From the NCBI RefSeq assembly GCF_047663525.1, contig NC_092587.1, forward strand, positions 188,995,457-189,059,456: DNA of 64,000 bases, read 5' to 3'. Position numbers and translations under genes: made by a program. The notes beneath the pieces were generated by a model, which worked only from the letters and a program-made list of their open reading frames with translations, was not told the DNA's origin and searched no databases. Every line of letters starts with the position of its first letter. Position 1 is the first letter of the stretch. The stretch comes from Anas platyrhynchos (lineage: Eukaryota). Shown in pieces: positions 1-64,000 of this stretch.

Positions 1-3000
1 ATCACAAGCCTTTTACACCAAAAGCAATTAACCTGATTTTGTAAGATTTATCCACAGGTTTCTCAGAAATAGCAGCTTTCAGATTCCTATACATGATTTT
101 GAAAATGACTAAACAGTTAAACAAAAATGAACAAGAAAAAAAAGAGAAAAAAGCCATATGCTGCCTTCTTGCAGTTCTTTTTTCTGTATTCCTATCTTAT
201 CTAAAAGGTTTTTGCTTGTTAACCATTAATTTAATCTGCTACACAAAGCAGTAGGGTGAAACGAGCAGCATCCAACTTCAGTGACAAGAATAAGCCTGTG
301 GGCAGGCAAAGGGGTTGGTTTTGTTGTCAAAAGCAAACCACAATGACGATACATCATTTATAGAGTCTCATTAGAAACTGAAATAAATTTTAATGAATTT
401 CAACTCTACAAGCAAGCCTGTCAATTCAAAAAAAAAAAATCCTTAACCAAACAGCAGCAGCAACGTTCAGTTTCTGCTGAAACAAAACAGTTTTAGATCA
501 AAGAGAATATTTTTAATTCCATATCCCAGATGTCTTCCATTCTCGTGTCCTCCATTAACAGAGCCTAGATAGGGAATTTGTCTTCATTTTAAGATAACAG
601 AAAGAGAAACACACCTGCACGTCTTTTTTAACAGGTTTAGGCTTATTGTCCACAATTTTTTTTCTGAATTCAAGCAGCACTTCTTTGCAATCTTCCAAAT
701 GCACCTCTGGTTCCCAGGTATCATCATCAGAGGTATATCCCTTCCACCGTACTTTATACAGAATTTTACCCTGCAAGAAAAAAAACAAGCAAACATTTAA
801 TAAAATACAACACTATGCAGTGTACTCAGTTCTTGTGGGTAATCAGTGGATGCATCATTTTGTGTATGTGAAAATTAATATAATGGGAATTCAACCTCAT
901 GCTGAGGTAAGAATTCCTAGAATTGTTCCCATCTGCATCACATGCTGAATTGAAGAGGTTGTAAAGTTTCAGTAGTTGTAGTGGTTTTAACCCAAGTATT
1001 TGTATTACCTGATTGTTGTCAGAAACACAGTTTCAACGCACATATGTTCCCAGACATTTTACTGAAATTGATTTTCTGACAGTTACAAAATTAAGTTAAT
1101 ATTTTTTCTGTACAAGTTTTAATTGCTGCTCTTTGCTGAAGATTTATAATGCCTAAAGATTTATAATGCAATAACACCATTCACACAGTTCTTAACTGGA
1201 ATTGATAATGTGTTAGATTTATAGGCAATGTCACTTCTGATAAACCAAAATGGTAACAATTGCTCAGGAAAAAAACATCTTTCAATGAGATCAAGTCAAA
1301 TCTAGATGAAACCTGATTGTGCACATCCCAAAGCTGGATACAAAGACATCAGTAAAAGATGGTATGACAGCCCTAGACCAACTGTTTCAACAGTATCTGA
1401 CTTCATTGGAGGATGGTATCACAACTTATAGTCTCCAAGTTTTTCTACTTGATTAGGAAGTCTTACCATTAAGGGAAGAAGAAAAAAAAAGAAAAAGATG
1501 CTTTTCACCCAAGTCTCTCTTGCTTTCTCCTAAGCAAAGCAGTCTGAATCCTGGTATTTCTCAATACAGACTCATTTTCTCGCTGCAAGACAAGGCTTAT
1601 TGGTCCAAGCATAATGCTGCCATCGTCAGACAAGTGGCAACTCTGGGCTGTGTGCACTGAGTTTAACCAAAAAGCAAAGTCACATCCCATGAAATCAAGG
1701 GGTTCCTTTCATGGATTAAACCTGCATTCTCTTTAAGCACCTGTATGACAAAGACCAGCAGCAAATTTAAGAAAGTCCATTTTCCATTAAAAGGGTAATA
1801 ATGAGTATAAGGCAACATAACCATCCCTAAACTTATTTTCTAGAGAAGTTCACAAAGCTGCTAACCAAAACACCTTCAGAGAGGTGAAATAACAGTATCT
1901 CTTTCTTTCATAAATAGATTGATGATGCTCCCAAAAATCCTACACTGCTAACTAAGCCTGGAGAACAAAAGTTTCAAAAGAACTGTTATTTGACACTTGG
2001 TATTAGAAATGTTTATTTTCGTATTTTTCTGTTTTTGCCTGAGCACCACTGACCTTTTAAGAAGTGTATTCGTATATACAGCACATATTGAAAACTATAA
2101 AACTTCAGCAATCAATTCTGCTTACAACCTTATTTTGCTTCACAGACAAAGAAATAAATGAAAAAGCCTATATTCAGATATGTTAACATAACACTTCCTC
2201 TTAAATTTAGCTTAGCCATACATTCTTGATTCAGGAATTAGCTTTAAACGTGATGTTCACCTGTCTCTTCCTCTCTTCTAACATGGTTCCTCATGAAAGC
2301 AGTAACTAGTAACCTTCTTTTGTAACAAAATTAATTTTGTAACCAAAATTATGCCACTGTTTGTAAGGGATCTCTGGAACTAACAAGCACAATGCCCTGC
2401 TCAAAGCAGCTCCAGCTAGATCAGGCTGCTCAGAAATTTGTCAAGTTTTAAGGATCTCCATGGATGGAGATTTCATAACCCCTCTGAACTCCTCCCACTC
2501 CCTCAAAGCAAGGAATCTTTCCTTTGTATCTCATCAGACTGCCCTGCATGCCCTGTGCTCCAGGTCCCCACGCTGCCTTCACAACTCTCGCGGGGTTCAC
2601 TCTGCCGTGGCCATGTCTCTCCCAGAGCTTGGCACAGCACTCCTGGGGCATCTCAGCAGTGCTAACAGAGGAGGAAGCACCTCCCTCGATGCTCTTCATA
2701 CTGCTGGCCTTCTTTGCTGCAGGAACAGCTGACTCTTGCTCAACCTACCTGCCTGCAGGGACCCCCAGGTGCTCTCCTACAGCCTGTCACCCTCCTGTCC
2801 CAGAGCACAGGGTTATTCCATTCCTTCAGCTCATTACTGCCACCATTACACCTCATAACTCAGGTACAAAAGCAGTCAGAAGTTAGTTAATTAGTTGAGG
2901 AAGCTGAATAAAACAAAATCTTACATAAATGTAGGTCTATCTGTTGAACGACTACATCCACCATACGGCAAATAATAAAAAAAATGCAGCGTAAGTGAAG

Positions 3001-5300
3001 GCAGGAGATGGAGCATCATATTAAAGATGCATACACAGCCTTTCCCTTACCTGCCAAAGTTAATTTATTCCACATTATTTCTCTTCTGTCACTTATAAAT
3101 AAGTGAAGACTTCAAAACATTTTTACGCCACTGTAACTTCTACAAGACCCAGTGATAGGCTAGAGCTCCTATCACCACCTCATTAAAGAACAGAGTTAAT
3201 GTTACCCATTTCTACAGGGAAATGTCACAGTTTCCCTTAGTACCATTATTTTAGTAGAATTTCAGTGTGGTCCAAAAGGCTTTCTAAATATACCATTTCC
3301 AAATTTTTATTGCTAATTACCTCAAGTAGGACAAGTTAGTGTTTCATCTACCAGCAAGTCTAGCTGCCCAGCCCGACCCTGTGCCCAGAGTGCTGCCGGG
3401 CGGTGCTGCCACCAGCCCCATCAGGACCAGAGGTGGCAGGGGCTGCTCTGTGCCATGCTCTAGGCTCTCCCATGTGGGCACACACAGCACACGAAATCAA
3501 CAGCTGGTTCAGCATCATTTTGGGCTTCCTAATGCACCTGGGAATCACTGTCCCAAAGCGGACTACATGCCGTATGCTCCACTGAATGCTCCACGCAGCT
3601 TTTTTCCACTCCTTTCAGATGTTAGGACTAGATGTTAGATGCAATTACCTGCCTTGCCCAGCACGTCTGAAGCACAGGAGCGTGGCACCCCACTGAATAG
3701 CAACAGAAAGGCGATCTGGCACAACTGCAGCCAATGCTACGAGGCCACAGCGAGCACGCACTGGGTGAGGCACGCGCACACAGTAATGCTCAGTGCTCTG
3801 ACCCAGCCTGGCAACCTCCAGCACCCAGCAGAGCACCCCATTCAGGGCCTGCAGCAGAACGGGCTGCCAGAGCCAGCAGACACCACTGACGCGTTTAAGG
3901 GGGGGTACTCCAGGCATTCTGGTGCTCTTTAGAAGCGTGTGGAACAGTACGTTCCTCCTTCTCCCCCAGTATGCTGATTTTCACTGCCATCATTGCAGAA
4001 AAAGCACTCTTCCTTTCAAGCCAGACCCACTGTTTTGATTGACACTTTATACAGGCAGAACTAGAAATGCTGTATTACCTCTGGAGCCTCTGAAAGCTAT
4101 TACCTCTTAAGCCATCAAGACACTGCACCATGAAACTGCCTATTCGTGACAGCACCACAAACACGTGAGCAATTCTTCACCTCAAGTTTCCCTGACCTAA
4201 GGGCTTCAAAACCCTCACGTTTCACACTAAGCAGGGCGCCTTCCGTGCCACCATGTACCTGACTGAAGCCTGAAACCGAAGGCGTAAGTTAGCCAGAACA
4301 CACAATTTGCAGATACAAAAAGCACTTTAAAAGAGGCCATCTTTGGTGATTTTTTTTTTTTTTTTTAGTTTTTGCTTTGAAAGTTCAAGAAATTTTGGAA
4401 GAACTCCAAAAATCCATGCTGCTTTTTACCTTTTTAAGGTAAGATATTACTTCCTAAACCGAACCAGAAGATCTCTAGAGCTAGTTATTTCAACTGGAAG
4501 CGGTCCCTCTATTTTGAGGGGTCTCCCTGCATTTTTTTCCTGTCACTTTTACTAAAATACACTCTGCAACCACCTCCAAGTTCCTTCCCCTTTATGCTCC
4601 CCCCTGCCCAAACACCTTACACCAAGGCACTCCTGCAGCTCAGGCGTAGCAGCACGGCGCACCTCAGCGCTGCAGACAAAAAGAGAAGTTAGTAAGGAGT
4701 CAGGTTTGCTTTTTTTTTTTTTTTTTTTAAGCTGGAGCAGCAAGAGAGGGAAAACCTCGCTCGCAGACCGCGTTTCACGTAGCAGCGCCGCCGGGGAAGG
4801 CTCCTCGCCCACACACGAGGGGTTCTCCTCAGGAAAACCCCGTCTCGGGGCAGGCTGCGTGAGGGGAGGGCGGGCACCGCGCCCCGGCCCCGCCGCGCAC
4901 TCACCCCCTCGCTCTTCACGTCAAGGATCTTCTCCACCTCGAACACGTCCTCCTCGTCCTCCTCCTCCTCATCCTCCTCGCTCTCCCCGCCGCCGCCTCC
5001 TCCGGCCTCCCCGCCGCCTCCTGCCGCCGCCTCACGGCCGCCCGGCCCGCTGCCTTCTCCCCCCTCAGCGGCCGCGGCCGCCGCCGTCTCCTCCTCCTCT
5101 TCCTCCGCCCCCTCCCGCCTGGCCGCCGCCGCCTCAGCCCCGCCGCCGGCCGCCGCCGCCGCCATTTTGGGGCGAGCTTCCACCGACAACGGGGAAAAGC
5201 GGCTGCGACAGCCACCGCCGGGCGGGGCGGGGCCGCCGCAGCCAATGGGAATGCAGCCAGCCCGTGACGCACGCAGGGGCTGGGCAGACTGCGGGGGCCG
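1..5300 (-). CDS. MPHOSPH8: MPHOSPH8 (M-phase phosphoprotein 8 / MPP8) gene, 5' portion only (exons 1-2 resolved; gene continues beyond window start)
   Basis: Spliced exon1+exon2 translation ...EDEEDVFEVEKILDVKSEG|GKILYKVRWKGYTSDDDTWEPEVHLEDCKEVLLEFRKKIVDNKPKPVKKDVQ is near-identical to the MPP8 chromodomain (human ...GEDVFEVEKILDMKTEGGKVLYKVRWKGYTSDDDTWEPEIHLEDCKEVLLEFRKKIAENKAKAVRKDIQ). Aromatic-cage F/W/Y are present. Confidence 0.85.
615..770 (-). CDS. MPHOSPH8: MPHOSPH8 exon 2 (second half of chromodomain: GKILYKVRWKGYTSDDDTWEPEVHLEDCKEVLLEFRKKIVDNKPKPVKKDVQ)
   Basis: Acceptor tttttttttcttgcag|GGTAAA at 771-773 (plus-strand ctg). Donor GTG CAG|gtgtgt at 615/614. 156 nt, phase 0-0. Matches ORF 555..788(-). 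Confidence 0.9.
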
Positions 5301-5560
5301 CCCGCGGGGCTGAGGCGGGGAGGGAGCGGGGTTGAGGCCCCGGCGGGACGGGGACAGGGGGACACAGTGGGGGACACACGGGGACAAACAGGGATCTCCA
5401 CGGCGCTACGGGTGGCCAGAGCCCCCGCCGCTCTCCCCATGTCCGTGGAAAGGCGTGGAGAGGGGACCAGGAGGCAGCCACGGGTTTGGGGGGAAATGCG
5501 CCAAAAGGATGGCTGTGGGCACCTCAAGGCAAGGTCCCGGTGGGGAAGGGGGGTTCTCAT
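4740..5560. promoter_or_regulatory. MPHOSPH8: CpG island / MPHOSPH8 promoter and first exon. Contains GC boxes (gggcggggcgggg at 5220-5235), CCAAT at 5242-5246, and TGACGC (half-CRE) at 5265-5270, upstream of the minus-strand ATG at 5165
   Basis: Very high G+C and CpG density. The large ORFs on both strands here are GC artefacts. Motifs were read directly from the sequence. Confidence 0.75.
4905..5165 (-). CDS. MPHOSPH8: MPHOSPH8 exon 1 coding part: ATG at 5165..5163 (CCAAAATGG context), donor GAG GGG|gtgagtg at 4905/4904. Encodes Ala/Gly/Glu-rich low-complexity N-terminus plus the first half of the chromodomain
   Basis: In-frame with ORF 4689..5387(-). Strong GTGAGT donor. Splices in phase 0 to exon 2. 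Confidence 0.85.
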
Positions 5561-6899
5561 AAGGAAAAAACAAGAAATCCCTTTACATTTTTTAGTATTT
5601 TGCACATTAAACTTATTGCCTATAGGTGAGCACAATTTTTTTATGGTAACATACAGGAGAAAAAAAAAAACACGTAAGAAAGCCATACCTCATTTACCTT
5701 ACATACCTTTTACATTTACTTTTACATACCTTTTTACCTTACTTACTGTAACCGCCTGTGCCAGTGTGCTAATGAAACTGCCCAGGAAGCAGTTTCTTAA
5801 GAAATACACATCACCCAGATGAAACTTCAGGGCTTTTGCATGCAAGCATACTTGCATTGCAAAAATACCCGCATGGGATGTATCATTGCAACTGTGAAAG
5901 CAACAAACTATTTGAATAAATAAATGTAGCAAATGAAAACACAAATCGAGTCTTTTATTCATAGTTATTCACAGTTTTGCACTTACTTTCCAAGGTAACT
6001 CTAGTTACACATCCAATGCCCATGCAGACTTCACAAATTTAGAATCTGCTCAGTTTTCTAAATTAAAGAGTCTGCCTAGCTCTTAAGAAACCATTATGTG
6101 AGCTCTTATCAAATAGAAAATATAGTACAACACTTTTCCTTTGTGTTATTCACTGAAAAGAGCCAGTATCTTACGTGAACATTAGGATTCATAGCATCTC
6201 AGAAACGCAAGGCTCTCAGGATATCTTCTTGGCAACCTCCTGTACTTAGGCAGGATTAATGGAATATGCTCCAACCTTGGCAGGTATTTGCTAAATTCTC
6301 AAGAAAACATCTATAAAAGAGATTTCACAGTTTTCCTTAGCGATGCATTACAATGCTTCTTTCTCTCAGTAAATACTAGGAAGCATGTCCTGTTTGCACT
6401 GCAGCACCCTACCTGAAGTGGCTGAGGAATCTGCTGCTTCTGAACATTTTCAATGGTTGGACAAACAAGTGTAGAGTCTGTTCTCTACACACTCAATCCT
6501 GCCTCAGTGCAAGTAATTGCCTTATTACTCACTACCTACACTTTCTCCGATCACAGCATAGCAAAGAGTGACTCTGCAGCTCCTGAATTTAAAAGAGGTA
6601 ATGTGTTTTTTAAGCACAGTGTTTTTTAATGTCATTTAAGCACCTGTGAAAAACACATTAAATTAAGATAAATCACTTTTATTCTGGATTTATTATTAGG
6701 CTTACGTGTTTGGTCTGGTATAAAGTAATCAAGTAGCTTTTCCTCAGGATAAAATCAGAATACGGAGCAATAGCTGACAAAAAGAGAGAACTCATACCTC
6801 CTAACAAAATTGACCAATGTATTCACAAACTGACATATGACTAATAAGTAAAACAGTGCAGGAGAAAAACAACGGTTCTGCTGTTTGCATTTCAAGGCA

Positions 6900-9800
6900 C
6901 ACTGTAGGAATCACAAAACCAACACTGATATGTTGTGAAGATGTTTATTAGATCTTTACTAATCACATTTTTGTATCTGTCAAAACATTCTGCAGTATTT
7001 AACTGAATTACTGTATTGCACTTCACTTACAATGCCACGGAAGAATAAAATATTTTAGAAGAAAGAGAAATATGAAAGATGTAAAAGTAGTAAGAATATG
7101 CAATATACTGGAAAAATAATGTCAAATTATGAAATATGGAGGTATTTTTTTATAGTCACAGCTAAGTAAAACACTACGTATGCAAAGTTGACTAACCGTA
7201 AGATCCTTTAATTTTGTCTGCGTGTAAGAATTATTCAAGAATAATATACAATCAAATGTCCTCAATTTAAACATTTTACGTAGAATCGCAAGAAAAGCTA
7301 TTTCACTATTATCTTAAACAAAGGTTTAAATATTTTAAGTAGAAAGAAAATTGATGTTAGTTAAAGGTGATACCCAGTATCTTCTTGGTGGCAGAATCCC
7401 AGTCTTTCCCAAGTTCAAGTCGATAGTAAATAGCTGGAAATTGCTTGTCAACTTTTCTTACCCACTCTATTGCTTTCTTGATCAACTCAAAAGTCCAGTG
7501 AACACCACTGTGTATAGAAATGAAACTTTATTATAATAAAATCTTGTAATCTTATAAACACGCCAAAAAAAAGGCAAGAAAATCATTTATTCTGTGATCA
7601 TTTGAAAGAGGAAATTGTCTATAGTACAGTGACCCAGCCTATGTAAAATATCACCTGATACAGGAATCTACATCATCATCTCCTCTGCCCCATCTTTTTG
7701 GAATAATCCATATGGGGCATATGTGGATCCATAACCATTACTTGCATTCATTTGCACTGTTCCTATCACCACGGTGAAGTACTGTGCATTTCATAATGGC
7801 AAACTTGTCTCCTTCTTTGTACATTCACAAGTCAGAATTCTTTCACTTTTGTGGCCTATCCAAACTGCTTTCATCCAGCAGTCAACATGATTTTGTTTGT
7901 ATTTCACACCAGACTAGCCCAAAGTATACAACCATTTTTCCCTCTGTCAGAAGGTTTCAAGAGAGGGAGGAAGTCTCTGCAGGGCTTTCCTTGCTGTTTC
8001 TTTATCCTGCCCTATATTCCCTGTAAAGCACGAATGGTACAAGCTTCCCGTTTGGGCACCACAATCTGTTTGTGGCTTGGGCAATCCAGATTCACCAAAG
8101 GTCTACTCCTTCATGCATCTTTTACAACTTTTGCTTTTCCGGTATAACAAAAAACTTCCCAGCTGACAATCGTTCTCTTCACCCCCAACAGAAGGGAATT
8201 TGCAGACGCAGGGACCCCTGTCTTTGAAAGATAACAGAGCACTAGGACATCCAGAAGTGAGGGGGCTTTGTCAGAATGAGCCAGTATCAGCATTTCCCAG
8301 GGCTAATGGAAAAAGTGGAAGTTGTGCTGTGATCTCGTGCTCTAATGATTTCAAAAAGTATTGTATTTTACAGTGTTTGCTTGTGAAGAACACCAACCCA
8401 TAAATAAAATGCTGAAAAAGGATGCAGACCAAGAGGAACAAGTTACATGCATGAAAAGTTCAAAAAGGCTGAAGTCTTGAAAAGGTTGAGATGGTAGAAT
8501 CTCCATCCTTAAAGATACTTAAAAATCAGCTGGGCAAGTTTCTGAACAACTTACCCAACATTTGAGTTGGCTCTGATTTCTCATTTTTTGTATCATATTT
8601 TGCAAAATACTCTCTCCTCCATCCACCCTCTTAGAAGCAGTCATGTGTCACCAATATCATTAATAATTCCCATTCCCTTTTCTACTGCCTCATCCTGTAG
8701 CATAGCCATTTACTCTCCATAATGAGATTAATCTCACATATGTTGAAAAGATGAAACATTACTAATTATTAACTAATTATTACTAATTATAACTATTACT
8801 AATGAAAAAATTACTATATTAAATTATAAGATTTTTTTTTAAGCATACCTTGAAGTGGTTAAATTATCTAGTTTCATCAGCGATTTGAAAACTATCCCAT
8901 TCAGCTCCTTTGTGCAGCGTATGAACTGAAGCACAAGAAGAGTAGCAATCAACTGCAGTAGCTTTTCTTTTCCATTTGAGCCTAAAGAAGAAGAAAAGGG
9001 AAATCATTTAAAAGAATTCTTGATAGCAGAAAAGGTACCTCCTACAAAGTTTTATATTTAAAAATTTTAAACTTCTGATGCTACTTAGTTGTTTCACCAC
9101 ACAACCAGTAATATGAAAAATATTCACATTAGTGACCTGGCAAGCATGCTCCTGGCTTTCAAACTTGTGTCTGTTAATGCTTTTTTAGGATTTCTGCAGT
9201 TTGTGTTTTGCTTGGGTTCTAATCAACTTTGATTTTAATGCATGGGAATGGGAATGTGTAAGAATGGGAAAAATGTAAGAGTGTTGTCCTTTGATGAAGC
9301 ATTGCATCTTCTAATAATTTAAAAAGAATGAATTGTCTTTTTTTTCCCAAGTTTTCTGGTCTGCTGCCAGCAGTGAGCGCCAACTGACAGAATCAAACAG
9401 CAAAGTGTGCATAGACAGAACGCATACTGAATGTGCTGCAGGCAGCATGTGGGGAAAAGAATTGTAGAAATATTATTTGTGTTATCTGAAATGTGAAAAG
9501 CAGAAGTGGTCTCAGACTCTCTCCTAGGAGAGACTTTCCTCCCTCACACTTTTTTTTTTAATTAAAAAAAAAAAAAGTAGATATTAATACAGCAGATACA
9601 ATAGCTGAGATAAAAGAACGCCTATTGCTATTCCAGCTATTTCACATCCTCCACACATATTTCTCCAGGAGATGTACTTAGCATTCAGGACACTATATTG
9701 TGAGAGAAGTTGAGAAGAAAATGTATTATTAAAATCAGATGCTTTTGAAAATTTTTAGTTAAGAGATCCACTTAAATTCTGAGTGTATCTTATTGAAAGT

Positions 9801-12800
9801 TCTCCTAGAAATACACAGTAATAGCACACAAAGATAGGAAATGTAATACAATGCACTGCTTTTTTAATAACAGAAAAAGTATTTACCAAGTGACTGAATG
9901 CCTTTTCTGATAAGGAAATGATTAATTAAATAATCAACATCAAATTTCAAGATTTTTCCCAACTGTGGACTGAGATTCCAAGAACCATTCTATGGAATAA
10001 ACAAAGATATGGATAAGTGAGAGATTCATGGCACTGAAAATGTATTTGTCAGGAACAAACTAAAACATAGGTTATTTATTTAAAACCATTTTAAAAGTGT
10101 ACACAAACACCAAACTGAAATCCATGTGATCCATTTAGTTGATGCAAATATTAAACTTCCAAACCCCTTGATAAACAATCAAATGTTTGTAATTGATGTG
10201 GAATGTTGTAGCCAGGTTATATAAAAAAACAACTCAAACAATAAGAACAAGGAAATTTTGAACTGACTTGCACAATGACAACATTAACCTACTCAAATTT
10301 ATTTCAAAAAAAAATCGTTTGGAAAATTATTTTAAAGGTGCTCAGGAAATACCCAAAAGAAACGAACAAACAAAAAACTCTCTCCTCTGAAGGGAATGCA
10401 AAGTCTCTATAAATTTAGTTTGCTATTTATGTTGTTAAATACTGTATTAACAAGACCAATCCTATTTTATCTGACTTTCCCTGCCAAAAATTAGAGAACT
10501 TTGATTAAAACCATCAGTTTGCTACTCTCAGATAGATGGAAGACAGGCTTTCAACAGGATTTTCAACTACTTATTCATCAGTGTTAAATACTTTCAAAAC
10601 TTCTATCTGTCCTTGTAGGTTTACGTCATAGGTAACTATAACTGTAGACACAAATTCATAACAATTTACAGATTCATATAAGGTAAGCTAGAAGACAATA
10701 CATGTTTCTAAATTACCTAAAAACTAAGATTCTGTTAGATCACTAAACTTAGTGTAAAAAACTGTGAGAAACTTTTTCTTTCTATAATTGGACAATTGGC
10801 AATTCTGCTCAAAAAGAAAAGCAATCTTGAAGCTCTCCTTGAGAGTTAACTCCCATAAGAGTCGATCACAAATCTATTCCCCATTATATCCCTATGCGTG
10901 GCATATGGTAATGATTCAATGTTTAAAAATAATTTGATAAAAGTGACCTGTCAAAAATATAGGAAAAATAGGCATCTCTTCTTGACTCTTACATCAGCTA
11001 TACTTTCCTACTTTCCTTTTCCTACTTTTGCATGCAAATGGACATGCTGGATCTAGTGTACCCAGTATACTCCCAGACAAAGGGAATTCAACAAAGCACC
11101 AGGCTGAATGGCCGATCTCTGCTGATAAACATCAGGAGTCTCCACTGAGGGAATACCATGGTGGCTTCTTCATTTGGATCATGCAGCACTACTGAAGACC
11201 TCCTCCTGTTTATTACATACAGATATTGTTTGTATTGGATTGTATTGGCCTACGATCTGATTGTTGATCACCACACCACCTCACCCCATTAATTGGTAAG
11301 CTCACCAGCTGGCGATGGGTTAGGTGAAGCAGTGGACATCAACCACAAGGATCATACCTAAGCAAGGCAAAACATTACCTGTTCTGACTCCTACTTGCGG
11401 AATTCTTGGACGATATTGCTTAATTCAGCTTGTCTTTAATTCACCAGCCATTCAGCTGGTCTGACTATCCTGAAGAAGTTCCTCCTGTCCTCTGTGTAAT
11501 CCTCTAAGTCCCAACTACTTGCATAATGTGCATTATTTGCATCTACTTCTTCAATCTGTCTCCCCATATATGGTTTTATACATGTCCCAGGAAGTCTCCA
11601 AGCTGCAAACTGGTGGAGGCTCTAAAATGGAGGTGTATTACTACCTGTTGGCTCTGATTTTACACTGTTCCTTAGGCACCCATTGAAGAGTTGCCCAGGA
11701 GAGCAATAAAACATAGCATGACCCTGAGGTCATTATATACTTTTTATGATCAGTTCAAAAAGTAAAGAAAATAAACACATTTATAAAATGCTTATCTCAG
11801 GACTTGAGTAAAGTAAAAATACGTTTTCTTTCTACATGTATCTTCTTTTTAAGTAATGCACAAATAGACTATGGGTACTGTACCTGATTTTGGAGCTCAA
11901 AAACTTCTTTCAAGTTTATAGAAGTCAGCTCAAGTCTCCGTCGAATCTTTTCTTTCTCTATTGCTGCAATGCTCTTTGATTGTTCCTGAAGAGGATAATC
12001 ACAAAAAAATCTTATTCTACCACCATTATTCACTCAGCTACTATATCATGGAAATAAGTAATTTCATTAAAAGTTTTAAAAGGAACTTTTTTTTTCAGGT
12101 TGAAATTGGAAGATTTTAGGTTCATTCTCTCCTACTTAGGAAAGCATTTGAAATTCCAGAGTTAGTGAGACCTTTTTTCTCCATTTAAAAATTTACAATT
12201 CTCTCAGAATAGTAAGGAATAAGCAGCAGAATTCAGACTGTAAATTTATAACTTTAAACAAGAACAATGAAAAAAATAATTGAACAAAAAGAATGCTTTC
12301 TGCATCTCGGGTTCGGATTTCTTGAATTGGAAAGCAATTTCATTACCACCCTTAACATATTCTTTTTGGGCTGTACAGGAATGCACCTTAGAACACAAAT
12401 GTTTTTAAGGCAGCTTTCCTTTTTAAGGCAGCTTTTCCATTAGATAAATGCTGCCTCGATTTCAACATGACATTTGTAGCATCCTGTATATAAAAGGCTC
12501 TCAGTTGAAGACTTACCGAAACCTTAGTGCCCTCAGTAAATTCTTCAGATGCTGTAGCACAACGATGACCTACTACTTTTTTCTTACACTTTTGCCGTGT
12601 CATTGCTGGTTTGCTGTCACATTGGAAAACAGGACATTTGGGAATAACTTGTTTTTCAACATTTGTTTTATCAGAAAATGTTTTGCCTATAGGAGTAGGT
12701 GAACCAAACATTCCTAAAGGTTGTATCTGAGAAACACAAGAAGAATAAGCAGGTTCCATGCCTCCCGCCAGTTTTTCAAGAGAATAGGGACAAGCAGGTG

Positions 12801-15800
12801 CACCAGCACTCACACAAATTGGAAGTGCAAGGGTCTGAAGTGATTTTTTTTCAGCCAGATAAGATGCTCCTATCTCAGGTTCTGAACCAAATGAGAAAGT
12901 GTTGCAATAATCCAGCACATGAAGTTCATGTGGTGAAGATGACGCTGCTCCTGAAGATTCCTCCTTTGTGATGCCATTATCAAAATTCAAATTTGATTTG
13001 AGACTGCAAGTGTTACTTTGAATTTCAGAAAAAATTCCAAAGCCCTGTGTTGTCACTTTTTGTGAGGTGCTCTCCTGAATAACAGGAAGTCCTTCAGACT
13101 GAAATTGGAAGCTTTCAGTTTCACCTCTGTCACTGAAGAAATAATCTGACCAAGCATCAGTTACTCCTGGGGAACATGCCTGTTTAGTAAAATGACAAGG
13201 AAACAAAATAATTCCAGAAATACTAAGATATTTTCCTCTTTTTAATCAATCTGTTATTTCTTCTTATGTTGTGCACAGTATCATTATGTTGTCATTCTTA
13301 TGTTCAAAATGAAAGTAATACATCAGTTAGACTAAAATGTTCTTACCCTATTGAACCTTACACCGGTCCAATTAAGAGTAAAACTTAAAGTATGAGCGGA
13401 GAGTGTTTTACGTTACTAAGATAAAAACGATGAATATCTGAGTGATAAGTGGTAATTTGGAGCCATGGAAGTTCCACTACTTGATATTGTTTTATATACA
13501 CAGAAGATAGATCTATGTAAACTGAACTGTGCATCCTGCTTGTGCTTACTCAAGCTGGGATGTTCACATGATGCATAGCAATGCTGGTACATGTCTAGTA
13601 GTTGCTGCATACAAGTTAGTGGGCTTGCCACCATACACCAACGTAGACTTCTAGATGTTCTGCTACCTAGGAGTTCTTGGTCCAAAGGATCAGAAAAAAA
13701 AAAAAAAAAGGCTTTATATGAGTTGACCTAAGTTATAGTACACACATACACTGGGACAATTTAAATAGAATAGAATAGAATAGAATAGAATAGAATAGAA
13801 TAGAATAGAATAGAATAGAATAGAATAGAATAGAATAGAATAGAATATCCTGAGTTGGAAGGGACCCTTAAGGATCATCAAGCCCAACTCTTGACACCGC
13901 ACAGGTCTACCCAAAAGTTCAGACCATGTGACTAAGTGCACAGTCCAATCTCTTCTTAAATTCAGACAGGCTCGGTGCAGTGACCACTTCCCTGGGGAGC
14001 CTGTTCCAGTGTGCAACCACTCTCTCCGTGAAGAACCCCCTCCCGATGTCAAGCCTAAATTTCCCCTGCCTCAGCTTAACCCCGTTCCCGCGGGTCCTGT
14101 CACTGGTGTTAACGGAGAAAAGGTCTCCTGCCTCTCGACACCCCCTTACGAGGAAGTTGTAGATTGCGATGAGGTCTCCCCTCAGCCTCCTCTTCTCCAG
14201 GCTGAACAGGCCCAGTGCCCTCAGCCGTTCCTCGTACGTCTTCCCCTCCAGGCCTTTCACCATCTTCGTAGCCCTCCTCTGGACACTCTCCAACAGTTTC
14301 ATGTCCTTTTTATACTGTGGTGCCCAGAACTGCACACAGTACTCGAGGTGAGGCCACACCAGCGCAGAGTAGAGCGGGACAATCACCTCCCTTGACCTAC
14401 TAGCGATGCCGTGCTTGATGTCCACATTCTTAATACATTGTGATAGTCCACATTCTTAATACATTACAGACTACAGGTTAAGATGATGTTCCTCGGTTGT
14501 TTTAAATGCACATCATGGTCACTTACAACATAATTTAATAGACAAATAATGATTTACTTGATTCCCCTACAAAATTTCGAGATATAAAGCCTCAACCTGT
14601 TACGACTTCATGGGCTAAAAGAATTATAGGTGCTAGCTAATTTCTAAAGTCAAGAAGTACCGTAACTAGCAAACATCATATTTCACTAGTTCATGATTCT
14701 TGCATTGCTCCCCCTCATCCCAGGGACTGGCCTGTTTCATGCCAGGAATATTTCCTCTTCTTACAGTTATGCTTGCCCCCCATTCCCAGTAATCTCTTTG
14801 CTTTGGCTGTATCCCTCTGCTAGTGGAGACTTAGGTTTGGATCAAAACCTTGATCTTCCTTGAAGGCCCCTCCCCCCCGACTTCTTAGAGTGAAAGTGCC
14901 TCTATCCAACAATCTACCAGCAGCAGAAACAAAAGCAAGAAGCATCCATTTTCACAGACCTCTTGCTTGTTATTTCGAGAGTTGGCTACCGGTCTGTGAC
15001 ATATGGATGAACTACAGTCAAGTGAAGCAAGAAATACAGTTTGATCTAATAATGGGCAAATGAATTTCAGCTGAGGACTTAGAAGAGTGGTAAAATAGGC
15101 AAGGTATTTTGTAGCTGAATGTGGTGTATTGTAGTGTAGGTAAGAGTGCATATAGTCAGCAAAACACAGCTAAGCAAGCTAAGATCAGTATGACAGCTGG
15201 CATCCCTGTTTAAGACAGCATCAGCAAGGATGGAACTATGAGCCAAGTGCTATCTATGCTGTGGACATTTAAGAGTAGTTCAAGCAGTGCAACAAAACTA
15301 TTAATGAATTCTCTCATAAGAATACATTAGTGTACATAAAGCCTTGAATTCAAGAAGGGTTCGTTTCTGCTGGAAGGTAGAAGAGTCCTATATCATATCT
15401 TCTTTCAAAATTTCTCATTTTATTTTTTAAAATGTACTTTATTTTTGGGACAATAAAATTCTACACAGTACTTGTCTGGAGTTAATGACTTTTAAAATAA
15501 TTTAAAATTGACCTAATTTCATTAACAATTGCTGTGTATTATCACATAAAATACAGCAGCACAGCTGGATAATAAATGAGAAATGTTAGCAATAAAAACA
15601 TATATTAAATATAGTTACCTGGGAAAATCCTTCTGAAAATAAAATTTCAGATTCCACTGGCTTTTGGTCCCAGTCCATGTATGGTAAAATATCTACATTT
15701 TCTTGTGCTATAATTTCCGGAATGTTTGGAACATCAGCAGGACAAATTTCATTAGCATCCTAAAACAAAATTTATCACAGTTACAAACTTGAAAGTTCCT

Positions 15801-18800
15801 TCAATTTTTAATTCTTAGTTGTGACAGATGATGTCATAACAGAGAGTGCATTTTTTTCTGTGAGTATGAAATGTGTTGAAAACAGAAAAAGTGGATAATG
15901 CAGTACATTAAAAATACTCAGTGTATACCAATAAGCAGCAAACATAACTTCACAGTTAGATATTTAACTTCAGGATGAGATGAATCAAGCTCTAGAAATA
16001 TCTATTTATTTCAGGTGACAATAAAAAGTCAAACATGACCAATTTATCACTAAATGTACATACACATATATGGTCAGATGAATTCCCATTCTTTTTGCAC
16101 CATCTACTACTTACTCCAAGTGATACCATATTGCTTATCACGATACCATTTTCCATTTGAAAATTCTTTTTACAGACTTTCGAACTTCAAAATTGTCATT
16201 TGTATGTATTTGTTTCCATTTGCTGCAAAGTTTTGCTTTTCCTACCACTGTTCTAATTTTGGAAACAAACAAAACTTTCCATAGTTTACCGCAGTATTAG
16301 AAGATAATTTTTTCAAGTTTTGATTTACTTCTTATTACCACCTGATACAGACTGCCCCGGAATGACCTTTGCCAGTCCAAACCCATTACTTAAAGAGTAT
16401 TTTTTCATCTGGACTTTTCCTTTGACCCATTTGGCTTCCACAGCACTAGCACAAATTACAAACCCTTGTAGCAAATCACAACAGGAGAATACTGACTGTT
16501 TGAGGTCTGATTGTAAGGTAAGGACAAGCAATATATGAAATAGAAAACAAAAATAACTTGCTGTATTGCAGAAGGAGCCAGAATCATTTCAAAAAAACAT
16601 AGTTCTAGCTCTATTTTAAATTAAGAAACATTGTTTATTGCAAAGGAAGACTGGTTTTGATGTGTGCAAGGTTACAGAATTTAGAGTCTTCACAGAAAAG
16701 CTAGTGAGAACAAGGTATTTTGTAGAAAACATACCCTCTTCTCAACTGCAATGAAGCTTGTAAACTGGGTTATAATTGAGTTCTCCAAGCTAAGACGAAT
16801 AATCTTGTTTTTCAAGACTTGTTTCTTCATCTGTATTGGCAAGTATTAACAAATGAAAGAGGCAGAAAAAATACAATCAGGTAAAAGACACAGAAATGCC
16901 AAAACCAAATATATAAAGATACTGATGCACTCTACATAGGGACATGTAAAAGGAAGGTCTCATGAGAATATAGTGGCCTGACTCTGCTCCTTCTAACTTT
17001 TTCTACGTCCTCACTTAACTTTGATAGAGACATGTAGTTACACACTTCTTTCAGTTCTGTACTTCCTCTTGTGTAAGAGAAAGCTGTACCTTATTTAGGA
17101 TTAGTTTGAAGCCCTAGGTAAGCCAAGATGACAAAGTAATAAGTTTTTAAGTAGCTAAAACTTACATCTGTTTTAAAAGATCATTAAATCTGTCTATCTG
17201 TAAAACCGAAGTCATTATCTTCCACCCTATTCTATACAAAAGCCAAGAATGCAAAATACAAAAACCAGTTATGTTTTGATCTTCTGGAGACAAAAATGTT
17301 ATATGACAGGGAAAGAAGAACCACCAATGGTCTGCAATGACAATGTATAGATTAGGAAAAATAGGTACATGTTATGCCAATTTTCTCATAATGGGGAAGA
17401 ACACAGTTAAAACATGTTTAACTGCAGTTAAAAGGAAAATGTATTCCAATATGGTGACCTTAACCTTAAAATGACACTGGAACTTCAACCTTAAAGTTAT
17501 GTTTAACAAAGCAAAAAAAAAACTCCATTCCATTTAAATGTTTGCCATTTGTCATTTTAAATATATACTTTTGCTTTTAGATTATCAAACCTCATGTTCT
17601 GTTTCATTCTCATGAAGAATCCCATCTTCATAGTCCCTAATGAAAGCTCTTGCTGTGAGTTTGTGTAGCACCTAGAAAGAAATTAATGGTGTTGAAAAAA
17701 AATAATATAAAATATTCCTTTTATTTATGAGATCCAGGCAGTTAGCATCCATATTTATCTAATTTTCTAATTGTCAGACTAACCTTTCATTTAAAAAGCA
17801 ATCATAACCTGTACATAAGGTACATTTTCATTTCACTTAACTTTAGCAAACTAAAAGATACCCAGGTCTTTTTCTTGTTGCACACATTCTCACTGGGGTA
17901 TGAGAAAAAGCAAAGAAATGGATGAACAGAAAAAACACCAGGCAATCCATCCCATCTTGAAAAAGCTAACTAAAACAAGTAGGAAGCTTCCCTCTTCTGG
18001 AGGAACACATTTCCCTACAGTGACTGTAACTGGAGCCCAGACAATTTCCTCACTCTTAAGTAAGAATATCTAGATAGCTGAAGTTAGGTAAATTAGTCCT
18101 GTGCATAAAAATACAGAATTTGGGGGAAAATTAAATTGAATCTGGAGTGTTTAACTTTGAACAATTCATTAGGTCTATAAAAATCAAGTCATTTCTGACC
18201 TGGGGATTTATATGCAGAAAAAGGGAATACTGAAACCTATTAACTAGAATTTGCTTTTTAAAACGGAACCAGTCTTTCATGGGAAATAAAAATACTTTCA
18301 GTCTGCTCAATATTCTAAAGCTAACAGAGAGAGGGAACACTCTCTCTGTGTGGCAAAGTTTTGCTGTATTCCAGCTCCAATTGCTCAAACATTCCCACTA
18401 AGTCATTTTTGGAAGAAGACTGTAGATGCTGGAGAAAGGCACTACTGTGGAGCACCTCATAAGCCAGTATTTTTTTTTTTGTGCTAAGGTGAAATGACAA
18501 AAGAAATGGGTAAGAATTCTCAGAGTTCATCTAAAGCATCAATAATTAATAATTTGTGTCTCATTTCGGCCCTTTTAAAAATCATTTTACCATTTCAGCT
18601 TACACTTTTCAAAGCCCTATTTTTTTAACTACCTCTGGAATTTGTAGTATAGGATTTTTTTAAAAAAGCATTAATTCTTTATGGCAAGCAATTGCATTGC
18701 TTCTGCTTGCCAGTTTCATTTGTCTGTAGAAGGGCATATCCATGGAAACCAACTGTCCTTAGACTACAACCCACAATAGTAGCTTTCAAAGTGGATTACA

Positions 18801-21800
18801 CTAAATAAGGAACAAAGTCATTTCTATTTGAAAACAAATCAGCTCCTTAGTGGGGAAAGGGTGAGAGTCATATCAGAATTATTACTGAAGAATAACTATT
18901 CTGTTGATTTTTCAAGTGTAGACACCTCTTAGATCTAATAAATGGTTCTTTTCAGCTTGTTTTCCTTTTCAACACCACTGCAGAGCTTTCCTCTATATAA
19001 ATACTCTGAAGTTACTTGGTTACTGAAGCAGCTAAAAGGCTAGTACTACTTTAATATCTATAAGTATCTAAAATGAAAGACTGATGACAAGATTCTCACA
19101 TAGTAACAACGTACAACTTGAAAGAGAATGCTGCAGCAGCTCCTTCACACAAGTCACCTGACAAAGAAGAGCAAATGCAGGGACAAAGCTAGAGCCCAAA
19201 GAAGTTGCTGGAATAAGAAGCAGCACTTTCAGTTCTGAGAAGTTCAAGTTTCATGCTAGAAAGCACAGAGAAATGTGGCACTTCTATGTAAAATAGTTTC
19301 TTTGTAAAAGCCTGAAGATGGGAGGTGTGTTGAAATGTCAGAAGCAAAAATAATACTGCAAGAACTGAAAACAGGGGTTTTAATTCATTCAAAAGAGCCC
19401 AAAGCAGCATGTTGTTTAAAGCAGCTTCTCTCACTATATGTGCACGTAATGTTGGCCAAACTCACTGTTCCTGTTGTCTTCTGTAATTCAGTAGTTGACA
19501 CCACAGTTTGTAGTTCTTTGTCATTTATTATTGCTTTTAAGGTGGCCTAAAAGGGGGGAAAAAAAAGTTTTATTCTCTTTGTCTTGTACTGTGTTACTTG
19601 CACACATGCATGCTGTTCCATGTTCTGAATGCAACTCAAATCTGAAACTCTCTGCATGTCTGTGTTTAAAAACACTTCCCCTTACAACAAGGGGACACTC
19701 GCAAATCTTGTATTTATTGAAGTATAATAACATGCACATTAAATAAGGTAACCTTTTCCTCTCTACTTCTTATTGGGAAGACTAATGATGGCATTTAAAT
19801 AGTAATTTAATTGTATTTAGCAATGAAAATGAAGCTAAGGATATACTGCATAAAGGGTATATAATACAAAATTAATATAATAAAATAGAATAGGACCTCT
19901 GCAATCTTTTTATATGTGAATTTCTATCCAGTAGTAAGTGTATATCCCAGTCTTTACCTGAGTACAGTGAGGGACAAATCCATAGACAAGAAGCCTCTCA
20001 TTGGTAAATAAAGACTGTATTTGAGCAGGAGCCTGCATTGGCTCCGGTTCATTTGTATTAAACTGTTGCCATTTAATAGAAACAGAACTGCATCCTGGAG
20101 AAAATATTCTGGACACCTGGCGCTGTATCTGTGTAAAGATAGAAAACAAATTAGCTCTGTTTCCTTCTAGGCTTTTAAGAGAAAATACAATCTCTTAATA
20201 CAATAATAATAATAATAATAAAAAACAAACAACAACAAAAAAAAAAAACAAAACCAAAAAACACAACACCCATACTTCCCATGTGAATTGACCTAATTTC
20301 CTTTCTTTTTTTCCTTCTTTCTGATACAACTAAAGCCACATACTTCTAAAATTTTTGCCACATACTGGTACAACTGAGTCAAAGGATAATCACTCAGCTC
20401 TTACTGTACCAGCTTTGGGAAAAATGAGACTTCTTTTAAGTGAAAGCTGAGATTTCAGAGTAAAGTTTCTATTCATCAGGGTTGCCAAACAGGCTAGGGA
20501 ATATGGCCTGCTAGACACAGCACCTCCTGCGTGTGAACTCTGAGACGTGTGAACAGTTCTGCAGATCTCCGTGGTCTGCTCAGGATAATTTTGCATCCTT
20601 CAAATGACAGCCAGAATAGCCAGAGGATAGATCTTCATTCTTTCCCCCAGACAAAAACATGCCATGCCAGCTATTAGCCGTGCTGGAGCCCCTTCCCTAC
20701 TAACACTGTGTCAGGAGGGACCAGATTCAAGGCACAGCATAGAGCTGTAGGCACATAACTACTGGGAAACCCAGAAGCACTGCACATGGGGTCCTATGTT
20801 GCCTGAAACTTCCAGAAGCACCAACAGACCAAAGACCAAGAATACAGTTTCTACAGGCCTCAACACTACGGCAACGACAATGTAGATCGCCTGTGACATC
20901 CAGGACAGAAGCAAAACTCTGGTTTTCCATTCAGAGAGAATTATTTACATAGTTTGACACCATAAACTTTTTCCAATTTGGTGTATTTGCAGTCACCAAG
21001 AAATACAGATCTCTCTCAAAAAGAATAGAAAAACTAAAATAAATCTTGGTTTCCTTGGTTTATTTTATACATTAAGTGACCAATCTGAATGAGAAGGTGG
21101 GGCAACTGCAGCAATAAATTCCCTCCCTTATCAAAGAACTGGGGAAGCTCCACAGCTCTCTATCCCGTCTAACCCATGTTCCTGCTGAAAATAAGGCATG
21201 CACACAAAAGACAATCACTATCAGATATTGATAGGTCAGGCAATGATCACATATTGAGTATATTAAGGATTTGTAAGCGTACCTTTGTCTCCCAGTTATG
21301 CTTTGATTTTGGGTCAAAATATTCAAACGCTCCAGCACCATACTGGGACAAAGACCTCAGCATGTGTCGATTTGCTGCGGAACTAACAACATAAAAAATT
21401 CTTCATGTAATTAGTGAATTAAATCATTAAGTCACCTGATACCATTTTTACATCTGATACCACTTCTAAATATCTTGGTTTTAATTAGTACTGCAAGGCT
21501 TGTGAATTTGATTTTTTAAATTCCACCCCTTTCTCAGGGTATAGACCAACAGAAAGCAACTGAGCCAATTAAAATCATGCTGTATTACAGATTTCCCAAT
21601 AACATTTGAGCAAATTATATGACTTATGAGCTTTTACGTGTCCTACTGCAGGGCTCTGAGGAGAAATTAACTTATGTCCCAACACCACTAAGGCTGATCA
21701 AAATGATGCTAATCTTGAAGTAATTAACCTCAGTCTCAGCAGAGCTACGTAGTATGGGCACAGTCATCTTACAGGGAGCGTCACTTTCTAGACAACATGG

Positions 21801-24800
21801 ATATAACCGATATGATAACACGTATTAGCCTGAAAGAACAGCAGGCTAATGGTCTGACAACTAGGAAGCTATCATTGGTATACAGACAAATGAGAGCTTC
21901 TAGAGGATTACAGGAGAACAATTAATCAGATGAGAATTCTCGTGGGTGAGAAACAGCACGCTCTCTCTCGGATCTTTGTCAGACAATAGCAGATTCACTC
22001 CTCAACAGGACCACACCACTGTCTTAGAGAAATCTAGTGAATCCTCACCAAATCCCCTCCAGGCAAAATTAAACAGTACAATTGTATTTTATAACAAGAA
22101 CACATAACATCTTGAACTTAAAAAGGTTTACCGCCCTTTTAAAAGCTTTTTTTTTTTCTTTTTTTTTTTCTTTTACATATTTGCTACTTATATAACTCTA
22201 TCAAGTACAAATCTTGCACTATTTAAAAGTTTTTGTTCAACCTTTCAACCTGATCTAGTGGAAGGTGTCCCTGCCCATGGCAGGATGATTGAAAATAGAT
22301 CATCTTTATCATCCCTTCCAACCTAAACCAATCTATGATTCTGTGATTTTTTTTTCCACTCACCTGCTGAGAATTATCAGAGATAAAACTAATGTAGTAT
22401 TCTCTGTTAATTCAACCTTCTAGAAAACACTCTGTCTACACAAAAGTATGAACCAGAGAGCGAGCTTCTCTTTTACACCTCTTTCCCAATTATTGCTTTA
22501 CCAATGGAACATATTAAATAGATCCTGCCTCATGAAGGTAGACTTATACAATAATGTCAACCATTAGTGTTATAGGTCTAGAGGAACCATTAAAAACCAT
22601 GCCCTCTCAGACTGTCAGCACTAAAATAATCTGTCCCCAGGACAAGTTCAGTCATATTAATAATATGAATGTAAAGTATGCTGAACACAAAATGACTGCA
22701 AATACATTGGAAAGGATTTCAGCATATTAGTGGGCACACACCATATCTGTTCTTTGTTGTGTGTTGATGCAAAGGATTACACTGGAAGAGCACTGGGATG
22801 TTTGGTACATGGCCTGAGCAGTGTGCTCATGCAGTGCTGGGAGAAGGCCTGCAGCTCCCAACCAGGAAACACTGATAGAGCCCTGATGAAGTTATCATTA
22901 AAAACATTCTAGAAGAACATGACTCTCACCACTGGTCTTTATTTTGATGTGTCCTTGCCAGCCTCCCTAGGATACAGTAAGAAGCTAACACTCTCTGACT
23001 CCCTCCCATCTAAGCCTGGCAATCTGAAACATGCAACTGTAACCCTTTATTTTTAGTCACATCTTTCCAGTTTGTTGTTACTGTACAGTTAAACTAAATC
23101 ACAACGAATTTCAGTGAGGTTTTGCTTGTTCCTGTGATTGCTAAGAACTCTTTTTAACACAGATGGCATCTTATAGCCAGCCATATACCAGAGTTTATAC
23201 CAGATGTTTCCAAACTTCATTCTCTCTACTATTGCCATCACTATGACAGATCTGTGCTGAGTCACAGTGGTAGCAGTTGCTCCTGCTCCCCCACTCTGGG
23301 TAGGTAGTCAGAGAAATATCCTTCCTGCCTGCCATCATTTGAGAAGAGGAAGCATGAATTTGGCTGTTCAGCAAAAACATTGACTGTGCTGGAGTAGTTA
23401 CTCCCTGTTTTGCCTAGTGAAAGGCAGAGGCTGGTTTTGGGTTGAGGAGGTTTATCTTCACATTATTGTGAAATCTGTTGCATTCCAGTAGTGAAATGTA
23501 TCAAAGGTTTGGGAAGCTAGTGCTTTCATTGTCTTTAAGTCATTACATTCATTACATTCATTGTCTTTAAGTCATCACCTTACAAACAAATGAAAATTAA
23601 ATCATGAAATTATACAACTATTAATGTTAAATTGAGATCCCACTATCAAAATGAGACTTTACAAAAACATGAAATGCGAAGTTTTAGAATGTTAACTCTC
23701 ATATTTTCCAATTATATTCTTAGATAGTAGTTGTTATAATGAAGAAAGATATTAATAGGTAAGGCTACCTGCACATGGAATTAAGTTTATTGTAGGTACC
23801 TTATCACTGAAATTCCTTATAAACATTTCTGCATTTAATCTAAACTCATACATACATTTAAGACAGTACACTCAAACATCTGACTGTTCTCAGCTTATTC
23901 ACCTCACATTTCAAATTAATTATCTGTCACTTAAAATAAAATTGCTGGCTAACTTTGTACTTACCCAACACCACATGTAAATAACCTTGTATGGTAGACA
24001 TTATCTTTCACAATCTGGAACGTCACACTCTCATTCTGAATGTGTCCGTCAGATATAAGAAGAAGGTTTCGGTATCCTCGAGAAGGAAATAGCAAACTTA
24101 AGTAACGTAAGGTCTTCCACAGATCAGTGTTTCCCAATGTTGCAGTAGCTGACTGAAAAGTAAAGTATTACAATATTAGTTTGAGCTTAACTTACCTTTT
24201 TTAAATAACATATAATGTAAAATTTATTATTTAGTATACAGTTCTTCTAGTTCCCAAATATAAATGGTTAATTCTTAAATTTTATTTTGTTCCTGCTCTT
24301 CCATAGTTATGCTTAGAGATGGAGTTTAAGGTTCATATCATCCTGTATTTTCTCTGGCTTAGGCAAAACAATGCATAGGCAAGATATGTAAGAAAAATTA
24401 TAAATTCTTCTCCTACAATATTCTCAGAGCTTTTAGTTATCAGTGGTTTGGGGATGTCCTGAACGATTTTCGTCCAGATTACTCCGTCTAAGAGCCATCT
24501 TTTAATTTGTTTAACCCACTTTCTGAACTAACTACAGTTTACCCTCAATAGCAAGTGTGACAAGGAGTTCCTCTGTGTATTATGCTGTTTTTCAAGTGAC
24601 TTTGTACATGGGCAGAAAGTAGTAGGACAAGGGGACAAGTGGTAGGACAAGTTTAAACTAAATGAGGGGAGATTTGGATTAGATTCTTTACTCAGAGGGT
24701 GCTGAGGCAAGTTACCCAGAGAATTTGTGGATACCCCATCCTTGGAGATGTTCAAGGACAGGTTGGATGGGACCCTGTGCAACATCATCCAGTGGGTGGC

Positions 24801-27800
24801 ATCCCTGCCTGTTGCAGGGGATTGGAATTAGATGATCTTTAAGGTCATTTCTAACTCAAGCCATTCTATGATTTGATGATTCTGTTTAGTTTCCCTTTTA
24901 AATCCACCAACTGATCATTTTGTTGGATAGCCTCTGATACCTAAGAGGTGAGAAACAGCAAATACTCATCCAAAAGTATTTTTTCTTGTCACTGAAATTC
25001 CTTTGGCCTAAATGCTGGCTTCACTTACAAATTATAGATTTCCAGAAGGAAGTCTAAACATGTGAAAGCACTTCTTTACTGTGCAGATGAGGGAGCCCTG
25101 GCACTGGTTGCCCAGAGAGGCTGTGGAGTCTCTTCCTTGTAAAACTCCAAAAACTGTCTGGATGTGGTCCTGGGCAGCCTGCTCTGTGTCCCTGCTTGAG
25201 CAGGGGTTAGGACCAGGTGACCTCCGGAGGTCCCTTCAAACCTCAGCCATCCTGTGATTCTGTGATTTTGTGAAGGAAATAATTTCCTCTCTTGTGCTGT
25301 GAGCAGGCAATGAGAGGCATGAACTCCAAAAGACAAATTTAGGAGGAAACACTGAAAAAATGTTCTTACACTTATATCTACTTAGCTTCAAAATAACAAC
25401 TTAAGCAATCACCTTAAACTAAACAGGAATTAATATTCAGATGTGGCTGTGCTTGTTACTAGGGAAAATAGGTCTAAATTATAGTCTAAATTATATAAAA
25501 AAATAATCTTAAAAGCTGGCTTAAAGAAAAAGAAAACAGGATGAAAGGTTGGATAACTTCTGCAATGATAAGCATTCCTTTTAAAGCAACATTGTTTAGA
25601 ATACAACCAAACTGATTTACTTACTGTAATAAACTCAGTTAGTGATGCCAGATCCTTTATGTTGCCCTTTGAAAATGGGGAAAATTCTATGAAATCTGTG
25701 AACAAAGATTGACATTAGGAACATTAAAATATTTAGCATGTGGCAACACTGCGGAAACACAAGTTTAAGTTTTATGACTAGAGTATCAGAGCAGAAATAT
25801 AGCATACTGCTACACGTTCCAGGTTGCAGTTCAGTGTATTAAGCTGGTCTGATAATAATGATGCACATAAAATTAAGTCTTGGCAAGAAGGTAAAAGGGG
25901 GCTCATAGTTAAAGAGGAAACAGAAACTCACTTGTGCCGAATTTGACTACATTCACATTTTGTCTGAAACGAAGTTGTTTCAAAGCGTGTAAGGCAATCT
26001 GCTTTGCTTCCCGTAACATTGCACCTGCCATGGAATTTGAGCAATCTAATAAAATAATAATTTCACTGGACAGCTGCTCATCATCAAACGCTGCTTCAAA
26101 CTCTGGTTGGAATACGAGCATGCAAGCCTACAGAGACAGAAACAAAATCAGTGCAGTGAGCAAATGCTATTGCATTCGAAGTGTACTCAAGCATCTTCAT
26201 TTTTCTCATTATGGAATGAGAACAACATACAGCCATATTTGAAAGTTTGAGTTAATATATTTAATTTAATCGCATTTAGTGAGAAGTGCAACTTCTCTAT
26301 CCTTTACATATACCTCAAGCCTCACATGAATAACTGAAAAAGGAATTATGATGTTCAATGTTTTTATCCGATTTACTCTTCGGCAAACAGCATTGGACTC
26401 TCTTCTCAAAGTTAAAAGAAAATCACAGATATTTTTTATAATCATCACTGCCACCATCAGTTTGTTTGAGGGACTAGAATTAAAAAATACATACATGCAA
26501 AGCAAAGAAATGCATATTGTCCTTGCTAAGAACAGAGATGCTATAAAACACAAAGGCTTTCAAAAGTGCAGCAATGAAATGCTGGAAGGAGTGAAAATGT
26601 TTCCAATAGCACAGAAAGGTTTGTAGTCTGGAAGCACAAACAGAAATGTTTTTCTTTTTCCTTTCCTCAGGGGAATATCTGTATTATTGAAGGCATGAAA
26701 CAAATGTCCCTGAACTAATCCTTTTAAACTAAACAATTCTTACTAAAAGAAGAAAAATAGGAGACATCATTGTCAAAAAGAAAACAATCTAATCTGTCGT
26801 TTTACTCCTTTTACTCAATTTCAGAATTGGATTGAGAGATTGTTAATACCAAGACTTTACATTTCACCTCTGCAGCATTTTCAAAATCAAAAAGCATCTG
26901 AAAATAGCTGGAAGTGCCACAGACTTCACTTTTATACCAGAAAAGAACAGCTGTGGTCACAAAAAATGGAGGAGGATGAAACAGTTTCTAATAACCTGGA
27001 ATCACATATTTTAAGATATGCTCTTAAATTCTAAATGTATTTATTTCTCAGGCAAGGAGTGGATGAAGGTAAAAAGAGGTTAAACCGTTCTTTTCTTTCC
27101 TATTCAACCTTTTGTTAATGTTTTCCAGTTGTAATAATGAGCTCTTCTGTGACACAGCTATTTGTCACATTCTGTTTGTAGCTGATACAGAGTGTTTGAA
27201 CTGCTTTCTGTGTCTTTTTCACTTGTTAGTAAAAAATATGAGATTTAAATGCCTTTGAAAATAATCACTGCAACAGTAATAACCACAGCAGAACACAATC
27301 TTCTAAGAAGGCCGTGTGCCTTAAAAACCCACTGCTGGGTTATATAAATATTTGTGTGAGAGTTGTAAATATTGTTACAAATATTATTGTAATATTATTA
27401 CAAATTTAATGATTTAAAATGTTATTTATTTTCTAGTTAGAATACAGACTGCATGACTCTGAAGCTACTTAGTTCCAGCCTCAGCCACAACTTATTTGTT
27501 CACTTCCATTTCTGTAAGTGCAACATCTGCATCAAACAGTGTAGTCACATTTCTATGAAATACAAACAGGAGCATGACAGTTAGAAAAAAAGTGTTTTAA
27601 CAGAGATATGATTGGACACTGCGTTGAAACTGTGCCTCAACTTTCAGTTTATTACAAGGCAAAGGATAAAATAAAAATCAACAAGATTCTATGGAACTGA
27701 AAACTAGTTTTTGAAGAATACTCAGTTTAATAAAGAGATTAAATAGAATACTGTCTATGGTGTGGAATTGTTCTTTCTTCATGGGCTACCCATCCAAATC

Positions 27801-30800
27801 GAACTGTGTCTGTTTATTATGTTTTAGCATATTCAGTATTATCTCATGAACCGTGTAACAGTTACACCATACCTCACTGTTTTGGTTGGGATGCTTCTCT
27901 ACCCACATTCGGGGTAGATACGCTTCAGAAATCCATATATCTAGACCAAAGCCACTACTGTCCAAGCGGCTGTTTTTCACAGTCTTAATTACAGCCTTGC
28001 ACTCCGTTTTCTGGAAGGGGAAAAAATAGGCATTTAAATATTTGTTTAATAACAGTACAGTGAATATTTTTTACTTGTACAAAATAAAATTGTCATTCGT
28101 GAGGACAGGGAATGATGACAGCACAGTTAATAGGGGTTGTACCAAAAGTCTTTTCTAGAAAGATTATATAAAATTTAAAAGGTACAGTTGCTATGTACAT
28201 ATTATATTATTTAAAATATCATTCACTTTCCTGAATGTGTTTTAAAATATGAAAACAAATGAAACAAAAAGGATTCAAGCACAACAGACATTTTCATCTG
28301 AGAAAAACAGAGAAGCTCTCAGTGTTCAGAATGAACACTGCACAAAGCCACTCAGACCTACAACACACATTTCCTAGGATTAAAGTTCATTTTCAAATAC
28401 ACAGCAGAACTCCTAAGGCAGACACACAATTTTAGTGAAGTTAGTTTACCTTTATTTTAAGTTTATGTGTCCAACTATATAGGCGTTCAATGCTATATGG
28501 CATCTCAATAGACATATCCAAGGAGAATCCACTAAAAACAGAGAACAAATGAATGGTGGTCCAGGAAAGACGATGATTAATCTGCATGCAACAACATCTC
28601 CATGAGAATGAGCTATGTTTCCTGACCTTTTAAACTCATTGGATGAAAGTGAAGAATACTAAACTATTTAGACAAGTTTCTGTCTCTGTCCCCACTGTTT
28701 TTTTTAAGGTATTCAGATTGCTTTTTGCCAATTTCAGCCAATCTTGTCTCATAAAATAAGATTATCTGCTCTCTGCACTGCTTCTTGGTTTGTGTATCTT
28801 GGGACTGACTTAGCCATTTTTGCCACACTATCACAATGGTTATTCATTCCAGGTTGCTGACTCACCACAAACCTGGGTTATTGGTAGTCACTATATTGCA
28901 GGATAACATCTCCCAGACTATAGGTGTGTAGGGCTGCAAACATTTCCTTTATGTGTAGCCTTCCATTGTTCAGTCTTACATTTTGGTAAATAGCCCCTTT
29001 TAAAAACTGTCATTGACTACTCAGAGTCCTAACCTCAATATTATTGAATGCACCATGAAACTGTGTATCTTCTGCACAGTATATGAGCAATTATTTTCTA
29101 TTTACAGTCACATCTCCATTATCTTTTAAGATGCTTGTGGATAAAATATGCAATAGGTATGCACAGTCCCAGAGCAGCTGCAGAACCAGAGTGAAGCAAG
29201 AAAAAAATTATTATATTATGAAGCATTATATAAATGTTTGCAGCTAACTCGGGTATCTTTGTGTTGCTGTCTCTAGGATCTGATGCTGAAAAGTGAGGTA
29301 GTAATATCTGACCTCCATCCTCACACAGTAACTATTCTTAAGTATTTCCCAATTTTTATTCACATTTTCTAGTTGAATTGTCCCTTCACCTTAAAATTCA
29401 ATTGTATTATAATTTTAAATATATTTTCTACAACTGGATGTGTATTATATGAACATGTGAATTTATTTCTGATATGCGTATGCCAGAAATAGTGCCAAAT
29501 CTTTAGTTATCAGTACAATATTACTACCAATCAACAGTAACTGTACTGAATAAAAGCAAGGTAACAGTATGGAGCACTACTTCAGGATTAAATACGGTTT
29601 GAGAAAATTACAACAGATGTTGTTTGTGCCAGCTTTGCAGCTAGAACAGAGGACATGCTCAAGAAAAACACTTCTCATTTGATTTTAATACGGAAAATTC
29701 AATTCCCTGAATAACATAAGTTTTGACACATTTACTGCTACTGCTACCTACACGCCTTGCGATTCCAGTTGAGAACAGCCACATGCAGAAACATTATCGG
29801 GAATTAAGTTATCATATTCTGTTTCCAATAAGTCTTACTTTACCAGCAACATTGTCGTTTCAGGTAATTGTATTTTTAAATTTAAAATACAAGTGCAAAG
29901 AAAGGCTAAAATGTTAAGTGCAATGATACTGCAAATATGAAGATCAGGTAGGCTCATTAAATTGGGAATTTACGTATAATCCTTAGTAACAGAAATGTTT
30001 CTGAAACAAAAGGAAGTATTTATGATAATATTTATCTAAGGATGACAGATTAGAATTAAACATTAAACTAGTCTCTTGATAATGCAATATTCCATATAAG
30101 TAGAAAAACATTAAATGCGGATATTTTAACTTAATGTTTTAAAAATATTGATAATAAATCAAATTACAGTATTAATGAAAGCAACTTACTTCTTCACTGT
30201 TTTTATTTGTCTAACACAAACCTTCTTTACTGTATCCTACAAAAGAAAAAGAAAAAAATCTTATACTGCACCAGTTGTGAAGTATTTGTATGTAATCCCT
30301 GACACTTCTATCCAGCTGGAGCTCCTTTCTCTTATTCTGTCACTAAGATGGGACTGTCTGGAACCCTGTTTACTTCATTCATTCATATGGCTTTGTCATC
30401 TGAGCATCACTGCAGCTAAAATTCAGATGAGCCTGCATATGCTGCTCTCCCAAAGACACAATGAACTTCAGAACTCAGTATAATATAGCTCTGAAGCAGA
30501 AGGCATGGCTGTTGAACAGTCAGACATACGACACAGCTATATGATCTCACAGGGAGTAGGACCACAAGGACCACCATTGGCTCTTTGCCAGCATTTAAAC
30601 AGAGATGACCTCCCCTCCCACCTGAACAATTCCTGAGCCATCAGGGACATCCAAAGAAACAGATGGGAAACCTGGTCAAAGGAGGCAGAGAAGGATAATA
30701 GCAGCGTTCAGCAGATGCTCAGCTGCTGTTTTATGAGGGATATATACAATACCTATTTTCTTGCAAGCCAAAGGAGGAACAGCAAGGACAGAAACAACAG

Positions 30801-33800
30801 ATAACTCAAAATACGAGATCTAGTTTAAATGTGTTCCAACTCAAGTCAACTTTTCAAGTACCGCAAGAGTAAATAAATCCTCAGAGATACTACAGGCTTT
30901 CTACTGATCACGGCACTCCTAAGCTTGTGTTCACATTGCTTTTTAAAAATCCTGTTATGACAAGAATGATAAACACAATTATCTTTTAATAAAAAGAGAA
31001 GAAATTAAACGGAAGATAATCATGATCTTACTGAACTCTCTTGTGTAACTGCAATCCCCTAGGTACAAAATCCTTGCTTCAAAAGAAGATGCTATTTTAA
31101 GATTGTATTTTAACAAACCTGCGTGTTTTCGTTCAGTGCTTTGTCCTGTTGCCATGGTGATACAGAAGCAGGCATATGAAAAGTGATACAACCATTCTGA
31201 CAACTCAGTTCGGTGATATAGGTGATTTTGATTAGAACTGTAGAGTTTGGAGGTAAATTCCCAACACTTATTACAAAAATATCCTAAAAAAAGAGACTAG
31301 ATTTAATGTCATTGTTAAAGCCCATGTTTTCCAAAACATTAATTTAATTGGTGGTACAGCACAATCAATTTAAATGCTAACACAGAAAACACTACTTGGT
31401 TTTTGAGGTGTATAAGGAAAAATGATGCTAAGACAATAAGTATTAAACTTTTGATATCTTTTCAAGATTTCTAGGCAAGACTGATCATTAATAACTAAAT
31501 AAATCAATCTTTTATTAAAAAAAAAGCTGTGATTTCTTTAAAAATGTAAGCTCCTAAAAGGAATATTTGTTTTATATAAGCCGTGGAACATACTTGAAGA
31601 AACAATAGCAGTTTACTAAAACGATCAAATGTATGCTCCAAGAAAGTTCTAGTAAAAAGCAGCTTCCCAACAAAGACATGATTGAGCAAAGATTCTGATA
31701 GGAATATCCTCACACGCCCAGATAACCTATCTGTAATCTGACAAATGCAAAATTTTCAAGTAGGTTATGAAACCATTATATTCAACGTACCGGTGCATCT
31801 TGGTCCATTAGATAAGCTCCATCGCCCTGACTGATAGCTTTACGATATTCTCTGTGTGCTTGTTTCTTTTCTTTAACCTATGAAAGATTTTCCAAAATAA
31901 GTGTTTTCATCTCTATAAGCAGAACACTTTCATCTCTATATACAGAACACAGTATTCTCTTACATGACATTACCACATGACAGTCAAGTGGTAATAACAA
32001 AGAACTTGAGAGAAAACAAAATAAATTTTGGTGTTGTATGCTTTATTACTAAATAAGTGCTTTCAAATCTTGAAATTGAAGGACCTACATCAAAGGCAGT
32101 GTACAGTAACATCTTACCTTTCCAATGATGTGTTTTCCATTGATAAAAGCTTCAAATCCACAAACAGCAGCTTTATCATCCAAGGGAAAAACATATTTAG
32201 CTTCAATCGGACTACTGCTTTGATTGGTGTAGGTCTGAAATATTACCACCTGAAATGAACATTTTTTTTTATAGCTCCATAACATTAAAATGTGATTAAA
32301 ACATCAATACTGTAAGAGAAACAGCATAACTGCATTGCATGGCAAAATATCAATATGTATGCCACAGCCTGATGATTTATTTGTATATTGGAAATGAAGG
32401 TATAACATTCACTGGTGCTTGGCAAATAAATATCTCACAAAAATGCAAGGAGCTGTGGAATTTTTACTCTCTAAATTATTAATCAAATCTCTTCCAGAAG
32501 AAGAGTAATCCGTGACTTTACAAAGGTTACATGATGCAGAGCTGGAGCTGTCAAGCTATTGCCTGCAAAAGTTGTCACCATTGCAATATGTCTGTAATCG
32601 TTTCAAGCCGGTAATGTCTAAACAAGAAGGAAGAATAAACAAAACTAATAAAAAAAGTTTTATTTAATATTATGATATATTGAAAGGGATGTTTGTATAA
32701 GCCTGTATGTGTAGCATCTATTTTCTACTGACAGTATTTCTGTCTCTGAGGTAGCAGATTGCATCTTTCTTTTCACATCTGTTCTTCTGTTTACTTCCCT
32801 TGCGTCCTAACAAAATCCCAAGAATTCCTCATTTGCCTTTGCTGCTGTTCTTACTGTCCCTTGCCATCACATCATTTCTGGTTTATGCTCTGTAGCTCTG
32901 CTTTATAAACTGCTTTCTGCTTTGGTGGACTGGGTCATAGCACAGATGCTACTGTGCAGTAATTCATTCCATAGGAAAGCAAACCAAAAAATAATGATGA
33001 TCCCTCATGAGAAGAACAGTTGTTCAAAGGGATCAGACTGATCAGACAACAGTGGTGAGTGTCAGAACAGTTTAAGCACAGACTCAGCTGACAACAGTTC
33101 TTCCATCTCTTTACTCTCCTGTTTTTGCTCTGCTTTCTTTTTTTAGGACTTCAGCAACAAATAAAAATATGAATTGTTCTTATGAAACTACTTCAGCACT
33201 GGACACCCCAGGATACAAATGTTTGTGCACAGAGACACATGTGACAGAACCCAGTAGAAACACAGCTTTTGCATGATCAAGACTGCCCCAGACAGGACTC
33301 AGTTGCAGGGGGAAAGAGATTGTGGAATTATGCCCCAGGACAGAAAAAAGCCTGTGTCTTGACAGGATGCGTTCTTAGGGCATATATATAGAAAACAAAC
33401 AAACAAAAATTTTAGCTTGCTTGGCTAACTTTTATTAGCTAATTTTGGCTAACCTTTAATAGCTAATTTTCAAGCTAGAATAGCAAGTTCTTTTGTACTG
33501 CCTGATATTTTACTTGTAACAGCTAATTTAGGTTGTCTAATGAAAGTTAAAAACAAAACACACAAATATATTTCCAGAAATTTTTAGTCATCCTAGATAT
33601 TTTTTACTAGTTTATAATTCAGCTGGCAAACAGTTGAAAAAGAAGGTCTTTACAAGGAAACAGAACAGTAAGTTTCTCTGCAGTGCTGACTTGATTGCAC
33701 ATCAACAGAAACAGACTGAAAAATAAAGCCAAGCCTTTCACTGACCAAAGAGCTTTTGGCACTTGTTTGATTACACACCTCTACAAACAAGAACTTTTCA

Positions 33801-36800
33801 TGCAGTTTCAAGATTTTCCTTCATTTAGAGATTGAATTGCCTTTTTATTTTTAATTTTATTTTTTAATGATTAAAACACTACTTAACAACTGAAATAATT
33901 TTTCAGGACTGACTTACAGGAAGGAACAATAAATAACATACTTTACCTGTGCTACAAAGTCTATTATCTTTGCCTTAATATGAAAGCCTTCCAGAGGAAC
34001 AGGATTTCCCAGTTTGTCTTGAAGACCAGTTCTTACTGTATTTGAAATATTTGCACTTGGTAACGCATAGCCTAAACAAAGAGTTTATGAAATATTAGAA
34101 ACCTATTTTTTGAAATGCACATTTGGGAAGCAAGTTTGAAACTAATCCTGTATCAATGGCCCATACTTACTTATGCAACTCAGAACACACAAATTAAAAG
34201 TAATCCTCATTTTTGTTATGAATACTTGTGTTGCACTGCTTCTGCTGACTGTCACCAGCTCATGATAAGTCTTCAAGGTCTTACAAGGTCTTTGTTTAAA
34301 ACCTTGCATTTGAATTATTAAAAGACCATCTCATGATTTATGCAAAAGTGCTTCTTGTGCTTCTCTTGAAACACACTGTGACAGGAGGAGTTCCAACTAT
34401 CATTGGTAATTAGGCATACAGGAAATCTGTTAAACAGATGCTACATGGATGCCACATAACTAATTTGGTAACATCCACAAATAAACTTCAAATGATTTTT
34501 TAATAAGCTAGCTGCATACAAGAACTCTAAAAAGCATTCTCATAAATATTTAGGGAACTTTGAAAGCAAGCCAAGAGTACAAACAGAAAATATTTCTTAC
34601 TTTCATTCTGTACATGACATTGTGACTCTGGCTCACTGTTATCTTTCGCCAGTTCCACCCCAGTTCCAGGCTGAAATGGTTTTATTTGATCTTCAGGAAG
34701 GCAAAACTTAACAACATATCTAATTTTAACCTGTGCAGTCTTGTACACAACAAATTCATCATCCTGGAAGAGCAAAGAAAGGTATTTTACAATTAAAAAA
34801 AAGCTGTTGGTAATATTTTAAAAATGCAGATTTATTGAGAGATGAACCTAAATGACATCACTTTTGATAAATACTAAAAATACGACTTTTTTTTTTTTTA
34901 CTCTCCTAATCTCTCCTTATCACTACCATTTACATCTGTTATGTTTTCTTTCCCCACATTCCTTATATTTCTTACTCACTGTAACGCACAATCATTCTCC
35001 AGAATAACTAAGAACAAAAAGAAATAAAAAAAAATTGGTGGATATCTAGCCAGTGACTTTATCTGTTTGTGTACCAGTAAGGCTTTCATCATCGCCTTTG
35101 AGTACCAACCTTTAAGGACCGGGATTTTACCAGTTGGATTCTATTATAAAACAGTGAACCTTCCATGGTGGTGATTTCTTATTCCATACAAAGCAGAACA
35201 CCATTTCCAAATAGCAATTTCAATGTCATAAATCAGATATTTATAGGATGATTCAGTTATAATAAAAAAGAATGCTAACATATTTCTTTTAAGTATTGCT
35301 TTCTTGCAGAAATTTTAAATCTCCTCACAACTAGTAACTTAGAACCTTAGATGTTTTATATGTACTTTACAGGCTGTAAAATAGACAAAAGTGATTCTGT
35401 GCATTACGGTCTAGTGATTTAGTGTCTGAACTGGAATATACAGGTTATACTAATTCTGTTATCTATCACTGGTATAAATAAATCCTAACACTGCAGGATC
35501 AGTACCTCGAAGTCCGAAGAGATGTCTGCTGTCTTACGGACTCCATGTACACTGTTATAACCTGATGGTGCATCATTTAATGAAAAATCTCGTTCATACA
35601 AATCTAAACAGGATCCAAGTGCCACATCACAAACTGCAAGGAGTCGGCTTCCATCCATTTCACTGGGTGAAGAATACTTAATACTGGCACTATATGCAAA
35701 AAAAGATCATGCACATTTTATTAAAATTGATTTTAAAGTAAAGCTCCTAGGAGTTCAAGGATACACAAATACTTTTGAACAGATGATCAGGAAAGAAATA
35801 ATAATTAAATTACCTTAAAAGTATTAAACATTTTATCTACTTAATTTGCAAAGCAAAAAGAATACACAAACGATATTATCAAAAGATATTGTCATTATCC
35901 ACACCTGACAGAATCACTGAAGTAAATGCCACTTCCCAGATTTCCAATGTCAGTTCTTTCCAGGCCATGATCTTCAACAACCACTTTTGGCAAGAGGAGT
36001 CCTCTGGAGGGAAAAAAAAAAAAAAGTCACAAAAGTCACACAATGAATGAAGTTCAAAATACTTTTGCATAAAATATGTGGGCTAATACATGTCGTGCAA
36101 TTATGAACCACAGAGGATTAAGTCAAATACACTTTACAAAAAACATACATAGAGACTCAAGGAAAATCAAGCCTATACATCAAAAATAAATCCCAAAGCC
36201 ATATGAATCGCCAAGACATTGACTACATAAGCTATTGAGACTGTTTACTTTTTTCATTTAGCAGAAAAGCAACACGTTTCCCAGACTCATTACTATGCCT
36301 GAGTGAATCCATGGAATTGTCATAAAACTAGATATTGCATTATTCCAGGAAATTACGATAATTTAAAATTATTTCAGATAAAATGGTCATACGTAAATAA
36401 TGTGGAAGTGGACGGGAAGACAAGAAGTGGAAGGATGACATCATTAATGGAATTCTTTCCTAAAACAGAGTAAATTATCCATGCAGCCATTAATCTCCCA
36501 CTCTCTCCATTTTGTCATCTTTCATCTGGATTTAAACTACAGCCCTCCTCATCATAACCAAATAGCTCCATCTCAATGCTAATCCAGCTGGAAAGTAATC
36601 ACATTTATCATTACAAAAGAATGATTTCCCTTCCGGGATTCTGCAGAAGGATATGAATAGTTATATAAATGTTAACAGTAAAAAATAGGTTAAACATAAT
36701 GTAAAAGTTTCACAAAAGAAAGCATTTTTTAAAATCCAATATATTTAATTATATATAATTAACCCTAACCCAATGTCACAAAAAATGGAATGTAAATTTT

Positions 36801-39800
36801 TACCTGGAAAGAATTCCCATGAAATTGCGCACAGATGATGCATGGAATAAGGATTGAATATTTCCAAGACTGCCCAGAAATTCTGCTGTTTCACTTACTC
36901 TGCCAACACTATACACTTGTAAAATTCTCACTGGACGATCACTGCAAGAAATTTGAAATGATCTTTGACTTCAAAAACTTGTTTAAGAACAATATACTGC
37001 CAAGAGATAATGCCTTGTAGTAAATCTCAAAGTAACATTAAATCTTTGGTTTTGGTGGTTTTGGTTAGCAATTTGGGAGGCAAAAAAATATGATAACAGC
37101 AATAAGAGACAAAAAAAAAAAAAGATAACAGCAATTATTGAAAACACCAGAGATATTTAAAACCTATGACAAAGTTCAAGATTTATTCAGACATTCAGGG
37201 AGAAATAAAATATGCAAAGACGTAAAATGTAAAATACGTAAAGTCAGATGAAATTATCTCATTTGATATTTTGGAACTTAAATTCAAAGATGTGATGTAT
37301 AAAGCCCATATAACTCTATGCACTGCAGAGTCTGGCATTATATAAATTATTGCCAAATCTATCTTGTACTAAAAATTCTCCTACTGCGAAGGCTCAGATA
37401 ACTCACCATCTTGGCTGAACCATGAACATCTTAGCATGTTCAGGCTATCTGAATGTAGCAACTTGGACTTCCCAATTAAGAAATACACTTGCGAGGAGGA
37501 AAACTTAGGTTGCAATCCCACCTCCAGCAAGATTTATGCGTTTTACATACAGTAGTTACTGGGCAGAGCACACACCAGGATTCACGTCCTTCCCTTGTGA
37601 TTACACTAAGCAACAGATTCAGACTTCCAGACTTCTTTCCATTTTTCTTACCAGATGAATGCTTTATTTAGCTACTTGTATAGAGGCCCAAGTGGGAAAC
37701 TATGTGCTCACCACCTTCCTTCTGCTTTACCAGTTTGCTATGTACGTGTCTTTGGAAAATGCTTCCTCAGATGACAGAGCCTGGACTAGGGACTGGGTTG
37801 CTCAAGAGTGGCAAAGTAGCAGTGCTTTAAGAAATACCCAGAAGATAGTATGAGGATTCTAGGATTCCTGACTGTCACACAGTGAGGAACCTTAGGATTT
37901 ACAAAACAACTAAGTAGAGGACTTAGGGATCACAATTTTAAATTTAGATAAATAAAGTAGGCAGTACACTTGGAAAGTAAAAGCAAATCAAGCCTTTGCT
38001 TACAAGTCAGAGCTTCATGCTTTTAAGATTTAGTAAACTTCAGTGAGTCTTGAGTTCCTAAATGCTAAAACAATATTGGTAAAACAATATGCTAAACAAA
38101 ATGCTAAAACAATACTGGTAAACAATTTATAAATGTGCTATATGAACTTCATTTTTTTTTGAGAGAATTTGGACCCTTGAGCCTTTAGTATGTTTCTACT
38201 GCAGTTGATTTTTTATTTTTTTTGAGATTGCTTTTAGTTAAAACACTAAGTTTGCAAGTGCAGAGACTGAAAGGCACTAAATATGCTCCAATTCTTGCAA
38301 TTTAATTATGCTCTATTATCTGTCGTATAAAAAAAAGACAAAATTTTGGGTGAAAAATCCCATGCTTGTAACTAGTTAGAAGATCATAGAGCCTATGAAT
38401 TAGTTTATAGGCCCTAAATTTGATAACTGTGATCCACAAAGAGCAGTCCTGTGGGCTCACATAACAGCTAATTTCCAAAAGGCTTACTTAATTGGTTCTG
38501 TCTCAAAGAACTTTAAGGTGGAATTGAGTCACATAAACTCTTTCTATTAATTTTAAATGACTTCATTTAGACAAAATGTCAAGTACTCACAAGTACTGAA
38601 CTTTGCCAAAAACCAGCAGAAGGTTGCATGTTTGAGCACAGTGCTCCTTCCTATTTGAGCAATTTGGATTTGGGTACAACTGCTTAGTAACCAGCAGTTG
38701 CTAGGGTTTAGGCCTTAGCAAGGGCCTGAGCTGCTTAACGCTACATTTACTCAGTAAAAACAGACTTGAAGTGCTCACTATATAACTACCTGAAAGGAGG
38801 TTGCAACAAGGAGGGCATTGATCTCTTTTCTCAGTTGACAAGTGATTGAACACAAGGCAATGGCCTCGAGTTACACCAAGGGAGGTTTAGATTGGGTATC
38901 AGGAAGAATTTCTTCATGGAAAGGGTGGTTAGGCATTGGAACGGGCTGACCAGGGAGGTGACAGAGTCACCATCCCTGGAGGTATTTCAGAGCCATGTGG
39001 ATGTGGTGCTTAGGGACAGGGTTTAGTGGTGGATTTGGTGTTAGGTGACGGTTGGACTTGATGATCCTAAGGGACTTTTCCAACCTAAACAATTCTATGA
39101 TTCTATATAGCTGAACTGAAACCTACTCCATTCTTCTATGCATCAATGATTATTCATTGATTATTCAATTTCTAGAATGACATTCTCTTTAAATTTATTT
39201 CTCCATGTTTATCCATTTTTACATTTCATTAGTTAATCAAAAAACACAGGGTACCCAGTCAGAAGCCAATGTCAAGAACATTAAATAGAATAGGAGGCAA
39301 ATCCACAGAATAGATTCCAGGAAATACATGTTTCTCATACAACTGAAAGCTACCTGAAAAGGGACATCAAGTTCTGTAGATAATAAAAAGATGACCAGGT
39401 AGTCCACCTCTCCTCCCCACCTACTCCATCATATCTAATAATACACATAAAGAAATATTTGTTTTTCTCAGCAACCCCCTAAGTTTTATTTTGATGTTCG
39501 CTTTCCCTGTATTCTGTGAAATACCTGGTAATAAATATTGCAAAGCAGAATGAACAAGCCTAAAAGCCATATATCTTCTTGAAATAGCTACTATATATAG
39601 ACAGCTTTTCACAATCTGAAAAGGGGAAAAAATTAACAATCTCATTTTCAGTTTTCTGAATTTACTTCCATTGGTTCTAGTATAGGTTATGGCAAATATG
39701 CCTGCTCTGCAATCCCATTAGTTTGACACTGCATAGTAACACTGCATAGAACCTAATAATTCAGTCCTTTTTAGAGGTGTTTTATGCACCATACCTTGCA

Positions 39801-42800
39801 TATTGCTAGAATCATTGCACAACTATTAAACACTCACTTGTAATTCTTTTTTAACACTTGCTGTGCAACATAGCGAAATTCATCACTTATTGGATCAAGA
39901 GCTTCAATCTTGCACCTCAGGGCTTGGTATTTGGCCAAAGATGTTGGGTTTGGGCATGACATATTTGTTTCCTGTATATTAAGCATGTCTCGGATGAGCT
40001 ACAAAATAAAGACAAATTTATAAATACTTGTTAGATTTTAATTAAGAAACCACACAAAACAGACTAAATTAGATAAAGTGACAGTGCAGCAACAACAAAA
40101 AGAATATGGAAAAGAACATTTCCACTGGCTAGATAACAAGTGGAACACGAGCAAATAGCTGTAGAATCCCATGAAAACAAAACAGAAAAAAAAAAAGTAT
40201 GCAGGTGATAAATTGTTTCTGTACAACTGCAAATCAAGTTTAGCATCGAGCCTGCTCATAACAGCTCCAGGGACCAGTATTTGTGCTTGGACACCATTTT
40301 GATTTTGCTTTTGAGGCAATCCTGACTTACTATAATCTTACCATATTGTCCCTGATGCCCCTGTCCAGTTAGGGCAGTAGCACAAGGCATCCATGTACTT
40401 TTCTCAGATCAAGAAGGACATCTAACTTAAAAAAAAAAAAAAAAAAAGTAACACTAAACTTCACTGAGTCACGGGAAAACTTTATGAGACATAGTAGTTT
40501 TTTGATAGCAGAAGGCTTCCAAGGTTAAAAGTGCTATTAACATTTATTCTTTTAGAATGATAGAGAGCCACCTTCTCTCTACCTCTCTCCCTTTATTTTT
40601 TGTAACTTACAGAAGACTGACTTCTGGATATCCTTTGCCAAAACCAAGAAGTATCTCTGTTGGAATCTATGGAATTTACATTACATTTGTAATACAAGGA
40701 GAAAATTTGAGTTTGCTCTACAGTTACAAGTATGATGTAGTTGTCGGAGCCCTGAGTGCCTCTCACCTCTCCCAAAACTCTGGCTGCTTGAGTTTTGAGC
40801 AGGCTTTGACTGTGAAGATTTGGGGCCTGAAAGAGAGCTGTGGGAAAACTTAGTGGAATCCTGCCCCTTCTCTGCTCAAGAGATGCATTTACGCTAAGGC
40901 TCTTGCCCTTGGTTTCTTGGCTGAGCTATGTTGCAGACGTGTCTACATCCAGCCTTGTATGTCCTTGGTTCTGACTCAGATCCTGTGAACCTGAGTTCCT
41001 AGTTAGGCCTTGGACCAGCTGGACAAGCCCATGATGAGGGGGCAATCTGGACCGTTGTCTGACCCTGCTAACTGGCACCAGCAGTCACTATCTGCTGCTC
41101 TGCTCCTAACTAATTACCTCAGTACTTCCCTGTCAGTGCAGTGACTGCCCTGGCCTTGCTAACTTTCACCCCTAGCCCCAGCCACCTGCCCTTGGTGCTC
41201 TCTGACAGCTGCTGGATGCAAGGGCTGCATCTGTGCACATTCAGCACACCTCATCATCAGTTCCCCTGGCAGAGTAACCGAATTCCCACCTGACTGAACT
41301 GCTACACAACTTAAAAACAATGGAAGTGACTAATTAATGCAGAAAATGTGAGGGTGAGACGTGGTGGGGATCCTTGGAGATTCCCGTAGGCAGGGCAGCT
41401 ATGCTTAGACCAACTGATAGATGCTATCTGCAGTCCAAGGAAGCCCCCCGAGCAGTTTGTGCTGTAGATGTAGGCACAGACCAATAGACTGGTAATTTTA
41501 AATCATCTTTTGAAACTGTTCCTGCATACATGGGAAAGGAAAAGTCATACAGAACAATCTTTGTACATAGTTAAAATAGTTTAAAAGTATTTTGTATGTA
41601 GTTTATGATAGTGAATAGAAACTGATTATGTGTATGCTTGAGCAGTTGCCAGGGTCAGCAGGATGATAAGATCAGTTTCACGTGTCTCATTTAATCCAGC
41701 TGAAGATACCATCATAACAATAATTGCAGTTGAAACTCTGTCACAATCTAGATGGCAATTGATCCTCTTCTTCAACATATTCAGTACCTGCCATGAGCAT
41801 TACTTTATTCATAAAATTCCAGTAAGTGACTTTTTTAAACTGACAGTCTGTGACTGTTGATTTATCTACCGAGTGTGTTCAAAACTTGCGTAGCACATTG
41901 TAGATTGGGGCTTACTATCAGTCTGGAAAAGTTACCTGACACAGGTCCTGTTTTCTAGATAACAGCTTTTTGGAAACTTCGTAGTCTATTTCAGTCTTGT
42001 GACGTATAAGTTCATAGAATTCCATCATCATCTTTTGTAGCGCTGCCTTATCAGCTCCCTCATCCAGTGCATTCTTTACCTGGAGCAAAATACCTTCTGC
42101 TTTGCTCACCTTTAAGAGAAGAGATTATTAAGCTGAAAGCCATCACAAAATTACTGGAAGAACACAAAGCAACAAATACTGAAAACGGATAATTTGATTC
42201 CATGTTGAAATAAAACTTGAACTGTTAATGCAATATCAACATTATAATGCAAAATAATATAATAGTGATACTTGACATCCTGTTGATTCACATTGTTAGC
42301 TTTAATATATTGATGAAATAACTACATATATTAGATGATAATAAATTTCTTACTACATTTCTAACTGCAATAATTTATCCTAAAATACATAAAACAGAGT
42401 AGAAATACTATTTATAAAATGCAACCTACTGATCAAAAGAAAGTAATGAGTCATTTTAGACAGTTTCTCTAGACCAATAATCTATATATTTGCTTGTGTC
42501 TGCATATTCATTCTCAACTGGAAATTTTTCACAGAATGCTCTATGTTATTTTTTATTCTTGGGGCAGGAGGAAAAAGGCAAAGTGCTCTTTAATTTACAT
42601 GAGCCATATGCAACAGCTAGTAAAATGCTGACACTAGAGGCTGCATAACAAAGTCTTACTGCAGTTCAATATTGACCCAAGGCTGGTCTCAGTCTCACAA
42701 AGGCCTTCAGAAAAAAATGGAAAGTTAATCTAACTGAACAGCAACCCACTTCTTTGTTTCAAATATCCAGAGATTTTTTTTTTCTTTCTACACAAATGCT

Positions 42801-45800
42801 ATTTCTCTTGCAAACTAATTATAAGTGGGAAAAGGTAGTGAAAACAGTTTTAGCATATTCTTACAAATCACTGCATTGGGATGCAGAGTCTTTTAGGTCT
42901 ATGATTCAGCTTTCTCAAAAACTACCAATGATTGAACATTATTTATCAAATTATCAACTATTTGTCAAATTTTACCTACCCAAAATATGGTAGGAAATCT
43001 TGATATTGAAACAATTGCATCTCACAGAAAACATCTACAATAAACAATTTCCTTTGTCTTTGCTGATTTATGAAATGCACTCACTACTGTCTTTGAGTTA
43101 ATTTATAAAGCATCACTATTGTATCACTTACCCATCACAATCTACATGAGTGTATACTTCCATATTAAAAATTGAAAGGAATATTCTCCTACCATAGATC
43201 AATTGATCAAAATTCAAATCACAAATCAAGTGTCTTATGTATGAAGATTAGGGCAAAGTCATTCCAGAACTAGTGAACTTCTACTGGCAAAGCTCTTCCA
43301 ATTTAAAACCAACATAATCTCCAAATATTTTTTCCTCCAGTACTAACAGAGATGAAAAAACTTGCTGTCTTAAGCAGCCATGACTTAAATTATACAAACT
43401 TAAATCACATGAATAAACATTAGCCTCCTAACTGTTTAGGAAGGAAAGCAAAACCACTGAGGTATGTGGAAAAAAAAGATTAAATGAACCATAGAGTTAA
43501 CAGAGGGATGGATAGGCAATTTCTTTCAGTAACAGTTGTAATATCCAAAGGCCTTCATGAGATGCCATATGTTAATTATATGTGTCATCTGATAATACAG
43601 TCATGGACTATAATTAAAACTATTTTTACTAATACAAGAGAAAGTCTGACTGAAATACAGTTGAAACATATTGGCAGAAGACAACAAACTACCGTTATGC
43701 ACTGTCTTCTACAACTATCTTTTTATGAGACTTGATAGAAGGGATCCTCCCATAAGCACTGTGTACATTACTATAAAATGGAAAAGACAGCCATCTGCTC
43801 TAGGGAGTACAGCAGGTTTTTAGTGTCATAATTCAAAATCAAAATTTGAGATAAAATTTCTGAAGCATTGATATGTTGACGTATAGGAGTACCCGATGTA
43901 ATTACCAATTCCAATCTGAAACAGAACATTCTTGTTTGCTGGGTAAAAAATACTTATAATAGCATTTATGCATGGGTCCTCATGGAGTAACAAGAATTAA
44001 CTTACATCATTTAGACTTATGTTGTTTACTGATTCAAACAGTAGGCTATCCAGGTGGCCAAGAGCTTCTGCCCAGATCAGTTCCACAAAATCACTAACTT
44101 GCTGAGATATAGCACTTGAACTTATGGATTCTTCTAGAAGTAACTGTAGTAAAACAAACACAATTCAGTGGAAAGACAAAGATACAACAGGAACTTTCCT
44201 ATTCTCATCAACCATACAGTACACAATACACATTCATGCTTAATATAATTTCTTCAGTTCCATCAACTTGAAGGGAAGTTTTGCCTTTTTAACTCTTTCA
44301 GCTGGAGAGCATGGAAGGCAGGTGGCCGTGATCTACCTTAAAAATTGAGACATAACATCTTGGAGAAGACAGAAGTTGATTTGTTTGGTATCTTCAACAT
44401 GATATTGTACTATCAGGTATGAGGACATAATAGTTTTACACAGCTGGTAAAAGAACAGATAGTTCAAAACCATCAGTGTTATAAAGCACTGGAGATACTC
44501 TAATTGTAGATGTAGTTCTCTGTAAGAAAGCTCTGGTGGGAAAGACATTATTACTGTGAAAACAAAAAATTGGAGTAGTAAAGCAACAGAAGAGTACAAA
44601 GGCAATGAGTATCAGTGCAATTCATATATTCAATAAAAGTTGTGAAAACATATTTTCTTATCTGAGGAACATTCTTAAGTACTTACTTAGGCTTTTTATC
44701 ATTGTTCTTCAACTCTAGCACCTCCCACTAAACTTGATGACATTAAACAATTAGCACACACTACATTACTTGTTTATACAGCATCAGCCATACAAACTCC
44801 TGAGATCCCTAGATGATGTATGTGGGCCACTGCTGGATATATTCTCTATTCCAACTGTGCCATAAAATGTAAGTTACATGGTGGAAGAGAGAAGTAGATG
44901 AAGTACAATGAGAAAGTAAATGGGAAAAAAACTTTCTCTCACAGTGCAAATATTTTAAATAGCAGTAAAACATTGTCTGAAAACTACTTTAGGGAGCAGA
45001 ATCCAACATCTATTGCCACTGGAGGGAGTCCTGTTACTGATTTCAGTAAGATCTATGCCAAGCCTATGACGTCTGTATAGGCTGCAAAATAATGATGACA
45101 AAGTCATACACGATGTAATAATTTTGGTTGCTGTATTAGTACACCCTTCGTTAAAAAAAAAAAAGGTGGTGATAAACCTACAGAGAAAAAAATATAGTGA
45201 GTATGACTGTATTCACTTTTACTGTGTTTAAGTGCTTTGAAGATTTTCTTAATATTCTTAAAACAATTTCAAAACATTTATCTATAAACAATTTCTCTTA
45301 ACCTATGACTGTATGACTGTAATCTAGACAGTGTTTACCACATTCTGAAATTTAGAAATTAAAACAAATAATTAAGGACAGAAAAGTGTAAACAAGTGAA
45401 TTGTACAAGCCTTTTGCAATTTTGTAGAAGCTAACCATCCTGCTTCTGGTGGAAAAGTTTCTCTGAGCAGGAATTCCTGGCTCTTCAGGTTCGCCACCAA
45501 AATATCATAATTTTCTCTTATTTCTTCAGCAGTCTTATTTACTATGAATTGTTTATTATCCTGTAAATTGAAAGAGCAAAGTTAGTTGGAGGAACTATAA
45601 ATAGACGTATAGAATCAATTTTACCAGACGCTGTGCTAACAGCTGACAAATCCACACTCATCTTTTGGATTGTGGTTTATCAGGCTTCTGGCCAGGCCTC
45701 TTCCATGAGGGTTTGTGGGACATGAAGAACGAGCACAGGGCTCTGTATACAAGTTTCACAGTGACAAGTTGTTTAATCTAAATGTGTGCTGGAATAACTT

Positions 45801-48800
45801 TTTCTATTGATTGAGATATCCCAAGTTCATCCCTGATACAGCTCCTTTGATTTGACTTTAATGTTGCTACAATGTCAGTGCTATACCAGAGCACATACAT
45901 AACTCGTAGGCTGAGAAATGTCCTGAGGCTGCCCTCAAGACAGGCTTTTCTGTCTCTCCAGAGGATGCCCACACTATCATTCCTTATCACATTTTTGCAG
46001 TTAAACATCACACAGTTTAGATGTTACCAGGAACATGCATGTATCTGAGGCAGATGCATCTAGAACCATGCTGTGCTGCTGATAAGCTCTAAAGCAGGTC
46101 TTTTGAGAGTTGTAAGCAAACACACAGAGTACAGGAGCCAAATATGAATCAAACTTCTTATGATAAAGCTAATAGAAGGACATCCTACTATCTATACGTA
46201 AGAATCAGCCTGCAGGTAAGAATGAAGAGCATGTAAAGCTCTCTGGGACAGGAGTGTTCAATGTGCATAAAGAAACAAACAGGTAATGTCAACGAGTGGC
46301 TCATACCTTGGTTCCATTTGAAGCACTGAAGTGTGCACACAGTCGAAACAGAAAGTCATGCTGTTCTTGGGTGCACTGTAATTCAATAACTACAAAATCT
46401 TTGCTTCCCATGGAGTTAATCTGAATGGAGAGAGAAATAAAGACCCCGCCCCCCATTTAACGCTTAAGTATGTTTCATTTATGTGATATTGCACCAAATG
46501 TTTCCCCCTGTCCTACTTATTTTTTTCACCCCACTTAGAACCATAAATTTTAGGGCTAAAAAAAAAACCCTCAAAATTATTCATTATTTCCATCATCTTA
46601 ATGAGCAGAAGCTCCTCTCAGGGCTTCCTGTATGATTCCATCATTTCTGTGTTTTGAAAAGCTTTTTAATAAAAATGATTAACATTTACATTAGATTTAA
46701 CACATAATAGCCATTATAATATATATCTAGTCACAAGCATATATGTGTCATTCTACTGCAATACTTTGGTAAGAACACTACACCAATAACAGAGGAGCTT
46801 TATTTTGGTAGAATGAGGCTGCACTGAAGGACAAAAAGTATTGAAGTACTTTACAATACTCCTCTTTGCATTGCAGAACAGGATAACATTAAAGAGTGAT
46901 TGCTGATGTGTATAAAAATGCAAAACTTTTACTCATCTACCGATCATACTACATTCTGTCACAGAAAGAGAAAGGCTTACTTTTTCAAGGATGTTGTATT
47001 TTGCAACTTCAAAATCTCGAGGGAAAAAAGGAGCATCCCGATCATTTTCAGTATAAAATCTAGAATAGAATCAGAGCAATTGAAGTCACGTATGCCCTGT
47101 AAATACTGTGCTGTAACAGGCTGCAACATCACACTACAGCAAGAATTTATATAAGAACATAAATCTGGTTTTCAGCAGCAAAATAACAACAGAAAAGTTT
47201 TGAGAAATAAAATCCCACAGTGACAAACTGCTGACCTACACTAGTAGGCCCAAATGTCTGATGTGAATTTGTAGATGAAGACTAGATTTCAACCTTCATC
47301 CTTTATAAAAAACTATGGAAGCAAGAAAACACACAGATTTTCTTTGCCTGATTGCATGTTAATTTTTTAACAACTTGGTCAGCATTAGTCACCCGTGCTC
47401 CCTGATATTAATTCCTCTCTTATTCTTGATTTTCACATTAGGGTATATTCTTGTAGTCATACCCTTCAGCATTAGGACTTTTAGACATAACTTCTAGTAC
47501 ATTCTGTGAGAGTAACTGAACACCTTCCCTATCACTGAACTGCAGTCTCTGAAAGTGAAAGCTGCATTTTATTAATTCATTTTAAAACATGAGTGTTGGA
47601 GCTGGCTTTGTTCCTTTAAGTCAGTAATTAGTAACAGTTAGAACAATACTCTTTCCCTATCAAATAAGGGCAATCTCATGACCTTGATTTTCAGCTCTCC
47701 CAAGAATTTTTCACGGGAGAGAGAGATGCTCAACACTTCTAAAAACAATGAACTGGACTTGAAAGCAAATAAAAACATAGGTGAACCAAACTAATAAAAA
47801 ATACGTGATGATAAACAGCTGCTGAGTTGGTAGAAACTTTGCATCCATTAATGAGCTGGATTGCAGGTGTTTACTACAAAGACACTACTAGATGGAAAAC
47901 ATAAAATCAATTTCCACAGTCTGATTCAAAGGTACAAAAGATAGAAGTAGTTATAAATTCATACAGATGGTACAGAAAGCGAAGAAAGAATAACTTTTTC
48001 CTTCACTACACTGTTGTTAAGGTACTAAACAATCTCCAGAAGAGATCTTGACTGCTGAAACAGATTGGAAAGTTTATTTTTAATTTTACATAACTATCAA
48101 CATAGATGTATCAAAACACATATTTAATTTTATCATTTTACCTGAGAGTCCCTACTTTGAATGCAACTTTGTTGTCACTTTCTGCTATAACAGTAGGATT
48201 GAGGTCATTGCTTTCATTTTGATTCATGGCATTTTTGTTTTCAGAAGATGACAAGTCTTCCAAACCTGCAATCAAAACATTTATTTACTTGGTAAAATAT
48301 TTGGGTTCTCTAATTTAACTTAACCTAGGATCACCTCTCTTGACCTGCTGGCAATGCTTTGCCAAATGCAGTCAAGAACGCTTTTAGACTTCTTATCACC
48401 AAGGGCACTATTGGTGGCTCATGTTCAATTTGGTGACCCCCCCAGGTCCTTTCCTGCACAGCTGCTTTCCAGCTGTGTGGCCCCTGAGTGTCCTGGTGCC
48501 TGGGGTTGTTCCTCCACAGGTGCAGGGTTTTGCACTCCTTGAGGTTCTTGTCAGACCATTTCCCCAGCCTGTTGAGGACCCTTTGGATGGCAGCTCAACC
48601 CTCTGCTGTATCTGCCACTCCTCCCAGTTCTGTGTCTTCAGCAAACTTGCTGAGCAAACACTCTGCCTCATCATCCAATGAAGACACTGAAGAGAACTGG
48701 ATACAGTATTGACACCTGGGGTACTCTGCTTGTTGCTGGCCTCCAACTAGACTCCGCATCACTGATCACCATCCTCTGGGACCGGCCATTCAACCAGTTT

Positions 48801-51800
48801 TCAATCCACATTGCTGCCTGCCTCTTCAGCCCACAGTTCAATAGCTTATCTATGAGGATCTTATGAGATACAGTGTCAAAGGCCTTCCTGAAGTCCAGGT
48901 GGACAACCCCCACTGTCCACCCCTCATTTACGAGGCCAGCCATTTCATTTTAGAAGCTTATCAAGTTGGTCAAGCATGGGTTCCCCTTGGTGAATCCATG
49001 CTGATTGCTCCTGATGATTTTCTTGTCCTTCATGTGCTTCTGAATGGGTTTTAGGATTAGCTGTTCTATCACCTTTCTTTTCAGAAAAAAAAATCTTACT
49101 TATATCAACTTTATTCTCAGTATCCATGGTTGCTGATTTCTTGAAGCTTGATTTGAAATATTTATTGTGCTTACACCACGCCAAGTATACCTACCGTGTC
49201 TGTCTGGCCATTGGTTCAAAATGTCACCTTGTGATGTATTAACCTCATACGCATCAGTTGGCAAAAGCTTCCCATTTTCAACCGATTTCCAAATGATATC
49301 TGCATGTACAACAGGCAGCTGGTATTTCCGAATAGTTTTTAGATCGTTACAACTGAGGACGTCAGCTGTATCCACAAGAACATGTGTACACTGAAAGACA
49401 GGTTACAATTACAACTGTTATACACACACAACTACAAAATTAATCCAAACTTTGTTTGCAGTCCATACTGGTAAAATCCTAGTCCAAAGGAAACATTTTA
49501 AACACAACCTTTTTGGATCAAATTTCTGATTTAGAGACATGAGACCTATGCAACTTATCCACAGACAACAGGGAGACTAAAATACGGCTAACTTCAGAGT
49601 GTGACCATCTTTCTACAGTAATCACAGAGCTATGAGGGCAGCCAAGTGCCTAACATTCTGTAGACCTTTCAGCAGCACACAGCAGGTCCTATAACAGGCC
49701 AAGCTCTACAGTGGCCAACTAGTTATAAATCCAATACTCTTTGGGATAACAGTATAAAAAAAGGCTGGACAGAGTCCTGAACAATCATAATATGCTTTGT
49801 TAGCCTTATAAAGAACCTTACACTGCTTTACTGGAATCATATATATGATGGAAGTTTAAACTTTCTGCATAGTTTTGATGGTGGAGCTCAAAGGGTTGCA
49901 GTCAATGGGGCCGTACCTGGCTGGTGTCACTAGTGGTGTTCCCCAGGGCTCAGTTCCAGGGCCAGTTCTGTTCAACACTGTTATCAGTGATCTGGATGCA
50001 GGAGTGGAATGCATCCTCAGCAAGTTGGCTGATGATAATAAACTGGGAGGTGCTGATGACTCCCTGGAGGGATGAGGGGCCTTTCAGGGGGTTCTACATA
50101 CATTGGAGCACTGGGCAATCCTCAAGAGCACAAAGCCCAACAAAGGAAAATGCTGGGTGCCGCATCTGATACAACGTAATGCCAGACACAGGTACAGACA
50201 GCGAGAAGAGGCTGGAGGGCAGCTCAGCAGAAAGAGATTTGGAGGTGCTGGTTGACAGCAGGCTCACCTTGAGGCAGCAGCACGCCCTGGGTAAACCACA
50301 TTTTGGGATGCATTAAACACAGCATAGCCAGATGGTCGAGAGGTGATTCTCCTGCTATATTGAGCATTGGTGTGGACCCACCTCTGACATTGTGTGCAGT
50401 GTTTGGCCCCACAACATAAAAAGGATGTTAAGGTGCTTGAAAGCATCCACAGGAGTACAACAAAGCTGGTAAAAGGACTGAAGGGACCCACTAGATCAGG
50501 TTGCGCAGGGCCCCACCTAACCTGGCCTTGAAAGCAGCTTAGAAGATTCTGAATTTAGAGGGCAAAGAAATCCACCATGTCTTTGGAATACTCTTGCTAG
50601 ACCTTAGTATGTTATTCTTCAGTTCTTCACTTTCTCCCCTAAACAGATGTGCATTGTCAGAGTTACCAGGAAAGCTGTTGAGCTCCACACAATATAATGT
50701 GCCTATGATATTCCTTTGCATTCCTTTTCTTAAAAAATAAAAAAATAAAAAAATATTTAATGCCAACTCCTTACGTTATGCACAAATCAATCTATAGATT
50801 CTTGAGGATATCAAATATGTTTTTTGTTGTTTGTAAAATAAGTCACCTATGGAAACTGTGTGTATTAACAGCAGAGTTTAAACTAACTCAGTGCTTTATA
50901 AGGAAATGTTACACAAGAGTGAGGGGGAGAAATTAGTTTGTTCATCATACTGTTCTTAAAATTAAAAAAGTATATAGAGAAAACAATAAAAAATCAAAAT
51001 ATGATGCATTACCTTGTTCCCAAGGCAGATTAGAAGAGCTCTAATATTTATGAGCTTGTTGCAAGTACTAGCTTCGTGGGGGGAGCAAATAAATGTCATT
51101 TTCAAGTGGCAGAAGTGACAAAGCATTATGCCTTCACTATTAAGTGACATAATCCACTCCCTGTCGCCAGCATGTCAATACTTATATTGCTTTGGCATTA
51201 GCATGTTCCTTGGCACTTCTAGACTCCACCAACTCACTTTCCCCAGCTTCCGTGCATGCTTTGGAAGAGGAACATCACCACAACCATTCCCATAAGGCAG
51301 GCTGGATGTGGCCACTTGGCCCTGATGACCAAGAAAGTTCACTAATACAGACATGGCCATGTCATGCTGCCTGGCCACAGTCCCTACAAACACTCCTGGG
51401 TGCAAAATGTGACCTGCTGATTTCATTCCTGTGTGTGTCATAATTTATCCATGCTGCTTGTTCAGTATATACTCAAAACAGAAACCTGTATTTAAATTAA
51501 CAACTGCAGTATCACAGACTTCTAACTCTACAACAATCTTTTCTCTGTAATCAAATGCTTGCATTAGTATAAACAACAACAAGCCCAAAACTCAATTCAG
51601 GGATGTGTCTCATTCAGAGCTTCTGCTCCCTGATGACGTGAGAAGAAAACCAACATGGCAACTTTATTCAGGAAAAAAAGCCTCCCTGATTCTTTTGTAG
51701 GGAGCGAATATTGCTCTTATTCTCTCTCTTTTTTTTTTTTATGAGACATTTCAGTTCTACAGAGATAGATGCATTAGAAACGTAAGCAGAAATATTGAAC

Positions 51801-54800
51801 AGAGAAATAATCTCTACAATCCTTATTTCTTGACATGAGGCAAGATTAACACTCAACAACACTTACACCACTTAGTATTTTCCTTCTGAGATCTCAGAAA
51901 TAAATCTAGAACTTACCTTGCGATTAATCACATAATGAATTTCTCCACCATTTTCTTTTATGCATGCTCTTAGCCTGGTCTTCTCCTGAATGGGCAAGTT
52001 CCTCACTTTAACAAAGAACACACAGTCTGCAAAGATTGTCATTGCCCTTCTGTTAAGACAGAAAAAAGGGGTTTATTTTGACTAAGAAATCTTTCATTTC
52101 TACTACCTACCTAAGTAGTTTCTCACCAAATATTCCCTTTTCAACTCTAGGAAGTTCCACTACAAATCCCATTTTATCAGCATGGTAATCAAATTGACAA
52201 AGATTATCTCTTAATCAGTTTTATTCACTTAAAAAAATAGATACAGAAAATTATTTAGTGTGACTTAATTTTCAGTCAAGTCATGGCTTGAACTAATTGT
52301 CAAACTCATACCTTGACCTTTTGCTGTTAGTATCCACTGTTAGTAAAGTGGAACGATCTTAGTTTAAACTGGAACAACTCTCCTTCTGGTCCCCTTTCAC
52401 ATAGTATCATTATAAAACAACTGTTTTTTCAAGAATATGAACTATTTTTCATGTTTCTACTCAGTGTAATCTGTACATGTAATCTTTAAAAAATATAAAT
52501 TAAAAAGAACTTCAGTAAATTGATCCAGATTAAACACAGCCTAACTACATCAACAAAACCCACAAAAGGATACACCAAGAAATAAAAAACAACCCAGAAC
52601 AAGAGACTAGTTTAAATCCAGTTCTGTTTACTGATTGAATTCATTTCTGGCCTAGGGCAAAGATTTACGCAGGCACAAAGGAATGTAACAAAAATTTACT
52701 GTAACAAAGATTTACACAGGCACTGAAAGTGATGGAGGAGCAGGGGAGAGATGGATGTAGGGTGACTGCTGCTCTTCTCAGCCGTGTCAGCCTAAACTGT
52801 CTGTAAAATAAATCGAATGAAAATTGGCTGTATGTCATTTGTGACAAACTATGCCAAGATATTAGAGGCTGGGAAAGTTTTATTTAATCAGAAGCAGAAT
52901 TTATGACAACAAAATGTAAAGGTAGTCCCTAGTTTAAGCCACTACAATGCATAATCATTGCATATTCATTTTCCTGGAGACTTGTGAGTGTAAAATTATT
53001 CTTATTTTAAAAACTGATGACGAATGATAAAGAAAATGATAGTGTAAATGACAACACTACGCAGAGCACTGAGCTCTTTATACAGCATATCACAGCTTCA
53101 GCACATCACAGCTTTTCCAGGGTTTCAGAGCCTTTCACTGGTAAACAAAAGGGGTAAAACTAAGTGTGAGCTAGAGGACTTAGTGATAAAGTGAGTTCAC
53201 AGAGAACCTCAAATTAATTTCCCCACTACACATATTTGAAGCATCGTGCCCAATTTAGTTTTCTCGGAAAGGCATTCAGACAGTATGCCACAAAACCACT
53301 TTGGGAACTCCTGACAACCAAAAGATTTGCCTTAAATTTGCATTGCTGCTCCAAGCCAAACTGCTAATGCTACAGGAACTAATATAAAGAGAATGTATGC
53401 TTGTAAAGCAAACTATTCAGATCATAAATTCTTTTTTTGAATGATTATTTGGCTGCCAGTAAGCCATGGCCATATTTCAGCAGGGGGGGGGGGTTAGTAT
53501 CAGTGTCGTTGGTAAAAACTTGTTTTTACTCAAATTGTTTATATTTCTGAAAGGGCTATTTGATAATGTAAATTTTCCACAGTGACTTAAGGACAAATAC
53601 TTTTAAATGTGGGATAACTGGAGAAAAAAAAAAAAAAAGACGATCCAAAGTATTTGGCCTCTCCAATTTCATCCTGAAATCACAGAATGCGGCAAAACAA
53701 ACAAGAAATTGCTTGTTTGAAAATAAACATAGTTCTTCTGTCGGCCAAAAATGTCAGAAATTAACTGCCCTCTCTCTTGGACAAGCCATTCAGAGCAAAA
53801 ATGCCATTTCTCCAAATTGATGAGAGCTCCCACATACATGGCAGATTGTGGTTAAGCTCCTGTCCTTCTACTCCTAGAAACAAACAATGATGTTAAAAAC
53901 CTCAAAAAGGAAAGCAGAAGCTGTTTGAACTACTTTCATTTACCACTTTATATTTTTATGTGCTATGTTAGAACTGTTTCTGTAGCAGTCTTTTAGGACT
54001 AAAATCTAACCTGTCACTGAATTACCCAACCGGTTCTTCTGGCTTACAAATTCATATTGATCACCAATATTGGCACCAATGCCTTTACAAGGCCAACAAA
54101 GCTTTTACATCAAATCTGTTCATTTTTGATTTAGTGTTGAGAGAAAACAACCCAAAAGATATTAACAAGGCAGAGAAAATTTTTAAGTGACGCTGACCAT
54201 GGCATTTCAAAAGTGGTGTGTTTTAACCCTGGTAAGCAGCTAAGCTTGCCAGTCCCTCACTGCCCCTCACTCTCAGCTGGATGAAGGGAAGGGAGTCAGA
54301 AGGCAAAAGTTAGAAACCTCCTGGGTTGAGATAAAGCCAGTTTAGGAAAGGAAAAACAAAAACCAACCAACCAAAAAAAAAAAAAAAAAAGAAACAAAGA
54401 TGGAATATGTGTATTTTCTTACTCTATGGCATATTGGATTTTCAGTGAATGCAAATAAAGCTGTTCTTCACTGCAGTAAAAACTCTCAGATGGCCAGAGA
54501 CGGGGGCAACAAAATTCATTTGAACTTAGGGTTTCAGGAAAACCTAGAAAATCAACACTATCAGACACAATTATATATATATATAAAGTCTGATTTCATA
54601 CAGGTAATCTATAGGAAGGGACCCCAAATCATCTACTACCCTACACATCTGAGAGAACTGGCAACACTGCAGTGATGATACATGTGTTTAGGTGAGGCAG
54701 ACAGCAGATCAAGGATCAAAGGACACATGAAATCACTATACACTTATATTTTGTGACTCTTGTGTTCTGCTGTCTGGCATTACCAGTGGTTTTGCCATAA

Positions 54801-57100
54801 AAGTACTCTGCTCACACACACAAAAATCCCCTACCTCTTCTTCCTGTATTTTAACAAGGAGGTTTTTGCAAGATAGTACGTCATCTGAGGTGGCAATGAT
54901 CTTTTAAGATGCAGCCATATAATTTGGCTTGGGTAGATTAATTTGTATCATATATAAAGGCAAATGTACCACTGCCAAAAGTTTCCCTTATTAAAACCAT
55001 CGTGTTGGTCTGGGCACTGCCTCCCTTTGCACTGCAACACTGCAGGCACCAAATTTCTCAGCATATTCTCTACAGCAGCGTCTGGATATTGCTCAAGTTT
55101 CCAGAAGTTGTCTCCTCAGGAAACAATGAATTCTATTCACACAGCCTAAACACACAGCTTATTAGGAGGGTAATGAAATAGTACTAGTTATCGCAAACAT
55201 CATCCCAACCAATACATCCCTCTTTCACACAGAAACTTGAGAAGCAACTGAATTTGTAGCTCACATGTGGTACAAAACCTCACAAAAATATTTTATATTG
55301 TGCTTGCTTATGAAAGCTATGCAGCTAGGAACAAAGAAAAAAAATCTTGAGAGAAGTAATCTGTAAATAAACCGTGGTGTCGACCAGGAAGCAGAAAGGA
55401 ATGTAAAAATTTGAGGGAACAGCAGATTCACTTCGCTAAGTTTGTCTGCGAAGTGAAGACCCCCCTCACCCCTTCTCTGCTCCCAGCATGACAGCTATTA
55501 AATGACCCCGATCCCACTCCTCTCTTTAGGGTTTGGGTGAAAAACTGTTTACACTCACCCGCTCTGGCAGTTCCTCTTCCTGAACGATCTTCCTGCTTCC
55601 TCAACAGGGCAAAGTGCAACCGGAGCGCTGGGTGGAGGGAGGTAGGAAAGGTTGGGGCATGCACATATCTGCCTGCAAAATGCCCGAAGGTACAGCTACA
55701 GCAATTGTGACCCTGTCAAATAAAGAAACCAAGCAAAGTGCAGCCAACGGAACAGTAAGGAGCAGCAGCTCTCGCTGTGCTTGAAGGAGGAAACTCACTG
55801 TTAAAGTGAAAGTGAGCTTTGAAATACCGTACAGACAGCTGGAAACGTAGCTGGAGCCTGTGCTGTCCCTCCTCAGCAATTCTTCCCTCCTTTCAGTGAA
55901 AAGGACCTTATTCTTCTTCTTTACTGACCACTGAATATCAGCCTCTCTTCTTTCTCCTATCTCCCTGGAGAATCAAGCATCTCATGGAGTTTTAGCAAAG
56001 TGTTTGGCTTTACTCCTTTTGAACTGCAAACTTTCCCAAATTCAAAATCAGAACAGAGAATGATTATATTTAACATGCATGTTGAGAATTAACAGCTCGT
56101 AAACACTTTTATAGCTGATAAGAAAGCTATGCAAAGGAAAACTGCTGACAATTGCTCCTGGTTTAATTCTTACAGTTTTAATTTAGCTTGGTAGAGATCC
56201 CTAAGGCCCTTATGACCTCAGAAGTTGCATGAACTTGTAGTTATGTAGTTATGTAGTTAACTTGTAGTTATCAACCTGCAAGTTAGGGATCGTTGTCAGC
56301 AATGGACTGCGCTCCTAGCATGGAGAGGGAGCCCAACGTAATTTTTTGTCGACCAAAACCAGACCGTGAACAACCCTGAACCCTGTCAGGCCATCAGTGT
56401 GCAGGAATACTGAAAGCAAAGCTTTGCTGTATTTTCATGAGGATGTCAAGGGATTATACACGATGCTGTGCTTTTAAAAGGCACGGGTAGAAATCCTCTT
56501 TCCCAGCTCAGTAGCTCCCCTTGTTAAGGCAGAACCCAGCCGCAGGGCAACCATGCAGGTGATGTGTTTAGAACCACAGAATCATGAAGGTTGGAAGAGA
56601 CCTCCAAGATGGTCCAACCATCCCCCTACCACCACTGTCACCCACTAACCCACGTCCCCAAGCACCACGTCCAACCTCGCCTTGAACACCCCCAGGGACG
56701 GTGACTCCACCACCTCCCTGGGCAACCCGTCCCAGTGCCTGACTGCTCTTTCTGAGCAGAAATGTCTCCTCATTGCCAACCTGAACCTCCCCTGGCGCAG
56801 CTTGAGGCCATTCCCTCTGGTCCTATCACTGGTTATCTCCGAGAAGAGCCCGACCCCATCTCCCCACAACCCCTCTCAGGCACCTGCAGAGAGCAATGAG
56901 CTTCCCCCAAGCCTCCTCTTCCCCAGCGAACCCAGCCCCAGCTCCCTCAGCCGCCACGCGGAGCCCCTCGGGAGCCGTAGTTCGCGCCCCGCGGGGCCGC
57001 CCGCCAGCTGGGCGGGGAGGCCGTGCCTCGGGACTACAACTCCCGGCATGCCCGGCGAGTGGCGCCGGGAGGCTGTGAGATGGCGGCAGGTTTGTAACAA
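6900..57100 (-). CDS. PARP4: PARP4 (vault poly(ADP-ribose) polymerase / VPARP) gene span. CDS from ATG 52042 to stop 7357-7359. 29 coding exons resolved
   Basis: An ordered minus-strand exon chain gives BRCT, PARP catalytic ([17 protein letters not shown]), VIT ([24 protein letters not shown]), VWA with MIDAS ([11 protein letters not shown]) and a C-terminal [14 protein letters not shown]...[16 protein letters not shown] segment. All are collinear with human PARP4. Splice phases are consistent across exons 2-18. Confidence 0.9.
6944..6949 (-). promoter_or_regulatory. PARP4: Candidate PARP4 polyadenylation signal (AATAAA on minus strand = plus-strand tttatt), ~410 nt 3' of the stop. Alternatives at 6689-6694, 6678-6683 and 5954-5959
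   Basis: Hexamer occurrence only. No EST support is available from sequence alone. Confidence 0.25.
7357..7507 (-). CDS. PARP4: PARP4 last coding exon incl. stop TAA at 7359..7357 ([49 protein letters not shown]; MVP-interaction region)
   Basis: Acceptor tttcatttctatacacag|T. Matches human NIPWAFEAIKQASEWVRRTEGQYPSICPRLELGNDWDSATKQLLG. Confidence 0.85.
8758..8804. repeat. AT-rich decamer tandem repeat (ACTAATTATT-like x4-5)
   Basis: attactaattattaactaattattactaattataactattactaatg. Confidence 0.8.
8849..8981 (-). CDS. PARP4: PARP4 penultimate coding exon ([43 protein letters not shown])
   Basis: Acceptor cttctttag|GC (phase 1). Donor TCA AG|gtatgc (phase 2). Matches human [44 protein letters not shown]. 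Confidence 0.8.
11894..11995 (-). CDS. PARP4: Candidate PARP4 exon ([34 protein letters not shown])
   Basis: Acceptor cctcttcag|GAA and donor AAT CAG|gtacag, both phase 0 and compatible with flanking exons. Homology not confirmed from memory. Confidence 0.45.
12517..13179 (-). CDS. PARP4: PARP4 large C-terminal-region exon (221 codons; [29 protein letters not shown]...[15 protein letters not shown]...EFTEGTKVS). Low-complexity Ser/Pro-rich region
   Basis: ORF 12388..13206(-; TTG pseudo-start). Acceptor ttttactaaacag|GCA at 13180-13182. Donor TCG|gtaagt at 12517/12516. CPVFQ motif matches human GSRCPVFAFQSSDTESDE in the large PARP4 exon. Confidence 0.8.
13754..13847. repeat. (AGAATA)n hexanucleotide microsatellite, ~15 units (expanded CR1 3' tail repeat)
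   Basis: Perfect tandem aatagaatagaat... read directly from the sequence. Confidence 0.95.
13848..14440 (-). mobile_element. CR1 LINE fragment (ORF2 C-terminal RT region + 3' end), tail microsatellite expanded
   Basis: ORF 13919..14425(-) ...[60 protein letters not shown] is the canonical CR1 ORF2 C-terminus. GGAAGGGACC end abuts the (AGAATA)n repeat. Confidence 0.85.
16367..16506 (-). CDS. PARP4: Probable PARP4 exon (…[46 protein letters not shown]), boundaries approximate
   Basis: ORF 16325..16531(-). Similar to human SKENSLITQFTSFVAVEKRD. Candidate acceptor ccttacaatcag|AC and donor AAG|gtcatt. Alternative donor at 16342. Confidence 0.35.
19190..19340 (-). CDS. PARP4: Probable PARP4 exon within ORF 19189..19434(-), boundaries unresolved (candidate phase-0 acceptor cacacctcccatcttcag|GCT)
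   Basis: The reading frame stays open and shows weak similarity to the human MIHKLAARALIRDYEDG...KKQTLKSLIIKLSKE region. Exact donor not determinable by eye. Confidence 0.3.
19466..19546 (-). CDS. PARP4: PARP4 exon 27 ([27 protein letters not shown])
   Basis: Acceptor ccttttag|GCC. Donor GGA ACA|gtgagt. Matches human [27 protein letters not shown]. Confidence 0.75.
19958..20128 (-). CDS. PARP4: PARP4 exon 26 ([57 protein letters not shown])
   Basis: ORF 19910..20149(-). Acceptor ctttacacag|ATA. Donor ACT CAG|gtaaag. Matches human IEDQMTRLCSPSCHSVSVKWQQLNPDVPEALQAPAQVPSLFLNDRLLVYGFIPHCTQ. Confidence 0.85.
20203..20270. repeat. (AAT)n microsatellite followed by A-rich/(CAA)n low-complexity tract
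   Basis: caataataataataataataaaaaacaaacaacaacaaaaaaaaaaaacaaaacc. Confidence 0.9.
21283..21382 (-). CDS. PARP4: PARP4 exon 25 ([33 protein letters not shown])
   Basis: Acceptor tgttgttag|T (phase 2, joins ...GVG|G SAANRH). Donor ACA AAG|gtacgc. Matches human STANRHVLRILSQCGAGVFEYFNAKSKHSWRK. Confidence 0.75.
22245..22348 (+). mobile_element. CR1 LINE 3'-end fragment
   Basis: gatctagtggaaggtgtccctgcccatggcagg...tcccttccaacctaaaccaatctatgattctgtgatt matches the CR1 3' terminal consensus and ATTCTRTG tail. Confidence 0.6.
23965..24152 (-). CDS. PARP4: PARP4 exon 24 ([63 protein letters not shown])
   Basis: Acceptor cttttcag|TCA. Donor GTT GG|gtaagtac. Matches human [63 protein letters not shown]. 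The intervening exon 23 was not found. Confidence 0.8.
24640..24885 (+). mobile_element. CR1 LINE 3'-end fragment
   Basis: ...ccatccttggagatgttcaaggacaggttggatgggaccctgtgcaacatcatccagtgggtggcatccctgcc...gatctttaaggtcatttctaactcaagccattctatgatttgatgattctg. Confidence 0.7.
25080..25280 (+). mobile_element. CR1 LINE 3'-end fragment
   Basis: ...tggatgtggtcctgggcagcctgctctgtgtccctgcttgagcaggggttaggaccaggtgacctccggaggtcccttcaaacctcagccatcctgtgattctgtgatt. Confidence 0.65.
25932..26127 (-). CDS. PARP4: PARP4 exon 22 (VWA domain with MIDAS DxSxS: [65 protein letters not shown])
   Basis: ORF 25909..26121(-). Acceptor tctgtctctgtag|GCT. Donor ACA A|gtgagt. Matches human [10 protein letters not shown]...[29 protein letters not shown]. 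Confidence 0.9.
27873..28010 (-). CDS. PARP4: PARP4 exon 21 ([46 protein letters not shown])
   Basis: ORF 27786..27980(-). Acceptor ccccttccag|AAA. Donor AGT GAG|gtatgg. Matches human [46 protein letters not shown]. Confidence 0.85.
28450..28531 (-). CDS. PARP4: PARP4 exon 20 ([27 protein letters not shown])
   Basis: Acceptor tgtttttag|T (phase 2). Donor ATA AAG|gtaaac. Matches human QSFSLTMSIEMPYVIEFIFSDTHELKQK. The preceding exon 19, expected between 28.6 and 31.1 kb, was not found. Confidence 0.75.
31119..31283 (-). CDS. PARP4: PARP4 exon 18 ([55 protein letters not shown])
   Basis: Acceptor tttttag|GAT. Donor ACG CAG|gtttgt. Matches human [55 protein letters not shown]. Confidence 0.85.
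31791..31877 (-). CDS. PARP4: PARP4 exon 17 ([29 protein letters not shown])
   Basis: Acceptor tttcatag|GTT. Donor CCG|gtacgt. Matches human EIKEKEEAQQEYLEAVTQGHGAYLMSQDAP. Confidence 0.85.
32118..32249 (-). CDS. PARP4: PARP4 exon 16 (VIT domain: [44 protein letters not shown])
   Basis: ORF 32085..32285(-). Acceptor catttcag|GTG. Donor GGA AAG|gtaaga. Near-identical to human [44 protein letters not shown]. Confidence 0.9.
33421..33468. repeat. 24-bp tandem duplication (ttggctaacttttattagctaatt / ttggctaacctttaatagctaatt)
   Basis: Read directly. Two units, 22/24 identical. Confidence 0.85.
33947..34071 (-). CDS. PARP4: PARP4 exon 15 ([42 protein letters not shown])
   Basis: Acceptor ttgtttag|GC (phase 1). 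Donor GCA CAG|gtaaag. Matches human AKTSSSTKAGLQDASGNLVPLEDVHIKGRIIDTVAQ. Confidence 0.8.
34601..34763 (-). CDS. PARP4: PARP4 exon 14 (catalytic domain end: [54 protein letters not shown]; catalytic Glu in DEF)
   Basis: ORF 34527..34775(-). Acceptor ctcttccag|GAT. Donor GAA A|gtaaga. Matches human [30 protein letters not shown]. Confidence 0.85.
35506..35689 (-). CDS. PARP4: PARP4 exon 13 ([61 protein letters not shown])
   Basis: Acceptor tttgcatatag|T. Donor TTC GAG|gtactg. Matches human STSIKYSHPGETDGTRLLLICDVALGKCMDLHEKDFSLTEAPPGYDSVHGVSQTASVTTDFE. Confidence 0.85.
35905..36003 (-). CDS. PARP4: PARP4 exon 12 ([33 protein letters not shown]; PARP signature G-x-G-I-Y-F)
   Basis: Acceptor tttttccctccag|A. 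Donor GTC AG|gtgtgg. Matches human [32 protein letters not shown]. Confidence 0.9.
36804..36941 (-). CDS. PARP4: PARP4 exon 11 (catalytic domain start: [45 protein letters not shown]). Contains an H-A-S variant of the H-G-S motif
   Basis: Acceptor ttcttgcag|T. Donor TCC AG|gtaaaa. Matches human SPVDVLQIFRVGRVNETTEFLSKLGNVRPLLHGSPVQNIVGILCRG. Confidence 0.85.
38790..39095 (+). mobile_element. CR1 LINE 3'-end fragment (ORF2 C-terminus + tail)
   Basis: ...gggtggttaggcattggaacgggctgaccagggaggtgacagagtcaccatccctggaggtatttcag...ttccaacctaaacaattctatgattctatat. Encodes the ...[20 protein letters not shown]1 motif. Confidence 0.75.
39838..39998 (-). CDS. PARP4: PARP4 exon 10 ([53 protein letters not shown])
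   Basis: Acceptor ttattttgtag|CTC. Donor TAC AA|gtgagtg. Matches human LIRDMVNVCETNLSKPNPPSLAKYRALRCKIEHVEQNTEEF. Confidence 0.85.
40429..40447. repeat. poly(A) tract (~19 nt). Similar homopolymers: T17 at 4350-4366, T19 at 4710-4728, A16 at 13695-13710, G11 at 53483-53493
   Basis: Homopolymer runs read directly. Some likely mark decayed retroelement tails. Confidence 0.9.
41936..42109 (-). CDS. PARP4: PARP4 exon 9 ([58 protein letters not shown]; PARP regulatory helical region)
   Basis: ORF 41918..42109(-). Acceptor tctcttaaag|GTG. Donor TGT CAG|gtaact. Matches human [38 protein letters not shown]...LCQ. Confidence 0.9.
44006..44143 (-). CDS. PARP4: PARP4 exon 8 ([46 protein letters not shown])
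   Basis: Acceptor ttttactacag|TTA. Donor AAT GAT|gtaagtt. Matches human [46 protein letters not shown]. Confidence 0.85.
45411..45560 (-). CDS. PARP4: PARP4 exon 7 ([50 protein letters not shown]). The 3' boundary implies a GC donor
   Basis: Acceptor tcaatttacag|GAT. Matches human QFAIKKTSEDASEYFENYIEELKKQGFLLREHFTPEATQLASEQLQ. Phase 0 is required by the next exon, so the boundary falls at AAG|gcttgt (GC-AG intron). Confidence 0.7.
46307..46420 (-). CDS. PARP4: PARP4 exon 6 ([38 protein letters not shown])
   Basis: Acceptor ctccattcag|ATT. Donor ACC AAG|gtatgag. Matches human QEAVVVELQCSRDSRDCPFLISSHFLLDDGMETRR. Confidence 0.85.
46981..47059 (-). CDS. PARP4: PARP4 exon 5 ([26 protein letters not shown])
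   Basis: Acceptor ttctattctag|A. Donor GAA AAA|gtaagcc. Matches human [14 protein letters not shown]. Confidence 0.8.
48142..48265 (-). CDS. PARP4: PARP4 exon 4 (linker: [40 protein letters not shown])
   Basis: Acceptor ttgattgcag|GT. Donor CTC AG|gtaaaatg. Phases 1->2 link exons 3 and 5. Low-conservation linker, weaker homology. Confidence 0.7.
48350..49100 (-). mobile_element. CR1 LINE fragment (ORF2 [20 protein letters not shown] region)
   Basis: ORF 48671..48943(-) [28 protein letters not shown]...[36 protein letters not shown] = CR1 RT motifs ([13 protein letters not shown]; [19 protein letters not shown]). Confidence 0.8.
49228..49390 (-). CDS. PARP4: PARP4 exon 3 (BRCT domain: [54 protein letters not shown])
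   Basis: Acceptor tgtctttcag|TGTACA. Donor CAA G|gtgaca (phase 1, consistent with next exon). Matches human QCTHIILDNADVLS...IANPDFIWKSIREKRLL. Confidence 0.8.
49870..50575 (+). mobile_element. CR1 LINE fragment (ORF2 RT region to near 3' end). Inverted relative to the CR1 at 48350-49100
   Basis: ORF 49875..50075(+) ...[51 protein letters not shown] = CR1 ORF2. Downstream ...EHWA..NKMKFNK..CKVLHLGRNN-like coding remnants. Confidence 0.8.
51917..52049 (-). CDS. PARP4: PARP4 exon 2 (first coding exon; CDS 51917-52042; [42 protein letters not shown])
   Basis: Acceptor cttaacag|AAGGGCAATG. ATG at 52042..52040. Donor CGC AAG|gtaagt at 51917/51916. Homologous to human MVMGIFANCIFCLKVKYLPQQQKKKLQTDIKENGGKFSFSLNP. 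Confidence 0.85.
54190..54375 (+). mobile_element. LTR-like interspersed repeat fragment (avian ERV-LTR-type family, ...taaccctggtaagcagctaagc...ggttgagataaagccagttta...)
   Basis: Shares two sequence blocks with the element at 62590-62880. Family assignment is from memory of avian LTRs, not a database hit. Confidence 0.4.
56575..56885 (-). mobile_element. CR1 LINE 3'-end fragment abutting the PARP4/CENPJ CpG island
   Basis: Plus strand ccacagaatcatgaaggttggaagagacct... is the reverse complement of the CR1 tail. ORF 56645..56869(-) ...[60 protein letters not shown] = CR1 ORF2 C-terminus. Confidence 0.75.
56884..57030 (-). other. PARP4: Candidate PARP4 non-coding exon 1 / TSS region inside the CpG island (possible donor CTGCAG|gtgcct at 56884/56883)
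   Basis: The first coding exon begins with an acceptor at 52049, so a 5'UTR exon must lie upstream. The only CpG island upstream is here. Exact ends are not determinable. Confidence 0.2.
57033..57057 (+). promoter_or_regulatory. ZNF143/Staf-binding-site (SBS)-like motif with ACTACA extension: ACTACAACTCCCGGCATGCCCGGCG
   Basis: Matches the ACTACAN + TTCCCAGAATGCATTGCG-type consensus (TCCC..CATGC...GCG). This motif class is typical of bidirectional CpG-island promoters. Confidence 0.55.
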
Positions 57101-57199
57101 GGCGGAGGGGGCAGCGCCGGGGGGAGCTGGCGCCGTGCGGGTGCCTGAGGGGTGGGCGCAGCGGCCGCTGTGAGGGCGACGGGGGCAGCGGGGCGCTGG

Positions 57200-60100
57200 G
57201 CGTGTGGGGAGGTTCAGCGAGGGTTGAACAAGGGTCGCTGTGATCTGATCCCTCGGGAATGAGGAAAGTTTAAAAAGTTGTTCCCTGACCCGCAGGGCTG
57301 TTGGGGACTCGGGCTCCTGCGGTCGCGTCCTTTGTTCTGTAGCCCTACCTCTGTGCTCCCTGCGGCACGACACACGACAAACGACACACGACACAGCGAC
57401 ACGACATACCGTGTGTGGAGGTGAAGAGTTAATCGCCCTGGGACTCGTTAGAGGTAAGCAGAGCCGAGTGATAATGATAAAAGATGATGGGAAGGGGAGG
57501 GAGAAGCTCACAGGCAGCAAGGGCACAGAATTTCCATGAGAATGATGCAAAGTGTGCATCGAAATACACACAGAAACAGGATCGTATTTATATGGACATA
57601 ATTACAACACTGCTTTCACACGAGGATCCTATAATGGGTGTCTCTCACCTTATCAAATCCCTTCCCTCTTCTTCTGTTGCAGACACTTGTAAATTCAGAA
57701 CCCGTCTCTGTACTACTGAACAGGATACCATACACAGCTCTGTAATATTTGAGGCATTACTTTTTTTGAGTGCAGTTACTATTAAGATTAAATATTGGAT
57801 TGTGCTGGTTTCCTTCACAGGAATTTCATTAGCAATTGTCTGAGTTGTTTCTATTGCCTAGGGAAAAGTAGACGGTGACTGTTTTTTAACTTTAGTTATA
57901 AGAGAGTAACTTCCTGTTACTGTAGATTTCTCATTTTGTATATCTGCTTCATTTCTAGGTGCTAAAAATAAGTAATCATCCACGCCAGGTTCCTATGGCT
58001 TTGAAAATTTTGCTGTCCTAACACTCCAAGATATAATAGTGTTATGTTGTCGCTGTATCAGCAAGTAGATGTGAATACCATTTACAAGATGCCAGCTGTT
58101 GAAGATCTGAGTAGTGAACGAAACTTCCTTGCACATTGCATGTTTGATAGTTCTCGTGCCGGAGTCTTCTTGGATCCTACTTTCGCTGGTTTGAAAATCA
58201 ACACAGACAATTTATTATCTGGACATGAAAACATCCCGGCTTTCCCTGCTGAAGGGTTGCATCTTTCAGAGAGCCGTTCTGTAAGTGATGACTCCTTGTG
58301 TGAAGAACAGATGCTGGAGCCTGGCAGCTCTTGTACACTTCAGCAGGATACCGCTGAAACATCTCTTCCAGCAGCAGCATATAACGTAGAAAGCTCTAAA
58401 ACAGACTTTGTCCGTGGTGAAGTGGATGGTCGGAATAAATCCGATTGTTGTGATCCTCTCTTACAGAAGCTTGAACAGGTAACAAAAAGCTCTAGAATTC
58501 TTTGACATACATAAATTAGGATTTATGTTGGTCCTATATATGATTCTTCATACCTGAAATTATGCAAAATCTTTTCCATGTATGGAACACAGTAGGCTTA
58601 AAGAGCAAGCCCTTGGTCAGTTATGCATGCATAAAGGTTGGTGTCCTCCTCACAACGTGCAGTTTAACTGGTTTTTACTGGCACAGGTTCCAGTTCAAAA
58701 TGAATTGTATTTAGTGCCAGCATACTTGTTCTCAAATTTTTTTTTTTTAACCTGGAAAGATGCACATAGTTTTACAGAATTCCATTATTTCTTCACTTAA
58801 AGCTGTGCAATGGGGTGCTGGTCATTACAGTGGGAGTGCTTCAGTGCAGAAATTCACAACACAGTGAAGTTGTGTGTTCTTGTAGCTATAGCAACATCTG
58901 CCGTTAGTTCTCATTGTATGTGTGTCTGCACCCTTATACCTGGTTCTGTTTAGTTGAAGAGAGAAGTTGGTGTTGAATATAGACATGTCCGAGACAATAG
59001 GACAAAAAGGCCTGGAATTACAACCCTGTGATGTTACTTTTTTTTTCTTTCCAAAGCAAGCCTGCCAGCTGATCCGCTGTGACTGGCAATACATTTGCTT
59101 ATAGCTCTCCCCAGTAAGCAGATATAAATTACGTTAGCTGAAGGTATTAAGGCGCACTTTAATAGGTCTTGCTGTTTAGGATGAAGAACTCAATTCCTTG
59201 TCCACCCTTCTAGAAGTTGCCTCATTGCAAATCTTTGTTTGTGCAAGTGAAAGTGTGGGGGGCAAAGAGTGAACCTCTAGAGTATAATTCCACAGCTAAG
59301 CTTATAAAAGGTATTTCATCCCTGTTCTATATGTAAGAAAAATATTCATTCACTGTTTTCGTTATGTCAGTAGCATCCAGCAGTGGCTAACTAACACACA
59401 TTATCTGATTAAGGGTATCTTAAGGGGAATTGTTAAGTCTCCTGTCTTGGAAAGTCATTGACAATCTAATATATGTTATGTATATTTTTAAAATAATTGT
59501 TAACTTACATCTAATATTGATTTCCAAGATCTCAGATAGACTGAAGGTTACTGATACATACATATAAAGAATACTGATATATATACATTTCTAAAGCTCT
59601 CTTGATTTTGAGGTATTTCACGTTTTAATAAAACCACCATGTCCAAGTTATGTTAAAAGAGCAGAATTCAAATGTTTTTCTAATACTATAAAAATGATTG
59701 TTCTAATTCCTTTTGTTTGCAGGTTGGTCAATTAAAAATGAATGGATTTGTTGACTGTGCAAACTGAAAATAGTATGTGCAATCTGTAGATAGAACTGAA
59801 AATTGTGTTCATCAAAGCACTTTGTATTCTTAATTTCCATCATGTTGCACTTAGCTAATGGAACATCATTAAAACAAGAAATACCTGTTGTCGTGACGAT
59901 TCTAATGTTGTGGTGCGTTCTAGGTATATTTGTCTTAAGTACAATAATGTAAATAAATGTCCTCCAGTACATTTTTTTTGTTTGTTTGAAAAGCTGAAGG
60001 AATTGCAACAACAGAAGCAGGAACAGCTAAAGAAACAACAGATGGAGCAACTTCAAAGGCTTGTGGAAGAACAGCAGAAGCTACTTAGCATGGTGTCTGA

Positions 60101-63100
60101 CCAGACAGCAATTCTTGGTAAGTTGAGAAATAAAGCATAAGGCATACTTCAGTAAACTGAAGAACTTGATCTCATTTCTTCATTAAAATCTGAAAGTGTA
60201 TTCGGTGTTCTTCACCTCAAGACTACTTGATTAGTCAAAGACAAATGCTGCATCGTTTGAGTGGCTGATAAATGAGTGCTACTGTAGAAGGACTGTTATA
60301 AAATCTTTTTATAAATTGCCAAGAGTAATTGTAACTTAATCAATGATGGGAACTTTTTTTTGAGGAATATATTATAAAAGACAGTGTAAAATAAGCAATT
60401 GATTTCCTCTTTGATTAGCTGTTTCCCACAATACTTTGGATTGCTTTAAGCTGTCAGTGTATCCAAATGAAGTAATACCTCCCTGTTTGTGTTCATGCAG
60501 AACAAATTTGTTCAATCAGTGATGAACTGAACTAGACTGGGGAGCTGATTTGTACTGAAAAACAAACATTTGTAAACAGAATCAGTTTTCCAGTCCAATT
60601 TGCTGTGTGCAAAGGGAGAGCACAGTGCTGGGCTGGAAAAAGCTGGCAGAATTGAGGCAGGGGGATCTTCTTTTGCAGGTAGTATCAGTCTTACCTGATT
60701 TAATGGTTATCTTTCTTTTACTCTATCCGAGAAAGTTGAACTAGTGTTTAGCCTTGGAACAAAAACTAGATTGCCTAATGAATTGTTTCTAATTGGAAAT
60801 ATAAAGGTAGAGGCTGGTTCCTGCCCTTTAGTGCCATTTCTTTTCTCCTGCGGAACAGCGGTGTGTTTTTCTTGTAATTGCAAACTACTCTGATGGCTGC
60901 AAGTCAAAAGACCTAGGCATTCAGTGGGCTTGGCAGCTTTTCACTGGTTGTGATCATCTGGGTATCGGAATCACAATGAAGAAGAATTTATGCCTTGATT
61001 TTATTCTCAAAGAATTTATGCCTTGAATAGTTGTTCCCCACATACACAAAACTGTGATTTTTTTACAAGTTAAGTAACTAAGAATGTATCTCATCGTTGA
61101 GAGTTGTGCTGATTGAACCCTTTTTTTTATGTGGCATACTGAAATAATCTATACAGGGATACACAATATCTCCAGTCCAACTCCACCGTGAGGGTTAATA
61201 ACTGATGTGGAATTAGGAATCAAGATGGGTTGGCAAAGAGATGCCATCTCATGACTATTTTACCTGTACGTAAAAGAAATGCATTAGAGTTCTTCACCTT
61301 TTCTGTTCATAGTTTTACCGTTGACACCAGCACAACTACTAAGCTGCTATAATTGGAATAGAGTTTTGGTTTTAATCTAGCTGTTTAATAAGGTTGCTGT
61401 AAACCTGTAGAGGTTTCAGAGAAAAGGTATGAGATTGTGTTTCATCATATTTCAAAGCTTTTAATCCAAGATCTTGGTCTAAGAGGTTGCAAAAAGATGA
61501 ACTGATCTTAATTTTTACATTTGTACAAAGGAAACAGAATCTTGATAAGAGACCTTTTCAGTAGAGCAAACATTCAAAATTGTTCAGTTATTTTACCTTT
61601 AAGCAATAAATTAGCAAAGATAATGAACAATCAGAATGGGCAGTTAAGCTGTGTGGAAAAAACTTATACATTATTGGATGTTCTTTTTAAAAGAGAGCTC
61701 AAATACAAATAAGAATTGAATTGGGGAAATTTTAGGACTCACTTTGTGTGGGAATCCAGAATACGTGACCATGAAGCTCCCTTCTGGTTTTAATCTGATC
61801 TGAGTGCTGCTTAAAGTATGAGCTGAAAACTGATCTGTTTGCTTTGGGGAGAAAAACAACAACAACGATATTCTATCAATTTTGTAGGAAAAAACATGTG
61901 GTGTCCAGAACAAAAGATGGAAAAAATAATGGAGGCTGAAGATCCACACGATGATCCTTTATGTGTGGAAGGTACAGATCTCTCTGAAAAGTCCAGCAGA
62001 GGAAAACAGTTGTGGGTGACTAATACAGAGGAAAGGTAATTCAGAACATTATTTTTTACAGTTCTAAATACCAAACACAAGCTTGATTGAATTCTGAGTC
62101 CTGATTAAGAGTCTAATATTCTCAGTTTGTATAGCTTTCTCAGCCAAGGATTCCATTTTGCTAAGCATGGTGGAAACCAGTGGTAAGAGAGGCTCTGGCT
62201 TGAAATTGCGTGTGCTGTGAAAGATGTGACATTGTGTATTGGCTGAAGAGGTGTGTGAAACGTGGAGTAATCACAGTTCAGAAGCACATCTTAGTATAGG
62301 CTTAGCATATTAGCAGTTATAATTACTGTTCCCAATTTGATGTATTACAATCTCCTATCCATTATTAGATGGCAAAAAAATTAATGTGAAGGAGGAGTGT
62401 AAGGCCATGACTTTTTAGTTTATTACCAGGAGTTGTTTAAGCATCTGGGTATGGCTAAGAAATAATAATAGTGCTTGTGGGAGAAGCCTTCTCGTGTATG
62501 GTAGAAGCTTTGTTTATGGCATGGATGGTCTATAAGTAGTTGTTGGCACTATTTTGAAGCTCTGCCTTGTCTGTCTGGTCATCACAAGACAAGAAATCTT
62601 GTTCCAGGCTGTGGTGGGTTGACCCCAGCCAGCAGCTAAGCACCCAGCCAGCTCCTTGGCCATCCCTCCCCACCCTAGAGCAGAAAGAATGGGGGATCAG
62701 AAAAGCAAAAATGTGAAAAGTTGTGGGTAGAGAATAAAGACAGTTTACTAACTGAAGGAAAGAGGGGAAGGAACCCAAGTGTTACAAAGGCAGTCACTCT
62801 CCACCTCCAGCAAGCAGACTTCTGGCTTTGTTCCCCTCAACCTCCTATTTGCCGGGGGAGAGAAGTGGCCAGTGTGAGAAACCAAAGAAAGCTTTGATGC
62901 TATGCAAGCAGTGTTCATCAATACCTAAAATATTTATGTGTTATTAACACTGTTTTAGTCACAAATCCAAACCACAGCACCATGTGAACTACTGTGAAGA
63001 AAGCTTACTCTGTCCCAGCCAGACCCAGTGCAAGGTGATACTGCAGAAACGAGCAGTGTGACTAAAATCCAAGCGAAAATTCAGTGGTTCGGGCAGAAGA

Positions 63101-64000
63101 ATGGGTCAATGAGAAAAGCAGTGAAAGGAAAAACAGCAAAACCTGCATAAAGGTGCTTCTAGATGTGTATTAATTATAGCAGGGATTTGATAACCACTTC
63201 TCAAAAGATAAGCGACTAGTGGTATCATTTCTCGAATTAACTTTGCCACTTAATGACTAAAGTACTTCATAATTCGTCATTTTTTATGTAATTGCGCCCT
63301 AGGCCATTGAATAGTTGGGATGCTAAACGCAGTTAAATTATGTAGACATGTAAGACTTGATTTTTTGAAATTACCCTAGACCTATTAAAGCTGCGATTCA
63401 AGAGAAGAAACAGACATTTGAAGAATTTCTGGAAGAACAGATACAGATAGAGGAGCAGCGTCTGAAGCAAAGCCAGAAATTACAGGTTTTTAAATTTCTT
63501 TTGTAACTTTTAACGCTTTTTTTTAAATACAGTATATAGTGATGAATGCTTTAAAAACATACAAGATTCTAGCATCAAAAGCTAACACTGATTGCAATAT
63601 TCACATTTGAAGATTTTACTTTAAAATAAAAAAAAAAAAGTCCTGACTACTTCATTTGTTTAAGATGTTTTTAGAAACCCAGTAGAAATATGCTATGTAA
63701 GTTCCTACTGATATGTGGGGTTTATTTGGAAAAAAATAATCTTAAAACCGTGTAAAGGACTTTCTAACATTCTCTGCGTGTTAATTTTCCATATCCACTT
63801 TCAGGAGACAAATGGATCAGCCATTCAAAAGCCAGTGATCAAACGACCCTTCCTGAAAAGAGGAGAAGGTTTAACAAGGTTCACTAATGCCAAATCTAAG
63901 ATAACAATGCTTGGAGAAAGCGTGTTGAAACCTCCACAAAGGGTTTCAGATGACAGAAACGTTAGAGTGGACAGATCACAAATACAAAAGAAAAGCCTGC
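57200..64000 (+). CDS. CENPJ: CENPJ (centromere protein J / CPAP) gene, 5' portion (exons 1-6; continues beyond window end)
   Basis: Spliced translation [29 protein letters not shown]...DPLLQKLEQ|[42 protein letters not shown]|...|[36 protein letters not shown]|[32 protein letters not shown]... is collinear with human CENPJ (RAGVILN...[46 protein letters not shown]...[32 protein letters not shown]...[20 protein letters not shown]). Confidence 0.9.
57300..57453 (+). other. CENPJ: CENPJ non-coding exon 1 (5'UTR). Donor GTTAGAG|gtaagc at 57453/57454. 5' end (TSS) not determinable
   Basis: Strong GTAAGC donor at the island edge. The downstream exon 2 has an acceptor before the ATG. Confidence 0.4.
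57366..57410 (+). repeat. Imperfect (CGACACA)n / (ACACG)n repeat in the CENPJ 5'UTR/promoter edge
   Basis: cacgacacacgacaaacgacacacgacacagcgacacgacatacc. Confidence 0.8.
58062..58478 (+). CDS. CENPJ: CENPJ exon 2 (CDS 58089-58478; 130 codons starting [36 protein letters not shown]...)
   Basis: ORF 58044..58505(+). Candidate acceptor tcgctgtatcag|C at 58061/58062. ATG 58089. Donor GAA CAG|gtaaca at 58478/58479. Confidence 0.85.
59994..60117 (+). CDS. CENPJ: CENPJ exon 3 ([42 protein letters not shown])
   Basis: Acceptor ttgtttgaaaag|CTG. Donor CTT G|gtaagttg. Conserved coiled-coil segment. Confidence 0.9.
61888..62035 (+). CDS. CENPJ: CENPJ exon 4 ([50 protein letters not shown])
   Basis: Acceptor caattttgtag|GA (phase 1, matching exon 3). 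Donor GAA AG|gtaattc. Frame matches ORF 61839..62039(+). Poorly conserved region, so less certain. Confidence 0.75.
62590..62880 (+). mobile_element. LTR-like interspersed repeat (same family as 54190-54375) in CENPJ intron 4
   Basis: tgtggtgggttgaccccagccagcagctaagcacccagcc...gtgggtagagaataaagacagtttactaactgaaggaaagagg resembles common avian ERV LTR sequence. Confidence 0.45.
63380..63485 (+). CDS. CENPJ: CENPJ exon 5 ([36 protein letters not shown])
   Basis: Acceptor ttaccctag|A. Donor TTA CAG|gttttt. Matches human [32 protein letters not shown]. Confidence 0.9.
63805..64000 (+). CDS. CENPJ: CENPJ exon 6 (large exon, truncated by window end: [65 protein letters not shown]...)
   Basis: Acceptor atccactttcag|GAG. 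Matches human [29 protein letters not shown]...MDRQQLQRK. Confidence 0.85.

Follow-up and report, generated by a model that had tools for sequence, protein, structure and literature searches.

A probable ZNF143/THAP11-type CpG-island promoter core, putatively bidirectional, between head-to-head PARP4 and CENPJ in birds

Introduction

Bidirectional promoters are enriched in ZNF143 sites, and one Staf/ZNF143 binding site (SBS) drives both directions (PMC3082894). ZNF143 peaks favour a position some 70 bp upstream of start sites, and the extended site SBS2 consists of ACTACAN followed by the SBS, with the ACTACA part bound by THAP11 (PMC3627581). The cited literature assigns this ACTACA module to THAP11/HCFC1 and describes it as dispensable for ZNF143 binding. 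The ZNF143 motif is non-strand-specific, whereas that of YY1 is strand-specific and shows conservation immediately downstream of start sites (bioRxiv 10.1101/2023.06.27.546584).

Here we analyzed 64,000 nt of Anas platyrhynchos (NC_092587.1, 188,995,457-189,059,456), hereafter the window, to which all coordinates refer. Between head-to-head PARP4 and CENPJ lies a TATA-less CpG-island core, conserved in birds, that we consider quite probably a ZNF143/THAP11-type promoter and putatively bidirectional. Its design is the ordinary, textbook one for this class; the peculiarity here is a CR1 retroelement in place of the PARP4-side half of the island.

Results and discussion

A sequence-only reading had placed PARP4 on the minus and CENPJ on the plus strand, head to head, and Pfam and PDB matches bear out both the identities and the orientation. 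CENPJ matches Pfam Tubulin-bind_CPAP (3e-8) and PDB 5itz_D 'Centromere protein J' (1.2e-9). For PARP4, exons encoding BRCT, PARP, VIT and VWA were found on the minus strand, together with a PDB match to PARP4 residues 1657-1706 (7.7e-14). The CENPJ start-codon exon (58062-58478, plus strand; ATG 58089; acceptor tatcag|C, donor CAG|gtaaca) has 13 bird homologues and is followed by exons matching CPAP. The PARP4 start-codon exon (51917-52049, minus strand; ATG 52042-52040; donor AAG|gtaagt), 6047 bp away, has a BRCT Pfam match, aligns to human PARP4 residues 3-42 (PDB 9dev_A, 4.4e-8) and carries, 7 nt before its ATG, a polypyrimidine acceptor. Since splice acceptors lie just upstream of both ATGs, each gene needs an upstream exon, and both would have non-coding first exons. 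The earlier reading's distance of about 400 bp between the two gene starts is thus a putative one.

For CENPJ, the likeliest end of non-coding exon 1 is the donor GAG|GTAAGC at 57453|57454; with 10.2 bits it outscores every other plus-strand donor in the island. It closes a second conserved block (57425-57470, plus strand), and GAG|GT with about 45 nt upstream is kept in L001, L004, L005, L007 and L021. For PARP4, no convincing minus-strand exon-1 donor was found within 400 bp; the best candidates score 5.1-5.9 bits, every one of them within the CR1 fragment. The PARP4 leader may instead be structured otherwise, using a much stronger minus-strand donor 1.4 kb away (CGG|GTGAGT, last exon base 55559-55560). 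This candidate, which scores 10.0 bits, would end an additional leader exon or alternative first exon at 55560-55650 (minus strand). From the island to the PARP4 start-codon exon no other minus-strand donor reaches 10 bits, and L018 has CAG|GTGAGT at the matching position within a 77% identical stretch.

A single CpG island had been claimed for the two gene starts, and the composition of 56880-57460, the only island separating the start-codon exons, confirms it: GC content is 0.67 and CpG observed/expected 0.82, with 53 CpG, compared with 0.38 and 0.26 for the whole window. The 64 kb contain just one other CpG island, and a motif census of this one returned no TATA box or CCAAT box. An snRNA-type enhancer is ruled out by the absence of an Rfam RNA gene nearby.

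Within the island, the motif ACTACAACTCCCGGCATGCCCGGCG reported earlier lies exactly at 57033-57057 (plus strand). It consists of ACTACAA and the 18-bp Staf/ZNF143 site CTCCCGGCATGCCCGGCG, and 24 of its 25 letters match the published SBS2 consensus (PMC3627581, PMC5006282). Scoring used this IUPAC consensus as a proxy for a quantitative ZNF143 matrix, and by that measure the motif stands. Its classification as an SBS with ACTACA extension therefore holds, but the attribution of ACTACA to ZNF143 does not, as the literature gives that module to THAP11/HCFC1. The element differs from ACTACAN+YWCCCRNMATSCMYYRCR by a single mismatch, and the window has no other such site. It is likewise the sole match in the window to SBS1 at ≤1 mismatch (0.14 expected) and to SBS2 at ≤3 mismatches (0.02 expected); under a mononucleotide model, 6e-7 matches to SBS2 at ≤1 mismatch are expected. 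When the island was shuffled 3000 times with dinucleotides preserved, two shuffles reached SBS1 at ≤1 mismatch and none SBS2 at ≤3. The whole-window and island-matched nulls thus exclude a chance origin: the motif is far beyond chance. We predict this near-perfect, CENPJ-facing SBS2 to be a composite site for ZNF143 (18-bp SBS) and THAP11/HCFC1 (ACTACA-N2-TCCC).

An inverted, PARP4-facing M4/THAP11-type element, overlooked in the earlier reading and conserved to an equal degree, lies at 56957-56981 on the minus strand (ACTACGGCTCCCGAGGGGCTCCGCG; M4 pattern match at 56969-56981). It has the CCCR, C12 and terminal GCG of the SBS and lacks the MAT core, with 5 mismatches to SBS2 and 4 in 18 to SBS, so that it appears to be a good putative THAP11/M4 site but a weak SBS. 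The core has no inverted repeat other than the one formed by 56969-56981 and 57033-57045, whose arms are 51 nt apart, and the motif at 57033-57057 belongs to a divergent pair that is conserved.

Between the M4 arms an E-box CAGCTG overlaps a GC box (GGGCGGGG, 57005-57017), which the earlier reading had also passed over; the census places a second GC box, CCGCCC, at 56997. The GC box is probably of Sp1/KLF type. L005 and L018 carry the E-box/GC box unchanged, whereas L020 and L021 retain 12-13 of its 14 positions and L019 only 8.

Whether the motif occurs in other birds had been left as a check, and both motifs are readable in nine bird sequence versions. Six of these are aligned DNA (the window, L005, L018, L019, L020 and L021), and P0015, P0023 and P0024 also encode both. 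Spacing is constant across the six aligned birds, the motif 5' ends being 52-53 nt apart. Invariant columns are concentrated in the two motifs (18/25 at 57033-57057 and 16/25 at 56957-56981) and in a YY1-like block (30/37), as opposed to the spacer (13/51) and the left flank (15/57).

This best-conserved block (GCCGGGAGGCTGTGaGATGGCGGCAGGTTTGTAA / GCCGGGAGGCTGTGnGATGGCGGCAGGTTTGTAA) spans 57062-57098 on the plus strand and contains the YY1-like element GAGATGGCGGC at 57077-57087; in other birds the element lacks the 5' AA (GCGATGGCGGC). The block adjoins the motif pair and had been overlooked as well. The core thus measures about 140 bp (56957-57098) and comprises two divergent M4-type elements, the GC box and an invariant GGTTTGTAA fused to the YY1-like GATGGCGGC, the latter on the CENPJ sense strand.

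On the PARP4 side the island is interrupted by a 5'-truncated CR1 LINE fragment in minus-strand sense orientation, with its 3' ATTCTGTG tail near 56575 and an ORF2 C-terminal frame at 56648-56875. By blastn it matches CR1 copies elsewhere in the window (13983-14227 and 38823-39105). A CR1 abutting the island at 56575-56885 had been proposed; the fragment is real, but by blastn it spans about 56569-56953, so that only 3 bp separate it from the inverted motif and about 75 bp of the reported island are CR1 sequence. No counterpart was found in L005, L018, L019, L020 or L021, orthology picks up again at about 56555, and the CR1 junction is also encoded by P0018, from independent assemblies. In this genome the CR1 has taken the place of CpG-rich DNA, about 0.8 kb long, which other birds have on the PARP4 side. 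The suggestion that it supplies part of the PARP4-side promoter needs correcting, since in PARP4's reading direction it lies downstream of any island-driven start and would give leader or intron, not upstream promoter.

On the model of mammalian promoters, we infer factor binding, start sites and bidirectionality of the core. Sp-type factors together with ZNF143, the latter in competition or cooperation with THAP11/HCFC1, would open the island and stimulate initiation both ways, and the strand-specific YY1-type element would set where CENPJ starts, just upstream of about 57077. The first CENPJ exon, non-coding and most likely ending at 57453|57454, would then splice to exon 2 at 58062. Because of the CR1 replacement, any island-driven PARP4 product in this genome would begin in CR1-derived sequence. 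Co-regulation of PARP4 and CENPJ is speculation.

The YY1-like block also holds an ATG at 57080, which would open a short upstream ORF (MAAGL*) if the block is transcribed and left unspliced. At 57089|57090 it has CAG|GTTTGT, which weakly resembles a splice donor (5.6 bits, approximate matrix). AAGATGGCGGC, allowing ≤1 mismatch, occurs only at this block and at the MPHOSPH8 start codon, and L004 and L009 both have GGCAGGTTTGTAA at their ends.

Divergent PARP4 and CENPJ genes flank a single CpG island

Stop-free frames were searched against Pfam and the PDB. The plus-strand stretch 63712-63999 hits Pfam Tubulin-bind_CPAP (3e-8) and the PDB entry 5itz_D, 'Centromere protein J' (1.2e-9); on the minus strand, exons encode BRCT, PARP catalytic, VIT and VWA domains. 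The final PARP4 coding exon (7360-7527) matches PARP4 residues 1657-1706 in the PDB (7.7e-14), and exon 51917-52049 (minus) matches residues 3-42. These matches on both strands confirm that PARP4 (minus) and CENPJ (plus) stand head to head, as the sequence-only reading had claimed. The PARP4 exons (minus) reach as far as 52049 and those of CENPJ (plus) extend from 58062; between them, neither a coding exon nor an Rfam family was recognized. We take the two genes to be neighbors in mouse and not adjacent in human.

The PARP4 start codon (52042-52040, minus) lies 7 nt past a polypyrimidine acceptor and that of CENPJ (58089, plus) 27 nt past the acceptor tatcag|. Since acceptors directly precede both start codons, a minimum of one non-coding exon is expected upstream in each gene. 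A distance of 6047 bp separates the start codons, and within it 56900-57500 is the sole CpG island. Against a vertebrate-like window average (GC 0.38, CpG observed/expected 0.26), the stretch 56880-57460 has a GC content of 0.67, a CpG ratio of 0.82 and 53 CpG, in agreement with the single island reported earlier. The ~400 bp given in the same reading for the distance between the PARP4 and CENPJ starts is a predicted spacing. A motif census found no TATA (TATAWA) or CCAAT box in the island and no match to ETS, NRF1, CRE, E2F or CHR in its conserved core (56957-57098), which we consider to be probably the core of a promoter shared by the two genes.

The window contains only one other CpG island, at 4700-5500. 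It holds a GC-rich minus-strand first exon, with the start codon in a YY1-like AAAATGGCGGC at 5158-5168, and only ~2 kb separates this promoter from the last PARP4 coding exon. A chromodomain exon follows at 558-812 (minus; Pfam Chromo, 9.6e-12), from a gene that is presumably MPHOSPH8.

The core contains a candidate SBS2 site and an inverted M4-type arm

The published 18-bp Staf/ZNF143 consensus (SBS) is YWCCCRNMATSCMYYRCR (PMC5006282), and in SBS2 it is preceded by ACTACAN (PMC3627581). CCCR at SBS positions 3-6 and C at position 12 are its highly conserved hallmarks. Reading the sequence directly, we found the 25-mer ACTACAACTCCCGGCATGCCCGGCG at exactly the place reported before, 57033-57057 (plus). 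Its 3' part, CTCCCGGCATGCCCGGCG at 57040-57057, matches the SBS consensus at 17/18 positions including CCCG and C12, and ACTACAA stands immediately 5' of it at 57033-57039. Scored against the published consensus and not a quantitative ZNF143 matrix, the whole 25-mer has one mismatch to SBS2, a G at SBS position 15 where the consensus has Y, and the earlier assignment to an SBS with ACTACAN extension holds on this measure. At the sequence level the element qualifies as both SBS2 and M4.

Such a match is rare. The site is the only one in the window for SBS1 with ≤1 mismatch (0.14 expected) and for SBS2 with ≤3 mismatches (0.02 expected), and SBS2 with ≤1 mismatch is expected 6e-7 times under a mononucleotide model. 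Among 3000 dinucleotide shuffles of the island, SBS1 with ≤1 mismatch arose twice and SBS2 with ≤3 mismatches never (0/3000).

The M4 pattern ACTAYRNNNCCCR has three exact matches in the window (0.33 expected). Two lie within the island, at 57033-57045 (plus) and 56969-56981 (minus), a pair that was obtained in 0/3000 island shuffles. They point away from each other and are the arms, 51 nt apart, of the core's sole inverted repeat. The minus-strand 25-mer, ACTACGGCTCCCGAGGGGCTCCGCG at 56957-56981, has CCCR, C12 and the terminal GCG, lacks the MAT core and differs from the SBS consensus at 4/18 positions. Judged by its motif content it is a good candidate for a THAP11/M4-type site, and for ZNF143 a weak one at best. 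An E-box/GC-box, CAGCTGGGCGGGG at 57005-17, lies between the two M4 arms; it is kept in 4/5 relatives and poorly in L019 (8/14), one of the related bird loci. Together with the two arms and the GC box, GATGGCGGC belongs to the elements of the core. The third M4 match, ACTACAAATCCCA at 52159-52171 (plus), lies in PARP4 intron 1 at a distance of ~110 nt from the exon with the start codon. As this match stands in AT-rich DNA and lacks an SBS half, it is probably due to chance.

The composition of the two arms bears on which factor they primarily serve. Both match the THAP11 site ACTACANNTCCC as well as M4, only one has a good SBS, and the ACTACA part is assigned to THAP11/HCFC1 and dispensable for ZNF143 binding (PMC3627581; PMC5006282). 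The elements could thus be mainly THAP11 (Ronin)/HCFC1 growth or cell-cycle sites, with ZNF143 secondary or competing and 'ZNF143 site' the wrong primary label. We regard this as possible but doubtful, given that mammalian THAP11 sites are reportedly all physically linked to an overlapping ZNF143 site (PMC3627581) and that the SBS-specific half of the plus arm (GCATGC...GCG) is itself conserved, which THAP11 alone leaves unexplained.

As a promoter shared by both genes, the 140-bp conserved core would fit the mammalian ZNF143/THAP11 design. Bidirectional promoters are enriched in ZNF143 sites and one SBS is enough for both directions (PMC3082894). ZNF143 stimulates initiation (PMC11754675). 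Its peaks favor positions ~70 bp upstream of start sites, and on SBS2 it competes with THAP11/HCFC1, which bind the ACTACA part (PMC3627581). The effect of ZNF143 and Sp motifs is symmetrical with respect to strand, while YY1 is directional and conserved just downstream of the start (bioRxiv 10.1101/2023.06.27.546584). The CENPJ start would be placed between ~57058 and 57077. The literature library searched yielded nothing relevant that links CENPJ or PARP4 to ZNF143 or describes a bidirectional promoter for them. A snRNA-type or Pol III type-3 distal element (SBS plus octamer plus PSE) was also considered, for which a small RNA gene would be expected ~200-250 bp downstream of the SBS; no Rfam family reaches gathering score anywhere in the window, so this reading fails.

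The shared features with mammalian SBS2 promoter sites (Ngondo-Mbongo et al. 2013, PMC3627581; M4 of Xie et al. 2005 per PMC5006282) are the 25-bp ACTACAN plus 18-bp SBS layout, CCCR at 3-6, C at 12 and the terminal GCG, a CpG-island location and an adjacent Sp1-type GC box. In contrast to these, the avian site is a candidate, has G instead of Y at SBS 15 and is paired with an M4-like arm whose SBS half is degenerate. The known ZNF143-dependent bidirectional promoters include TMEM186-PMM2 and PARP2-RPPH1, and the BUB1B promoter has two SBS (Anno et al. 2011, PMC3082894). PARP4/CENPJ resembles these in its head-to-head genes, its TATA-less CpG island and its one or two SBS with RRACTACAN extensions and, as with BUB1B, one partner is a cell-division gene. 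It differs in the divergent inverted pair, the conserved 51-bp spacer and the replacement of one flank by CR1, and a start spacing of <1 kb is here a candidate.

Overall, the architecture is standard and does not challenge current models, the CR1 replacement being its one mildly unusual feature. It provides a testable promoter core for CENPJ/CPAP (centriole duplication, microcephaly) and PARP4 (vault particle), and would show the mammalian ZNF143/THAP11/HCFC1 SBS2 design in birds as well, conserved down to single bases.

CR1 occupies the place of the PARP4-side island half

GC-rich avian promoters are known to be lost from assemblies. A search of public assemblies with the CENPJ exon-2 peptide returned 13 bird-like ORFs. 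Only one of these contigs, L005, spans the motif, and nearly all others (L001-L004, L006-L011) break in the GC-rich island; the short-read assemblies L001-L004 and L007-L009, from several birds, do so at differing points short of the core. With a spurious GC-rich ORF across the island as protein query, the orthologous promoters L018, L019, L020 and L021 of further birds were fetched. Spurious ORFs called across GC-rich islands are a usable handle for orthologous promoters.

A CR1 fragment had been placed at 56575-56885 in the sequence-only reading and held to form part of the PARP4-side promoter. The fragment is real and adjoins the core; its extent, however, is 56569-56953 by blastn to the CR1 copies at 13983-14227 and 38823-39105 of the window, with the minus strand as sense. 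It has an ORF2 C-terminal frame at 56648-56875 and a 3' tail ending ...CATGATTCTGTGG on the minus strand at ~56575, of the ATTCTRTG type that is canonical for CR1. Its 5'-truncated end is 3 nt from the minus-strand element. Any PARP4 start driven by the island would lie upstream of the fragment, whose contribution would be leader or intron and not upstream promoter. Further CR1 fragments are found in PARP4 introns at 13717-14455, 24711-25130, 38823-39105 and 48.3-50.5 kb, and in the one at 13.7-14.5 kb the ORF2 C-terminal frame is long and the tail (ATTCT)-rich.

The fragment has no counterpart in the related loci compared. Orthology with L018 and L021 resumes at ~56555. In other birds ~780-800 nt separate the minus element from the equivalent of ~56555, of which the first ~350 nt are CpG-rich (10-13 CpG per 100 nt), and no part of this ~0.8 kb was found anywhere in the window. 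With CR1 present and the ~0.8 kb of other birds absent, the PARP4-side half of the island appears to have been replaced by CR1 in this genome. The related protein entry P0018, whose 15 member sequences come from independent assemblies, encodes an identical junction of core and CR1, so this is not a local mis-assembly.

LINE insertions that remove target DNA are known, and so are first exons derived from retroelements. The duck locus is similar in that a 5'-truncated CR1 in PARP4 sense stands where other birds have ~0.8 kb of promoter-proximal DNA. It differs in that the change may be either a deletion here or a gain in the other birds, and exon use of the CR1 is a candidate. Tentatively, the insertion may in this bird lineage have cut ~0.8 kb of the PARP4 promoter half and ended 3 bp from M4, with PARP4 then running from the surviving core via a leader exon and donor recruited from CR1, e.g. 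CAG|GTGCCT at 56884. If true, this would be a natural experiment showing that the PARP4 direction needs no more than the 140-bp M4/SBS core; the flank replacement amounts to a small natural deletion experiment on a putative bidirectional promoter.

Splice donors were scored with an approximate matrix. Minus-strand donors near the core are weak (≤5.9 bits) and all inside CR1. A donor of 10 bits, CGG|GTGAGT, is found at 55559 (minus) with CAG|GTGAGT as its L018 counterpart, and the surrounding 55480-55800 (minus) is 77% identical to L018 8895-9225 compared with ~69% for the intron around it. The exon ending there could be an unannotated further PARP4 leader exon or an alternative first exon. Beside the core, no PARP4 exon-1 donor holds its position across all birds; GTGAGGAG, at ~+320 in L005, L018 and L021, is the best of the candidates and falls in the region absent from the window.

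These donors and the CR1 lying right against the inverted motif, where ~0.8 kb of CpG-rich DNA is missing, could also mean that the island is a promoter for CENPJ only. PARP4 would start elsewhere after CR1 took its island half, for instance at the exon ending at the conserved strong donor 55559, ~1.4 kb away, and the inverted M4 would drive only an unstable upstream antisense product. We find this rather unlikely: the inverted motif is still intact in this species despite CR1, 55.5-55.8 kb is not a CpG island (1-2 CpG per 50 nt) and has no recognizable promoter motifs, and the 55559 exon could just as well be an internal exon of a 5' UTR that begins in the island.

Both arms and the adjacent block are conserved among birds

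An alignment of six sequences (the window, L005 and L018-L021) has both elements in every one, divergent and with their 5' ends 52-53 nt apart. Invariant columns make up 18/25 of the plus SBS2, 16/25 of the minus element and 30/37 of the block 57062-57098, versus 13/51 of the spacer and 15/57 of the left flank. A profile search against 1.84 billion representatives brought in the related protein entries P0023 and P0024; both elements are encoded in their translations and in that of P0015. In total nine sequence versions have both elements, all apparently avian, and the motif is therefore present in other birds, whose lack of it would have spoken against the sequence-only reading. A metagenome-wide scan with the conserved 19-mer GATGGCGGCAGGTTTGTAA gave six matches, all of them bacterial chance matches and none orthologous.

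Compared with the other five aligned sequences (…GCGCCGGGGCGGTGCCCAGCC…), the window has an 18-bp deletion right after the SBS (57057/57058), so the spacing from SBS to the YY1-like block is not constrained. That the motif is a non-regulatory by-product of composition, passively conserved by slow evolution or biased gene conversion, would suit an island that is alignable among birds over its whole length and the unusual evolution of GC-rich avian promoters, but is very improbable with 64-81% of motif columns invariant versus ~25% in spacer and flank of the same island, 0/3000 composition shuffles for two M4 matches as for SBS2, and spacing and orientation kept despite nearby indels including the 18-bp one.

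A YY1-like block and candidate donors lie on the CENPJ side

Next in the putative shared promoter core, the conserved block 57062-57098 reads GCCGGGAGGCTGTGnGATGGCGGCAGGTTTGTAA. Within it, GAGATGGCGGC at 57077-87 matches AAnATGGCGGC at 10/11 positions on the CENPJ sense strand. The YY1-type AAGATGGCGGC with ≤1 mismatch has only two matches in the window, this one and one on the start codon of MPHOSPH8, within the second island. Other birds have GCGATGGCGGC here, the 5' AA of the consensus being GA in the window and GC elsewhere, and because of this replacement by GC the assignment to YY1 is tentative. A YY1 element is described just downstream of starts (Puffin model, bioRxiv 10.1101/2023.06.27.546584), with the motif AAgATGGCggcg (PMC4669652). 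The duck element shares with it the ATGGCGGC core, the sense strand of the downstream gene and very high conservation, but is fused to an invariant GGTTTGTAA.

If it is within the CENPJ leader, ATGGCGGCAGGTTTGTAA at 57080-57097 would be an upstream ORF of 5 codons (MAAGL*). The sequence GGCAGGTTTGTAA is invariant in eight sequences, and its GTTTGT is a poor splice donor. In L004 (1-33) and L009 (20-45) GGCAGGTTTGTAA is kept and the ATG is absent, both at contig ends. ATG 57080 is at most a tentative start of a conserved upstream ORF.

The best plus-strand donor of the island is GAG|GTAAGC at 57453|57454 (10.2 bits); CAG|GTTTGT at 57089|57090 (plus) scores 5.6 bits. Owing to its top score and the conservation of GAG|GT and ~45 nt upstream in six species, 57453|57454 is the likeliest predicted end of CENPJ exon 1. 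At 57366-57402, the CENPJ-side island half has a tandem heptamer, CACGACA, in ~5 copies, which related birds do not have in that form.
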